From: Acaryochloris marina MBIC11017
Lineage (GTDB): Bacteria > Cyanobacteriota > Cyanobacteriia > Thermosynechococcales > Thermosynechococcaceae
DNA: 32,000 nucleotides
Direction: 5' to 3'
Assembly (NCBI RefSeq): GCF_000018105.1
Contig: NC_009925.1
Span: forward strand, 4,800,001-4,832,000
How positions within the stretch are numbered: position 1 is the stretch's first letter; every line of letters begins with the position of its first letter. Below are positions 1 through 32,000 of the stretch, piece after piece. The notes under the pieces were generated by a model. It did not search any database, was not told the DNA's origin, and saw nothing but the letters and a program-made list of their open reading frames with translations. The translations under genes were made by a program, and so were the position numbers.

Positions 1-684
1 AACGCCCTTGTTGGCCCCAATGTTATTCCAAATGCTCTACCTTACCTAGGTGCAGGCTTAGTTTTAACTGCTGTCGGCGCATGGGGTGGTCTAGGAGTTA
101 TTTCTAGCTTTGGCCCCCAAACTTACAGGGCCACTAGTCTGCCAGCGATGATTCTGTTCTTTGTACTCTTCTTCGTGTCACAAAGAGCAGCCACTAAAGT
201 CAATAACAACGTTGCTTTGCCCCTGTTGGCAACATTCAGCTTAGTTACTGGCTATACCCTATCCTTGCTTGTTGACATCGCTCTAAAAACATCCGGAGTA
301 GGTGAAACGGGGTTAGCGATTGCTGCATTGAGTTGTGGCATTACCTTTATTGCCGCTCGTCCTATTGGAGCAAATCTATCAGATGAAGATGGATTTGCCC
401 TCACCAAAACAATTCAACTAGGGGTGATCGCTTTACTAGTTGTCATGTTTGCCCAAGTCATATGTATGTGGTTTGGCATTATTTCTCCTAGCTGGTTGGA
501 AATTGGGATTTCCGGCATTGGCGTACTGTTGTTTGTTGGAGCAGCTGTTGTTGACTTCTTTGTTCTGCCTAGAACTTATGAAGATGAGCAATATTTATCT
601 GCTGCTCTATCCATGTACTTGACCTACGTCAATCTGTTTATCTTTATCCTCAGATTCTTAATCGCAATTAATAGTAGAGATTAA
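1..684 (+). CDS. Bax inhibitor-1/YccA family membrane protein (5' end outside window)
   Basis: The frame of ORF 148..684 stays open back to nt 1 (NALVGPNVIPNALPYLGAGLVLTAVGAWGG...). The protein is multi-pass hydrophobic with a BI-1-like C-terminal pattern. Followed by a strong hairpin terminator. Confidence 0.7.
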   Translation, partial: NALVGPNVIPNALPYLGAGLVLTAVGAWGGLGVISSFGPQTYRATSLPAMILFFVLFFVSQRAATKVNNNVALPLLATFSLVTGYTLSLLVDIALKTSGVGETGLAIAALSCGITFIAARPIGANLSDEDGFALTKTIQLGVIALLVVMFAQVICMWFGIISPSWLEIGISGIGVLLFVGAAVVDFFVLPRTYEDEQYLSAALSMYLTYVNLFIFILRFLIAINSRD

Positions 685-707
685 CGATTGCAGCCGCTAG
701 TGCTTTA

Positions 708-750
708 GTTTCAGGGGGTTGGATAATTATCCAACCCCCTGAAACTTTTA
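708..750 (+). terminator. Rho-independent terminator-like hairpin
   Basis: Perfect 18-bp inverted repeat GTTTCAGGGGGTTGGATA / TATCCAACCCCCTGAAAC (708-745), followed by TTTTA, 24 nt after the stop codon at 684. Confidence 0.6.
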
Positions 751-816
751 AATTTCGAACAGAGTCTTTATAAATGAATAGGAAAAGCACTTAGAAAATA
801 TCGACCAGAGGGAAGA

Positions 817-1404
817 ATGATCGGTCAAACAATTCTGATGATGGCAGGACTCAGTTTAGGCATGAGTTTGATGGCCAACAAACCGCAAATATCTCCCCCC
901 AATCCCGTCTCTTCTACTGTGGCTAGACCTCCCTATAATTGCTTCACGCGTGAGGTTTGGAGTCCAGCGAAGCAGGCTTGGTGTGATCGCTTTGGTCCTC
1001 ACTCTGAGAGGGAGCATTGGCCTGATGTAGCGAGACCGGAGGTATGGGAGAGAGATCGCAACCGCTATACGCCAATTAGCCTAGATTCATTCTCCACTGA
1101 GGCTGCTTTGACAGGGACTGATCCCAAGTCCATTGCTTTATCCTTGGTCGAGTTACCCGACACTGAGGGAGACTCCCAAAAACGAACCTCCGTCTCGATT
1201 CAAAAAGGCCAGTCAGCCGTGGTGATGCTGTCTCAAGTTGGCTTGGCAGATGATTCGGTGCAAGGTCTTCGATACCGCTTTGAATTTGAGCCTCAGGGAA
1301 TGATTGAGGACGAGGAAAAATGGCAACTCGTTTGGATGGGGCGACAGCAACTCTGTTGGCCAGGCCGAGGGCCAGAAAAATGGACCAACCAACCTTGTCT
1401 GTAA
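817..1404 (+). CDS. hypothetical protein with N-terminal hydrophobic (signal-like) segment
   Basis: 195-aa ORF in an otherwise gene-free gap. N-terminus MIGQTILMMAGLSLGMSLMA is hydrophobic. No recognisable family. Confidence 0.5.
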   Translation: MIGQTILMMAGLSLGMSLMANKPQISPPNPVSSTVARPPYNCFTREVWSPAKQAWCDRFGPHSEREHWPDVARPEVWERDRNRYTPISLDSFSTEAALTGTDPKSIALSLVELPDTEGDSQKRTSVSIQKGQSAVVMLSQVGLADDSVQGLRYRFEFEPQGMIEDEEKWQLVWMGRQQLCWPGRGPEKWTNQPCL

Positions 1405-1405
1405 C

Positions 1406-2317
1406 TTAGGGATGTTGCGAGCGATCCAGTTCAGCATCTTCCCAGGACACTGGATCTTCGATGGGTTCTAAATGGGTCATCACATGGGTGCCAGGTAAAG
1501 CGGTCATAATCGATTGTTCCAAGATGTCGCATAGCTCATGGCCTTTTTGGACGGACCAATTCCCCGGCACTAGAACATGAAAAGAAACAAAATTTCGAGC
1601 CCCAGCCACACGGGTACGGAGGGCATGGAACTGAATACCTTGGGATTGGTAGGCCGTTAAAGTAGCGCGAATAACAGCTTGGTCTGCTTCAGGCAGCGCG
1701 CTGTCCATCAGCCCAGACATGGTTTCCCGAATCAGCTTGCTGGAGACCCAAGCAATATTCAAGGCAACTAATAGGGCCATGATTGGATCGAGAATCAGCC
1801 ATCCCGTCAGCTTCACAATTACCAAACCCGCCACCACCCCAACCGATGTCCAAACATCGGTTAATAAGTGGTGAGCATCAGCTCTGAGGGTGATCGAACG
1901 TAACCGTTTACCAGCCCGGAGTAAAACCCAGGCCACACCAGCATTGACTAGGGATGAAAGGATGGATAAGCCTAAACCGAGTTCCAACTCTGCGAGGGGC
2001 TGAGGATTAAACAATCGAGGTATGGCTGTGATGGCGATGCTAATCGCTGCCACTAGAATAAGAAGCCCCTCTAGACCGCTGGAAAAATATTCGGCTTTAG
2101 AATGACCGAAGGTATGTTCTTGATCGGGGGGTTGAGCAGCAACCGTTAAAGCCCAAAATGCCGCTAATGCAGCAATTAAGTTCACACTGGACTCGGCTAC
2201 ATCTGAAAATAAGCCAACGGAAGAAGTGAGCTGATAGGCACCAAATTTCAGCACCATTGTTATCAATGCAGCCGCAATCGATAACAGGATATAAGCTCGG
2301 GCAGCCTTACTGCTCAT
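1406..2317 (-). CDS. cation diffusion facilitator (CDF) family metal efflux transporter
   Basis: 303 aa with six N-terminal TM helices. Carries HxxxD-type motifs (HHLLTDV; FSDVAES) and a C-terminal cytoplasmic domain typical of CzcD/FieF-like proteins. Confidence 0.85.
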   Translation of the reverse strand: MSSKAARAYILLSIAAALITMVLKFGAYQLTSSVGLFSDVAESSVNLIAALAAFWALTVAAQPPDQEHTFGHSKAEYFSSGLEGLLILVAAISIAITAIPRLFNPQPLAELELGLGLSILSSLVNAGVAWVLLRAGKRLRSITLRADAHHLLTDVWTSVGVVAGLVIVKLTGWLILDPIMALLVALNIAWVSSKLIRETMSGLMDSALPEADQAVIRATLTAYQSQGIQFHALRTRVAGARNFVSFHVLVPGNWSVQKGHELCDILEQSIMTALPGTHVMTHLEPIEDPVSWEDAELDRSQHP

Positions 2318-2332
2318 AACGTTATCTACACC

Positions 2333-3526
2333 TCAGCCCCCATACCAAAGGGCTTCAATTTTATGGGCCATCTCTACGGCCATAACTGAATCTTCAGAGG
2401 ATAATAACATTGTCGCATGTCCTAGCTTCCGCCCAGGCCGACTTTCTGTCTTGCCATACCAATGAACGAAGGTCTGGGGAAGGGCAGCAATGGCCTGCCG
2501 TTTTTGTAAATAATCATGGTGGCTGGTTTCAAATCCCAGTAGGTTGACCATGACGGCAGCGGAAGTGAGGTGAGTTGGCCCTAAAGGCTGACCACTAATC
2601 GCCCGTAGATGCTGCGCAAATTGGGAGGTGGTGCAGGCATCGATGGTGAGATGGCCAGAATTATGGGTGCGAGGGGCAATTTCATTGACCCACACTTGGT
2701 CGTCAGCGGTTTGGAATAACTCAATCCCCACAATCCCCACCATATCCAGATGTTCTAATATCTGGGATGCGATCTGATCAATTTGTGCCTGAGTTTGGGG
2801 CGATAGTTGCACAGGGGCAATAGCCCAATGACAAACCTGATCCTGCTGATGAGTTTCTACCACTGGGAACAGGGAAATCTCCCCCGTGGTAGAGCGAGCT
2901 GCCATAACCGCCAGCTCCCACTGAAAGGGGACATAAGCTTCCACCATCAATACAGACGGATCCTGTTTGGCTTGCTGCCAACATTGGGCCAAGTCTGCCG
3001 AAGTATGACAAATAAAAGTGCCCTGGCCGTCATAGCCATTGCGCCGCGCTTTAACAACGACGGGAAACTCGAAGGATGGGGGCAGGGAGTCAGATGTTAG
3101 GGTTGCAAATTGGGGGACAGATATGCCAAGGGAAGCAAAAAAGCTGCGTTGCTCATACTTATCGAGTAGGGGCGTAAGGCTGGCTAAGCTGGGGCGAAAG
3201 CAAGCCCCTTGGGCTTCTAGCTTTCCTAAGGCGTCTAAATCAACAAACTCATTTTCGAAGGTAATGACTTGGCACTGTTGAGCGAGTTGAGCGGTGGCGG
3301 CAGCATCCGTAATAGGGGCGAGAATGGCCTGCTGGTCTAGATCCGCCACACTTTGGAGGGCTGAGTCAGAGACGTTGGGGGTTTGGAAAACGAGGTTGAG
3401 GTCTAAGGATGGAGCTGCTTGATTTAACATCCAAGCTAGCTGACCACCGCCCAGAACACCAACGGTATGAATGGGGACTTGAGGGGATGTAGGAGCGGAC
3501 GAAGTTGCGATCGCAAAATCAGACAT
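2333..3526 (-). CDS. purK: 5-(carboxyamino)imidazole ribonucleotide synthase (N5-CAIR synthetase, ATP-grasp)
   Basis: 397 aa. Motifs GVLGGGQLAWML, VVKARRNGYDGQG, NEIAPRTHNSGH and RPGRKLGH are PurK hallmarks. Confidence 0.85.
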   Translation of the reverse strand: MSDFAIATSSAPTSPQVPIHTVGVLGGGQLAWMLNQAAPSLDLNLVFQTPNVSDSALQSVADLDQQAILAPITDAAATAQLAQQCQVITFENEFVDLDALGKLEAQGACFRPSLASLTPLLDKYEQRSFFASLGISVPQFATLTSDSLPPSFEFPVVVKARRNGYDGQGTFICHTSADLAQCWQQAKQDPSVLMVEAYVPFQWELAVMAARSTTGEISLFPVVETHQQDQVCHWAIAPVQLSPQTQAQIDQIASQILEHLDMVGIVGIELFQTADDQVWVNEIAPRTHNSGHLTIDACTTSQFAQHLRAISGQPLGPTHLTSAAVMVNLLGFETSHHDYLQKRQAIAALPQTFVHWYGKTESRPGRKLGHATMLLSSEDSVMAVEMAHKIEALWYGG

Positions 3527-3541
3527 AAAACCTAGTTATTT

Positions 3542-3976
3542 TTAAAAGGCTGGCTCAGGCTCTGCTTCTGGTGGTGTTTCCGAAGCGACATCGCCCTGAA
3601 CCCGTTCAGTATTGCCCATGGACACCCAGCCTTCCACATCCTCGCCTTTTAGGTCAGCTTTAATCTTCTGCCATTTTTGGTCTGGTGATGTTTCAATCAC
3701 GGTGACGGGCTCTTCGTATTCTAGGACTTTAATAACATCCGCATCCGAAGATCTTTCTTTTCTAAGGAATAAACCGTCGGGGTAAATGACGACTGCTGGA
3801 TAGGGCTTAGGCTTAGCAGGCGTTGTGGGTTTAGCGTCGTTAGGAAACTTAGGTTTTTCAGGGATTTGGGAAAATCGGTTCAGGTACAAATAGCCAGCAC
3901 CCACCACTGCTCCCCCAACAATTGTCAAACCCAAGATGATACCAATGACGATTTGAGCGATCTGAGACGGTTTCAT
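3542..3976 (-). CDS. membrane-anchored SH3-like domain protein
   Basis: 144 aa. One N-terminal TM helix (IVIGIILGLTIVGGAVVGAGYLYL), a Pro/Lys linker, and an SH3b-like C-terminus (VTVIETSPDQKWQKIKADLKGEDVEGWV). Confidence 0.55.
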   Translation of the reverse strand: MKPSQIAQIVIGIILGLTIVGGAVVGAGYLYLNRFSQIPEKPKFPNDAKPTTPAKPKPYPAVVIYPDGLFLRKERSSDADVIKVLEYEEPVTVIETSPDQKWQKIKADLKGEDVEGWVSMGNTERVQGDVASETPPEAEPEPAF

Positions 3977-4067
3977 ACAGGCATCAAGATGACAAAGTTA
4001 GTCAAATTCTAAGGGTAGAGAACAATTAATGGTTATTCAAATAAAAATTATTTGCAGCACAGTCCGA

Positions 4068-5591
4068 TTAATCCGGCTGTTGAAGTTGCCGCTGAATGCG
4101 CAAGCTTAGTGTACTATGCTTGGACGCTAATCGTGCTTTCCCTGATGCTGCCCAATCTTGGAGAAATTCTACCTGTTCTTGGGCCGTACGGGCTAAAGGA
4201 ATGATTTGGCTGGCGGCTTCTAAGATATCATCCGTCGTAAAGTCTCGGTTCTGGCTAAATCCCAAATGCATCGCTTCAATAATGCTTTGTTCCAGCTCGG
4301 CTCCCGAGAAATCAGGGGTTTCGTAAGCTAATCGCTGTAAATCATATTGATTGAGGTTATGGGGACGTAGCCGAGATAAATGCACCGAAAAAATCGCTTC
4401 CCGTTCTTCCTTGGTCGGTAATCCCACAAAAAAGATCTCATCAAATCGCCCTTTTCGTAGCATCTCTGGGGGTAAAGACTGGATATTATTAGCCGTTGCT
4501 ACGACAAAGACCGGAGAGGTTTTCTCCGCTAGCCAAGTAATAAAGGTGCCAAACACCCGGCTGGTTGTCCCCGAATCCCCCCGACCATCAATGCCTGCAA
4601 AGGCTTTATCAATTTCATCAATCCAGAGAATGCAAGGGGCAAGGGCCTCCGAAAGCTGAATCATTTGTCGGGTTCGAGACTCTGACTCTCCAACTAATCC
4701 GGCAAATAGACGCCCTACATCCAGACGCAATAGCGGCAGGTGCCAATGGTGGGCAATCGCCTTCGCCGTTAAGGATTTGCCTGTCCCTTGGATGCCGACT
4801 AACAATAGACCACGAGGATGGGGTAAACCATACTGTCGCGCTTTTTCAGAGAAGGCACCTCCTCGGCGCAGCAGCCAATCCTTAAGATTATCGAGGCCAC
4901 CAATATCGGAAATATTTTCCCGAGCGGGATAAAAATCCAGAATCTGGGTTTGGCGAATGGTTTGTCGTTTCTCTTCCAGGATAAGTTCCACATCATCAGC
5001 GCTGAGTTGCCCATGGGTTGCGATTGCGCGGGACAATACCCGCCGAATCCGATCCATCGTTAACCCTTGGCAGGAACGGGCCAAATCATCCAAATCCTTA
5101 CCCGTCAAAGGTTGAGTGGTGGCAGCCAATAGACGTTCCACTTCAGAACGAATGTCTCCTAAATCAGGTAGAGGAAAATCAATCACATGGACCACTTCCC
5201 CCAAATCACTGGGAATGGCTACCTCACTGGCGAGCAAGACGATATTCTTGGGCTGAGACTTTAGCAGTCGAGATAGATTACGAAGCTTCCGAGAAATGGC
5301 CACATCCTCTAAAAATCGATTGAAATCTCGCAGGATAAAAATCGCAGGGGCAGACGTGGGTAGCTGCTCAATAAGTTCTAGGGCCTGCAAAGGGTTGCGT
5401 TGACCAAACCCTGCATCCGTGGGGTTCCCTTGATAGCCATCCACAAAGTCCCAAGTATAGACCGCTCGATTCCCCTGACGTTGAGCCGAATCCGCAATCA
5501 CCGATTCCACTCGTTCTTCCTCTTGCGTCGGAATATAAATTAATGGATATCGGGCTCTTAGGAGTAACTCAAACTCATGACTGAAACTCAT
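4068..5591 (-). CDS. ycf46: Ycf46-like AAA+ ATPase
   Basis: Walker A GIQGTGKS, Walker B ILWIDEIDK and second region of homology ATANN...RKGRFDE. The N-terminus MSFSHEFELLLRARYPLIYIPTQEEERVE resembles cyanobacterial or plastid Ycf46. The start was chosen at this Met; the ORF itself is open up to 5684. Confidence 0.8.
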   Translation of the reverse strand: MSFSHEFELLLRARYPLIYIPTQEEERVESVIADSAQRQGNRAVYTWDFVDGYQGNPTDAGFGQRNPLQALELIEQLPTSAPAIFILRDFNRFLEDVAISRKLRNLSRLLKSQPKNIVLLASEVAIPSDLGEVVHVIDFPLPDLGDIRSEVERLLAATTQPLTGKDLDDLARSCQGLTMDRIRRVLSRAIATHGQLSADDVELILEEKRQTIRQTQILDFYPARENISDIGGLDNLKDWLLRRGGAFSEKARQYGLPHPRGLLLVGIQGTGKSLTAKAIAHHWHLPLLRLDVGRLFAGLVGESESRTRQMIQLSEALAPCILWIDEIDKAFAGIDGRGDSGTTSRVFGTFITWLAEKTSPVFVVATANNIQSLPPEMLRKGRFDEIFFVGLPTKEEREAIFSVHLSRLRPHNLNQYDLQRLAYETPDFSGAELEQSIIEAMHLGFSQNRDFTTDDILEAASQIIPLARTAQEQVEFLQDWAASGKARLASKHSTLSLRIQRQLQQPD

Positions 5592-5853
5592 GGGACTAAC
5601 CCTGACATAGTGAATATTTTTTGAGAGCAAGCATAAATGGCCACGAATTCCATCAACAACCTGTGGATAGATCCCGCTTGCCAATTCTACCTGGGCATTG
5701 AGAAGGATTGCATCACGCTGGAATGTGGAAAACTGATGCTTCTCCCTGGGTAAACTGAGTAAACCACCTTATCCATAGGAGATCTTGCACCAACCCAGGC
5801 TATCCCAATATGGGACATGGATATGAGGCAAACAATCATCAGGGGGAAATCCC

Positions 5854-6408
5854 ATGTCCATTATTCAATCGACGGATCTGGAAGCACGAGGACTGCTGAA
5901 TGATCAATCATCAGCACTGCAAATTAAAGGCAAATGGTTTAGGCCTGGCCCTGCTTTTACTAAATCCTTACTACAAACAGCCCTAGAATTCTGTGAGGAT
6001 GCCCGAAACCAGGGGCGACAATATTTACTCATTGAATTCCCCACCTATTTCATGGCTTGGCAACGCATTCGCCCTAAAAAATCCACATCACCCTCGCAGA
6101 AACCGCCCGCTTCCCCACAAGCCATTTCTTCTCAAACTTCACCGCCACCCAAGCCGACCGCTCAGCCTAGCCCACCCACAGAGCCACCCGATCTATCCAC
6201 TAAAGCAACCCTGGCTAGTGTAAATCGGATCTTTATTAACCGTTGTAAAACGGAGCTGGCTATTCATGTGGGGCCAATGGCTGATTTCTTAACCGAACAG
6301 ATTTTGAAGCAGTCACCTCAGCTGTCGCCCCAGCAGCTCATTGATGCCCTTGCCCAACAAATACCTGATCCCCAAGCGGCCCTAGCCTTTCGCAAAACCT
6401 TGGAGTAA
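5854..6408 (+). CDS. hypothetical protein with Pro-rich linker (paralog of 6668..7258)
   Basis: 184 aa, with GGGGGA upstream of the ATG. Shares N- and C-terminal blocks with the next gene (INRCKTELAIHVGPMADFLTEQIL versus ISRCKQELANCIGPIADLVFEQTL). Confidence 0.6.
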   Translation: MSIIQSTDLEARGLLNDQSSALQIKGKWFRPGPAFTKSLLQTALEFCEDARNQGRQYLLIEFPTYFMAWQRIRPKKSTSPSQKPPASPQAISSQTSPPPKPTAQPSPPTEPPDLSTKATLASVNRIFINRCKTELAIHVGPMADFLTEQILKQSPQLSPQQLIDALAQQIPDPQAALAFRKTLE

Positions 6409-6667
6409 GGTTACTTTTTAAACACAAAGTAAATATGTTCATTTTCTGATATCTACACCCTGGAGAATACTGTTAATCACGAACAGAAACTCTTCCAGGT
6501 TTTGATGATGATTAATTTGCGAGCAAGAGATTATTCAGACCATAGGTACTTGTTGCAAAGTAAGTTTACACTTACCGAGTTGACGTTTATACTCATCAAT
6601 AATTAGCTCTGTTAGCAGAGTGGTTTAGGGGGGATTTGCTTGCTATCACTTCAGCAGGAGGATTCTC

Positions 6668-7258
6668 TTGAAAGTTATTCAAGTTCAAGATCTGCAAGCA
6701 CAAGATATTCAAGGCATTAGTGAGCATCAGCTCTTATTTCACGGTCAATTATTTCAGTTAGGGCCTAAAATCTCCAAAAAATTAGAGAAAGCGGTTCTGG
6801 AATATTGCCAAATCTCCTGTAGATCCGGTCAAGCCTGCTTGCTTCAAGATGATGGCTCCCATTGGGTGGTCTGGAAACGGGTCAAGAAATCACCTGAACC
6901 ATCAAGGGCTCTTCCATCCAACTCTGCGCCCAATGTTTTCCAACCGCGCACCCTCTCTCCTCAGTTCATTAGCCGCTGTAAGCAAGAGCTGGCGAACTGC
7001 ATTGGCCCGATTGCTGACTTAGTCTTTGAACAAACTCTGTCCAGCCTCAACACAGATATCCTTAAACCTCAGGAATTTGTTGCGGCCTTAAGCCAAAATA
7101 TTCCATCCTCCGCTTTAGCCTCTAGATTCCATGATCATTGCCAACCCGCCTCGGAGGCCGAGATGGTCGCATCTAGAGTTCGATTCATGAAGCATTCTAC
7201 TCAAGCCGGCGATTATCTCAGCCGTAATAAGCGGGTTCATTCCCCGGTTTCCATTTAA
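6668..7258 (+). CDS. hypothetical protein (paralog of 5854..6408)
   Basis: 196 aa. TTG start preceded by AGGAGG. Same two-domain layout as the upstream gene. Its 3' end overlaps the convergent gene by 41 bp, so the true stop or extent is uncertain. Confidence 0.5.
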   Translation: MKVIQVQDLQAQDIQGISEHQLLFHGQLFQLGPKISKKLEKAVLEYCQISCRSGQACLLQDDGSHWVVWKRVKKSPEPSRALPSNSAPNVFQPRTLSPQFISRCKQELANCIGPIADLVFEQTLSSLNTDILKPQEFVAALSQNIPSSALASRFHDHCQPASEAEMVASRVRFMKHSTQAGDYLSRNKRVHSPVSI

Positions 7259-7799
7259 TATTGCAGCCAATACTGGGTTTCTGGTTTGCCGAAATCGGCT
7301 GTTCTGCCAAGGCAGCATCCAACGCTCCTCGCAAATCTTCCCCCGTCACCATCAGATTATTGCTGGGACGGCTATCGTCTAGCTGTCCTCGATAGACGAG
7401 TTTGCGGTGAGCATCAAAGACAAAAAAGTCGGGTGTACAGGCCGCAGTATATTGCTTGGCAACGTCTTGGTGTTCATCAAAACAGATGGGAAAGTTATAG
7501 CCGAGGCTGGTCGCCATGGCGGTTAAGTGCTCTGGATCGTCCAAGGGGTGGCTCTGGATATCGTTAGAGCTGATCGCCACAATTCCCAAACTTTGATCAG
7601 AATAATCGTGACCAATCTGAGCCAGTTCGGCTTGGACATGTTTCACAAACGGACAGTGCTGGCAAATAAACATCACTAGGAGAACGTTGCGATGGGCAAA
7701 TGTCTCTAAGGAAATGGTTTGCCCACTGACCACATCTGGCAGCTGAAAGTTGGGAGCGGGTGTCCCCAGATCCAACATTGTCGAAGCGGTTAACACCAT
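7218..7799 (-). CDS. thioredoxin-fold (AhpC/TSA-redoxin family) thiol-disulfide oxidoreductase
   Basis: 193 aa. CxxC motif (CQHCPFV) within the VLLVMFICQHCP context. Length and layout are typical of thioredoxin-family proteins. Confidence 0.8.
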   Translation of the reverse strand: MVLTASTMLDLGTPAPNFQLPDVVSGQTISLETFAHRNVLLVMFICQHCPFVKHVQAELAQIGHDYSDQSLGIVAISSNDIQSHPLDDPEHLTAMATSLGYNFPICFDEHQDVAKQYTAACTPDFFVFDAHRKLVYRGQLDDSRPSNNLMVTGEDLRGALDAALAEQPISANQKPSIGCNIKWKPGNEPAYYG

Positions 7800-8065
7800 A
7801 ATGTCTACCCTTGAGCAATTAGCACACTAAAACTTTATTCTGCCGTGACCCTACTCAGATTACCAAGCGGTCATTCTTAACCTGCCGCTCATCCATTCAA
7901 GACGGATGTCACAAAGCAATGGTGGTCTGTTCACCTTAAAGCTAACAGAATTGGTGAAAGAGATGAAGAAAACGCCTTAAATTAGAGATCTATGTCATCT
8001 TGTTGGCAGTGCCACAGCCCAAAATCCTGGGTTCAAATGTAAATCACAACAGAATGTGCTCACAC

Positions 8066-9736
8066 ATGAGAAATTGGCAAACGATTGAGAACACGGCCTT
8101 TGACCTCATCGTGATTGGGGGAGGCAGTAATGGAGCAGGGGTGGCCCGTGATGCGGCTCTGCGAGGCCTTAAAACTCTGCTGATCGATAAAGATGATTTC
8201 GGCAGCGGCACCACAGGCTGGTCGAGCCGGTTGATTCATGGCGGGCTGCGCTATCTGGAATACTTTGAATTCAACCTGGTCCGGGAATCCTTGCGAGAGC
8301 GGGAAGTGCTATTACGGGTGGCCCCCCATTTAGTCCGGCCTCTACAGATGTCGATTCCCGTCTATGCCAGCGGCTCGCGAGCTTTCTGGGAAATTCAGGC
8401 CGGAATGCTGCTCTATGATGTTCTCAGTTTTGATAAATCCCTACCCAATCACCGGATTTTGCCTCTGCAAAAGTGCTTGCAGCTATTTCGGCACCTGAAT
8501 CCAAAAGGGTTAAAAGGGGCAGCCCAATATTTTGATGCCCAAGTCGTTCATGCTGAGCGCCTCTGTTTGGAATTAGTGCTGTCGGCCCAAACTGCAGGGG
8601 CGACAACCCTGAACTATGCCCAAGTGTCTCAGCTTCAAGTCGAAGGAGATCGAGTCACAGGCATTACTCTTGACGACTTGATTGCAGAGACCACCCATAC
8701 AGTCCAACTATCCCCCCAAACCGTGGTGATTAATACGGCAGGTCCCTGGGTCGATCAGGTTTTACAAGGGATACAGTCTCCAACCCCGAAACAAGAGCGA
8801 AAAATCGGCGGTACTAAAGGCAGCCATATTATCGTCGATCCCTTTCCCGGAGCCCCCGACGCTGCCCTTTATGCGGAAGCCGAAGTCGATAACCGTCCCT
8901 TTTTCATTCTGCCCTGGGCCAATCAATATCTGATTGGGACTACAGATATTCGGTATAGCGGTGATTTAGATCGGGTTAAGGCCGATGACGCTGAAATTGA
9001 TTATTTGCTGAATGAAACCAATCGAGTGATTCCCTGTGCCCAACTGTCTCGGGCTGATATTCGCTTTACCTATGCCGGTGTCCGACCGCTCCCCTATAGC
9101 GAAGGGAAAAAGACCAGCAGTATTACCCGCAGCCATGTTCTCTACGATCACTGCAAAGACGGCATTACCAATTTAATTTCTTTAATTGGCGGTAAGCTTA
9201 CCACCTATCGGCAGGTGGCAGAAGAAATGGTGGATGCTGTGTTGAAGAAGCAAGGTCGCGGCCCAATTCCTTGTGTAACCAAGCAAGAGCTATTTCCAGG
9301 TGCGATCTCACTCAACGATACCTTGATCGAAACCATGATCAGCAAATACCAGTCCCTCGTTAGCCGAGAGACTGTCTTTCATCTGTTCTCTATCTATGGC
9401 AGTTTTGCTGTGAAGATTTTGGCTCTTATTGATGAAACCCCAGAACTAGCCGAGCCGATTACCCCATCCCTACTCGATATTAAGGCCCAAGTGGTCTATG
9501 CGGTCCAATCTGAACACGCCCACACCCTCGTCGATATATGCGTGCGGCGAACGATTTTGGCGATGCAAACCAATTATGGTTTTGATGTGCTGCCAGCAGT
9601 GACGGCAATTTTGAAGCAATACTGCAACTGGAGTGACGCAGATTGTGATCACCACATCCAACACTATCATCGGTTTATGGAAGCCAATAGTTTGCCTGAT
9701 TTTGTGACGGCTCAGACAACAGCGCCTATCCGTTGA
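8066..9736 (+). CDS. glpD: FAD-dependent glycerol-3-phosphate dehydrogenase/oxidase
   Basis: Dinucleotide-binding motif DLIVIGGGSNGAGVARDAALRG, plus LIHGGLRYLE and GGKLTTYR motifs. The start is uncertain: the ORF opens at 8000 (TTG), with ATGs at 8054 and 8066. Confidence 0.85.
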   Translation: MRNWQTIENTAFDLIVIGGGSNGAGVARDAALRGLKTLLIDKDDFGSGTTGWSSRLIHGGLRYLEYFEFNLVRESLREREVLLRVAPHLVRPLQMSIPVYASGSRAFWEIQAGMLLYDVLSFDKSLPNHRILPLQKCLQLFRHLNPKGLKGAAQYFDAQVVHAERLCLELVLSAQTAGATTLNYAQVSQLQVEGDRVTGITLDDLIAETTHTVQLSPQTVVINTAGPWVDQVLQGIQSPTPKQERKIGGTKGSHIIVDPFPGAPDAALYAEAEVDNRPFFILPWANQYLIGTTDIRYSGDLDRVKADDAEIDYLLNETNRVIPCAQLSRADIRFTYAGVRPLPYSEGKKTSSITRSHVLYDHCKDGITNLISLIGGKLTTYRQVAEEMVDAVLKKQGRGPIPCVTKQELFPGAISLNDTLIETMISKYQSLVSRETVFHLFSIYGSFAVKILALIDETPELAEPITPSLLDIKAQVVYAVQSEHAHTLVDICVRRTILAMQTNYGFDVLPAVTAILKQYCNWSDADCDHHIQHYHRFMEANSLPDFVTAQTTAPIR

Positions 9737-9764
9737 CGTTCTCTCCAGTTAGGATTTTGCTTGC

Positions 9765-10697
9765 ATGTCCACAACAGCCATCACTATCTTGGGCACAGGG
9801 GTGTGGGGGTCTGCCTTAGGAACCCTAGCTCAAGCCAATCACCATACAGTGACGGCTTGGTCCCGCCGAGGACCGTTAACTTTGACCCAGAGCCTTGCCC
9901 AAGCCCAGGTGCTGGTGGTTGCCATCTCCATGAAGGGCATTCCTGACCTTGCAGCCCAACTGCAACAACTCAAGCTACCGACCTCAACCATTATCGTCAG
10001 TGCGACAAAAGGGTTAGATCCGGCGACCCTCCGCACACCTTCCCAAATTTGGCAGGCCACTTTCCCCAACAACCCTGTTTTGGTTCTTTCGGGTCCCAAT
10101 TTATCGAAAGAGATTGAGCAAAGGTTACCTGCTGCAACAGTGGTTGCAGGTCCTAATCAGGCTGCCGTAGAAACGGTGCAACAGCTGTTTTCCTCTGACT
10201 GTTTTCGGGTCTATACCAACCCTGACCAGCTGGGGACTGAATTGGGGGGGACCCTGAAGAACGTGATTGCGATCTCAGTCGGGGTTTGCGAAGGTCTTAA
10301 ACTCGGCACCAATGCCCGTGCCGCCCTGATTACCCGAGCGCTGCCAGAGATGATTCGAGTCGGCACCCATCTGGGCGGACAAGCCGAAACCTTTTTTGGG
10401 CTATCCGGCTTAGGAGATTTGTTAGCCACCTGTACCAGTCCCCTCAGCCGTAACTATCAAGTGGGATATCAACTGGCTCAAGGCAAATCTCTACCTGAAA
10501 TTTTGGATCAACTTCATGGCACCGCAGAAGGGGTGAATACCACCAATGTGCTGGTCGATTTGGCCAATCGAGAAGGCATCCCCATTCCCATTGCCCGCCA
10601 AGTTCATCGACTTTTGAAGGGACGAATTACCCCCCAGGAAGCTTTAGAAAGTTTGATGGATCGAGAATTAAAGCCGGAAGCTTGCGATTTGCTTTAG
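9765..10697 (+). CDS. gpsA: NAD(P)H-dependent glycerol-3-phosphate dehydrogenase
   Basis: 310 aa. N-terminal Rossmann motif ILGTGVWGSALG, plus GTLKNVIAI, GLSGLGDL and SRNY motifs characteristic of GpsA. Confidence 0.9.
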   Translation: MSTTAITILGTGVWGSALGTLAQANHHTVTAWSRRGPLTLTQSLAQAQVLVVAISMKGIPDLAAQLQQLKLPTSTIIVSATKGLDPATLRTPSQIWQATFPNNPVLVLSGPNLSKEIEQRLPAATVVAGPNQAAVETVQQLFSSDCFRVYTNPDQLGTELGGTLKNVIAISVGVCEGLKLGTNARAALITRALPEMIRVGTHLGGQAETFFGLSGLGDLLATCTSPLSRNYQVGYQLAQGKSLPEILDQLHGTAEGVNTTNVLVDLANREGIPIPIARQVHRLLKGRITPQEALESLMDRELKPEACDLL

Positions 10698-10963
10698 TGT
10701 GGCCCCAATCTATCCATTTCTTAGTATTGGCATCCCTTTAGGAGACTTACTGGATATAGGTTAGAGACTGTTGCAACTCCGTTGGACTCATAAAAAGCAT
10801 CAACGTTGAAGTCAATATTCACTAGTGGATTAAAGAACGCTCTTATCCAGAAAGCTCAATATCTTCGGGTGACTATACCTTGCCTGCAGAATCCCGCTAG
10901 ACTGTGAAGCAGACCTTCCCATGATCTAGAGGTAGTACAGTTGCCTGTCAAACGAACATCCCC

Positions 10964-12121
10964 ATGCAAATCTACTTAGATTACAGTGCAACCACTCCTT
11001 GTCACCCAGACGTGATTATCGCCATGGGTAAAGTTTGGACAGAACAATGGGGCAATCCGTCTAGTTTGCATGAGTGGGGACAACGGTCTGCCACCGTTTT
11101 AGAGCAGGCACGCATGCAGATTGCAGACTTGATTCATGCTCCCGCTGAGTCGATTATTTTTACGTCGGGTGGGACTGAAGCCAATAACTTAGCGTTAATG
11201 GGGATTGCTCGAACCTTTACCCAACCCCAGCATTTAATCATCTCTAGTATTGAGCACTCTGCGATTACTGAACCAGCTCGCCTGTTAGAGCAACAGGGAT
11301 GGCAAGTCACTCGTTTGCCCGTAGATTCCCAAGGTCATATCTCACCAGATGCTCTGAATGACTCAATTCAAAACAACACTGTTTTAGTCTCAGTGATTTA
11401 TGGTCAGAGCGAGATTGGTACTCTACAATCGATCCACACTTTAGGGCAAATCGCGCGCGATCGAGGCGTGCTCTTTCATTCCGATGCGGTGCAGGTAGCG
11501 GGTCGTCTCCCCATTGATGTGCAAACCTTGCCCGTGGATTTACTCTCCCTCTCTAGCCATAAACTCTATGGTCCCCAAGGAGCAGGCGCTTTATATGTGC
11601 GTCCTGGGACTCACCTGATTCCCCTATTGGCAGGGGGCGGACAGGAACAAGGTATGCGTTCAGGGACACCCGCTGTACCCATTATTGCTGGGTTTGGTTT
11701 GGCGGCTGAGATGGCGGCGGAAGAGATGGAGGCAGAGGGGGTGCGACTGATGCAGCTGCGCGATCGCATGTTTGCTCAACTCAGCCACTCTCCCTACCTA
11801 CTGCCAACGGGAGATCTGAGCCAGCGATTACCCCATCACGTCAGCTTTTGCCTCCCTCCTACCACGGAGATAACAGGTAAGACCTTAGTCCGACAGATGA
11901 ATTTGGCAGGCATTGCCATTAGTGCCGGGTCGGCGTGCCATAGCGGTAAGCTATCCCCCAGCCCTATTTTGAAAGCCATGGGATACTCAGATCAACAAGC
12001 GTTATCCGGTATTCGCTTGACCCTAGGTAAGCAAACAACTCTCGAAGATATCGATTGGACCATTACAGCCTTAAATCAACTATTGCATCGACTAATGCCT
12101 CAATCGGCGGCAATTGTCTAA
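10964..12121 (+). CDS. cysteine desulfurase (NifS/IscS-like, PLP-dependent)
   Basis: 385 aa. PLP-lysine context SSHKLYGP, active-site Cys context SAGSACHSG, and N-terminal YLDYSATTP. Confidence 0.85.
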   Translation: MQIYLDYSATTPCHPDVIIAMGKVWTEQWGNPSSLHEWGQRSATVLEQARMQIADLIHAPAESIIFTSGGTEANNLALMGIARTFTQPQHLIISSIEHSAITEPARLLEQQGWQVTRLPVDSQGHISPDALNDSIQNNTVLVSVIYGQSEIGTLQSIHTLGQIARDRGVLFHSDAVQVAGRLPIDVQTLPVDLLSLSSHKLYGPQGAGALYVRPGTHLIPLLAGGGQEQGMRSGTPAVPIIAGFGLAAEMAAEEMEAEGVRLMQLRDRMFAQLSHSPYLLPTGDLSQRLPHHVSFCLPPTTEITGKTLVRQMNLAGIAISAGSACHSGKLSPSPILKAMGYSDQQALSGIRLTLGKQTTLEDIDWTITALNQLLHRLMPQSAAIV

Positions 12122-12419
12122 ACCCCGTCGGATCTTAAGGCGATACGCTCACAGGCCGTTCGGACTGCATTAACTGCATGGCATTGAGTTGAGCATGGGC
12201 TAAGAATCCTAAACTGACCATGGCGCTGATATACAGGCCAATGGCCAAACTAGTCTTAGAGCAAAGTCGGGATGTGAAAGAATCCATGATCGTTTCTGAG
12301 GTAGCGACGGAGTGATGATGTAGTGAGATTCCCTTAGCATGCCAAGACTTAAGCTACTTTTGAAGTCTTTGCGATTAATCGTTATAAAACCAGCCCTAAG
12401 AGAAGAATAAAGTTAATGC

Positions 12420-12926
12420 TTACCCTAGTAAAGCTCTGTGATGCTGGCGACGTTCAGCATCGGGATCGGGGATGGATGGAATAGCCTGAATGTCCTGAAT
12501 ATAGGCTGCTGGCAGGCTTAAATTCAAGGCGCCTTGGACAATGTAGGCTTTGTACCAATGAAACGGACGCAAAGTTTGGTCTATCAGCAGAGCCAAGTAG
12601 GTAAACGCTTCAAGGCACCCCTCAGTGGTCAAAATACTGAGACATTGGCGTTCATAGCCTACCCCCAAGCTTTCAGCTTGGTCCAAGTAGTGAAGCTCAG
12701 ATAAGTCCATCTGAAAAACGGCTCCCCAAACGATATCGTCTGGTTGACCAGTGGCTTGAATATTCGCTTTACCGGATTGATCTAAACCCACCTTATGGAA
12801 CTGAAATTGATACCCCTGGAGGTGGCCCAGGGTGATGAAGCGAGCGGACGGGACGCGCGCTAGTAAGCGGGACTGATACAAATTAGAGCCGTAGGCAAAG
12901 TAATAGTCCGGATGATTCGTGACCAT
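12420..12926 (-). CDS. gamma-glutamylcyclotransferase (AIG2/GGCT-like) family protein
   Basis: 168 aa. Hallmark N-terminal YFAYGSNL motif. Its start shares nt 12926 with the stop of the upstream GGDEF gene. Confidence 0.7.
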   Translation of the reverse strand: MVTNHPDYYFAYGSNLYQSRLLARVPSARFITLGHLQGYQFQFHKVGLDQSGKANIQATGQPDDIVWGAVFQMDLSELHYLDQAESLGVGYERQCLSILTTEGCLEAFTYLALLIDQTLRPFHWYKAYIVQGALNLSLPAAYIQDIQAIPSIPDPDAERRQHHRALLG

Positions 12927-14503
12927 TATTTTGGCGATTTCATGGTTCCCTGGGTTTGATCGGTTAGGGACCGGGGATGGTCTCGGCGATCGCGATAGGT
13001 TTGCTTGTCCTGGTACATAGATTGATCAGCACAATGCATCAGTTCTGATAGGGTACAGCCGTCCTGGGGATGGCTGGCAACACCAATACTAGCGGTTATT
13101 TTGAGGGTGATATTCTCAAGTTTTAGGGGCTGTCGCAACCGGAGTAAGAGCCGTTCCCGGGTGGCATGGGCTGCATTTTGATTCACCTTAAACAACAAGG
13201 CTACAAATTCATCCCCGCCAATACGGGCGACAATGTCCCCCTGACGCACGCAGGTTTTTAAGCACTTCGCCACATAAATGAGTACTGCATCTCCGATCTG
13301 ATGGCCATAGGTATCATTAATCGGCTTAAAGTCATTTAAATCTACGTATAACAAGGCCACTGGCCACAGTCCTTTGCCCGCGCTACTCAGGGACAATTGG
13401 CCTGAGATTTCCAATTGGCGACGATTACACAGCCCCGTCAGACTATCAAAGTAGGCAAAATGCTTGAGCTGCGCTTGTTTTTGGCGTTCAACGGTAACAT
13501 CGCGAATAATGACCAAAGATCCTACTAGACGATGACCTGGGCTGTGCAACGTCCGGATTTTGACTTCTTTAAGGAGGGTTTGGGAAAATTGAAATAGCTT
13601 GACCGTTTCAGTGATTTCTTGGGTCAGGGGCGTTGTCAGCAAATGCTGATAGGCGGGAAAGCTGACGTGAAACGGTTGCCCCAAAATATTGTCAAACAGG
13701 CTTTCGCGATAAGCACTGGGATTGAGATCGACAATATGATTTTGAGTATCCAGAAATATCACCGCATCTTCTGTGTTGAGAAATACGGTGCGGTAGGAAA
13801 TGGGGGAGACTTCAAATAGTTTGCCGCGAAACAGTCCCACTACCATGATCAAACCGCTGACCGCAAAGCTAATCGGGGTCAGGTCTAACCCGTAGAAATG
13901 AACCCTTGCTAACAGATACAACAGGCTAGAAAAGAAGGGAATGATCGACGCAGACAGCAATACCAAAATCTGTTGTCGATAGATTTGGGAGCTGGCGAAA
14001 TAAGCGTTGAGGAGTACGCCGACGCCCCCTAGCAGCAGCAAGTAGTTGTAGGGCATCATCACATAGCTAAACCACCAGCCATGATCAATCATCAATTGAG
14101 GCGCAGGGGTATGCCCCAATTCCACAGATGCCCAAATCAGACCATGCCAAGGATCTGTAAAGGCAAAGATCATGCTCAGTAGGGGCAACACCATCATCCC
14201 TCTCGTTCTCTGGGTGTTCAGACGAGAATCGTTATGGGTGTATTGCAGGGTAAAGACAAGCCAAAAGACGGCGAAAAACGGAATGCCGAGGTATTGCAGT
14301 TTGCCAAAAACGATGCGGGGAGTGGCTTCAGTGCTGAGATATTCTAAGACCGCGAAAAAGCACCAAATAAAGAGGCAAAGAATACACCTAAAAAAGGATT
14401 TTGCCCCTGTAACGGACCGCCGTTGCCATACATAGATAGCAATACTGCCTGTAGCAAAAGCTGCGATCGCAGGTAGAAGCGCTAGGAGGTAGTGAATCAG
14501 CAT
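12926..14503 (-). CDS. diguanylate cyclase with N-terminal 7TM sensor domain and PAS-like region
   Basis: 525 aa. About seven N-terminal TM helices, a central PAS-like segment, and a C-terminal GGDEF domain (RIGGDEFVALL, with LTGLCNRR upstream). Confidence 0.85.
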   Translation of the reverse strand: MLIHYLLALLPAIAAFATGSIAIYVWQRRSVTGAKSFFRCILCLFIWCFFAVLEYLSTEATPRIVFGKLQYLGIPFFAVFWLVFTLQYTHNDSRLNTQRTRGMMVLPLLSMIFAFTDPWHGLIWASVELGHTPAPQLMIDHGWWFSYVMMPYNYLLLLGGVGVLLNAYFASSQIYRQQILVLLSASIIPFFSSLLYLLARVHFYGLDLTPISFAVSGLIMVVGLFRGKLFEVSPISYRTVFLNTEDAVIFLDTQNHIVDLNPSAYRESLFDNILGQPFHVSFPAYQHLLTTPLTQEITETVKLFQFSQTLLKEVKIRTLHSPGHRLVGSLVIIRDVTVERQKQAQLKHFAYFDSLTGLCNRRQLEISGQLSLSSAGKGLWPVALLYVDLNDFKPINDTYGHQIGDAVLIYVAKCLKTCVRQGDIVARIGGDEFVALLFKVNQNAAHATRERLLLRLRQPLKLENITLKITASIGVASHPQDGCTLSELMHCADQSMYQDKQTYRDRRDHPRSLTDQTQGTMKSPK

Positions 14504-14710
14504 GGTCGGTCTTGAATTAGCACCATCGTAGCCTATTCCACATCCCTCACTGGTGATCGGAAGTGAATTCTCTTGCGTGGGTGGTTTGCTTTACTGGAAA
14601 AACATGGTGCTATCGGTAGCAGATCGCAATTCAGAAGAAGAGGTTGGATTGGCTTGCAGAAAGTTAGTCAATTTGTGTTAGCCTAAATTGTGCTGAATAT
14701 CCAGCGCTAT

Positions 14711-14781
14711 GCGGGTGTAGTTTAGTGGTAAAACCTTAGCCTTCCAAGCTAATGATGGGGGTTCGATTCCCCCCACCCGCT
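14711..14781 (+). tRNA. tRNA-Gly (anticodon UCC)
   Basis: Manual cloverleaf. Acceptor GCGGGTG/CACCCGC, D-arm GTTT-AGTGGTA-AAAC, anticodon arm TTAGC-CTTCCAA-GCTAA (anticodon TCC), variable loop TGAT, T-arm GGGGG-TTCGATT-CCCCC, discriminator T. CCA is not encoded. Confidence 0.9.
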
Positions 14782-14794
14782 TTGCTTTGTATTA

Positions 14795-15038
14795 TGTACA
14801 TTGCACAGCTATTTGTCCGTTTTGCACAGTTAGTGTCCAAAATCGACAAGAAAATATTGGCAGAATTTAGGGAACAGTAATTTTGAGCAACAGGCTGTAA
14901 TCCTTATCCCTAGCCATTAACTGACTAAATTAAACTAATCAAGAGTGGACTCTGATTAGTTTAATATGCAGTACAATTCACATCTTGAGTAAAGAAAAAA
15001 CTACTTATTTGCTCGTTTTGCACAGTTAGTGTCCAAAA
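14795..15038 (+). repeat. array-proximal transposon end: terminal TGTACA plus three TnsB-site-like repeats
   Basis: TGTACA (14795-14800) is followed by TTGCACAGCTATTTGTCC (14801-14818) and TTGCACAGTTAGTGTCC (14822-14838). The 25-mer CGTTTTGCACAGTTAGTGTCCAAAA occurs identically at 14818-14842 and 15014-15038. The layout parallels the TGTACA + GTGACA... ends of ShCAST, as recalled from memory. Confidence 0.7.
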
Positions 15039-15058
15039 GCACCCACACAAAGCCCTCA

Positions 15059-15130
15059 GCATATCAAGAGCTGTTGTTGGAAGGCTAAGGTTTCTTTCAT
15101 CGCTCTAGACTCTCGCAATTATTCTAGGGC
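15059..15130 (-). ncRNA. delocalized short homing crRNA (diverged repeat + tRNA-Gly-matching guide)
   Basis: On the minus strand, a repeat-like segment ends GATGAAAG (rc of 15094-15130; array repeats end GTTGAAAG). It is followed directly by AAACCTTAGCCTTCCAA (rc of 15077-15093), which is identical to tRNA-Gly positions 14731-14747. Confidence 0.65.
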
Positions 15131-15173
15131 TATTCTGAGTGGGAAACACTAGAACAGGGAAGTATGCCTAAGC

Positions 15174-15426
15174 CTTTCAACTCCCAACACCCTCAAAAGG
15201 ACGTTGCGACGGAACTCAACGTCATGCTCTGCAATCATTTCAGTTCTTTCAACCCCCAACACCCTCAAAAGGACGTTGCGACACTTTACCTGGAAGCGGC
15301 TTGAGGTCAGTCGCGAACTTTCAACCCCCAACACCCTCAAAAGAACGTTGCGACCTCAATTGGAAATTAGAGGAGCAAACGCAATGCATCTTTCAACCCC
15401 CAACACCCTCAAAAGGACGTTGCGAC
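15174..15426 (-). CRISPR. CRISPR array, 4 repeats of 37 nt and 3 spacers of 35 nt (type V-K-like repeat)
   Basis: Repeats lie at 15174-15210, 15246-15282, 15318-15354 and 15390-15426, with + strand sequence CTTTCAACCCCCAACACCCTCAAAAGGACGTTGCGAC. The minus-strand form is GTCGCAACGTCCTTTTGAGGGTGTTGGGGGTTGAAAG. Repeats 1 and 3 each carry one mismatch. Spacers lie at 15211-15245, 15283-15317 and 15355-15389. Orientation is inferred from the GTTGAAAG 3' handle and the mutated repeat distal to cas12k. Confidence 0.9.
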
Positions 15427-15599
15427 AGTACCCAGCTAGAACCAAGTCACCAAATAGGTTTCAAGGAGTGAAATCGCAAACCTCTTGAATGAGATGGAAA
15501 TTAATGAATATACAGATCCTGGAGGCTAGCTCCAAAAGCCTGTAACTCATACTCGTCAATACTCCTAGGAATTGCGCGGACCTCTTGAATGGTTAGTGA

Positions 15600-15880
15600 C
15601 CTACAAAAGCGCAGAGAGTCTAGGGCTCCCCCCGATTAGGTATTAACAACACCCTCCCATAGACAAGGAAGGCATGGTTAATTTCCTCCTGAGGGGCATT
15701 TTAGAGCTGCCACGATACGTATGCCTGTATCTTTGAAATAGGTAATGAAACCAATCTCAAAAACATTGCTTTCTGCAACAGGTGCGACCATGCTGCCCAG
15801 TTCTTGAAAAGAACTCAAAAGCAGACAACTACAGGGACTGGAAAGTAGTTAAACTGGCCCATAATTTTCACGGTATTCGG
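15600..15880 (-). ncRNA. putative Cas12k tracrRNA region
   Basis: Noncoding gap between the cas12k remnant and the array. The minus strand contains ACUUUCCAGUCCCUGUAGUUGUCUGC, which resembles the CUUUCUGACCCUGGUAGCUGCU segment of the ShCAST tracrRNA as I recall it; CUUUC can pair with the GAAAG end of the repeat. It also contains AAUCGGGGGGAGCCCUAG near the 3' side. Boundaries are approximate. Confidence 0.4.
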
Positions 15881-15957
15881 CTTTACAGCCTACTATCCAT
15901 GCGCTGTCGTTAATTTTACTCTCCTAATCAGGAGTAAAATAACCACTTCGCAAATCT

Positions 15958-16833
15958 TCAGGAACTAGGGGCCTCATACTGAAGATGAGCATAAGCAATT
16001 TCTACAGATTGTTCAAAGGGACCAGCATTTTTATAGAATTTCAAGATGTTCACCTTCATCTCTCGCCTCTCAGCACAGTCTGCGATGCATTGAATTAAAC
16101 GGGTATAGCTCCAACGTGGATATCTCAGGCGAATGGCTTTTGCATACCGTTTCTGGAGCTGTTTATTGTTGGGGAACTTGAGCTGAGCCAGAGACTGAAC
16201 TCTGGCTTCAATGTGATCTTGAATGCCATGGGGAGATGGAAGGACGATGTCTCCAACTTGATGAGTTTGAGCCCATTGAATCAAATGATACGCAATAAGC
16301 TGGTCGCATTTTTTTCCAAGATTTTCTAGTCTCTTTGAACGGCGTAGCCTTCCTTTGGAGAATTCTTTCTTTTTAATCTTGCGCCAATAAACTCTTTGGC
16401 GATGTACACGGCCTATCAAATAGGCGAATTGACTTCTCTTAAAAGGTTTTAGCTTATCTTGATAGCCCTCCAATTTGAGTAGTTGAGGAGCCGTGATGGT
16501 TGCAACCAGCTTGCGGGTCTGATTATTTACGATTGAAGCTTGAAGTGGGAGCCCACAATAAAGGCTAACACCCATAGTTAATTCAGGGTTTCCAATGCAA
16601 GGAGAAACATGGGGCCTTCTGAGAGAAGCGTTCTGAAGACGATTAATGGATGATTGAGTCCGCTTTAGGTATGTTTTTTGCGTTTCCTTGAGTGTATTGA
16701 GCGATTTTCCCTCAAAAGATCGCAACTTCCCATTCTCCTCTTCGATTTTTTCAGCGCGGACCTCTGCAGTTCCTTCGTCAGAGAGCAGTCGTTCATCAAT
16801 GGTGCCGTGAAAATACAGTCGATGAGTTACCCA
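15958..16833 (-). pseudogene. cas12k: cas12k remnant (C-terminal ~290 codons only, no in-frame start)
   Basis: The translation VTHRLYFHGTIDERLLSDEGTAEVRAEK...GDIVLPSPHGIQDHIEARVQSLAQLKFP...RYAKAIRLRYPRWSYTRLIQCIADCAE aligns by eye with the C-terminal RuvC-like region of ShCas12k. The matching ShCas12k segments are HHLTLYCCVDNRLWTEEG..., GSIVLPKLGDMRE...QKYAKQYRVNVHRWSYGRLIQSIQ. The reading frame is open upstream of the tracked TTG at 16725 but has no ATG, GTG or TTG start. It abuts hsdR-derived sequence. Confidence 0.75.
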
Positions 16834-17368
16834 GGGTTTCTTTGGGGTCGCGGTCCTGGCAGTATTGCTTTTTAGCGTGGTAGACGGTCTGGCCAGACCA
16901 GGGGTTCTTTAGCTCCATGGTGGCCAGGGCGATACCGTTGACGAACAGCACCATATCGAGGGACAGGCCCGGATCGCTTTCGGAGTAGTGGACTTGGCGA
17001 GTGACAGAAAAGATATTGCGCTCGAAATTTTCGCGGATGGCAGGGTTGGCGTCGTTGTAGGGGAGACTGTAGAGCAGGGTAAAGTCGGCATCGTTGATGG
17101 AAATGCCTTTTTTGAGCACGGCCAGGACACCGTCTTTTTTTGCCTTGCGGTGAAAGCGTTCGAGGATGAGGCGTTGCCAGTTGGGCTGGTCCTGGACTTT
17201 GGCGAGTTCGTTGGGCTGGGTAGTCTCTAGAAAGCGCCAGAATTTTTCTGTATCGATGGCAAATTCGCGGTCAAAGTCAGCCGGTGATCCTTTTTCGTAG
17301 CCTGCCCCCTGTACTAGTGCGTTTTCGATGCAGTTTTCTAGGGCTTTCTCATTGGTTTGGCTGACCAT
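16796..17368 (-). pseudogene. hsdR: type I restriction enzyme R subunit, N-terminal fragment (~175 of ~1000 codons)
   Basis: N-terminal HsdR nuclease-domain pattern (MVSQTNEKALENCIENAL..., LDMVLFVNGIALATMELKNPWSGQTVYHAKKQYCQDRDPKETL). Unrelated residues and a stop then follow. The helicase domains are absent. Confidence 0.8.
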
Positions 17369-17378
17369 GAATTGTTTC

Positions 17379-17714
17379 TCACTCTTCTAGGGCTTCGGTT
17401 ACGGCAGTTTGAATCTCGTTGATTCTGACATCAGCTTGGTCTGATTTAGCGTAGACCAGCAATAGGAGCACGTCTTCAGGTGATATCACTTGGTAAATGA
17501 TTCGATATCCGCCACTTTTGCCGGTGGGAATATCGCTGTTCTTGGCACGAACTTTGAAGACAGTAGCTGTGGTTCCGGGAATTTGGTCACCGATGAAGTT
17601 ACCTTGCTCTAACTGTTGAATAACGGGCTGGAGGTCGGATTGAATTTGGCGGTAGCGCTTTTTGAGGCTTTTGAGACGACGCTTAAATCTAGGGGTAAAG
17701 CGAACGGAGATCAT
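17379..17714 (-). CDS. RelE/ParE-superfamily (HigB/Gp49-like) type II toxin
   Basis: 111 aa. Motifs FKVRAKNSDIPTGKSGGYRIIYQV and LLLVYAKSDQ are typical of this toxin family. It has a 4-bp ATGA overlap with the upstream small gene. Confidence 0.7.
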   Translation of the reverse strand: MISVRFTPRFKRRLKSLKKRYRQIQSDLQPVIQQLEQGNFIGDQIPGTTATVFKVRAKNSDIPTGKSGGYRIIYQVISPEDVLLLLVYAKSDQADVRINEIQTAVTEALEE

Positions 17715-17971
17715 GGTTCGTCTGCTAGATCATCCCAGAGCTGAGAAGCTGGGAAGGTTTGCCTAGCCGCGGCTTCTTGAAGAGAGATTTTAAGATCGGC
17801 TAGGAGCTGGGCGTTGGATTCGTGCTCATCGACCCAGGCTAAACCGCTAGCAGGATCTTTCAGGGTGCTGATCACTTGCTGCCACAGGGCGAGGGGAACT
17901 AGAACATCGGTGGGTTCTCCAGCAGCATTGGTCACGTATCGGACTTGGCCCTCAAGGGATGAATTCACCAC
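17711..17971 (-). CDS. putative cognate antitoxin
   Basis: 86-aa acidic protein immediately upstream of the toxin and translationally coupled to it. The call rests on position and size only. Confidence 0.5.
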   Translation of the reverse strand: MVNSSLEGQVRYVTNAAGEPTDVLVPLALWQQVISTLKDPASGLAWVDEHESNAQLLADLKISLQEAAARQTFPASQLWDDLADEP

Positions 17972-18075
17972 GGTTAGGGATCTCCTGCTTGTGTCTCTCT
18001 ATTTTAGTCGGGGCTATCCCTACGTTTTTATATTTTCTGTTCTTACACTGAGTTAGCTATCGGTTGGGCCTTGAG

Positions 18076-18627
18076 CTATGGGTGCATGAGGTAAGATATC
18101 TGAATTGTTATATCTTGAAAGGCCATGGGTGATACGGTGCCAGTTTTCAGGATGTTTTCGGTATCATAGTGCCCATTCTGCAGACTTTTGAAGATATGGA
18201 GCTGTTTATCCTTTAAATTGACGACCCAATATTCCTGTATTCCGGATGCAGCATAGGTATTTTTCTTAGTGGTCAGGTCTTGGGTGAGGGTGGCGTCGGA
18301 AAATTCGATGAGCCAGTGGATGTCGCTGGGGTAGGGATGATGGTCTAGATAGACGGTGCCCAGGGGTTTAACGATGGCTAGGTCGGGGATGGGTTCTGAG
18401 TCGTCGCTGAGGATGATGGGGTGGGCTTCGCGGACTTTGGCTCGGCTGCCCAGCAGGTTACGCAGGTAGTCACCGACTTCGCTGTTGTAGTAGGCGTGGG
18501 GTTCACCCTCTGGGGGCATGATGATGATTTCTCCGCGTAGTAGTTCGACGGGCTGGTCGTCGAATACGCCAGCTTGGATGGCCTGGTGGTAGCGGTCTAT
18601 GGTCCATTTGTAGGTGGTGACGGTCAT
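18076..18627 (-). CDS. Uma2 family (DUF820) PD-(D/E)xK endonuclease
   Basis: 183 aa. Motifs ELLRGEIIIMPP, PDLAIV, LIEFSDATLTQDLTTKKNTYAASGIQEYWVVNL match the Uma2 pattern. Confidence 0.8.
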   Translation of the reverse strand: MTVTTYKWTIDRYHQAIQAGVFDDQPVELLRGEIIIMPPEGEPHAYYNSEVGDYLRNLLGSRAKVREAHPIILSDDSEPIPDLAIVKPLGTVYLDHHPYPSDIHWLIEFSDATLTQDLTTKKNTYAASGIQEYWVVNLKDKQLHIFKSLQNGHYDTENILKTGTVSPMAFQDITIQISYLMHP

Positions 18628-18693
18628 AGGGACCTAGCCTCAGACTGGGGAAAGGGCTGATGTATCAGTAGTTTTAGTATGGCAAATTTAAGT

Positions 18694-19976
18694 TCAGACT
18701 TTTATCTTGCCGGTTACAGCATGTGATATCAAAATTTCTCTAAATTCTTGAAGCTTATTGATTTGTTCTTCTGCTCTTACTTGAGCAGTTTCAAAACCAA
18801 GTAACCGATTATCTAGGAAATCTACAATTTGATTCTGCTCTTCTACAGGGGGACAAGCAGTATATAGAGCTCCAATGCGATCGACGTTTAAGTTTTCCTG
18901 AGTACTAACAATTGAGACTTCGTCTAGCCGAGTTTTCAGCACTCCAAACATGTAATAGAGAAAGTCTGCAGAAACTTCACCTGGATTTGGGAAAAAACCA
19001 ACGGCACTATCAGGAAAGCAAGCATTAAAACCTAAAATTGAAACCTCTCCAGTCTTTGCTCCGGTAATAACCATTACAACTGTGCCAGCAGGAAATTCTT
19101 TGCTAACTGCATATCCTCTGGCATTGAGAGTCTGTGAATATTTTGTGATTCTTCTCCCAGCTTGGGATATGTCACCAGTTTGAATGAATGGGTATTGTCC
19201 ACCATAGAACCTTGCATCGTTACGAGGTCTATGAGAAAACTTCCCTCTCAAGATTTGCGTAAGTCTTTTGACACTACACAATTTCCAATGATTAGGAACT
19301 TTTTCTAGTCCATGTATGCCGCGATCGCACATCGGCACATTGGGGTCTAGCCCTTTGGTGACGGCTTGATTGATGAGGATGGCTTTTTGTTCTTGTAGGA
19401 GTTCGATGAGGCGCTGTTTGGTTGCTATGGCATCATCAAGCTCAACAGTTTTCCGATCAAGAAACTCAACAATCCGGCGTTGCTCATCAATCGGAGGAAT
19501 CGTTAAAGGTAAATATTTAAAGTCTGTGTAGTCTAAGTTTTGGCGTAACCCAGACCCCATACCGTAATAGACCTTCAGCAAATCATATGCATGTAAGTAA
19601 ATCTTGGATCTATCTGCTTCGAAGGGGAAAGACATAAATAAGCAGATGTGATAATTCCATGGTCTTGAACTAATCCAATTCGAAGACTCGTTCGATCATT
19701 CTGTAAATCTGTTGCCCGAACAATAATGTCCCCTGGCTCAACAATCTGATAAGTCTCAAAGGATTCAGGTACTAAGCCATGTAGTTTTTCTTTGGGCTTA
19801 ATTACAATTTTTCCATAACTCAGGGATAAAACGGTTTTAACGTGATTACCGATATTTTTTACATTTTTGGGCCTCAGATAATTTCTTCCAAGCTCTACTC
19901 GCCAATGGTTTGGAACCTCATTAAGCCAGGAAACTTGACTATCTTGATAAGTTTCATGTTTTGGGAAAGTCAACAT
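18694..19976 (-). pseudogene. hsdS: type I R-M specificity subunit, disrupted by a frameshift near 19600-19630
   Basis: Two overlapping ORFs (19575..19976 and 18694..19635) together give an HsdS layout: TRD1, the central conserved helix PPIDEQRRIVEFLD, TRD2, and the C-terminal helix PPVEEQNQIVDFLD. The reading frame switches within TRD1. Confidence 0.7.
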
Positions 19977-20071
19977 CCTTTATACCTCCCCAAAACTCAC
20001 CAACCGCTTCAACAAGCCTTCCATCTTCTGCTCCAGCACCAAAATTTCCTCAACCACCGTTTCCCAAATCC

Positions 20072-20410
20072 TCAGCCCACCGCATAGCCAGACGCTTTCC
20101 GCATAAACGGTGAGTGCAGCCCCAACACAATATTCTGTTTAGGAATGCCCTGCTCCACCAGCCGTTCAGCCAAATTAATCTCCGTATTATTGCGCTGAAT
20201 CCAGACCTTATTGTCCTTAATATCAATGTGGACAATGGTGCCGTACACAAACTGCTTTTGCTCCCAGCCCACATCGATCAAAAGATAGTGATTATGCTCC
20301 GCATCAAACACTAGCTGAGACTCCACATCGCTATGGCTAGAGTGATCATAGCCGTGTAACTCCCTGAGCAAATCCTCAACTAAGCATCGATAGTCCTTTA
20401 ACTCAGCCAT
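20072..20410 (-). CDS. xisI: XisI family protein
   Basis: 112 aa. The pattern DAEHNHYLLIDVGWEQKQFVYGTIVHIDIKDNKVWIQRNNTE is typical of XisI. It overlaps the xisH stop by 13 bp. Confidence 0.8.
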   Translation of the reverse strand: MAELKDYRCLVEDLLRELHGYDHSSHSDVESQLVFDAEHNHYLLIDVGWEQKQFVYGTIVHIDIKDNKVWIQRNNTEINLAERLVEQGIPKQNIVLGLHSPFMRKASGYAVG

Positions 20411-20811
20411 TCTAAAATCACCTCCGTTTCAGGCTCATAAACAATCAGCCTAATTTGATATTTTTGAACCACCGACTTTGCCAACAAAGACTGAAAAAAC
20501 GTACTGTAAATCTCTTCAGGAACAGCTAGATATAGCAGACGATTAGGCTCTTTATTTTCCAATGCTACCTGGTAGTTAATAAATTGACCGATAGCCAAAT
20601 GAAAATCGAAAACCACCGAATCACTGGCAAAGGTTTTCACCTCGACGGCAATTTTTTCCTCACCTCGCTCTGCGGCCAAAATACGCTCCGCACCCAAATC
20701 AATATAGATCCGAGTATCGCCAAACTTTAGGCTTAGCGGATCGTCCGTCACCGTCCAGCCTGCACTTTCCAGACCACGCTTCACCGCATCATGAAAGATA
20801 TCTTTAGCCAT
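20398..20811 (-). CDS. xisH: XisH family protein
   Basis: The N-terminus MAKDIFHDAVKRGLESAGWTVTDDPL and the segment IAVEVKTF are typical of XisH. The start was chosen at the ATG at 20811, which overlaps the hsdM stop; the ORF is open to 20826. Confidence 0.8.
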   Translation of the reverse strand: MAKDIFHDAVKRGLESAGWTVTDDPLSLKFGDTRIYIDLGAERILAAERGEEKIAVEVKTFASDSVVFDFHLAIGQFINYQVALENKEPNRLLYLAVPEEIYSTFFQSLLAKSVVQKYQIRLIVYEPETEVILEWLS

Positions 20812-23227
20812 CGGTAGTCGCCCCAAAACTGACTAACCGCTTCAATAAGCCTTCCGTCTTCTTCTCCAGCTCTAAAATTTCCTCAACGACCGTCTCCAGC
20901 TTCCTCAACGGTTTGTGCTGATAAAAATACTTATTGAAATTAATCTCATAGCCAATCTTCGTACTATCCAACGCGATCCAAGCATCCTCAACATGGGGCC
21001 GCACCTCCGCCAAAAAATACCCATGGATCTGCGCCGTACCCCGCTCCAGTGCCTGCCCATAGTTCAACGGCACACTTTCCGTATCCCGCAGCTCACTATC
21101 CGTCTCATACTCAATCCACTGCCCCGCCGTTTCCCCAGGCCAGTACCCAAAGTCCGCCAGGTGCTCCTCCGTGGTGCCCAAATGCTCCAATAACTCCGCT
21201 AGCTTCTCACCCTTCAGCTTATGCACCTTTTTAATCACCCTGGCCGCCGCCTCATCCCGCCAACTCACCGCATTAAAAATTTGCCTCTTCTCACTAGCCG
21301 ACAGCTTGCTGTCCAACTGTCTGGCCAAAGTTTTGAGCGTATCATTCACCCGCTCAGCAAAATCATTAAAATCATGCCAAACCTCCTGCTCCACCGAGGC
21401 CATGAGCTGCTCCGCTACCTGCATCAAATCCCGCTGATTTTCCCAGGTCTTCGCTGTAAACAACGCCTTGCGATTCTTCGCCGTCAGGCTAATTTCTTCC
21501 TTTTCCAGGTATTCCTCAATTTTTTGCTTATGGTCCGTTAGGCTCGTGTAAATCTCATCACCCCACTCACCATAGGCCCACTCCATTACCTCCGCCAGGA
21601 CAGGCACATAGCGCAGCGTCGCCACCCGCTCCGGCGTAAACTGAGCTAACAGCCGCAGGGGCCGTTCCACAGTTACCTTGTAAAAGCCAAAATCCTGATT
21701 ATCAAACACCTTAGAGATGGGCGGCGGTGGCAGCTCCCTATCTTCACTAGGCGGCAACGTCGGCTGATGCACCCGATCTAAATACAGGTGAGTAATCTTC
21801 TCAATCTGCTCCGGTGCAAACTCACAGTTCTTCGCCCCCAGATTCTTCCGCAGCTTGCGATACAGCTCCGACCTATCAATCAGCTGCACCTTTCCCTGCC
21901 GTTCCGGTGCCTTATTATTCGACAGCACCCACACATAGGTGGAAATGCCGGTGTTGTAAAACATATTCTGAGGCAACTGGACGATCGCCTCCAGCCAGTC
22001 ATTTTCAATGATGTAGCGGCGAATATTGCTCTCCCCGCTACCCGCATCCCCTGTAAACAGCGAAGACCCATTGTGAACTGACGCAATTCTGGAACCTGCC
22101 GGACTCTGGTCCAGAGGCTTCATTTTGCTAACCATATCCATTAGAAACAGCAACTGCCCATCCGAAGAGCGGGGCGTTGCCTTCTCTAAACTTTCCTCAT
22201 CCCAAAAATCCTTCAGTGGTAACAAAAACCGCTCATCCAGGACATCCTTGCCATCTAGGATATGTTTTTGATCCGCTGCGTAGGACTTGCCATAGGGTGG
22301 ATTTTCCAGCATGAAATCAAACCGCATTCCGGCAAACTCATCCATCGCCAGCGTCGATCCCAGTTTGATGTTCTCAGGACTATTCCCCTTAATCATCATG
22401 TCCGACTTGCAAATGCCATAGGTCTCCGGGTTGACCTCCTTGCCATAGAGGTAGACCTGAGCATCTGATTTGATTCCCCCCTCCGGGTCGCTGATAAAGT
22501 TTTGGGACTCTGTCAACATCCCCCCTGAACCGCAGGCCCCGTCATAGATCAACATCACGGGCGGAAGCTGCTCCTTCACTGGCATAAACAGCAAGTGTGT
22601 CATCAGCTTGATCACCTCGCGGGGGGTGAAGTGCTCTCCAGCCTCCTCGTTATTTTCTTCGTTAAACTTACGGATCAGCTCCTCAAACACATAGCCCATC
22701 CCCAGATTGCTCAAACCCGCCAGCTTGCGTCCATCCGGATCTTCACCTTGAGTTGGGCTGAAATTGATATAGGGACTCGTAAACTTTTCCAAGACATCTA
22801 ACAGTACATCCGCCTGCACCATCCGTTTGATTTGGTCCCGCAGATAAAAACTGTCAATGATCTCTTTGACGTTCTCGCTAAATCCATCCAGATAGGCTTT
22901 AAAGTTGGCCTCTAAAATTTGGCGGTTATTGGACGCCGTTTCAACTAATCTTTTCAGCGTCCAATCTGAAGTGTTGTAGAACACATAGCCCGAGGCATCC
23001 TTTAACGCACCAGACTCTAGCTCGGTCAGCCCCACGGATTCCCGCTGAAACCGAACCTCTTCCATGACTGCATCCTTGGTCTCCTCCAGCAGACAATCTA
23101 ACCGCCGCAGCACAAACATCGGCAAGATGACATCGCGGTATTTTCCGCGAACGTAGACATCACGCAAGCAGTCATCTGCAATCGACCAAATGAATGAAAT
23201 CAGCTTGTTTTGTGATGCTGCATCCAT
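20804..23227 (-). CDS. hsdM: type I restriction-modification system methyltransferase subunit (long form, 807 aa)
   Basis: HsdM N-terminal domain (LISFIWSIADDCLRDVY), AdoMet motif YDGACGSGGML and catalytic NPPYG motif. The frame is intact throughout. Confidence 0.9.
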   Translation of the reverse strand: MDAASQNKLISFIWSIADDCLRDVYVRGKYRDVILPMFVLRRLDCLLEETKDAVMEEVRFQRESVGLTELESGALKDASGYVFYNTSDWTLKRLVETASNNRQILEANFKAYLDGFSENVKEIIDSFYLRDQIKRMVQADVLLDVLEKFTSPYINFSPTQGEDPDGRKLAGLSNLGMGYVFEELIRKFNEENNEEAGEHFTPREVIKLMTHLLFMPVKEQLPPVMLIYDGACGSGGMLTESQNFISDPEGGIKSDAQVYLYGKEVNPETYGICKSDMMIKGNSPENIKLGSTLAMDEFAGMRFDFMLENPPYGKSYAADQKHILDGKDVLDERFLLPLKDFWDEESLEKATPRSSDGQLLFLMDMVSKMKPLDQSPAGSRIASVHNGSSLFTGDAGSGESNIRRYIIENDWLEAIVQLPQNMFYNTGISTYVWVLSNNKAPERQGKVQLIDRSELYRKLRKNLGAKNCEFAPEQIEKITHLYLDRVHQPTLPPSEDRELPPPPISKVFDNQDFGFYKVTVERPLRLLAQFTPERVATLRYVPVLAEVMEWAYGEWGDEIYTSLTDHKQKIEEYLEKEEISLTAKNRKALFTAKTWENQRDLMQVAEQLMASVEQEVWHDFNDFAERVNDTLKTLARQLDSKLSASEKRQIFNAVSWRDEAAARVIKKVHKLKGEKLAELLEHLGTTEEHLADFGYWPGETAGQWIEYETDSELRDTESVPLNYGQALERGTAQIHGYFLAEVRPHVEDAWIALDSTKIGYEINFNKYFYQHKPLRKLETVVEEILELEKKTEGLLKRLVSFGATTDG

Positions 23228-23402
23228 CAGCTACCTCTGCTAAGTCAAGTCATACTCAAAGAACATCCTCCACTATGCCCCCTTTTGGACAATTTCATCC
23301 TAGATACTCATATTCTTTTGGTTATCCTGGTCAAAATTGACTCAGTAGTGTTCCCATTAGCCCTGCATATTTATGTAGCGATCTCACCTTGGCCTTGTCT
23401 AC

Positions 23403-23660
23403 TTGCCACAAGACCTGGTCCAATACATCAATAGTCCCTTCGCCTCTTGGATGGACCGCAATATTCTCGATCGTCCTGATAGCGCCCCATCCACAGAAAC
23501 CGGCGAAATGGCCTACGCCCTAGTCCAGCTCGATCAAAAACACAAACAGCAATTTCTTGAGTCCCTGCTTCTGCAGGACACCGACGTTTACATCATTGAT
23601 AATCGAGGGGTCTTTGATACCACCCAATCGGCTATACAAGCACGTCTCCCCCTTCATTAA
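23403..23660 (+). CDS. hypothetical protein, possibly a gene fragment
   Basis: 85-aa ORF with a TTG start, and the only ORF between hsdM and the transposon end. It faintly resembles the N-terminus of RecB-like nucleases (SPFASWMDR). Weak support. Confidence 0.25.
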   Translation: MPQDLVQYINSPFASWMDRNILDRPDSAPSTETGEMAYALVQLDQKHKQQFLESLLLQDTDVYIIDNRGVFDTTQSAIQARLPLH

Positions 23661-23727
23661 CCAGGCTGTACTCAAAAGGCTTCACCAAGCTGTAAGAAGA
23701 CGATAAAGCTCCTCTATGGAAAAGAAA

Positions 23728-23908
23728 CGACACTTAGCTACGCAAAGATCGATATTACGTAGCACAGAAATAACACTTAACGATGCAAATCCGCTCTGGA
23801 TATGGAATATGAGCCGAATGCCTAAGAGCTTTATCAAATGATAGAGACAAGCATGATTGCCTTGCGACAGTAATTTCTAACCTGCTTCATTTATCCGTGC
23901 AATGTACA
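23728..23908 (-). repeat. array-distal transposon end: terminal TGTACA plus TnsB-site-like repeats
   Basis: Read on the minus strand: TGTACA-TTGCACGGATAAATGAAG (23885-23908), TTGCATCGTTAAGTGTTA (23771-23788) and TTGCGTAGCTAAGTGTCG (23728-23745). This is the same motif family as the sites at 14801-15034, in inverted orientation. Confidence 0.6.
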
Positions 23909-24244
23909 AATTTTCCAGAATTAATGTCACAAAACTAGAAATGTGACTGGTCGCTAGGGAATGTATACGATATCGTTTTGTGCGAGGATAAAACACAGAA
24001 CTCTTCACCTTTTGGGCTTTCTAGGTATCTCAGGACCAGCCAGTCACGATGCTATATTAGTAATCTTTATGATTCTAGGTGGATAAAATAGAATTTTCTG
24101 GTTCGTTTCCCAGAAGTAGTGTTATGTAACGCCTCGCATCACTTGCTGACAAAGCGCGTAGCAGTTTGGCGGTCCGTGTGCGTGCGCTTGTTAGGCTGGG
24201 GGCAACCACTACTGCTCCTTTTTTCAACCAGTATTCCGACCGTG

Positions 24245-24619
24245 TTAGGTTTCGATCTCATGGCAGACCACTTCAATATTGTGTCCGTCGGGGTCAAGAA
24301 CATAGGCCGCATAGTACCGCCCACTGTACTGAGGACGTTGTCCAGGCGGTCCGTTGTCTTGCCCGCCTGCATTGAGGGCGGCTCGATAGAACGCGTCGGC
24401 CTGATGCCGACTCTCAGCTACAAATGCAATGTGTAGATGCGCGGGTGTCTCTTCCGTTTGGTACAGGCATAGGGAACTCATGCCGGTTGGTTGACTAAGC
24501 TCAGCACCATTTGGCGGCCAATCCGTAACTACAGTCACCCCAATTGGTTCGAGTGCCTTAAGGTAGAAGTTCCTGCTCAGCGCAAAGTCGCGAACGCCGA
24601 ACTTTATATGGTCAAACAC
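24245..24619 (-). CDS. VOC (glyoxalase/bleomycin-resistance/dioxygenase) family protein
   Basis: Contains FDHIKFGVRDFALSRNFY near the N-terminus and AAYVLDPDGHNIEVV at the C-terminus. A GTG start at 24619 sits 4 nt after GGGGGA and gives the usual ~124 aa. The ORF is open to the ATG at 24697. Confidence 0.7.
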   Translation of the reverse strand: MFDHIKFGVRDFALSRNFYLKALEPIGVTVVTDWPPNGAELSQPTGMSSLCLYQTEETPAHLHIAFVAESRHQADAFYRAALNAGGQDNGPPGQRPQYSGRYYAAYVLDPDGHNIEVVCHEIET

Positions 24620-24864
24620 AAGTCCCCCTGTTTTACTTCGTTGGGTCAGCGGTAGTGTTTTACATGGCCTAACTATGGTTAGACGACTGACTGACATATA
24701 CTCCTCTACACAGAATATTAGATGTCAAGTGTCGTGTAATGCTCTGATTTGGATAGATAAAGTGACACATTGGTAGTTATCACTTATCTATTCACTCACT
24801 AGAAATATCTATCTCAAGAACAACAGTGCCATCAATAAAATTTGTAGATTTGGCGCTGCAGATA

Positions 24865-25037
24865 AGAAATGACGCCTAATTCTGGAAAGCCCTAAAAGAA
24901 ATGACATGTAATTTTGGAAAGATAATCAGTTGAGAAAAAAGTTGAATTTCTCCGAAGTCTTCATCTGGTATATTCTTCAAGGATTTAGAGCTGCGACATT
25001 AATTCCGAAAAAGTGTCATTTAATTTTGGAGTGTATA
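24865..25037 (-). repeat. cluster of a second family of transposon-end-like repeats ending in TATACA
   Basis: Direct repeats AGAAATGACGCCTAATTCTGGAAAG (24865-24889), AGAAATGACATGTAATTTTGGAAAG (24897-24921), GCGACATTAATTCCGAAAAAG (24993-25013) and GTGTCATTTAATTTTGGAG (about 25013-25031), then TGTATA (25032-25037). An inverted copy AATTTTCCAGAATTAATGTCAC lies at 23909-23930, directly after a TGTACA. Confidence 0.4.
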
Positions 25038-25261
25038 ACTGTCATCATCCTAGGGCTTATATCGAACTGGCTGGCCTACTGCGCCCTTAGAAACGGAGGT
25101 ATGACGAGGGACGAAAGCCTTAGGGTTCTTGGTATGATGCGCGAAGAGACTGCCTCTGCTTTGACAGGGAAAGATCTAGAAACTACAAAAGAACTTATGT
25201 TTAGCTAGGCACCGAGTGTCCTATTCCTATAGGGGCCTGGGGTGTCCCCTTCACGACGTCA

Positions 25262-25813
25262 ATGAAAATTAGCCAGAAATATTACTTGATTGTCGATCTT
25301 GAAGCCACCTGTGCAGATGATAATTCCATTCCTCGCCGCAGAATGGAGATGATTGAGATTGGAGCTGTGCTTCTCAACTCACAAACTCTGCAGATAGAAA
25401 GTGAATACCAGACCTTCATAAAGCCCATTCTTCATCCTGTGCTGACTGAGTTTTGCAAATCTCTGACATCCATCTCTCAGCAGGATATTGAAAAGGCCCC
25501 ACTTTTCCCGGCGGCTCTAAAAGATTTTCAATCTTGGTTTTACCCCTGTGGGAGTTATCTGTTTTGCTCTTGGGGAGATTATGATCGGCATCAATTTGTG
25601 CAGGATTGCCAGATGCATGGCGTTGGCTATCCCTTTCCGGGGGATCATCTCAATTTAAAGCGAGCATTCTCTAGCGAGATCAACTCAAAAAAGAAGTTTG
25701 GTATGGCAGGCGCATTGACCGAATTAGGTCTAGAGCTTGAAGGGGTTCATCATCGGGGTATAGATGACGCTCGAAATATTGCCCGCATTGTTCAAACTGC
25801 TTTTTCTGAGTGA
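25262..25813 (+). CDS. DEDDh 3'-5' exonuclease (ERI-1/KapD-like)
   Basis: 183 aa. Exo motifs VDLEAT, WGDYD and HHRGIDDARN. Confidence 0.8.
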   Translation: MKISQKYYLIVDLEATCADDNSIPRRRMEMIEIGAVLLNSQTLQIESEYQTFIKPILHPVLTEFCKSLTSISQQDIEKAPLFPAALKDFQSWFYPCGSYLFCSWGDYDRHQFVQDCQMHGVGYPFPGDHLNLKRAFSSEINSKKKFGMAGALTELGLELEGVHHRGIDDARNIARIVQTAFSE

Positions 25814-25895
25814 GTCTCTAGAAAGTTCACAACAGGTGTTTCGCAATGAGTCCCCCTATTCAGAACAATATTGACCGAGCCGTGAGTCTAAGAAC

Positions 25896-26405
25896 ATGCT
25901 GTTTACCATTGTCGAGAGTTTCTCTCCTAGAGACGGCGATCGCTGGATCACTTACTGCCGATGGCGGGGATTAGCCTTTACCTGTTTTGATTCGATAGAT
26001 GGCATTCTCAGACCCAGCCTTTTTGATGCAACAGAGAAGGACGATTGGAACCATGTTGTTAATCAGGATTGCAAGACTCACCTAATAACGGATTACGACT
26101 ACGCTGTTCACAAGCAGAGTGAGATAGGGCAGGGAGATCTGGTGGGTTTGAGATTTAGCGAGCATGATCAAAGCGATCCACGATTTTTAAGATTTGATTT
26201 AATCGATGGCTATTGCGACATCTCCTTGCTCACCAATTGGGGAAATGATGTGGATAGTATCAACCGTTCCTTGTCCCCTAATGCGCTAGTACTGAGTTAT
26301 CAGACCGTTAAGGCTATCCAAAAGGAATTGTTGCAGACGAATGGTACGGATCCGCATGTTGAAGGATGTCAGATCGTGTCAATTTACCGACTCAACGAGA
26401 CTTAA
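25896..26405 (+). CDS. hypothetical protein
   Basis: 169-aa ORF, co-directional with the exonuclease and the RT. No recognisable motifs. Confidence 0.45.
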   Translation: MLFTIVESFSPRDGDRWITYCRWRGLAFTCFDSIDGILRPSLFDATEKDDWNHVVNQDCKTHLITDYDYAVHKQSEIGQGDLVGLRFSEHDQSDPRFLRFDLIDGYCDISLLTNWGNDVDSINRSLSPNALVLSYQTVKAIQKELLQTNGTDPHVEGCQIVSIYRLNET

Positions 26406-26600
26406 CGAGTCGATGGAATATCCCTTTTGGGTGGGTTTGGACCTCCAGTGGAAACGGACGATGTTGGCCGTTGTATCTATGACGGTCCCGAGCCACTTCC
26501 AATGTTCATAGAAAGCTTTAAGACTGCAAACCCAACTTTGATATTGGGCATTCTACGAAGAGAGTGTTATGATACACTAACAGTACAAAAGTACTATATA

Positions 26601-26830
26601 GCTCGGTCAGTTTAGGTTTACCCCTTGCAACCCGAATGGTGCATCGCCATTCATGTGATTAGTCTAAACGCGCATCACTGGCTTGCTCTTTACTGTGCGG
26701 GGCTTCGCCCTACCATCGCTGTTACGGTTTAGTTTCCATGAAACTAACGAGCGATGGTAGGGCGGCCCCGCTCGAGTTGAGCAATCCAGTCCGAAGAGGT
26801 TTACGAAGAGGCGCTGAACTGACCGGGTTT
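26601..26830 (+). ncRNA. retron-like msr/msd non-coding RNA
   Basis: Flanking inverted repeats CGGTCAGTT (26604-26612, followed by TAGG) and AACTGACCG (26817-26825) resemble a1/a2. Small hairpins GAATGG-n7-CCATTC and GTGAT-n14-ATCAC are present. A long imperfect hairpin at 26697-26771 has 7+15+8 bp: GCGGGGC..CGCCCTACCATCGCT..TTAGTTTC-CATG-GAAACTAA..AGCGATGGTAGGGCG.GCCCCGC. It ends 60 nt upstream of the RT start. Confidence 0.55.
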
Positions 26831-26884
26831 ATTTTTTTCTAAATAGACCGCTATTTATATCATCGAGTTCACCTTTCTGACTCC

Positions 26885-28315
26885 ATGTCCAATCAACCCC
26901 GTACTCGCCAAGAACTCTACGATCGCGTCCGCCAAAGCTCCCGTGATGAGGTCATCCTAGAAGAAATGGTGCGGTTAGGATTTTGGCCCGCCGAAGGCGA
27001 GATGCCCCAAGATCCAACGGATGAGATTCGACGTAAAGGAGAAATTCAGCGAGAACTGGCAGCACTGCGGGCCGAGAACCGCAAACTGCACAACGAAGCC
27101 GCCATTAAAAAGCAGCTCTACAAAGAGCGACTCGCTGCGTCTAAAAAGAAACGCCAAGAAACCAAAGAACGGAGAGAGCAAGAACGACAGTCCCGAGCCG
27201 CTGCATGGCGGGATCGAAAAGCTCGGGATATTGTCTATCTGGGAACAGGAGTTTCCGGGGGCCTTAATCAGACCGAGTGCGATCGGACCCGACTTCAGCA
27301 ATATGGACTTCCTGCTTACGGAACAGCAGAAGAGATTGCCAAGGCCATGCAGATTAGCGTTGGCCAGTTGCGCTTCTTAGCCTTTTCTCGGCGTACCGCC
27401 CAAATTTCCCACTATGTCCGCTTCAAAATCCCCAAGAAAACTGGGGGAGAACGGCTGATTTCAGCCCCCATGCCCCGCCTGAAGCAGGCCCAATACTGGA
27501 TTGCAGAAAAGCTTCTAGCAGCCATCCCCCTCCACGAAGCTGCTCATGGGTTTTGTTCAGGACGCTCCATCGTTACCAATGCAACGCCACACTTGGGGGC
27601 TGATGTGGTGATTAACCTCGATCTCCAAGATTTTTTCCCGTCTATTTCCTATCCCCGGATTAAAGGCTTATTTCGTTCCTTTGGCTATAGCGAAGCTGCT
27701 GCCACGATTTTTGCCCTGCTCTGTACAGAACCAGATGTGGTGGAGGTGGGCTTGGATGGTCAGCATTACTATGTGGCCCAGTCTCAGCGACATTTACCCC
27801 AAGGGGCACCCACCAGCCCCATATTGACCAATCTGCTCTGTCGGCGTCTAGATCGTCGGTTGACGGCCATGGCGGCAGAGTTGGGATATCGGTATACGCG
27901 CTACGCCGATGATCTAACCTTCTCAGCCACAGGTCAGCCTCAGCAGCAGGTGGGCAAGCTGTTGCGAAGGACCCATGCCATTGTCACCCACGAAGGATTT
28001 ACGATTCATCCCCAAAAGACACGGGTGCTTCGCAGTGGTCGACAACAAGAGGTGACAGGGGTGGTGGTCAACGAAAAGCTGAACGTTGACCGTAAAACCC
28101 TCAAGCGATTTCGGGCGTTGCTCCACCAAATTGAACAGTCAGGCTACGACGATCAACATTGGGGTGGCCAACCAGTATCGTTTGCTCAGATCCAAGGCTA
28201 TGCCAACTTTGTGGAGATGGTGAATCCTGAACGCGGAGCCCAGTTCCAGGCTCAAGTTAAGCGAATTAAGCGCAAGTACCCACCCCGCGTTCAAGCCTTT
28301 AAACCAGCTTCTTGA
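26885..28315 (+). CDS. retron-type reverse transcriptase with ~130-aa N-terminal coiled-coil/basic extension
   Basis: 476 aa. Retron-type RT motifs are present: YVRFKIPKKTGGERLISAP, NLDLQDFFPSI, LPQGAPTSPILTNL, catalytic YADDLTFS and the retron-typical VTGVVVN. Residues 1-130 are rich in K, R and E. Confidence 0.85.
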   Translation: MSNQPRTRQELYDRVRQSSRDEVILEEMVRLGFWPAEGEMPQDPTDEIRRKGEIQRELAALRAENRKLHNEAAIKKQLYKERLAASKKKRQETKERREQERQSRAAAWRDRKARDIVYLGTGVSGGLNQTECDRTRLQQYGLPAYGTAEEIAKAMQISVGQLRFLAFSRRTAQISHYVRFKIPKKTGGERLISAPMPRLKQAQYWIAEKLLAAIPLHEAAHGFCSGRSIVTNATPHLGADVVINLDLQDFFPSISYPRIKGLFRSFGYSEAAATIFALLCTEPDVVEVGLDGQHYYVAQSQRHLPQGAPTSPILTNLLCRRLDRRLTAMAAELGYRYTRYADDLTFSATGQPQQQVGKLLRRTHAIVTHEGFTIHPQKTRVLRSGRQQEVTGVVVNEKLNVDRKTLKRFRALLHQIEQSGYDDQHWGGQPVSFAQIQGYANFVEMVNPERGAQFQAQVKRIKRKYPPRVQAFKPAS

Positions 28316-29720
28316 TTTCACCATAGGCACGATAGAAGCCACCGCGGGCAGATTCCCGCAGGTCTTCGACCACGTAGCGCGCTCCTGCTTCCCGCATCTC
28401 TTTGGGGAATTGGACATTCCAGTCGGTGTGATAACCCGCAGATTCCACCCGGACTCGCAATTTACTGCCGTCTTTTACACAGACTAAGATGATGCCCTGG
28501 CCAGCCTGGGTGGTGGTTTCTAACGTAGACGAAGCTGCGATCGCATCTAGTTTCGGCGCTTTCACATTCACCACATCCGGCACCGTACCAGCTTGAGCGG
28601 CTTGAATGGCGGCTTCACTAGCATCAATACAGGCCAACGAGCCATCCGTCGTCACAATATATAGACGATCTTGAATAAACTGCATGGAGAAGGCCGACCC
28701 ACATCCGGTTCCCAGCTTCCAGAGACGTTTGCCGTCTGCATCAAAACAATAAATAGAAGAGGAACTGTCTCCCGCAAAGACATATTTGCCGTCTGCCGCC
28801 GCTGCACAGGAATAAACCTGGTTATCGCATTTGAGAACTTGTTCTTGCTGCCCCTGTTTTGTAAAGCAATAGACCTGGCCCTGACTGGTACCGGCATACA
28901 CGGTTGACTCTTCCTGCCAGCCAAACAGGACCGCCCCCTGAGTTCGCTGATTCCAAATCACCTGACCGTCTTCCCAGTCATACATCGTCACTCCACCGAC
29001 ATGGCCATGGTAAACGCCGATCTCATCGCACCGGACCATCCAGCCGTGATCGCCACTACTGCGTTGATGCCACTGGGATTCTTCTTCATGGTTAATGGTG
29101 GTGACGACACCCTGGCGATCCGAGACCCCCAAAATCCCGTCGTTGATATCCAGCCAAAAGATATCGACATCCTCGGCAATAGAATAGGCCACTCGGGGGA
29201 TTTTACCGCTTAGGTCGTAGACTTTGCCATCGTCACAACCGGCATAGAGCCAATCATCATCAGCCACAATGCATTTAACGCCATCGGGAAGTTTAAACTC
29301 TTGAATGACGTTGCCATCGGGGGTGAGGGTAAAAATTTGTCCCTTTTGATTGCCTACCCAGCATCGCGATTCATCAATAAAGATGCCAAAGGCGGAGGCA
29401 CCAGAGGCAAACTTCCAGAGGACGGGCGCACGCTTGGCCGAGGAGCGGGTGCTGGTGATTTCCCGCCGAGTAATGGCCCGCTTCTTCCGTACCCCCTGGA
29501 CTGCATGTTCATAGCCTTTGCGCAGCTTGGCTTTGATTTTCTTCTCGGCTTCTGCTTTGGCTTTTTCGGGGGTCGCCAAGGTTTTCTCTTGGGTTTGGCC
29601 CGCATTGCCAATCCGTCCATACCGGATTTTTAATTCGGTGCCATTCACCACCACTTCGTAAAACTTGTGGGCAACCCCTTCGTCTTCTGACAGCTCTAAA
29701 TACGTTCTTTCTTCAGCCAT
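28299..29720 (-). CDS. WGR domain protein fused to a PQQ/BamB-like beta-propeller and an uncharacterised C-terminal domain
   Basis: 473 aa. N-terminal WGR pattern (HKFYEVVVNGTELKIRYGRIGNAGQTQEKTL...KLRKGY), a basic linker, then repeated beta-strand blades (DDDWLYAGCDDGKVYDL, VYAGTSQGQVYCF, YVFAGDSSSSIYCFD, LYIVTTDGSLACID). Its 3' end overlaps the RT 3' end by 17 bp. Confidence 0.7.
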   Translation of the reverse strand: MAEERTYLELSEDEGVAHKFYEVVVNGTELKIRYGRIGNAGQTQEKTLATPEKAKAEAEKKIKAKLRKGYEHAVQGVRKKRAITRREITSTRSSAKRAPVLWKFASGASAFGIFIDESRCWVGNQKGQIFTLTPDGNVIQEFKLPDGVKCIVADDDWLYAGCDDGKVYDLSGKIPRVAYSIAEDVDIFWLDINDGILGVSDRQGVVTTINHEEESQWHQRSSGDHGWMVRCDEIGVYHGHVGGVTMYDWEDGQVIWNQRTQGAVLFGWQEESTVYAGTSQGQVYCFTKQGQQEQVLKCDNQVYSCAAAADGKYVFAGDSSSSIYCFDADGKRLWKLGTGCGSAFSMQFIQDRLYIVTTDGSLACIDASEAAIQAAQAGTVPDVVNVKAPKLDAIAASSTLETTTQAGQGIILVCVKDGSKLRVRVESAGYHTDWNVQFPKEMREAGARYVVEDLRESARGGFYRAYGEIKKLV

Positions 29721-29829
29721 GCTGATCCTCTCTAATCCTCTGTCCTATAGGATTCACCTATCAGATCCAGTTTGACGCAAGGGGGGATCAATTCTCGTAG
29801 ATAAGCGTAAGGATGGCGATTGCACAGGC

Positions 29830-32000
29830 CTAGGCCATCACTTTGACGTGAGCATTCTCTAGATATCGATCCAGCGCGGCTTGTAGTTCCTCTGTGCGGA
29901 TCGGCTTACTGACATAGTCTTGCATCCCAACTGCTAGGCATCGCTCTCGATCCCCCTGCATGGCATTGGCAGTCAGGGCAATAATATGGGGGCGATCCTC
30001 GGCGTCCCATTCCTTTTGAATGGTGGCTGCTGCCGTCAGGCCATCCATCTCCGGCATATGTACGTCCATCAAAACAATGTCATAGGTTTGGCGCTTTAAG
30101 GCTGCTAAGACTTCATGGCCATCATTGGCGACATCAGCGCTATACCCCAGTTGTTTCAGGATCAGTAAGGCGACTTTCTGGTTTACGGCCACATCTTCTG
30201 CCAGCAAAATACGTAGGGATGCCGGGCTGACTCGCTCAGGCTCCGGCGGCTGTTCTTCTGGTTCGGCAGGCTCTCCAAAAATATTAGCCAGAACATCATG
30301 GAGCCGTGACTGTTGAATCGGTTTGTTTAGGATAGCTGCGAAGTTGATATTCCCCTGCTGTTGAATCAACTCATCTTTGCCCAAAGAACTCAACATCACT
30401 AAGGGAAAGTCTGCCAACTGTTCCCGAATCCGCTTGGCCAAGGTTAACCCATCCATTTCTGGCATTTGCATATCCAGAACGGCCAGATCAAACCCATGAT
30501 CGGCGGTGAGTAATGCTAGGGCTGCGGCTCCTCCCGGAACGGCCTCGCTGGTCATGCCCCAAGCTTTTGCTTGCAGGGTTAGAATTTTACGGTTAGTGGG
30601 ATTGTCGTCCACGATCAGCAGATGCTTGCCATCCAAATGGGCGGGAGAAATGATGGGTCGCTGAGCGGGATCAGCAATGGGGACGGAAATCGTGAAGCAG
30701 AAAGAAGACCCTTTGCCCACGTCACTTTCGACCCACATGCGGCCACCCATTAGCTCGCACAGCCGATGACAAATGGCTAACCCTAATCCGGTGCCGCCAT
30801 ATTTGCGGGTGGTGGAGGCGTCCACTTGGCTAAAGGATTTGAACAATCGATCCATTCGATCAGCAGGAATGCCGATTCCCGTGTCTTTGACTACAATCTG
30901 GAGGATATGGTGACCCTTTCGGACTGGAGCGGCATGATCTGCTGTGACATCTTGAATATAGACCACCACTTCTCCCGTGTCTGTAAATTTGACACCGTTG
31001 GTGAGGAGGTTGACGATAATTTGTCGTAGCCGGGTCACATCCCCGATAATCCATTCGGGAGTATCAGGTTCAAATAGGTACGCCAATTCTAAGGATTTAT
31101 CTACTGCTCTGGGGGCGACGATACGGAGGGCCTGTTCGATACAAATTCGGAGGTCAAAGGGTTGGTTCTCAAATTCCAGTTTGCCTGCTTCTATTTTGGA
31201 GAAATCTAAAATATCGTTAATCAGGCTGAGTAATGCATCCCCACTGCTGCGAATGGTTTCTACAAAGTCAGCCTGTTGCAGATCTAAATCTGTATTCAGA
31301 AGTAGACCGGTCATGCCAATGACGGCATTCATGGGGGTCCGCAACTCATGGCTCATATTGGCTAGAAACTGAGATTTAGCGGTGTTGGCCGTATCAGCGT
31401 CCCGCTTGGCCTGCACGAGGGCCGTATTGTTGCTTTCTAAGGCCTGGCGCTGCTGTTGCTCTTGCTCTAAGAGTTGGGCTTGGGCAATGGCAATGCCCAC
31501 CTGACCCGCCACGGCTTCTAATAGTTCGATGTCTGCTTCGGACCAAGTGCGGTTGCGATCGCACTGATGTAGCACAATCACCCCATTGGCCTGACCCTGA
31601 TAGGAGGTGCGAGTCGCCAGTAGGGACTGGAGCTGTGCCTGCTCACAAAATTGGATTTCTCCCTCGGTCATCTGGTCCCGATCTAGTTCAGGTATGGCCC
31701 ATACGCGATCATGACCAAAGATTTCTGACAGCAGGGGATGATTGCCCATCTCCAGTTCCAGGCAAGAGGCGTAATCCATCTCCAAATACTCCGCCAGATC
31801 AGAGTCTGCTGAAATCTGGGCGGCATAGCTCTGAATAAAGCAGCGATTGGTTTCGAGGGTATAGCCCAACTGGTCAACGGTGGTTTGAAAAATATGCTGG
31901 GTATCAAGGCTGCGGCGAATGTCTTGGGTAATCTGCTCGATGAGTAAGACCCGCTGAATTTGCAGGTTTAAATTCTGGTTGGCGGCTTCTAAGGCGGCAG
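29830..32000 (-). CDS. hybrid sensor histidine kinase (GAF-HisKA-HATPase_c-REC-REC), 5' end outside window
   Basis: H-box SHELRTPMN, plus N, G1 and G2 boxes (DTGIGI, GGTGLGL). Two receiver domains (DDNPTNR...DMQMPEMDG; EDVAVNQ...DVHMPEMDG). The frame remains open from 31869 to nt 32000, where GAF-like sequence starts. Confidence 0.85.

Follow-up and report, generated by a model that had tools for sequence, protein, structure and literature searches.

A probable attachment-site crRNA beside tRNA-Gly in the remnant of a type V-K (Cas12k) transposon of Acaryochloris marina MBIC11017

The segment 15077-15114 on the minus strand of the window (the whole 32,000-nt stretch of Acaryochloris marina MBIC11017 DNA that was analysed) very probably encodes the attachment-site crRNA of a type V-K (Cas12k) CAST. 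All that sequence can test of the type V-K homing model is present, from the guide and its PAM to the insertion spacing. The mechanism is already well described; the window is another instance of a published guide type, and adds little mechanistically for the CAST field. It does add a divergent Acaryochloris V-K clade with a variant tracrRNA anti-repeat, and attachment sites in tRNA-Gly of two isoacceptors (UCC and CCC), the guide changing in step with the target. For annotation, a small CRISPR array without cas genes and the 'hypothetical protein' AM1_4776 beside a tRNA can be read as the wreck of a Cas12k transposon in this strain. None of the papers in the collection searched mentions both Acaryochloris and Cas12k, and the supplements of Ziemann et al. 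2023 (PMC9938897) do not list Acaryochloris.

The loci used for comparison carry L numbers: L064 is GCA_028285315.1, JANQPU010000139.1; L057/L058 are Logan SRR29950796/7; and L062 is the A. marina chromosome CP064923.1. The features of the window are as follows.

14711..14781, plus strand: whole tRNA-Gly(UCC) (ARAGORN; Rfam RF00005 tRNA, 76.1 bits)
14728..14730, plus strand: PAM GTA (GTN), within the D-loop GGTA at 14727-14730 (sequence)
14731..14747, plus strand: protospacer of 17 bp, from D-stem to anticodon loop of the tRNA (exact 17/17 match to 15077-15093 of the minus strand)
14795..15038, plus strand: transposon left end with TGTACA terminus (direct repeats; L064 homology; synteny)
14795-14819 (L1), 14820-14842 (L2) and 15016-15038 (L3), plus strand: TnsB-site-like repeats (direct-repeat search)
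15077..15093, minus strand: probable attachment-site (homing, 'anchor') spacer of 17 nt (exact match to tRNA)
15094..15114, minus strand: truncated repeat R*, GAGAGTCTAGAGCGATGAAAG (15/21 identical to the 3' end of the array repeat)
15174..15426, minus strand: CRISPR array of four 37-nt repeats and three 35-nt spacers (direct-repeat search)
15427..15596, minus strand: array leader or inter-region, with two CCTCTTGAATG repeat copies on the plus strand (repeat search; comparison with L003)
15597..15915, minus strand: putative tracrRNA, divergent, with a ~50-nt insertion (covariance model; relatives' alignment)
15958..16842, minus strand: 3' third of cas12k, ~295 codons, a truncated pseudogene; annotated ORF AM1_4776, 255 aa (PDB; tblastn)
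16796..17368, minus strand: hsdR N-terminal fragment fused to the cas12k remnant, junction ~16832-16842 (Pfam HSDR_N; frame analysis)
17379..23227, minus strand: cargo with ParE/RelE toxin and putative antitoxin, Uma2 nuclease, split hsdS, XisI/XisH and hsdM (Pfam; PADLOC)
23892..23908, minus strand: candidate right-end tip TGTACATTGCACGGATA, degenerate (inverted repeat with 14795-14811)
23909..24134, plus strand: older left-end-like relic of a related element, TTCCAGAATTAnTGTCAC-type sites ~193 bp apart (L036 9447-9666 and 7646-7877)

The attachment-site gene is tRNA-Gly(UCC), which is oriented toward the element. The 17-mer AAACCTTAGCCTTCCAA has just two copies in the window even when up to 2 mismatches are permitted, one in the tRNA and one on the opposite strand in the element; its chance expectation was 0 in 100 shuffles. 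The pair was also picked up as an inverted repeat (17 nt, 100%) by the repeat search of the window. The match stops at 17 nt: the element continues with C, the tRNA with G. The target lies inside the tRNA gene, 48 bp upstream of the left end, and the distance from the PAM to the TGTACA terminus is 64 bp (positions 14731-14794). The original prediction, made from the sequence alone, had proposed this shared 17-mer, a GTN-type PAM in GGTA, a 64-bp spacing and an intact tRNA; all four held on recomputation, and the spacing falls within the 60-66 bp at which ShCAST inserts (PMC9798831). The insertion falls just beyond the tRNA's 3' end and so leaves the gene whole.

The minus strand carries in order cas12k (16842-15958), the tracrRNA region (15915-15597), the array (15426-15174), R* (15114-15094), the guide (15093-15077) and the left end (15038-14795). 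Thus the guide unit reads toward the left end and is on the same strand as cas12k, the tracrRNA and the array. The guide lies directly 3' of the truncated repeat ending GATGAAAG. The array has a period of 72 nt; its minus-strand repeats run GTCGCAACGTCC...GTTGAAAG, and end in GTTGAAAG as V-K repeats do. R* is identical at 15 of 21 positions to the array repeat end GAGGGTGTTGGGGGTTGAAAG, and its conserved GAAAG is 15094-15098. A diverged repeat had been predicted about 40 bp past the last array repeat; it is present, with a gap of 43 nt to its 37-nt frame; likeness to the array repeat is confined to the 3' ~21 nt of the frame, and the 5' part is unrelated. R* also resembles its own array repeat less than the truncated repeats at other Cas12k loci do.

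A lack of relationship to V-K repeats had been named in advance as evidence against the guide. In the family comparison, R* proved to be related to these repeats; moreover, 12 of 13 pairs form between its positions 15102-15114 and the anti-repeat of the element's own tracrRNA (15614-15626). By the analysis's own estimate, a 13-mer with at most one mismatch is expected anywhere in the 531-nt region with a chance of ~3e-4. The pairing helix is 3 nt away from GAAAG, whereas the offset is 0-1 nt in the family, where the helix sits in the canonical anti-repeat. As to an own promoter of the guide, a -35/-10-like site at 15145-15118 (minus strand) was no better than chance (3 vs 2.1 expected), and its position is not conserved in L064. 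An anti-repeat-like copy just upstream of R* could form a self-hairpin with it; this fold was no better than those of shuffles (z = 0.53) and was rejected. No phage match was found for the array spacers. Spacer 2 matches a plasmid of A. marina S15 at 30/35 positions with no GTN PAM and 3 mismatches in the first 17 nt, which is unconvincing as a target.

Anti-repeat 2 of the putative tracrRNA (GCCCUAGACUCUC, 15614-15626) is followed by a terminator-like stem and a U-run, and a terminator-like site was found at 15631-15613. The top covariance-model match of the whole window is at the expected place (15808-15911, minus strand) and is weak (14.4 bits, E 0.054); an nhmmer profile of 17 family tracrRNAs gave no significant match in the window. 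The tracrRNA region shares 70-90% identity with its counterparts in the intact relatives L057 and L064, and in the clade alignment 15 of the 63 consensus pairs show compensatory changes. Because detection with the distant family is weak, the tracrRNA assignment leans mainly on the closer relatives. In the leader, which is homologous to L064 as far as 15498, one CCTCTTGAATG copy ends in GGTCCGCG; this motif is also found between the tracrRNA and the array in ShCAST.

The left end contains an exact 21-mer (TTGCACAGTTAGTGTCCAAAA) twice, and its L1 site matches the left end of L064, an intact element, at 24 of 25 positions. Synteny with the relatives ends at 14783-14785; the left boundary agrees with these synteny breaks, which speaks against an element boundary elsewhere, an objection anticipated in the original prediction.

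The proposed mechanism follows that of the family. The crRNA would combine the 17-nt spacer with a preceding truncated repeat, which retains the part that pairs with the tracrRNA and the GAAAG at its end. Together with a tracrRNA from ~15597-15915 (minus strand), it would load Cas12k, which by analogy with family members would recognise the GTA PAM and the 17-bp protospacer in tRNA-Gly(UCC). Left-end-first insertion by TniQ, TnsC and TnsB would follow, ~60-66 bp downstream of the PAM. The 64-bp junction would be the product of such a homing event, in the current lineage or in an ancestor.

The same layout is common among type V-K elements. An opposite-strand tRNA is located 0.6-2.8 kb downstream of cas12k at 23 of 32 Cas12k loci, and 15 of these 23 loci (ShCAST included) have an exact 14-18-nt guide preceded by ...TTGAAAG, in line with the prediction of a short homing crRNA. 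The PAM is GGTA or GGTT in all 15 loci with a detected guide, and the distance from PAM to TGTACA ranges from 54 to 70 bp. The native ShCAST locus, when recomputed in the same way, gave 17 nt, GGTT and 64 bp. This ShCAST unit is reportedly the 'delocalized crRNA' of Saito and co-workers (Cell, 2021). A passage of PMC11656645 likewise cites Saito et al. 2021 for the delocalized crRNA. The unit was called a 'truncated repeat-spacer unit' in Hsieh & Peters 2021 (bioRxiv 10.1101/2021.02.06.429022) and an 'anchor spacer' with R* in Ziemann et al. 2023 (PMC9938897), and the distance from PAM to end is 46-82 nt across 118 cyanobacterial CASTs (PMC9938897).

Comparison with ShCAST (Scytonema hofmanni UTEX 2349) showed many shared features. 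Both loci have a partial repeat ending in GAAAG followed by a 17-nt spacer, a guide unit that sits on the cas12k strand between array and left end, and a tracrRNA and leader upstream of the array. The protospacer of both is in a tRNA pointing at the element, with a GTN PAM and 64 bp from PAM to left end, and at both left ends a TGTACA tip is accompanied by a pair of adjacent TnsB sites and one more site further in. However, the target of the window is tRNA-Gly(UCC) with the PAM in the D-loop, whereas that of ShCAST is the 3' part of a tRNA-Leu. The two Cas12k proteins are just ~30% identical, anti-repeat 2 is GCCCUAGACUCUC instead of the AACCCnCCC of ShCAST (PMC12416283), and the 3-nt offset of the R* pairing helix is not shared by ShCAST. 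Moreover, unlike ShCAST, the window holds a deletion remnant with truncated cas12k and no tnsBCQ.

The closest counterpart is L064, which has an intact CAST at the orthologous tRNA-Gly(UCC) site, in the same neighbourhood, with an identical guide (5297-5313) and near-identical R*. The left-end sites, the tracrRNA and the 3' end of cas12k are also homologous (71-91% DNA identity); the insertion distance from GGTA is 62 bp in L064 and 64 bp in the window. Over the 47 nt of 15066-15112, which cover R*, the guide and 9 nt past it, the identity to L064 is 91.5%, whereas the other aligned element segments and the host flank are about 71-79% identical; the R*-guide segment is therefore the best conserved of the element. 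The window and L064 may share one ancestral insertion or go back to separate ones; their flanks differ, and L033, which has the most similar flank (85%), is without the element. The tRNA-Gly beside a GGDEF gene is also found in L033-L035 and L064 (ARAGORN), and L036 and L038 have the 17-mer at the same offset. A second 17-mer in the tRNA-Gly flank of relatives lacking the element had been named as a possible counter-observation; the 17-mer was found only inside the tRNA, and four of five tRNA loci have no second copy within ~10 kb (for L035, the check covers ~6.8 kb beyond the GGDEF gene).

In two further relatives, L060 and L062, the guide is aimed at the homologous position of tRNA-Gly(CCC); in L062 this target is a tRNA fragment. 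Compared with the guide of the window, theirs has changes at 5 of the 17 positions, and every guide agrees with its own target. GGTA precedes the protospacer in L060, L062 and L064. The guide of L060 and L062 follows the last full array repeat, whereas that of the window follows the separate R*. Left-end relics in three relatives start 65-67 bp past the same PAM, giving with L064 an Acaryochloris range of 62-67 bp. Left ends and relics at such distances from one PAM in other Acaryochloris genomes suggest that homing has recurred here. Intact element, decayed element and bare left-end relics form a natural series at one site, which would document repeated RNA-guided homing and decay. The intact relatives (L064, L057/L058, L060 and L062) have full-length cas12k (663-674 aa), an RHH regulator, tniQ/tnsC(/tnsB) and a compact layout. 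The compact elements of L064 and L057 are candidate tools, and in L057 tnsB through cas12k span ~6.5 kb.

The element in the window is a dead remnant. A full-length cas12k (~600-700 aa), expected of a V-K CAST, is not present in the sequence; residues ~368 to the end remain. The remnant matches residues 408-627 of ShCas12k in the PDB (E 1.6e-20), spans residues ~368-633 in tblastn with 32 Cas12k loci as queries, and is 59% identical to residues 371-663 of the L057 Cas12k. It has no internal stop across the ~295 codons, and the DNA homology to L057 and L064 begins exactly at 16842. The hsdR fragment corresponds to residues 3-180 of an 879-aa HsdR (tblastn, 17365-16832). No Pfam match to tnsB, tnsC or tniQ was found in the scanned window ORFs of at least 80 aa (most of the long ones), and tblastn with TnsB, TnsC, the RHH regulator and two small ORFs of L057 found nothing in the window. 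The L057 TniQ gave a match at 24104-24394 (E 0.002); this lies outside the element, on the opposite strand of a well-supported glyoxalase gene, and was dismissed as spurious. With cas12k truncated and tnsB, tnsC and tniQ missing, the guide can no longer work in cis. Sequence comparison shows that one deletion joined the hsdR fragment to codon ~368 of cas12k, that tnsB, tnsC, tniQ and the regulator have been lost and that the right end has degenerated. The element is reduced to its left end, cargo in decay and an RNA module of tracrRNA, array and homing guide. In the V-K CAST family, tnsBCQ is often lost through decay (Hsieh & Peters 2021, bioRxiv 10.1101/2021.02.06.429022).

A complete homing footprint had been proposed for this site. 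The left-end side is preserved as proposed; the right end is degenerate. The candidate right-end tip and 14795-14811 are 88% identical over 17 nt (1 mismatch in 14), and homology to L036 starts at 23899/23911. A TnsB-site search near 23908 found no internal site above threshold, and the 5-bp flanks (TATTA vs AATTT) are identical at 3 of 5 positions and are not a target duplication; the right boundary is therefore not claimed as firm. The adjoining relic at 23909-24134 indicates a tandem accretion at the same attachment site. A metagenome scan for GAAAG plus the 17-mer gave 0 matches, and one for the TnsB-site core TTGCACAGTTAGTGTCC gave 16 single matches, which were judged to be chance because no element homology was found beyond two marginal 36-45-nt alignments around the matched site.

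Could the tRNA have been reached by a protein instead of an RNA? Protein-directed tRNA targeting is known in cyanobacterial Tn7-like elements (PMC11406308; Hsieh & Peters 2021), so that a DNA-binding TniQ/TnsD-type protein, as in type I-B2/I-D CASTs, might have directed the insertion and left the 17-nt match as a by-product; no targeting protein is left in the window. The intact sister elements, however, encode one small TniQ (170-172 aa), and no second TniQ/TnsD is found among the genes called on their recovered stretches. The guide, PAM and spacing all obey the Cas12k rules, the guides change with the targeted isoacceptor, and R* with its guide is the best-conserved segment of the element, all of which makes targeting by a protein highly improbable. 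The second 17-mer might also be a duplicated tRNA fragment, namely an integrase att duplication or a tRNA pseudogene, with GAAAG beside it by coincidence; integrative elements often insert into tRNA genes and duplicate part of them, and the target in L062 is itself a tRNA fragment. But the copy here lies in inverted orientation and corresponds to the 5' half of the tRNA, whereas an att duplication made by an integrase is a direct repeat of the 3' end, and no integrase adjoins the tRNA. It is exactly 17 nt long, abuts GAAAG on the cas12k strand at the same position as the guides of 15 other loci, and recurs as an identical unit in the intact CAST of L064. An origin by duplication has next to no probability.

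A different proposal concerns the present role of the remnant: the RNA module and left end might be kept for action in trans with a cognate intact CAST, as a host-matched guide or for target immunity. The module is whole though the protein genes are deleted, the cas12k remnant is free of internal stops, R* and the guide have stayed close to those of the intact L064, cognate intact CASTs exist in Acaryochloris, and CASTs can use crRNAs of other arrays (PMC11300857). An incoming cognate CAST could then borrow the resident guide, whose R* pairs unusually well with the tracrRNA, to reach tRNA-Gly; or the resident left end and guide could govern site occupancy by immunity or competition. Nevertheless, recent deletions without time for point-mutational decay explain this pattern equally well, and decay of tnsBCQ is frequent in the family (Hsieh & Peters 2021). 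No intact CAST is in the window, and no Cas12k match was found on any Acaryochloris plasmid in the collection searched. Both the retention of the module and either of these roles are thus considered very unlikely; if true, the relic would be a guide-bearing non-autonomous partner and not junk.

The attachment-site crRNA proposed here also has a likeness outside type V-K. Homing guides of type I-F3 CASTs reportedly have atypical repeats, as described by Petassi, Hsieh and Peters (Cell, 2020). Both systems have a self-targeting guide apart from the ordinary array guides and a conserved chromosomal attachment site (PMC11406308). Unlike the window, type I-F3 uses a Cascade/TniQ effector, a full-length spacer and a different PAM, and it inserts ~48-50 bp from the protospacer, right-end-proximal (PMC11406308). 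Its attachment sites are protein genes or ffs, whereas that of the window is the D-loop of a tRNA (PMC11406308).

From its sequence, the unit at 15077-15114 on the minus strand is identified as a homing (attachment-site) crRNA belonging to a type V-K CAST, and the element junction at 14795 appears to be its product. The identification draws on sequence relationships, on a regularity across the Cas12k family and on an intact sister element in which the unit is conserved. The main features in the window are:

14711-14781, plus strand: tRNA-Gly(TCC) (ARAGORN; Rfam 76.1 bits)
14731-14747, plus strand: tRNA copy of the 17-mer AAACCTTAGCCTTCCAA, exact match
15077-15093, minus strand (reverse complement): guide copy of AAACCTTAGCCTTCCAA, exact match
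15174-15426, minus strand: CRISPR array, four 37-nt repeats ending GTTGAAAG (repeat search)
15958-16725, minus strand: AM1_4776, an ORF of Acaryochloris marina MBIC11017, matching ShCas12k residues 408-627 (E 1.6e-20)
23892-23908: candidate right-end tip, matching the left tip as an inverted repeat over 17 nt (88%)

The tRNA-Gly(TCC) was the single tRNA called in the window by ARAGORN. The original observation that it shares a 17-mer with the element was borne out by an exact match. Two copies in all were found in the 32 kb, allowing <=2 mismatches, where shuffles expect none; the repeat search of the window also returned them as an inverted repeat (17 nt, 100%), and the guide/tRNA identity ends at exactly 17 nt. 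The PAM and spacing noted there were likewise confirmed: GGTA (14727-14730) lies directly 5' of the tRNA protospacer, and the terminus TGTACA starts at 14795, which is 64 bp from the PAM. The guide copy had also been described as following a diverged repeat beside the array, and on the minus strand ...GAGAGTCTAGAGCGATGAAAG abuts it on the 5' side. The diverged repeat is present; the gap from the last array repeat to its 37-nt frame is 43 nt rather than the suggested ~40 bp, and likeness to the array repeat is confined to the 3' ~21 nt of the frame (15/21). In the putative mechanism, the homing crRNA would be transcribed and loaded onto Cas12k, and the transposition step would follow.

The family pattern was recomputed from 32 cyanobacterial loci, collected by using the Cas12k C-terminus as a search pattern and including ShCAST. 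An opposite-strand tRNA is located 0.6-2.8 kb after cas12k in 23/32 loci, and 15 of these tRNA-linked loci contain an exact 14-18-nt tRNA copy inside the element. All 15 copies have ...TTGAAAG directly 5', all 15 protospacers have GGTA or GGTT on the 5' side, and the distance to the TGTACA end is 54-70 bp. The PAM is the D-loop GGTA in most loci, as in the window; ShCAST gave 17 nt, GGTT and 64 bp. These values match the published descriptions: a 17-bp spacer joined to ~13 bp of repeat, a GTN PAM and, frequently, decay that has removed tnsBCQ (Hsieh & Peters 2021); a truncated repeat (R*) with a 17-nt ‘anchor spacer’ and a PAM-to-left-end distance of 46-82 nt (Ziemann 2023, PMC9938897); and a ShCAST insertion distance of 60-66 bp (PMC9798831).

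An exhaustive HMMER search revealed full-length Cas12k proteins that share 60% and 45% identity with the window fragment. Two compact V-K CASTs of the Acaryochloris clade are apparently intact, L064 (2545-5970; GCA_028285315.1, JANQPU010000139.1) and L057 (941-8010; order tnsB-tnsC-tniQ-RHH-cas12k). L057 holds tnsB, tnsC, tniQ, two small ORFs, an RHH regulator and a 663-aa cas12k in ~6.5 kb. The sister element L064, with an intact cas12k (674 aa), occupies the orthologous tRNA-Gly(UCC) site in the same neighbourhood as in the window (GGDEF/GGACT/aminotransferase/gpsA/glpD). Its guide region reads ...GGGAGTCTAGAGCGCTGAAAG followed by AAACCTTAGCCTTCCAA, the same 17-mer, and its GGTA PAM is 62 bp from a left end nearly identical to that of the window. 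Between the two, no element segment is better conserved than R* plus guide (91.5%); other element segments share ~71-79%, and a stretch reaching from the outer left end across the tRNA and on into host sequence shares 77.6%. The two insertions may represent either one inherited event or separate hits: the flanks differ, with a tRNA-to-end gap of 13 nt in the window and 11 nt in L064, and L033, whose flank is the closest match among the relatives (85%), is without the element.

In two further CASTs, L060 and L062, the second on an A. marina chromosome, the target is the corresponding position of tRNA-Gly(CCC). The guide that they carry, GAACGTCAGCTTCCCAA, differs from the window guide at 5/17 positions; window and L060/L062 guides each fit the tRNA sequence that they target. 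The attachment site of the intact-looking L062 (12785-13022, CP064923.1) is a tRNA fragment and not a gene: only ~33 nt of tRNA-Gly(CCC), D-arm to anticodon arm, are present, and ARAGORN called no tRNA there. The L062 PAM is 65 bp from the left end.

The window left end consists of a terminal TGTACATTGCACAGCTATTTGTCCG and an adjoining TTTTGCACAGTTAGTGTCCAAAA, with an exact second TTTTGCACAGTTAGTGTCCAAAA at 15016-15038; the same two-plus-one TnsB-site layout was observed in native ShCAST. No internal TnsB sites were found at the candidate right end, and the 5-bp flanks of the element differ (TATTA versus AATTT).

Six related assemblies (L033-L038) were reached via homologues of the flanking GGDEF gene. 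The 17-mer was present in 5/5 relatives whose sequence reaches the tRNA, the short L037 contig ending before it, and the tRNA-Gly itself was confirmed in L033-L035. A search for a second 17-mer had been proposed, and each of the five loci gave a single occurrence. Synteny with the window ends at 14783-14785 in three of the five. Left-end relics start after the same PAM in L033 (65 bp), L034 (67 bp) and L036 (65 bp). Those of L033 and L034 lie just beyond the tRNA-Gly, and one relative's relic has a duplicated 29-nt tip. A second, different left-end-like unit, with TTCCAGAATTAnTGTCAC sites ~193 bp apart, adjoins the candidate right end (window 23909-24134; L036 9447-9717 and 7646-7877). Window 23909-24134 is orthologous to the second unit in L036, and therefore elements piled up at the site. 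The relics and this unit suggest that elements inserted and decayed one after another at a single attachment site.

A profile built on the sequence alone of family tracrRNAs had no significant match in the window. The best match of a covariance model (family tracrRNA 5' 123 nt) was 15808-15911 on the minus strand (14.4 bits, E 0.054), shortly beyond the cas12k stop. Alignment with the closer relatives L057 and L064, unbroken from within cas12k across the tracrRNA at 70-71% identity, settled the assignment. In L057 the 3' anti-repeat (GGGGGAGCCCTAGACTCTC) is 90% identical to the window, and that of L064 (GAGCACTAGACTCTC) differs at one position. A four-sequence alignment has 63 consensus pairs, 15 with compensatory changes. 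The R* segment GAGAGUCUAGAGC (15114-15102) pairs with the anti-repeat GCCCUAGACUCUC (15626-15614) at 12/13 positions. The clade's anti-repeat departs from the usual AACCCnCCC (PMC12416283).

In 8/11 loci from L001-L032, the R* helix with tracrRNA anti-repeat 2 was at least as long as the array-repeat helix, for example 13 pairs against 8-9; the window counterpart is 15094-15114 with 15614-15626. Such pairing may give the homing guide priority. The motif GGTCCGCGCAA / GATCCGCGCAA, between tracrRNA and array in both the window (15575-15591, 15475-15491) and ShCAST (L003 ~10995-11015, ~11085-11105), is probably the conserved array-leader element named by Hsieh & Peters. Array spacer 2 (15283-15317) matches a hypothetical gene on the A. 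marina S15 plasmid NZ_CP064924.1 (L056 1501-1534) at 30/35 positions without a GTN PAM, which could be a diverged former target. The conjugative plasmid pREC1 of A. marina MBIC10699 (NZ_AP026076.1, L055 12001-12130) bears a relic of a related array: ~75 bp homologous to window 15136-15210 (pseudo-spacer and terminal repeat), then a stretch as long as a spacer and part of a repeat.

The homing-guide mechanism is already known (Ziemann 2023; Hsieh & Peters 2021). No paper linking Acaryochloris with Cas12k was found in the literature searched, although Cas12k does appear in the NCBI annotation of other A. marina strains. The window guide is a further example of the mechanism, from a divergent clade. 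Saito (2021) is reportedly also credited with the homing-crRNA mechanism.

The window element is a non-autonomous remnant, with no tnsB, tnsC or tniQ found in the window. Tblastn with ORFs from the 32 Cas12k loci placed Cas12k homology from 16842 to 15988 (residues ~368-633) and HsdR N-terminal homology from 17365 to 16832; a deletion therefore fused hsdR' to 'cas12k. The junction is precise (16832-16842), joining hsdR codon ~180 to cas12k codon ~368, and the remnant is open over ~295 codons. Further in, the cargo includes a ParE/RelE toxin with a putative antitoxin, a Uma2 nuclease, a split hsdS, XisI/XisH and hsdM. The type I restriction system is also decayed, with hsdR truncated and hsdS broken into two ORFs that overlap (133 and 313 aa); the XisH/XisI pair lies between hsdM and hsdS (region 18694-19976 and 20072-20826). 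A reverse transcriptase at 26885-28315 on the plus strand matches the PADLOC retron RT_XIII model (E 8e-200). Its neighbours (25262-26405, 28299-29720) are a DEDDh exonuclease, a 169-aa ORF of unknown function and a convergently oriented WGR/beta-propeller protein; together they may form a defence locus that is not part of the element.

Follow-up and report, generated by a model that had tools for sequence, protein, structure and literature searches.

The segment between positions 14795 and 23908 of the window (the whole 32-kb stretch of the Acaryochloris marina MBIC11017 chromosome analysed here) is, with a probability of roughly 0.8, the relic of a type V-K CRISPR-associated Tn7-like transposon (CAST) that is inactive and decaying. 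It is a CAST derivative that lacks transposase genes; both of its ends are recognizable and, by comparison with a sister family, family-typical. The cis elements that are left comprise these two ends, an att-targeting crRNA (att-crRNA), a three-spacer array and a probable tracrRNA (Table 1), and the defence cargo is partly broken. Since it has neither an effector nor a transposase and neither was detectable in trans, the segment would now be DNA that is inherited passively.

Tn7-like ends on both sides

The window contains exactly two copies of the 12-nt sequence TGTACATTGCAC, one at 14795-14806 (+) and the other at 23897-23908 (-), compared with about 0.1 occurrences expected by chance, and the inverted match between the termini reaches 17 nt at 88%. 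At the left end, the motif TTGCACAGTTAGTGTC is found at 14822-14837 and 15018-15033, in addition to a terminal variant. The predicted sites at the right end include TTGCATCGTTAAGTGTT (23771-23790, minus strand) and TTGCGTAGCTAAGTGTCG (23729-23749), which the exact motif of the first-pass annotation misses because they contain one extra base; comparison with the sister family revealed a further site at 23864-23880. The spacing of the right-end sites (terminal, +25, about +118 and about +160) and a TAAATGA signature are those of the sister-family distal end (L021; window positions 24871-25038).

Over its terminal 48 bp, the left end shares 98% identity with an end in an Acaryochloris metagenome-assembled genome (MAG; locus L007), where this terminus, here called E1-type, adjoins an att-crRNA-like unit. 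Identity over the same 48 bp is 82% with the tnsB-proximal end of a Chamaesiphon MAG locus (L009), where the E1-type terminus adjoins tnsB, tnsC and tniQ. Both ends of the segment are of a real end type, Tn7-like and inverted (5'-TGT...ACA-3') with several predicted TnsB-binding repeats. The first-pass annotation had proposed that both termini are kept, with the inverted pair and predicted TnsB-site-like repeats on each side, and this is borne out, including for 23897-23908.

Table 1 Features of the segment and its attachment site (window positions)
Feature	Coordinates	Strand	Details
tRNA-Gly(TCC), attachment site	14711-14781	+	ARAGORN; Rfam tRNA, 76 bits
Protospacer, within tRNA-Gly(TCC)	14731-14747		PAM GTA, 14728-14730
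Left (array-proximal) end	14795-15038	+	terminal site TGTACATTGCACAGCTATTTGTCC; adjacent site 14819-14839; third site 15015-15036
Delocalized att-targeting crRNA	15077-15114	-	pseudo-repeat GAGAGUCUAGAGCGAUGAAAG (15114-15094), then 17-nt spacer AAACCTTAGCCTTCCAA (15093-15077)
CRISPR array	15174-15426	-	four 37-nt repeats (GTCGCAACGTCCTTTTGAGGGTGTTGGGGGTTGAAAG); three 35-nt spacers; 72-nt period
Probable tracrRNA region	15427-15957	-	anti-repeat 15627-15610, then U-run; candidate upstream anti-repeat UUUCA at ~15738
5'-truncated cas12k remnant, ~294 codons	15958-16840	-	annotated ORF AM1_4776, 15958-16725 (255 aa)
hsdR stub, 190 aa	16796-17368	-	N-terminal domain only; Pfam HSDR_N; TIGR00348 positions 99-158 of 674
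ParE/RelE-like toxin	17379-17714	-	
Putative antitoxin	17711-17971	-	
Uma2 nuclease	18076-18627	-	
hsdS, split by frameshift	18694-19976	-	133-aa ORF 19575-19976; 313-aa ORF 18694-19635; Pfam Methylase_S
xisHI cassette	19988-20907	-	xisI 20072-20410; xisH 20398-20826
hsdM, 807 aa, apparently intact	20804-23227	-	Pfam N6_Mtase, HsdM_N; PADLOC MTase_I full-length, E 7e-254
85-aa ORF (in unassigned DNA, 23228-23728)	23403-23660	+	no family match in six frames; in relatives, tnsB would begin in this DNA
Right (array-distal) end	23729-23908	-	terminal site TGTACATTGCACGGATAAATGAAGC (23908-23884); more sites 23880-23864, 23790-23771, 23749-23729

Guide module beside the matching tRNA gene

The att spacer is a 17/17 inverted match to the tRNA-Gly protospacer and, read directly from the sequence, the first base of the left end lies 64 bp past the GTA PAM. 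Type V-K att targeting follows a rule of a GTN PAM and an element end 60-66 bp from it (Hsieh and Peters, bioRxiv 10.1101/2021.02.06.429022), and the segment has the truncated repeat with its tRNA-matching spacer, the GTN PAM and an offset in this range. The array repeats are near-identical and end in GTTGAAAG, and the array has the form of the short V-K CAST arrays (37-nt repeats with this ending, ~35-nt spacers). Rfam matches on the array were weak (CRISPR-DR15), and its spacers had no match in plasmid or phage collections.

RNAduplex predicts that the array repeat and the att pseudo-repeat pair at one and the same anti-repeat, in both cases spaced 3 nt from GAAAG, a result equalled by 15 of 500 shuffles. 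The probable tracrRNA region also contains a terminator-like hairpin (15631-15613) and, ~115 nt upstream of the anti-repeat, the candidate UUUCA anti-repeat; the V-K pattern is two anti-repeats about 120 nt apart. No Rfam family matched this region. The guide module that the first-pass annotation had described is real; it has a four-repeat array and a perfectly matching att spacer. Given the complete family-typical end sites, near-identical repeats, perfect att spacer and 98% left-end identity, the cis elements appear to have decayed little and could in principle still serve as substrates.

Effector remnant and missing transposase genes

By homology, the ORF beside the probable tracrRNA, AM1_4776, encodes a C-terminal Cas12k fragment; the gene breaks off near 16840. 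It aligns with positions 406-627 of the 629 in NCBIfam model NF038191 (E 5e-41), scoring 140.7 bits, slightly under the 150-bit cutoff because those model positions alone are present, and with residues 408-627 of the 639 in ShCas12k (E 1.6e-20). In tblastn, the match to Gloeothece Cas12k reaches 16839 (E 1e-30, 30.7% identity), and the reading frame stays open as far as 16899. Identity to other Cas12k proteins is about 29-31%. No N-terminal part of Cas12k was found elsewhere in the window, and the segment thus encodes no intact effector (about 630-700 aa).

No ORF of the window had a Pfam match to rve, the Mu-transposase C-terminal domain, AAA_22 or TniQ; tblastn of the window with TnsB, TnsC and TniQ of two relatives gave no match, and neither did a six-frame Pfam scan of 23228-23908. 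These searches uphold the view that tnsB, tnsC and tniQ are missing and that, inward of the array-distal end, there is an 85-aa ORF followed by hsdM. Degraded remnants, which the first-pass annotation had said would point to simple decay, are present for cas12k; none were found for the transposase genes.

Cargo genes and junctions

Translation shows that the hsdR stub and the cas12k remnant are fused near 16840 in different frames. The two hsdS ORFs, in different frames, match positions 3-129 and 130-439 of the 448 in PADLOC Specificity_I. The restriction-modification (R-M) system is thus unable to restrict as encoded, because its restriction subunit has 190 aa and its specificity subunit is frameshifted. 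The xisHI cassette is bracketed by two direct copies of an 87-nt repeat (19988-20074 and 20821-20907). With its out-of-frame hsdR'/'cas12k join and frameshifted hsdS, the interior looks like the product of random deletion.

The flanking 5 bp are TATTA (14790-14794) and AATTT (23909-23913); because they differ, there is no 5-bp target-site duplication around the segment. Its right end abuts a second, sister-family transposon relic that lacks a terminal site of its own. The cas12k-hsdR fusion, the hsdS frameshift, the missing duplication and the abutting relic are signs of decay that the first-pass annotation did not mention.

Related loci and possible partners

In Acaryochloris genomes, elements have landed at the tRNA-Gly att site repeatedly, and the relics there have reached different stages of decay. 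Orthologous sites are empty (L016) or carry a solo E1-type terminus (L015), a sister-family end (L014) or a 3-kb sister-family element that lacks genes and is bounded by perfect ends and a perfect AATTC duplication (L021). The cargo of the segment is lacking at the orthologous loci of other Acaryochloris strains.

The suggestion that the 9-kb unit might occur at other sites found no support: the exact HsdM protein was found in one context only, the cargo DNA had no match in the plasmid collection, and an end-pattern search of genome contigs, a set outside which the MBIC11017 chromosome lies, yielded no second full copy. An E1-type terminus next to tns genes was found in L009; no partner was found in Acaryochloris plasmids or named proteins. 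Acaryochloris plasmids yielded neither a Cas12k nor a close TnsB, and the 120 best TnsB relatives included no Acaryochloris protein. Likewise, E1-type TnsB or Cas12k was found in neither Acaryochloris proteins nor plasmids, which excludes a chromosomal MBIC11017 partner just indirectly, that chromosome lying outside the searched set.

Proposed history and alternative explanations

The anatomy suggests that the ancestor would have been an autonomous element with tnsB-tnsC-tniQ, cargo, cas12k, tracrRNA, array and att-crRNA. It would have homed to tRNA-Gly(TCC) when the truncated-repeat/17-nt att-crRNA, loaded in Cas12k, recognized the GTA-flanked protospacer in the tRNA gene; TniQ, TnsC and TnsB would then have inserted the element so that its array-proximal end came to lie 64 bp beyond the PAM. 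Afterwards hsdR codon ~175 was fused, out of frame, to cas12k codon ~360, probably by one deletion, and tnsB-tnsC-tniQ are gone from the array-distal side of the element. A frameshift also arose in hsdS. The right junction was rearranged as well: the target duplication is absent and the terminal site is missing from the neighbouring sister-family relic. We infer the sequence and number of the deletion events; no intact close relative to compare with was recovered.

A different history, with the 12-mer at 23897-23908 not the far end of the same insertion, is possible, if on the whole unlikely: the left module, made up of the end, the guides and 'cas12k, could stem from one E1-type insertion and the right module, with the cargo and the right end, from another, the two having been joined by recombination or deletion, or the TGTACA at the right terminus could belong to the neighbouring relic. 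Such readings overlap with our preferred explanation and differ from it in the history alone. The missing duplication is consistent with it, as is the palindromic nature of TGTACA, directly followed by a predicted sister-family TnsB site, and the out-of-frame join at ~16840 could be a seam. In strain IP29b_bin.148, moreover, GGAGCAATGCAC precedes the homologous sister-family segment and resembles a decayed copy of the right junction, so this junction may predate the well-preserved left module. However, TGTACA is preceded by GTGCAA, a sequence specific to the E1-type end and missing in intact sister-family ends, and 23729-23908 contains four E1-like sites at family-typical spacing, which argues that it is a real E1-type distal end in the right orientation for the left end.

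The first-pass annotation had favoured a non-autonomous CAST that targets with its own att-crRNA and array while an autonomous relative provides TnsB, TnsC, TniQ and Cas12k in trans. The family-typical site architecture at both ends and the apparently intact att-crRNA, array and predicted anti-repeat would suit such an element. E1-type ends also occur in several Acaryochloris contexts, one of them a plasmid-like contig, so the family was once active in the genus, and the gene-less sister-family element of another strain has perfect ends and a target-site duplication. We nevertheless consider mobilization in trans improbable, since the segment has no such duplication, no second copy was found in the contigs and plasmids searched and partner genes were not found in Acaryochloris plasmids or named proteins. 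Its interior is haphazardly truncated rather than streamlined, and the homing site is an equally expected place for a dead autonomous copy. Similarly improbable is the other proposal, a domesticated defence island that lost its transposition genes while selection retained the type I R-M, toxin-antitoxin, Uma2 and XisHI cargo as a defence locus fixed in the host. The full-length hsdM and the intact ParE-like toxin, antitoxin, Uma2, XisH and XisI ORFs fit this idea, and a type XIII retron in the surrounding region marks the neighbourhood as defence-rich; against it stand the broken R-M system, the complete absence of the cargo from orthologous loci and the lack of any sign of selection on the whole unit.

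Relation to known systems

The first-pass annotation called either outcome rarely documented, which is incorrect: 130 of 282 cas12k loci lack tnsBCQ, which was ascribed to inactivation and degradation, and an end, the array and the tRNA att site are still identifiable at degraded loci (Hsieh and Peters, bioRxiv 10.1101/2021.02.06.429022). Losing tnsBCQ to degradation is thus a known and common fate. Like those loci, the A. marina segment keeps an end, a short array, a truncated repeat with a 17-nt att spacer and the tRNA att site, lacks tnsB-tnsC-tniQ, and has its att site downstream of the cas12k/array module with a GTN PAM. Unlike them (cas12k of at least 500 aa), it has ~294 C-terminal cas12k codons and would therefore be filtered out of that catalogue, which has no Acaryochloris entry at this length threshold. 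On plasmid1 of Calothrix sp. NIES-4105, a ~205-aa 'hypothetical protein' is a C-terminal Cas12k fragment without adjacent tnsBCQ; compared by this fragment alone, it is an independent case of the same type of decay, but on a plasmid.

The Scytonema hofmanni element ShCAST (Tn7747) shares with the segment the homologous Cas12k C-terminal region, Tn7-like TGT...ACA ends, a tracrRNA (probable in the segment) between cas12k and the array, 37-nt repeats ending in GTTGAAAG and a tRNA gene as the homing site. Whereas ShCAST is autonomous and has been shown by experiment to be active, the A. marina element lacks tnsB, tnsC, tniQ and the N-terminal ~55% of cas12k, and the end sequences differ. The Cas12k element at tRNA-Gly in Leptolyngbya sp. 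FACHB-541 (Table S1, row 95, of the same preprint) encodes a full-length Cas12k (about 703 aa), unlike the A. marina remnant, and belongs to a different host order. It likewise has no listed tnsBCQ, its related repeat starts with GTCGC and ends in TTTGAAAG, differing mid-repeat, and it has the same att spacer, AAACCTTAGCCTTCCAA, and the same GTGGTA PAM region.

The left end of E1 is a V-K homing junction

The left, array-proximal end of E1, the type V-K CAST derivative, forms a textbook V-K homing junction with the neighbouring tRNA gene. Bases 14731-14747 of the tRNA (AAACCTTAGCCTTCCAA) are matched at 17 of 17 positions by 15093-15077 on the minus strand, a spacer directly preceded by a truncated repeat ending in GAGAGTCTAGAGCGATGAAAG; the PAM is GTA, the three bases ahead of the protospacer, and the first base of E1 falls 64 bp past it. 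Cas12k elements have been described as carrying, on the downstream side of array and cas12k, a ~13-nt repeat remnant plus a spacer of 17 nt, and as using tRNA att sites with a GTN PAM (Hsieh and Peters, bioRxiv 10.1101/2021.02.06.429022). In the Leptolyngbya FACHB-541 element listed there (Table S1), the att spacer and PAM region are identical to those of E1. Together with the array of four repeats, this att-crRNA bears out the preserved guide-RNA module claimed in the first-pass annotation. Searching the plasmid and phage collections for targets of the E1 spacers gave no match.

Features of the tRNA-Gly(TCC) site, E1 and the adjoining sister-family relic (window coordinates)
Feature	Position	Strand	Remarks
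tRNA-Gly(TCC) att site	14711-14781		
E1	14795-23908		
CRISPR array		minus	upstream of att-crRNA; four 37-nt repeats ending GTTGAAAG, three 35-nt spacers
Sister-family relic	23909-25038		1.1 kb; starts directly after E1 right end
Predicted TnsB-like sites of relic	23911-23931, 24871-24888, 24903-24920, 24992-25012, 25015-25032		
VOC/glyoxalase gene of relic	24245-24697	minus	
Relic terminus TGTATA	25033-25038		

A 530-nt gap separates the array from the next ORF, and pairing potential within it suggests that a tracrRNA is probably encoded there, between array and cas12k remnant. The best pairing partner of the att pseudo-repeat and of the array repeat is the same segment, 15627-15610, with an equal 3-nt spacing to GAAAG; for the att unit, this pairing was equalled by 15 of 500 shuffles, and a U-run follows. 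V-K tracrRNAs have been described with a second anti-repeat, and a UUUCA ~115 nt upstream of the anti-repeat fits that position. Rfam contains no V-K tracrRNA model, and none of its families matches the region.

cas12k is truncated and the transposition genes are gone

The 255-aa ORF adjoining the putative tracrRNA (15958-16725, minus strand; its product is identical to AM1_4776, a hypothetical protein of A. marina MBIC11017) encodes the C-terminal portion of Cas12k, matching positions 406-627 of 629 in NCBIfam NF038191 (E = 5e-41) and residues 408-627 of 639 in ShCas12k (E = 1.6e-20). With Gloeothece Cas12k as query, tblastn extended the homology to 16839, and the frame is open beyond. Identity to the other Cas12k proteins compared here is only ~29-31%, and a word-indexed search of 5.8 billion proteins for a full-length close relative returned only the fragment itself. 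At ~16840, cas12k is fused out of frame to the 3' end of an ORF of 190 aa, which spans no more of a type I HsdR than its N-terminal domain; therefore, a single deletion probably took most of hsdR, the first ~360 cas12k codons and the intervening DNA.

The cargo is damaged elsewhere too. hsdS is broken by a frameshift: one part, of 133 aa, covers profile positions 3-129, and the other, of 313 aa, positions 130-439. Intact-looking cargo is limited to hsdM, a ParE-like toxin pair and a Uma2 nuclease. Between hsdM and hsdS lies an xisH-xisI cassette flanked by an 87-nt direct repeat, which suggests that the cassette came in between the two genes, duplicating the hsdM 3' end. The repeat copies on either side (19988-20074 and 20821-20907) are 85% identical.

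None of the window ORFs scored as TnsB, TnsC or TniQ in Pfam searches; the three proteins from Chamaesiphon and from Gloeothece likewise had no tblastn match in the window, and a six-frame Pfam scan of the sole unassigned stretch (23228-23908, 680 bp) was empty. The absence of all three genes reported at first pass thus extends to degraded remnants. That annotation had, however, presented an element intact at both ends without noting decay, overlooking the Cas12k fragment and the damage to the cargo.

Both ends of E1 are typical of their family

The 12-nt terminus TGTACATTGCAC occurs exactly twice in the window, in the inverted orientation claimed earlier (14795-14806, plus strand; 23897-23908, minus strand), where ~0.1 copies would be expected by chance. 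The inverted match between the termini extends to 17 nt. Of the three site-like repeats that had been claimed per end, those on the left hold: two are perfect (14822-14837 and 15018-15033), and the terminal one is a variant one base longer than the proposed motif. The inner sites on the right (TTGCATCGTTAAGTGTT and TTGCGTAGCTAAGTGTCG, minus strand) are missed by the literal motif because each contains one extra base.

The inner half of the terminal site reads GGATAAATGAAG at the right end and AGCTATTTGTCC at the left. We had considered the right-end terminal site degenerate, as 7 of 12 inner positions are unlike the left end, and withdrew this view since the sister family, a second V-K-like transposon family, has the same asymmetry of proximal TATTTGTCC versus distal TAAATGA (its ends read TGTACATTCCAGAATTATTTGTCC and TGTACATTCCAGAATTAAATGACAC, respectively). 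At its distal end, the terminal site is followed by others at +25, ~+118 and ~+150; in E1 these offsets are +25, +118 and +160. Proximally, a third site is set 220-250 bp inward, like that of the E1 left end. Because asymmetry and site spacing are shared in this way, both E1 ends are family-typical. An alternative right end farther out was also rejected: the site-like match at 26573-26588 is single, has no adjoining terminus and is no more than chance would give.

A scan for the shared terminal pattern across one genome per species yielded two informative loci. One, from a Chamaesiphon MAG (L009), has tniQ, a tnsC-like ORF and a fragmented tnsB 200 bp away from TGTACATTGCACAGATATTTGTCC; at 506-3588 of this locus, tnsB is spread over three ORFs (HTH, rve and Mu C-terminal) and the tnsC region is fragmented. 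The other, from the Acaryochloris MAG IP29b_bin.176 (L007), has an att-crRNA-like unit after a left end that shares 98% identity with that of E1 over 48 bp. The E1 end type is therefore genuine, being found beside tns genes in one locus and beside an att-crRNA-like unit in the other. Apart from two chance matches (L006 and L008), the genome and metagenome scans gave only ends on short contigs or fragmented relatives such as the Chamaesiphon locus. A 78-bp stretch of A. marina MBIC10699 plasmid pREC1 (L011, 20001-20078) is 93% identical to the last E1 array repeat and the DNA just beyond, with neither an end nor cas12k nearby.

We make some side observations on these loci. The Chamaesiphon locus is the sole recovered relative with transposition genes, and itself looks degraded. 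The left end in L007 (1-369) sits in a non-tRNA, plasmid-like context (topoisomerase, iteron-like GTGCA repeats), has three GTGTCGTCTAACAC repeats in place of a normal array and lacks the 196 bp found in E1 between left-end sites 2 and 3. We dropped the idea that these 196 bp are a foreign insertion, given that the third site of the sister family lies ~220-250 bp in; a deletion in L007 appears more likely. Bases 96-166 of L007 are 87% identical to window 24670-24739, inside the sister-family relic.

The tRNA-Gly site is a recurrent landing pad

The relic that abuts the E1 right end has predicted TnsB-like sites (GACAnnTAATTnTGGAAA) and lacks a tRNA-proximal terminal site of its own. It contains an att-crRNA-like unit (CTAGAAAT plus ATCTATCTCAAGAACAA, 24807-24823), for which no target was found in the window. 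The closest relatives of its VOC/glyoxalase gene DNA in the plasmid collection are rhizobial (Sinorhizobium, Ensifer; ~69% identity), which suggests foreign cargo.

The 5-bp flanks of E1, TATTA and AATTT, show no target duplication. This, together with the missing terminal site of its neighbour, points to rearrangement of the right junction after insertion. Speculatively, recombination between successive same-site insertions could be responsible, or an adjacent deletion of the kind made by replicative transposons; V-K CASTs lack TnsA and transpose replicatively.

Orthologous tRNA-Gly loci, located via orthologues of the neighbouring GGDEF gene, differ in occupancy among Acaryochloris strains. 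One has no transposon end (L016, 9650-9720), another a lone E1-type terminus, TGTACATTGCAGAGTTAGAC, beyond which the DNA is unrelated (L015, ~9689-9715), and a third a sister-family end, TGTATATTCCAGAGTTAAACGAC (L014, ~9640-9705). V-K elements have therefore landed at this att site repeatedly and eroded there.

E1 is best explained as an immobile relic

The best-supported reading is that E1 is an immobile V-K CAST relic. A V-K ancestor would have homed to tRNA-Gly(TCC) using its own att-crRNA, after which deletions would have removed tnsBCQ and the greater part of cas12k; we infer this order of losses, and the present immobility, from what is left. The first-pass annotation had raised mobilisation in trans; this is improbable, though conceivable given the well-preserved cis elements, and we obtained no positive evidence for it. 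Neither the Cas12k fragment nor an E1-family TnsB had an Acaryochloris copy by tblastn over 72,556 plasmids, and Acaryochloris is absent by name from the best 120 TnsB relatives among 5.8 billion proteins; two TnsB relatives that we looked up come from environmental metagenomes. Acaryochloris has no entry in the published cas12k catalogue, which takes in genes of at least 500 aa (bioRxiv 10.1101/2021.02.06.429022), the E1 cargo was not found in the plasmid collection, and the exact HsdM protein has one context only, E1. This exclusion of a partner is indirect because the MBIC11017 chromosome is not in the scanned genome collection.

A broader version of the mobile reading, which we consider improbable, is that the Acaryochloris tRNA-Gly(TCC) site hosts gene-poor 'mini-CASTs' still moved in trans, perhaps including E1 and sister-family minis. 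In its favour, E1 carries its own att-crRNA, array and probable tracrRNA, and Acaryochloris sp. IP29b_bin.148 (GCA_028285565.1) has, at the same att site, a gene-less 3.0-kb sister-family element (L021, 6685-9693), free of tns and cas genes, whose TGTACATTCCAGAATTA ends and 5-bp duplication (AATTC) are both perfect. Its distal 374 bp are 90% identical to window 24667-25038, compared with only ~72% for the flanking housekeeping DNA, which hints at a more recent spread of gene-less sister-family units. In this element the terminal site is also repeated in tandem (29 nt) and the proximal end is duplicated internally; ahead of this second proximal segment stands GGAGCAATGCAC, similar to what decay of the GTGCAATGTACA junction in the window would leave. 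Such mini-CASTs, if real, would be the first RNA-guided transposons in nature to be non-autonomous and bring their own guides, and demonstrating trans-mobilisation of gene-less, intact-end elements is the sole route to greater importance.

As an immobile relic, E1 leaves the understanding of CASTs unchanged, because tnsBCQ degradation at att sites has already been described as frequent: only 152 of 282 cas12k genes have tnsBCQ nearby, the remainder being ascribed to inactivation and degradation that leave the end, array and tRNA att site recognisable (Hsieh and Peters, bioRxiv 10.1101/2021.02.06.429022). E1 goes one step beyond these loci since cas12k is truncated too; a Calothrix plasmid offers another case of a shortened cas12k. 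With E1, documented CAST decay extends to a strongly diverged V-K lineage that had not been catalogued, and to a new host genus and order (Acaryochloris); in the literature collection searched, no paper names Acaryochloris in connection with Cas12k or Tn7-like elements. One tRNA att site can evidently pile up relics of two sister families, and cyanobacterial 'orphan' arrays or tracrRNA-like loci beside tRNA genes can be CAST wreckage.

Surroundings of the island

In four of five related genomes (L014, L016, L021 and L023), aspS lies 0.8-5 kb from tRNA-Gly; in the fifth (L015), other core genes follow. The window has no aspS within 17 kb of the tRNA; therefore, either the inserted island exceeds the window or the region is rearranged. 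We abandoned reconstruction of the right junction from an empty site, as the right flank is common to no relative and the aspS found near the tRNA in relatives is missing here. Farther right, 26590-28315 holds a type XIII retron, the reverse transcriptase of which (26885-28315) matches PADLOC RT_XIII (E = 8e-200). Upstream of this gene lies a very stable structured RNA (z = -8.0, 0 of 200 shuffles), and a 473-aa WGR plus beta-propeller protein, encoded convergently at 28299-29720 on the minus strand, gives a weak match to the type XIII accessory model.

Follow-up and report, generated by a model that had tools for sequence, protein, structure and literature searches.

What kind of element is formed by a reverse transcriptase (RT) gene and the structured leader in front of it, when none of the expected effector genes follows? 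The question is raised by a locus in a 32-kb stretch of cyanobacterial DNA, all 32,000 nucleotides of which were analysed and which we call the window. The initial annotation proposed a retron, i.e. an msr-msd non-coding RNA (ncRNA) followed by a retron RT, of a type that it could not assign. PADLOC profiles, comparisons with solved structures and folds and a covarying ncRNA agree on the retron, and the type can now be given. We consider it very probable that an Acaryochloris-like cyanobacterium carries here the msr-msd/RT cassette of a retron of type XIII (the Mx162 family), and that two canonical accessory genes have been lost from it by deletion. Mx162, a member of type XIII, was the first retron ever found. 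The features discussed below are collected in Table 1.

Table 1. Coordinates of the cassette, its elements and its neighbours in the window.
Feature	Position	Strand	Basis or remark
Right-hand deletion breakpoint	25119-25262		Alignment to full-length relative L166
DEDDh/RNase T-like exonuclease	25262-25813	+	Annotation; same order in L166, L168, L172
orf169, conserved hypothetical	25896-26405	+	Annotation; same order in L166, L168, L172
Candidate sigma-70-like promoter TGGGCA-17-TATGAT, extended TG	26545-26573	+	About 27 nt upstream of a1
a1, 5′ arm of terminal duplex	26600-26616	+	Holds perfect 9-mer 26604-26612 (CGGTCAGTT)
Candidate 2′-OH priming guanosines G26610, G26615, G26616	26610-26616	+	Sequence, alignment, published motifs
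msr motif CCTTGCAA	26623-26630	+	TTGC invariant in 46/46 sequences
Conserved msr hairpin (helix 2), 8 bp, 3-nt loop	26634-26652	+	99.7% of cells paired
msd stem region (helices 3-6), predicted msDNA template	26677-26790	+	
ACGAAG(G) motif, directly 5′ of a2	26803-26809	+	Alignment
a2, 3′ arm of terminal duplex	26812-26828	+	Holds perfect 9-mer 26817-26825 (AACTGACCG)
T-run TTATTTTTTTC, directly 3′ of a2	26829-26839	+	Sequence; alignment columns 287-300
Type XIII retron RT, 476 aa	26885-28315	+	ORF, profile matches, homologue alignment, structure comparison
WGR domain + beta-propeller protein, 473 aa	28299-29720	-	Convergent with RT, 17-nt overlap

The type is read from the RT. Its top match among the PADLOC profiles is RT_XIII (E = 8e-200, 662.8 bits, residues 2-468), the next-best family scores 351 bits, and the 25 best families listed are retron RTs without exception (25/25), with no DRT family among them. 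The motifs that had first suggested a retron are all located in the open reading frame: LPQGAPTSP at residues 304-312, the catalytic YADD (YxDD core) at residues 340-343 (window 27902-27913) and the VTG of region Y at residues 390-392 (window 28052-28060). To these can be added NATPH, the NAxxH of region X, at residues 232-236. NAxxH, VTG and YADD are all three invariant across the RT family alignment. There are about 7,000 homologues; those from cyanobacteria share 65-71% identity with it across 98% of its length, N-terminus included, and the RTs of the Archangium and Hyalangium type XIII loci are 59% identical. Judged by its profile matches, the RT is a type XIII (clade 10, Mx162-family) retron RT, the type being the group of the Mx162, Mx65, Sa163 and Ne144 retrons (PMC7736814).

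A structured leader might also lie by chance in front of an RT from a group II intron, a DRT/UG system or an Abi system. The generic RVT_1 domain, which this RT shares, is the only point for such a reading, and we regard its probability as negligible. In addition to the PADLOC ranking, the NCBIfam models for the group II RT (group_II_RT_mat, TIGR04416; 64.7 bits, cutoff 300), Drt2 (41.8 bits, cutoff 390) and Drt3a (31.7 bits, cutoff 200) all stay far under their cutoffs. A scan of the whole 32 kb at Rfam gathering thresholds returned only a tRNA (14711-14781), with neither a group II intron nor a retron msr. The best PDB matches are retron RTs, both by sequence and by fold; the closest solved structures are those of Ec86 (Eco1; 7V9U, 7V9X; E = 4.6e-45, residues 134-465), and Ec86 is also the top match in Foldseek, at 32% identity. 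Together with the NAxxH and VTG motifs these results rule out a non-retron identity.

One feature of the RT had been singled out as unusual, namely an N-terminal extension of about 130 residues rich in K, R and E. The extension and its composition are confirmed: residues 1-133 (window 26885-27283) lie ahead of residue 134, from which solved retron RTs begin to align, and K, R and E make up 35% of them versus 18% of the remainder of the protein. AlphaFold2 predicts a single long helix over residues 44-114 (block pLDDT 56-88). To our knowledge no structure of a type XIII retron has been solved, and residues 1-133 are therefore without structural precedent. They are not unusual, however. The extension is conserved across the type XIII family (64-71% identity over the full RT length), and an extended N-terminus is documented for the Mx162, Mx65, Sa163 and Ne144 RTs, with which the cyanobacterial RTs group (PMC6868368). 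On these comparisons, the long N-terminal tail is typical of its family.

The second line of evidence is the leader itself. The ncRNA (26600-26828) sits 56 nt upstream of the RT open reading frame, and the region 26595-26835 folds at -112 kcal/mol, versus -72 ± 5 for shuffled sequences (z = -7.9; 0 of 200 shuffles equal it). The perfect 9-bp inverted repeat reported earlier (26604-26612/26817-26825) is present, as is the TAGG at 26613-26616. With G-U pairs, the duplex between the terminal arms a1 and a2 extends over approximately 26600-26616/26812-26828 (-27.9 kcal/mol; with shuffled 3′ arms as the control, z = -4.7).

This structure is shared with orthologous loci. Homologues of the ncRNA were found by nhmmer in 48 of the 80 fetched RT_XIII loci, from many phyla and always on the RT strand upstream of the RT. 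Some organisms have the ncRNA in tandem arrays (e.g. L157), which might yield several msDNAs. In a 46-sequence alignment the a1/a2 duplex flanks every homologue (46/46), with a different sequence in each. RNAalifold recovers 48 pairs from this alignment, 38 of them with compensatory changes; 90% of the cells are paired, compared with 37-47% in slid controls, and the covariation score is 0.569, compared with at most 0.136 in controls and with none of 500 shuffles reaching it. The conserved core is 181-190 nt long in every sequence and 185 nt in the window, which is the myxobacterial length, and all family-invariant columns are kept in the window. The ncRNA and RT are both orthologous to those of type XIII loci from many phyla.

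The alignment also sorts the individual helices. In helix 1, the CCTT that the family has in its msr motif pairs with AAGG at 26806-26809; in the window C26623 is opposite A26809, one mismatched pair in an otherwise conserved helix. Helix 2, the first of two small msr hairpins proposed by the initial annotation, shows compensatory changes in four of its eight pairs and is likely to be the RT recognition element. The second proposed hairpin (GTGAT/ATCAC, 26655-26679) appears only in the window's own minimum free energy fold: 50% of its cells are paired in the homologues, which is no better than shuffles, and neither of two alternative pairings beat shuffles in the 46-sequence alignment. We have dropped it as a conserved element. 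The long hairpin seen at 26697-26771, on the other hand, is well supported. A conserved basal helix (26677-26687/26780-26790) encloses a long variable hairpin, whose conserved core (26699-26769) has compensatory changes in all 27 pairs across the 46 homologues. The msd stem is thus hypervariable in sequence yet strictly paired throughout a deep alignment, and this is a useful handle. In the ACGAAG(G) motif neither CGA nor the G that follows AA ever varies, and at least 90% of the sequences have the second A; we infer that the motif probably lies near the template start.

The T-run behind a2 is also present in other cyanobacterial homologues, and an ncRNA transcribed independently may end there; a simple terminator scan did not call a2 plus T-run. 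The sigma-70-like promoter scan gave one site, versus 0.8 expected by chance, so that the candidate promoter is a weak one.

From these elements a mechanism can be proposed. The ncRNA would be transcribed, perhaps separately and as far as the T-run, and its ends would pair as a1/a2. The RT would bind helix 2 and the CCTTGCAA region, and prime at the inner end of a1 from a guanosine 2′-OH, with G26615 or G26616 as the leading candidates and G26610 as the alternative. The former pair belongs to the TAGG at the inner end of the a1/a2 duplex and the latter lies within a semi-conserved GGTCAG; at the a1 end of the alignment no single column is conserved as G. Published priming motifs for Mx162, Sa163 and Mx65 are of the form nAGC (CAGC, GAGC), and the msd of Mx162 is 162 nt long with an 8-nt overlap (PMC6868368). 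In length arithmetic against these Mx162 figures the candidate priming sites are 4-7 nt apart, and the myxobacterial loci compared are not Mx162 itself. From about 26810 the RT would copy leftward through the long hairpin and stop near the msr/msd boundary. The product would be a branched msDNA of roughly 140-165 nt, since the 185-nt core has the myxobacterial length and the studied relatives make msDNAs of 162-163 nt. By itself, the locus most likely remains able to produce msDNA.

What the msDNA would then act with is less straightforward. Where the system is complete, RT-msDNA and WGR-domain proteins presumably act together, and a SWIM/DEDE protein provides the output. The literature searched reports no phenotype for any type XIII retron, in defence or otherwise, so the role of the SWIM protein as effector is itself a prediction (Mestre et al.). 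Among the 80 RT-anchored loci, SWIM_XIII (cluster 114: DEDE motif, winged helix and SWIM zinc finger) occurs in 67 and WGR_XIII (WGR plus HEAT/ARM; cluster 216 and relatives, present in many, not all, type XIII systems) in 50, identities that were confirmed with PADLOC. Neither was recovered from the window. In tblastn against the 32 kb, both gave matches only at E values of at least 0.07; against the six-frame translation, the best E of the SWIM profile HMM was 1.7 and the WGR_XIII profile matched nothing but the WGR domain in the beta-propeller protein (E = 0.01). A HEAT/ARM protein was likewise not found in the window, where the match to HEAT-ARM_XIII (PDLC02919) is weak (5.9e-6). The initial annotation had stated that no canonical effector is encoded downstream on the same strand. 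This is correct, since the window lacks SWIM_XIII and WGR_XIII, but type XIII partners normally lie upstream, and the statement overlooked that the neighbour on the 3′ side of the RT is part of this gene neighbourhood in other genomes. No same-strand gene comes next there; the neighbour is convergent, and its last 17 nt overlap with those of the RT gene.

The absence is best understood by comparison with close relatives. Three Logan metagenome contigs (L166, L168 and L172), 84-87% identical to the window in DNA, carry the order WGR_XIII(HEAT/ARM), SWIM_XIII, RNase T, orf169, ncRNA and RT, with the WGR/beta-propeller gene convergent. In these sister loci WGR_XIII (1078-1083 aa) and SWIM_XIII (547 aa) are directly upstream of RNase T. 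Homology to L166 begins at window position 25119, equivalent to position 5215 of L166, whose SWIM gene ends with its stop codon at 5219. Relatives have both genes, and homology sets in where SWIM has its stop codon, which makes the window a deletion derivative; on this alignment the partners are absent through secondary deletion, not through a novel architecture. The deleted state is common to contigs L081, L082 and L171; contigs that share the lack of SWIM and HEAT come from several sequencing runs and have 88-98% identity to the window.

The same two genes could instead lie at another place in the genome, with their products acting in trans, which would make this a split but complete, fully functional type XIII retron. 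Cyanobacterial type XIII loci are often dispersed. For example, unrelated genes can separate the ncRNA from the RT by as much as 2.3 kb (L052, L009, L002), neither SWIM nor HEAT nor the ncRNA lies within 6-10 kb of the RTs of L005 and L053, and the WGR/beta-propeller gene is often far from retron genes; the RT and WGR/beta-propeller gene of the window also remain under purifying selection. That said, the closest relatives have both genes contiguous with the cassette and the breakpoint at the SWIM stop codon is clean, so loss fits better than relocation. Moreover, no copy of SWIM_XIII or WGR_XIII occurs in a combined context of about 43 kb (the 32 kb plus about 11 kb reached through L081 on the WGR/beta-propeller side). 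We consider a split system possible, though on balance unlikely.

Could other neighbours have taken over from the deleted genes? The RNase T gene and orf169 lie between SWIM_XIII and the ncRNA in the window's clade, on the RT strand. As they coexist with SWIM and HEAT in the sister loci, they are not replacement effectors. Neither gene is found in any of the 80 RT-anchored loci, and the orf169 family has 82 homologues, some of them away from any retron (L169, L170, L173); the two may be clade-specific add-ons. Several weak tblastn matches (26136-26273, E = 0.1-0.6) raised the possibility that orf169 is a remnant of SWIM_XIII, which we rejected: the SWIM profile HMM finds nothing there and orf169 is a separate family. 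In the adjoining island, which has a degraded look, HsdR is reduced to an N-terminal fragment and HsdS is split.

With SWIM and HEAT/ARM deleted, the convergent WGR/beta-propeller gene would be the sole remaining partner in the window. Pfam finds a WGR domain (2.5e-17) and PQQ_2 (1.1e-14) in its product, and domain searches found no recognisable catalytic domain. In all seven myxobacterial loci with enough flank, the operon begins with an orthologue of this gene (62-67% identity). Metagenome loci anchored on this protein contain type XIII genes in 25 of 83 cases, in which the gene is operonic (18), convergent with the RT (5) or downstream on the same strand (2); in 13 loci the nearest retron gene is over 10 kb away. 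Two sequences (P0111 and L012), with a mutual identity of only 69%, have the C-terminal domain of this protein (about 65 aa) joined in frame to the RT. A search of a plasmid collection gave only weak matches, to WGR-domain genes, and hence no clue to the replicon. The gene is not listed for type XIII in PADLOC or by Mestre et al. (2020). Genomic evidence points to an uncatalogued partner linked to type XIII; detection models lack a protein whose membership is indicated by myxobacterial operon position, a recurrent cyanobacterial neighbourhood and a conserved RT fusion.

This linkage invites a further reading, a minimal variant that is self-sufficient without SWIM and HEAT and in which the WGR/beta-propeller protein serves RT-msDNA as sensor or effector. 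The association with type XIII retrons in myxobacterial operons and metagenome loci, the fusion of the C-terminal domain in two diverged sequences, the recurrence of the deleted state in contigs 88-98% identical and the few non-synonymous changes in the RT and WGR/beta-propeller genes all speak for it. However, the protein has no recognisable catalytic domain, it also occurs far from retron genes, and the other loci retrieved with this protein as query that have its gene and the RT possess SWIM and HEAT in all cases where the flank allows. We judge a self-sufficient minimal system to be decidedly improbable. A bolder version holds that the protein is a fourth component of type XIII that docks on RT-msDNA through its C-terminal 65 or so residues, and that RT, msDNA and WGR/beta-propeller persist and function without SWIM and HEAT/ARM. 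We think this unlikely, but if true the window would be a natural experiment, and would define the minimal sensing core for the retron family that has been known longest.

Selection on the retained genes bears on the opposite possibility, that the locus is a decaying remnant without function which is heading for pseudogenisation after the loss of its effector. The deletion of SWIM and HEAT, the degraded island and the C26623/A26809 mismatch are in keeping with decay. Against this, the RT open reading frame is intact and retains 171 of the 171 family-invariant residues, and the ncRNA keeps its invariant columns and does not differ at all from those of L081 and L082. Compared with L081, the RT has 31 synonymous and 6 non-synonymous codon differences, and the WGR/beta-propeller gene 70 and 8. 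The identity between the window and L081 is mosaic, and part of this signal of purifying selection may consequently predate the deletion. Decay towards a pseudogene has, in our view, a low probability. Returning to the deletion derivative that we favour, the locus might be either disarmed, i.e. a harmless remnant after effector loss, or reliant on partners elsewhere in the genome.

How does the locus compare with known systems? In tripartite toxin-antitoxin retrons, e.g. Sen2, the RT-msDNA restrains a toxic effector. A likeness to these would explain why the effector was lost while the RT and ncRNA were kept, as this would be the tolerated direction of decay; by contrast, none of the type XIII components is known to be toxic or to act as an antitoxin. 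Ec86 (Eco1) shares the RT core and the general msr-msd logic, but lacks an N-terminal extension and has an unrelated ncRNA and a different effector.

The closest match is to type XIII itself (Retron-Mxa1/Mx162, Mxa2/Mx65, Sau1/Sa163 and Nex2/Ne144; Mestre et al. 2020). The locus has the RT_XIII protein at full length, including the N-terminal extension, and directly upstream an ncRNA with a 185-nt conserved core that is homologous to those beside myxobacterial, acidobacterial, proteobacterial and Bacteroidota RT_XIII genes, including ones accompanied by SWIM_XIII and WGR_XIII. It differs in its cyanobacterial host, the T-run after a2, the tail-to-tail arrangement of the WGR/beta-propeller gene and RT, and the lack of SWIM_XIII and WGR_XIII in 32 kb. 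The kind of element is thus already known, and its one unusual trait is that two usual partners have been deleted and the WGR/beta-propeller gene left. PADLOC-style rules will miss such cassettes or call them incomplete. The sister loci L168, L172 and L166 share the succession from RNase T through orf169 and ncRNA to RT, and the convergent WGR/beta-propeller gene with the same 17-nt overlap, but have retained WGR_XIII and SWIM_XIII. A natural derivative without SWIM and HEAT, set beside these full-length sisters, provides a ready comparison for the roles of the accessory genes.

The reverse transcriptase (RT) at this locus is near certainly that of a type XIII (Mx162-family) retron, and the identity of the cassette as type XIII is equally secure. 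It is encoded by an ORF of 476 aa with a NATPH motif and, as first claimed, LPQGAPTSP, YADD and VTG motifs. The initial annotation could not assign a known retron type and proposed a comparison with group II intron, DRT/UG and Abi RTs; the PADLOC profiles do assign one, classing the RT as retron type XIII (RT_XIII, E = 8e-200, 663 bits, residues 2-468). The runner-up family reached 351 bits, the best 25 families listed are retron RTs throughout, and the NCBIfam models for group II intron RT, Drt2 and Drt3a scored far under their cutoffs. Among solved structures the best match by sequence is the retron RT Ec86 (4.6e-45), whose alignment covers residues 134-465 and not the N-terminal extension; by fold, the best matches are also retron RTs. 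About 7,000 homologues were found, the cyanobacterial ones showing 65-71% identity across 98% of the length. Type XIII is RT clade 10, which includes Mx162, Mx65, Sa163 and Ne144, and its linked genes encode a DEDE/winged-helix/SWIM protein and WGR-like/HEAT-ARM proteins (Mestre et al. 2020, PMC7736814).

The N-terminal extension was at first called unusual. In an alignment of 20 sequences, residues 1-133 are conserved like the catalytic core, with invariant residues inside LxxMxRxGFWP; judged by sequence conservation, the extension is the norm for the Mx162 family. An extended N-terminus has also been described for the RTs of Mx162, Mx65, Sa163 and Ne144, with which cyanobacterial RTs group (PMC6868368). 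In the AlphaFold2 model (mean pLDDT 74) two short helices precede a single 71-residue helix (residues 44-114, 48% K/R/E), so "long charged helix" is a fair description.

The flanking inverted repeats reported for the upstream RNA are, on a sequence check, perfectly reverse-complementary, with TAGG right after the first. With G-U pairs included, the terminal duplex joins ~26600-26616 to 26812-26828 (-27.9 kcal/mol; shuffling the 3' arm gives z = -4.7). Folding, a check proposed at the outset, gave -112 kcal/mol for 26595-26835 (z = -7.9), compared with a mean of -72 +/- 5 for dinucleotide shuffles, none of which folded equally well (n = 200). The long hairpin (26697-26771) was recovered. Two small msr-type hairpins had also been claimed: that at 26634-26652 was found, and that at 26655-26679 (GTGAT/ATCAC), confined to the MFE fold of the window itself, was dropped as a conserved element for want of support from homologues in the alignment. 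A scan of the window against Rfam gave no family matching the ncRNA.

We fetched 80 loci with RT relatives, from cyanobacteria, Acidobacteriota, Myxococcota, Alpha-, Beta- and Gammaproteobacteria, Bacteroidota, Planctomycetota and other phyla. The initial annotation had suggested looking upstream of orthologous RTs for the repeats and hairpin; with a 251-nt window query, nhmmer found an ncRNA homologue at 48 of the 80, on the RT strand and 5' of the RT. The terminal a1/a2 duplex is present in all 46 aligned ncRNAs, each time with unrelated sequence that cannot be aligned. Conserved motifs are CCTTGCAA, the first hairpin, CATCACTGG...CTCTTnACTGTGC, GAGTTGAG...CCAGTCC and ACGAAGG; the sequence of the long msd stem varies freely. 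Of the 48 pairs predicted by RNAalifold, 38 show compensatory changes, including double changes at 27/27 pairs of the long hairpin. On this structure 90% of cells are paired (37-47% with slid partners) and the covariation score is 0.569 (control maximum 0.136); no shuffle of 500 matched either value. CTTGCA and CGAAG lie 181-190 nt apart in all the ncRNAs; the window has 185 nt and myxobacteria 185-187 nt. From its sequence and pairing pattern, the ncRNA is a type XIII msr-msd. Candidates for the priming guanosine are G26615/16 in TAGG and G26610 in the semi-conserved GGTCAG. Mx162 and Sa163 msDNAs measure 162-163 nt (PMC6868368), and by analogy we infer roughly 140-165 nt for the window's msDNA. 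In other cyanobacterial homologues, as in the window, a T-run lies directly 3' of a2, and in several cyanobacteria other genes, up to 2.3 kb, separate ncRNA and RT; together these suggest that the ncRNA may be transcribed on its own.

The reference gene order is WGR_XIII (~1060 aa, WGR + HEAT), SWIM_XIII (~547 aa), ncRNA, RT. SWIM_XIII occurs in 67 and WGR_XIII in 50 of the 80 loci, with identities confirmed by PADLOC and Pfam. Both are missing from the 32-kb window, in agreement with the claimed lack of a canonical effector: tblastn matches had E values of at least 0.07, and a search of all six frames with profile HMMs of SWIM_XIII (47 proteins) and of full-length WGR_XIII found nothing beyond the shared WGR domain. 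Two contigs, L081 and L082 (97-98% identical to the window), have the same arrangement, and the partners are also absent from the extra ~11 kb of L081 past the WGR/beta-propeller gene. That they are encoded in trans elsewhere in the genome is conceivable, and we regard it as rather improbable.

Relatives found via orf169 settle the history of the locus. In L168 and L172 (87% DNA identity) the order is HEAT, SWIM, small ORF, RNase T, orf169, ncRNA, RT, and the WGR/beta-propeller gene converges on the RT; L166 (84%) agrees as far as orf169, where its contig ends. Homology with L166 starts at 25119, which is position 5215 of L166, and the SWIM gene there ends at 5219. As read from these full gene orders, the partner genes are missing through deletion. 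The same deletion and the same left flank are found in L171 (88-89% identity), so the genes were not lost very recently. Just left of the breakpoint, an AT-rich stretch (24740-25118) holds three copies of a motif (AAATGACnnnTAATTnTGGAAAG and a variant), which may be the remnant of an agent that mediated rearrangement.

The reading of the cassette as a functionless remnant, which we consider unlikely, can be set beside the substitutions relative to L081: synonymous to non-synonymous changes number 31:6 in the RT and 70:8 in the WGR/beta-propeller gene; the ncRNA is identical. However, identity across 24644-32000 is a mosaic, which weakens the dating of selection on these genes: there is one difference in 24644-27006, a cluster of 26 in 27007-27400 (the RT charged helix), and none in 27400-27800; from there on through the WGR/beta-propeller and kinase genes, window and L081 diverge by 2-6%. 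Such a pattern points to recombination inside the locus.

Along the window, housekeeping genes (purK, gpsA and others) give way to a tRNA, an island and the retron, and a hybrid histidine kinase follows. The island includes a type I restriction-modification region (16796-23227) that looks degraded or interrupted. The product of orf169 has no Pfam, NCBIfam or PADLOC match; its 82 homologues have a patchy distribution (cyanobacteria, Verrucomicrobiota and Desulfobulbales), their gene surroundings are mostly unrelated, and the nearest named relative is from an Acaryochloris MAG.

Features of the window around the retron
Feature	Position	Strand	Remark
tRNA	14711-14781		Rfam
HsdR N-terminal fragment	16796-17368		190 aa only
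Uma2	18076-18627		interspersed in restriction-modification region
Specificity subunit	19575-19976 + 18694-19635		split in two overlapping ORFs
XisH	20398-20826		interspersed in restriction-modification region
Type I methylase	20804-23227		intact
RNase T	25262-25813		DEDDh/RNase T-like exonuclease
orf169	25896-26405		conserved hypothetical
Inverted repeat, first	26604-26612		CGGTCAGTT
Inverted repeat, second	26817-26825		AACTGACCG
RT	26885-28315	+	
WGR domain + beta-propeller protein	28299-29720	-	473 aa; domain search

The convergent gene's WGR/beta-propeller protein resembles WGR_XIII in the WGR domain only (33% identity, 69 aa). Its one PADLOC match is weak, to a HEAT-ARM_XIII profile; the myxobacterial orthologue has none, and Mestre et al. 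(PMC7736814) do not mention a propeller protein. In myxobacteria, the operon starts with an orthologue (62-67% identity) at all seven loci with enough flank, and WGR_XIII, SWIM_XIII, ncRNA and RT follow with gaps of 1-60 nt. With this protein as anchor we fetched 83 loci: the gene lies immediately 5' of WGR_XIII at 18, has the RT convergent and downstream at five and follows the RT on one strand at two; 13, with flanks of at least 3 kb each side, are without any retron gene. Two RTs only 69% identical to each other, P0111 (541 aa) and L012:222-1919, carry an in-frame C-terminal fused domain of ~65 aa that is 60-63% identical to WGR/beta-propeller residues 402-472, Rosetta-stone-type support for a functional link. 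These associations place the gene in the type XIII neighbourhood. That RT, msDNA and WGR/beta-propeller protein form a self-sufficient unit is a further reading, to which we give little credence.

In full systems the RT-msDNA would presumably act with two WGR-domain proteins and the SWIM/DEDE protein, the latter predicted to be nuclease- or transposase-like (Mestre et al., PMC7736814). The cassette of the window is intact, and msDNA should still be made. Our leading reading, by analogy with toxin-antitoxin retrons, is that a cassette without SWIM and HEAT is disarmed and may persist since loss of the effector is harmless.

Other type XIII loci vary in further ways. Tandem ncRNA copies occur at L001, L021, L024, L025, L040 and L149 (two to three in most), and metagenome contig Ga0075163_10011429 (L157:8594-9813) has an array of five, with near-identical msr and scaffold and wholly different msd stems, each self-complementary; a single RT might make several different msDNAs from such an array. 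At two cyanobacterial loci (L083:14672-16513, L084:13063-14901) the RT is immediately followed, on its own strand, by the gene for a VWA-domain protein of ~612 aa, which separates it from the convergent WGR/beta-propeller gene; in E. coli, WGR, SWIM and VWA genes likewise adjoin one another in the yeh/molR region. Extra genes between ncRNA and RT are frequent in cyanobacterial type XIII (L009:8273-9963, L052:9289-9966, L002:9051-9959), where the ncRNA adjoins SWIM_XIII, not the RT; the inserts include an NYN/LabA-like nuclease and unannotated ORFs of 237 and 302 aa.

In summary, the kind of element is already known, and its N-terminal extension and ncRNA are typical for type XIII. New are a reduced architecture that falls outside the accessory-gene criteria for type XIII, and genomic evidence for an additional WGR/beta-propeller partner.

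What the first reader, a model, noticed from the sequence alone, without database searches (positions are those of the whole stretch)
28299..29720. WGR-beta-propeller protein convergent with and overlapping the retron RT: candidate partner or effector
A 473-aa protein combines an N-terminal WGR domain, a basic linker, a PQQ/BamB-like propeller and an unassigned C-terminal domain of about 70 aa. In PARP-type proteins the WGR domain is a nucleic-acid-end sensor. Its stop codon lies 17 bp inside the RT coding sequence on the opposite strand. A DNA-end-sensing domain next to a system that makes an ssDNA/RNA hybrid is suggestive. I do not recognise this pairing among described retron effector sets. 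The 3'-3' overlap would also allow antisense or transcriptional-interference coupling.
Basis: inference. Interest (0 to 1): 0.65.

Follow-up and report, generated by a model that had tools for sequence, protein, structure and literature searches.

The report
Uncatalogued WGR-propeller partner of type XIII retrons
The gene beside this retron reverse transcriptase encodes a very conserved, non-enzymatic WGR-propeller protein that forms an operon with type XIII retron genes in four bacterial phyla, so it is probably an overlooked accessory subunit of the least understood retron type, not a toxin effector.

Summary
A 473-aa ORF (28299-29720, minus strand) encodes a WGR domain, an invariant Arg/Lys-rich linker, a 7-bladed PQQ-like propeller and a small C-terminal beta domain. 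It overlaps the RT gene by 17 bp.

The RT is a type XIII (Mx162-like) retron RT. Its msr/msd ncRNA is intact and supported by covariation.

- In Myxococcota (17/17 informative loci), one Acidobacteriota MAG, one Gloeobacteraceae MAG and one gammaproteobacterium, the gene is first in the operon WGR-propeller > WGR_XIII/HEAT > SWIM_XIII > RT_XIII.
- In at least five other cyanobacterial or cyanobacterium-like loci it lies within 6 kb of the RT.
- Its divergence tracks the RT's.

"Effector" is not supported, because no catalytic domain is found. Antisense coupling is not supported, because the overlap is not conserved.

The link is facultative. None of 28 actinobacterial copies, and most cyanobacterial copies, has a retron gene within 10 kb. 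One 11.85-Mb Nonomuraea replicon has the gene but no type XIII RT. Some type XIII cassettes lack the gene.

A WGR partner (WGR+HEAT) is already known for type XIII. This propeller protein is not in Mestre 2020 or PADLOC.

The C-terminal domain has no Pfam family. It recurs in duplicate in VWA proteins encoded beside type XIII RTs.

Verdict: a new variant of a known kind, of moderate interest.

The parts
28299..29720 (-). WGR-propeller-Cdom protein gene (473 aa), whole CDS including the stop codon
   Evidence: ORF list. Homologs 98% down to 66% identical, nearly all 472-482 aa. AF2 model pLDDT 82.8.
29499..29714 (-). N-terminal WGR domain (aa 3-74)
   Evidence: Pfam PF05406, E 2.5e-17. It is 39% identical over 67 aa to the WGR of Archangium WGR_XIII/HEAT. 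It also matches the PDB WGR protein 2ra8 at E 4e-7.
29424..29498 (-). Conserved Arg/Lys-rich linker (aa 75-99), predicted disordered
   Evidence: Invariant G76 R78 K80 R81 T84 R85 R86 S90 S93 P99 across 16 sequences. pLDDT is 50-68. A nucleic-acid or partner contact is an inference.
28623..29423 (-). Seven-bladed PQQ/BamB-like beta-propeller (aa 100-366)
   Evidence: Pfam PQQ_2 and Beta-prop_ACSF4. 28 strands in the AF2 model. Foldseek matches designer and BamB/YxaL propellers at E~1e-13.
28302..28505 (-). C-terminal all-beta domain ('Cdom', aa 406-473), no Pfam family; shared with VWA proteins encoded next to type XIII RTs
   Evidence: No Pfam match. It is 45-55% identical to two tandem copies in the VWA protein of L004/L083. 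A profile search finds 521 representative proteins, and their architectures were scanned. Folded alone the core has pLDDT ~85. PDB hits are non-significant and OB-like only.
28299..28315 (.). 17-bp 3'-3' overlap of the two CDSs
   Evidence: Coordinates. Not conserved: L014 has a 71-bp gap. Homolog alignments of the RT end at about aa 465 of 476.
26885..28315 (+). Type XIII retron reverse transcriptase (476 aa)
   Evidence: PADLOC RT_XIII, E 8e-200. Pfam RVT_1. 57-70% identical to RTs in the cyanobacterial and myxobacterial loci with type XIII genes.
26601..26828 (+). Retron ncRNA (msr-msd): closing a1/a2 stem 26601-26615 / 26814-26828, msr hairpin about 26634-26652, long msd hairpin 26677-26790
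   Evidence: Inverted repeats. MFE -111.6 kcal/mol, z -8.19. Conserved with 8 other cyanobacterial and myxobacterial loci, with 29 of 56 pairs showing compensatory changes. No Rfam family matches.

Best explanation
The gene encodes a non-catalytic accessory subunit that works with type XIII (Mx162-like) retron systems in the lineages that have both.

Proposed mechanism (inferred): the WGR domain, the invariant basic linker and the small C-terminal beta domain bind nucleic acid, most plausibly the retron's msDNA/msr hybrid or a DNA/RNA end. The seven-bladed propeller serves as a protein-docking platform for the other components (WGR_XIII/HEAT scaffold, SWIM/DEDE protein, RT). The protein would then be a sensor or adaptor rather than the killing or effector activity.

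The window shows a fragmented cyanobacterial version of the system. Only the ncRNA-RT module and this gene remain adjacent, in convergent orientation. No SWIM or HEAT gene lies in the window, within 10 kb beyond the window's 3' end, or within about 27 kb upstream of the RT.

Shown: the domain architecture; conserved operon membership in four phyla; recurrent adjacency in cyanobacteria; correlated divergence with the RT; an intact retron ncRNA; and sharing of the C-terminal domain with a second RT-adjacent protein family (VWA-2xCdom).

Inferred: physical association with the retron complex; nucleic-acid binding; and the division of labour among the domains.
For: (1) Operon. In Archangium L020 the order is WGR-propeller > WGR_XIII (PADLOC PDLC02973, E=0) > SWIM_XIII (E 1.6e-235) > RT_XIII (E 5e-188). 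The same order holds in 17/17 myxobacterial loci with >=1.5 kb of downstream sequence. In most of them the first two genes are only 5-8 nt apart (two loci, L033 and L035, have gaps of about 0.8-0.9 kb). One Acidobacteriota MAG shows WGR-propeller > HEAT > SWIM up to the contig end; one Gloeobacteraceae MAG shows the HEAT gene starting right after the WGR-propeller gene before the contig ends; and one Competibacteraceae gammaproteobacterium shows all four genes.

(2) Unbiased clustering of all ORFs in the 80 reference-genome loci found only HEAT (18 loci), RT (17) and SWIM (16) as recurrent neighbours.

(3) Cyanobacterial or cyanobacterium-like loci. L014 (Pseudanabaena) has the same convergent RT/WGR-propeller pair as the window. 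L004, L083 and L102 have HEAT>SWIM>RT>VWA-2xCdom (L102: RT>VWA-2xCdom) facing the WGR-propeller gene, with gaps of about 2.8-5.4 kb between the two genes. With about 20 kb of flank per locus in genomes of about 6 Mb, chance predicts about 0.1 such cases among 27 loci; 3 were seen in the reference set, plus the window, L083 and L102 (rough estimate, inference).

(4) Pairwise divergence of WGR-propeller versus RT gives r 0.97 and rho 0.86 over 19 loci. This is comparable to RT-SWIM (0.93/0.92) and RT-HEAT (0.99/0.96).

(5) The C-terminal domain recurs twice in a VWA protein encoded directly downstream of type XIII RTs. The best representative hit of its profile (P0241) lies between an RT and a WGR-propeller gene.

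(6) Its WGR domain is 39% identical to the WGR of the known type XIII accessory protein.

(7) The retron here is intact.

(8) From established knowledge: WGR domains of PARP1-3 contact DNA breaks.
Against: The association is facultative.

Gene without retron: none of 28 actinobacterial loci and 24 of 27 cyanobacterial reference loci has a retron gene within 10 kb. The 11.85-Mb Nonomuraea gerenzanensis replicon carries the gene at 62% identity, but no type XIII RT was found in it at E<=1e-60. The Deinococcus deserti plasmid copy sits among unrelated genes.

Retron without gene: complete cassettes lack the gene nearby in Nostocales L093, Aerosakkonema L095 and Methylobacterium L100, and the whole 2.8-Mb Methylobacterium record has no copy. 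Myxococcus, Stigmatella and Corallococcus orthologs were absent from the top 120 hits of the Archangium protein. This suggests, but does not prove, that the classical Mx162/Sa163 retron hosts lack it.

Other caveats: the 60-74% identity across phyla is unusual for proteins of arms-race systems and would also fit a housekeeping role. Mirror-tree correlations are inflated by shared phylogeny. Nothing here shows binding to msDNA or to the RT. The OB-like fold match of the C-terminal domain is not significant (best E 0.09).
Confidence: 0.6

Rival explanations
1. It is an autonomous, broadly conserved cellular nucleic-acid-binding protein, for example acting on DNA or RNA ends in repair or processing, whose function does not need the retron. 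Under this view its position at the head of the type XIII operon in some lineages reflects co-regulation or a secondary recruitment, and the adjacency in the window is a remnant of that ancestry.
For: Standalone copies occur in unrelated contexts in 28/28 actinobacterial loci and 24/27 cyanobacterial reference loci. The Nonomuraea replicon has the gene without a type XIII RT. The Deinococcus plasmid copy sits among unrelated genes. Identity is uniformly high (60-74%) and length is fixed across phyla. There are no viral copies. In L103 the gene is intact while the downstream retron genes look degraded.
Against: Gene order with gaps of a few nucleotides is conserved across Myxococcia, Polyangia-like lineages, Acidobacteriota, Gloeobacterales and a gammaproteobacterium, which is hard to explain without functional coupling. 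No other conserved neighbour exists. The C-terminal domain is shared with another RT-adjacent protein family. The rival is not exclusive of the main explanation: the protein could have both retron-linked and retron-independent roles.
Confidence: 0.27
2. It is the toxic effector of this particular retron, replacing the SWIM/DEDE and HEAT proteins that are missing from the locus, as the first reader proposed as one option.
For: It is the only type-XIII-linked gene adjacent to the RT in the window and within 10 kb beyond the window's 3' end. Retron types generally pair the RT with one effector (Mestre 2020).
Against: No enzymatic, pore-forming or toxin domain appears in Pfam, NCBIfam or PADLOC or by fold search. 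In the operonic lineages it coexists with SWIM and HEAT rather than replacing them. The same highly conserved protein occurs without any retron, which is not expected of a toxin held in check by msDNA.
Confidence: 0.06
3. The functional link is regulatory: convergent overlapping transcription of the RT and the WGR-propeller gene produces antisense or transcriptional-interference coupling.
For: The 17-bp CDS overlap leaves no room for an intergenic terminator. No terminator-like site was found in the overlap region, and the two terminator-like sites in 27900-30000 lie inside the WGR-propeller gene and are no more than chance predicts.
Against: The overlap is not conserved. L014 has a 71-bp gap; L004, L083 and L102 have kilobases between the genes; and the operonic lineages are co-directional. 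The overlap falls in the RT's non-conserved C-terminal tail. In Moorena an unrelated membrane-protein ORF overlaps the RT 3' end in the same way, so such overlaps arise incidentally.
Confidence: 0.04
4. The adjacency in the window is pure chance.
For: Most cyanobacterial copies are unlinked to the RT.
Against: Adjacency recurs in independent lineages and operon membership holds in four phyla. The chance expectation is about 0.1 linked loci among 27 (inference from genome and flank sizes).
Confidence: 0.03

Closest known systems
Type XIII retron systems (Mestre et al. 2020, RT clade 10: Mx162, Mx65, Sa163, Ne144; PADLOC models RT_XIII, SWIM_XIII, WGR_XIII, HEAT-ARM_XIII)
   Same: The RT is RT_XIII (E 8e-200). 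The ncRNA has a1/a2 repeats and a long msd hairpin, conserved with myxobacterial loci. In related loci the WGR-propeller gene is in one operon with WGR_XIII/HEAT, SWIM_XIII and the RT.
   Different: The WGR-propeller protein is not among the associated clusters described by Mestre et al., and the only PADLOC model it hits is a weak propeller-region match to HEAT-ARM_XIII PDLC02919 (E 6e-6). The window locus lacks SWIM_XIII and WGR_XIII/HEAT altogether.
[quoted passage not shown]
   Same: It has an N-terminal WGR domain, 39% identical over 67 aa. It is encoded in the same operon, immediately upstream of WGR_XIII/HEAT. Both are non-catalytic repeat scaffolds.
   Different: It has a seven-bladed propeller plus the Cdom instead of about 900 aa of HEAT/ARM repeats. 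It has no HMM match to PDLC02973. It is much more conserved: about 65% identity between cyanobacteria and myxobacteria, against about 39-47% for HEAT.
PARP1/2/3 WGR domains (DNA-break sensing)
   Same: It belongs to Pfam WGR. Nucleic-acid-end recognition is the only experimentally established WGR function (established knowledge).
   Different: There is no PARP catalytic, helical or zinc-finger domain. DNA binding by this protein is untested.
BamB / YxaL PQQ-type beta-propellers
   Same: The propeller fold and PQQ-like repeats match.
   Different: The N-terminus is acidic, with no signal peptide or lipobox (sequence). The NCBIfam BamB score is 43.7 against a cut-off of 285. It has 7 rather than 8 blades in the model. 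The protein is cytoplasmic and fused to WGR. The annotations 'BamB' and 'molybdenum metabolism regulator' seen on homologs are name transfers.
VWA-2xCdom proteins encoded downstream of type XIII RTs (L004, L083, L102)
   Same: They share the unassigned C-terminal beta domain at 45-55% identity and the genomic association with RT_XIII.
   Different: The N-terminal module differs (VWA rather than WGR-propeller), and the domain is duplicated. Some members are not retron-linked: VWA-Cdom-ART sits next to a type I R-M helicase subunit, and VWA-2xCdom sits next to a PARG gene.

Membership tests
Type XIII retron system (locus level) | RT belonging to clade 10 / matching RT_XIII | tested here: met
   PADLOC PDLC02956 RT_XIII, E 8e-200, 662.8 bits, near full length.
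Type XIII retron system (locus level) | msr-msd ncRNA next to the RT, with flanking a1/a2 inverted repeats and a long msd hairpin | tested here: met
   Inverted repeats and hairpins. Fold z -8.19. 29 of 56 pairs show compensatory changes in a 9-locus alignment that includes myxobacteria. No Rfam model exists for it.
Type XIII retron system (locus level) | Adjacent SWIM/winged-helix/DEDE protein (cluster 114_1, SWIM_XIII) | tested here: not met
   tblastn with two SWIM_XIII proteins finds nothing in the 32-kb window. Nothing resembling it is called within 10 kb beyond the window's 3' end. It is present in related loci.
Type XIII retron system (locus level) | Adjacent WGR-like + HEAT/ARM accessory protein (cluster 216_1, WGR_XIII) | tested here: not met
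   No tblastn hit in the window. It is present immediately downstream of the WGR-propeller gene in Myxococcota and other operonic lineages.
Type XIII retron system (locus level) | Production of msDNA (branched RNA-DNA) | not testable with these tools
   Needs msDNA extraction and gel or sequencing from the host or from a heterologous expression strain.
WGR_XIII protein family (PADLOC PDLC02973) | HMM match over the ~970-position profile with C-terminal HEAT/ARM repeats | tested here: not met
   No hit to PDLC02973 at E<=0.01. The body of the protein is a beta-propeller, not a helical repeat. Only the 67-aa WGR is similar.
WGR domain superfamily (PF05406) | Pfam WGR match above the gathering threshold | tested here: met
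   63.2 bits against a cut-off of 22, aa 5-74.
PARP-type enzymes | ADP-ribosyltransferase catalytic domain | tested here: not met
   No PARP or ART domain in Pfam. The fold search of the whole model returns only propellers.
BamB (outer-membrane assembly lipoprotein) | Equivalog-level HMM score, signal peptide and lipobox | tested here: not met
   TIGR03300 scores 43.7 bits against a cut-off of 285.2. The N-terminus MAEERTYLELSEDEG has no hydrophobic signal.
Retron effector (generic: toxin or enzyme restrained by RT-msDNA) | Recognisable enzymatic or toxic module (nuclease, NDT, TIR, protease, TM, ATPase, etc.) | tested here: not met
   None in Pfam, NCBIfam or PADLOC. Fold searches show only a propeller and a small beta domain whose best matches are non-significant and OB-like. 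Toxicity itself was not tested.

The most novel reading that the evidence does not exclude
Type XIII retrons, including relatives of the first retron ever found (Mx162), may really be systems of four or more components. Their most conserved protein would be this WGR-propeller-Cdom subunit. Together with the VWA-2xCdom proteins, it would use a previously undescribed small beta domain (possibly OB-like) and a WGR domain to read the state of the msDNA. The unusually slow evolution (60-74% identity across phyla), the absence from viral contigs, and the distribution in cyanobacteria, myxobacteria, filamentous actinobacteria and Chloroflexota would mark this as a domesticated nucleic-acid-sensing module. 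It would be able to work with or without the RT, rather than being a typical fast-evolving phage-defence toxin system. The ART and PARG neighbours of Cdom proteins hint at a link to ADP-ribosylation.
Probability: 0.2. Interest if true: 0.8.

Novelty: new variant of a known kind. Interest (0 to 1): 0.55.

Why it matters
Type XIII is among the more abundant and most widely distributed retron types (third most abundant in the 2026 SPIRE survey). It includes the founding retrons Mx162 and Sa163. Yet no function, effector mechanism or structure is known for it: no PDB entry was found, and I found no paper on its function.

A fourth, extremely conserved gene heading the operon in several phyla gives experimenters a concrete and soluble handle. 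A 473-aa, non-toxic-looking protein can be used for pull-downs, msDNA-binding assays and cryo-EM of the complex.

The result also shows that current annotation resources (PADLOC and the Mestre classification) miss a recurrent component. It defines a new domain shared by two families of retron-adjacent proteins.

The facultative distribution offers natural experiments on what the retron adds: the gene without a retron in actinobacteria, and the retron without the gene in Methylobacterium and probably in Myxococcus.

Tried and rejected
- The metagenome scan with the single RT sequence returned only 2 loci. An alignment query should have been used, so no large RT-centred census was possible. It was replaced by five RT context look-ups and searches.
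- Rfam has no family for the ncRNA.
- The first ncRNA alignment, made at fixed distance from the RT start, was misaligned. It was redone by anchoring on a conserved motif.
- Pfam at E<=10 gave nothing credible for the C-terminal domain. PDB Foldseek gave no significant hit, so the OB-like resemblance is only a lead.
- The supplementary tables of Mestre 2020 are not held. I could not check whether the propeller protein hides in one of their non-reported clusters.
- Promoter and terminator scans around the gene were no better than chance.
- The DEDDh exonuclease and the 169-aa ORF upstream of the ncRNA were tested as conserved partners. No homolog appeared in any of the 80 reference loci, so they are not general components.
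- The Moorena ORF overlapping the RT 3' end turned out to be an unrelated membrane protein.
- A viral-contig scan found no copies.
- I could not test whether actinobacterial genomes with the gene carry a type XIII RT elsewhere, apart from the Nonomuraea replicon that is filed as a plasmid in PLSDB.


Full report
OBSERVATION. The ORF list confirms a 473-aa ATG ORF at 28299..29720 on the minus strand and a 476-aa RT ORF at 26885..28315 on the plus strand. They overlap by 17 bp at their 3' ends (28299-28315). Pfam finds a WGR domain at aa 5-74 (E 2.5e-17) and PQQ/BamB-type propeller repeats. An AlphaFold2 model built on 16 homologs (pLDDT 82.8) shows four parts: WGR at 3-67; a low-confidence linker at 68-99; 28 strands forming seven four-stranded blades at 100-366; and, after a short helix and a second linker, an independent all-beta domain at about 410-472. 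The 'basic linker' is not a spacer. It contains ten invariant positions, including R78, K80, R81, R85 and R86. The N-terminus is acidic and has no signal peptide. NCBIfam's BamB model scores far below its cut-off. The annotations 'BamB' and 'molybdenum metabolism regulator' on some homologs are therefore name transfers.

THE RETRON. The RT matches PADLOC RT_XIII at E 8e-200. This is the clade of Mx162, Mx65, Sa163 and Ne144 (Mestre et al. 2020, PMC7736814). Upstream, at 26601-26828, there is a closing inverted repeat (a1/a2), a short hairpin and a long nested hairpin. The fold is far more stable than shuffled sequence (z -8.19). After anchoring on a conserved motif, the region aligns with eight other loci from cyanobacteria and from Haliangiales/Kofleriaceae. 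RNAalifold finds 56 pairs, and 29 of them show compensatory double changes. The ncRNA-RT module is therefore an intact type XIII retron. Rfam has no model for it. The other canonical type XIII genes are missing from this locus. Neither SWIM_XIII nor WGR_XIII/HEAT has a tblastn match anywhere in the window. The window maps to chromosome AP026075.1, and the 10 kb beyond its 3' end holds two-component signalling, H-NOX and methyltransferase genes instead.

WHAT IS ALREADY KNOWN. [quoted passage not shown] They report that the RT co-evolves with cluster 216. Their main text never mentions a propeller, PQQ, BamB or WD40 protein. The present protein does not match PADLOC's WGR_XIII model. Full-text searches found no paper linking such a protein to retrons, and a 2026 survey of retron diversity does not mention it.

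THE FAMILY AND ITS NEIGHBOURS. The protein has >1,700 homologs at E<=1e-5. The best 120 are 98% down to 66% identical and nearly all 472-482 aa long. A scan of one genome per species found at least 588 loci. The best 80 span Cyanobacteria, Myxococcota, Actinomycetota, Acidobacteriota, Chloroflexota and Gammaproteobacteria, all at 60-73% identity. tblastn of the retron proteins against these loci and domain scans show that in Archangium the gene is followed, 5-8 nt later, by WGR_XIII/HEAT (PADLOC E=0), then SWIM_XIII (E 1.6e-235), then RT_XIII (E 5e-188). Counts by phylum are:
- Myxococcota: 17/17 loci with enough downstream sequence have WGR_XIII/HEAT next on the same strand (two of them after a gap of about 0.8-0.9 kb).
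- Acidobacteriota: 1/1.
- Gloeobacteraceae: one short contig shows the beginning of the same arrangement (the HEAT gene starts right after the WGR-propeller gene).
- Cyanobacteria: 3/27 loci have any retron gene.
- Actinomycetota: 0/28.
A Competibacteraceae gammaproteobacterium has the same four-gene order. There the three downstream genes are uncalled or split and the RT is only 43-45% identical. An unbiased all-against-all clustering of ORFs in the 80 loci found no recurrent neighbours other than HEAT, RT and SWIM.

Among cyanobacterial and cyanobacterium-like loci, L014 (Pseudanabaena) has the same convergent RT/WGR-propeller pair as the window. L004 (Coleofasciculus) and L083 (Aphanothece) have HEAT>SWIM>RT>VWA facing the WGR-propeller gene, and metagenome contig L102 has RT>VWA facing it; the RT and the WGR-propeller gene are about 2.8-5.4 kb apart. 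Other RT loci keep HEAT>SWIM>RT without the gene (L093, L095) or have the RT alone (L097). Pairwise divergence of the WGR-propeller protein correlates with that of the RT (r 0.97, rho 0.86, 19 loci). This is similar to the accepted components, with the caveat that shared phylogeny inflates such values.

LIMITS OF THE ASSOCIATION. The plasmid database contains an 11.85-Mb Nonomuraea gerenzanensis replicon that carries the gene at 62% identity. It has no type XIII RT at E<=1e-60, a threshold that still detected Clostridium type XIII RTs of 33% identity. A Deinococcus deserti plasmid copy sits among unrelated genes. Conversely, a 2.8-Mb Methylobacterium record has HEAT>SWIM>RT but no copy of the gene. 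Searching with the Archangium protein returned no Myxococcus, Stigmatella or Corallococcus orthologs among 120 hits, which included Myxococcaceae MAGs at 77-81%. The classical Mx162 and Sa163 hosts probably lack the gene. This is an inference from absence in a ranked list. It may explain why the gene was not catalogued. No copy occurs on viral contigs.

THE C-TERMINAL DOMAIN. It has no Pfam family. Unexpectedly, it is 45-55% identical to two tandem copies at the C-terminus of a 613-aa VWA protein encoded right after the type XIII RT in L004 and L083. A profile of the domain finds 521 representative proteins (219 at E<=1e-10). Most are (WGR-)propeller-Cdom or VWA-2xCdom. Rarer forms include cyclase-VWA-2xCdom, DUF2779-2xCdom and VWA-Cdom-ADP-ribosyltransferase. 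The top representative lies between an RT and a WGR-propeller gene on contig L102. Others are not retron-linked: one is next to a type I R-M helicase subunit and one is next to a PARG gene. Folded alone, the core has pLDDT about 85. PDB Foldseek gives no significant match, although the best-ranked hits are OB-fold DNA binders such as HIN-200, Teb1, SSB and RPA at E 0.09-0.7. That is a lead and not evidence.

THE OVERLAP. In L014 the same convergent genes are 71 bp apart. Elsewhere they are kilobases apart or co-directional. In the window the overlap lies in the last 11 residues of the RT, which do not align with homologs. In Moorena an unrelated ORF overlaps the RT end in the same way. Promoter and terminator scans are at chance level. 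There is no support for selected antisense coupling.

INTERPRETATION. The best-supported reading (confidence about 0.6) is that this protein is a non-catalytic accessory subunit of a widespread subclade of type XIII retron systems. It carries putative nucleic-acid-binding parts (WGR, basic linker, perhaps the Cdom) and a protein-docking propeller. The window shows a dispersed cyanobacterial arrangement in which only the ncRNA-RT module and this gene stayed together. The main rival (about 0.27) is that it is an autonomous cellular protein only secondarily linked to the retron. The two readings can both be partly true, given the facultative distribution. 'Effector', 'antisense coupling' and 'chance' are each unlikely. 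No solved structure exists for a type XIII retron or for this protein.

VERDICT. The specific WGR-propeller-Cdom family and its shared C-terminal domain nevertheless appear to be undescribed components. I rate it a new variant of a known kind, with interest 0.55.

Noticed in passing
window 28302-28562; L004 14672-16513 (-); L083 13063-14901 (-); L102 1933-3759: The unassigned C-terminal domain of the WGR-propeller protein is also present as a tandem pair in VWA proteins encoded directly downstream of type XIII RTs. It has no Pfam family and defines a new module found in 521 representative proteins.
   Followed up: yes
L091 2814-5969 (P0369); L101 22-2896 (P0247 and its neighbour): Cdom proteins show an ADP-ribosylation theme. 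One is a VWA-Cdom-ART (NAD:arginine ADP-ribosyltransferase) fusion next to a type I R-M helicase subunit. Another VWA-2xCdom gene is followed by a microbial PARG gene. Together with the PARP-associated WGR domain this is suggestive, but it rests on two cases.
   Followed up: no
window 25262-25813 and 25896-26405 (+): A KapD-like DEDDh 3'-5' exonuclease and a 169-aa protein with no family match lie immediately upstream of the retron ncRNA on the RT strand. Apart from this species' own contigs (L084-L088), the 80 reference-genome loci hold no homolog of either, so they may be a strain-specific addition. They are possibly relevant to msDNA processing, or simply neighbours.
   Followed up: partly
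window 18694-23227 (-); L097 8796-9541: A type I R-M system (HsdM, HsdS) with embedded XisH/XisI genes lies about 3.5 kb upstream of the retron. In Moorena producens the lone type XIII RT is also directly preceded by XisH/XisI.
   Followed up: no
L083 18645-18910 and L095 8678-8943: In Aphanothece and Aerosakkonema the conserved msr/msd ncRNA stays next to the SWIM gene and is separated from the RT by an inserted gene (a hemolysin-type Ca-binding protein and a 303-aa ORF, respectively). Aerosakkonema also has a HicAB pair inserted between HEAT and SWIM. The cassette therefore tolerates insertions between the ncRNA and the RT.
   Followed up: partly
L103 11429-17971: In a Competibacteraceae MAG the WGR-propeller gene is intact, but the downstream HEAT, SWIM and RT genes are uncalled or split by apparent frameshifts, and the RT is unusually divergent. 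This could be a decaying retron that leaves a standalone WGR-propeller gene, or it could be MAG assembly error.
   Followed up: partly
(family-wide): Identity plateaus at about 60-70% whether the comparison is within a phylum or between phyla (Archangium versus Kofleriaceae 66-67%, versus cyanobacteria 64-69%). This suggests very strong constraint over the whole length, inter-phylum transfer, or both. SWIM_XIII behaves similarly (62-75% between cyanobacteria and myxobacteria).
   Followed up: partly
L004 3671-9205 (-); L093 11928-17348 (-): A giant Ser/Thr kinase-AAA_16-GAF-histidine kinase protein (about 1800 aa) flanks the retron or WGR-propeller locus in both Coleofasciculus and a Nostocales genome. 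Such proteins are abundant in cyanobacteria, so this may be coincidence.
   Followed up: no
PADLOC PDLC02919 (HEAT-ARM_XIII, 1972 positions): Positions about 107-245 of this type XIII accessory-protein model match propeller blades of both the window protein and an unrelated WD40 protein encoded next to the WGR-propeller gene in L004. Some catalogued type XIII HEAT/ARM proteins therefore appear to carry an N-terminal propeller.
   Followed up: no
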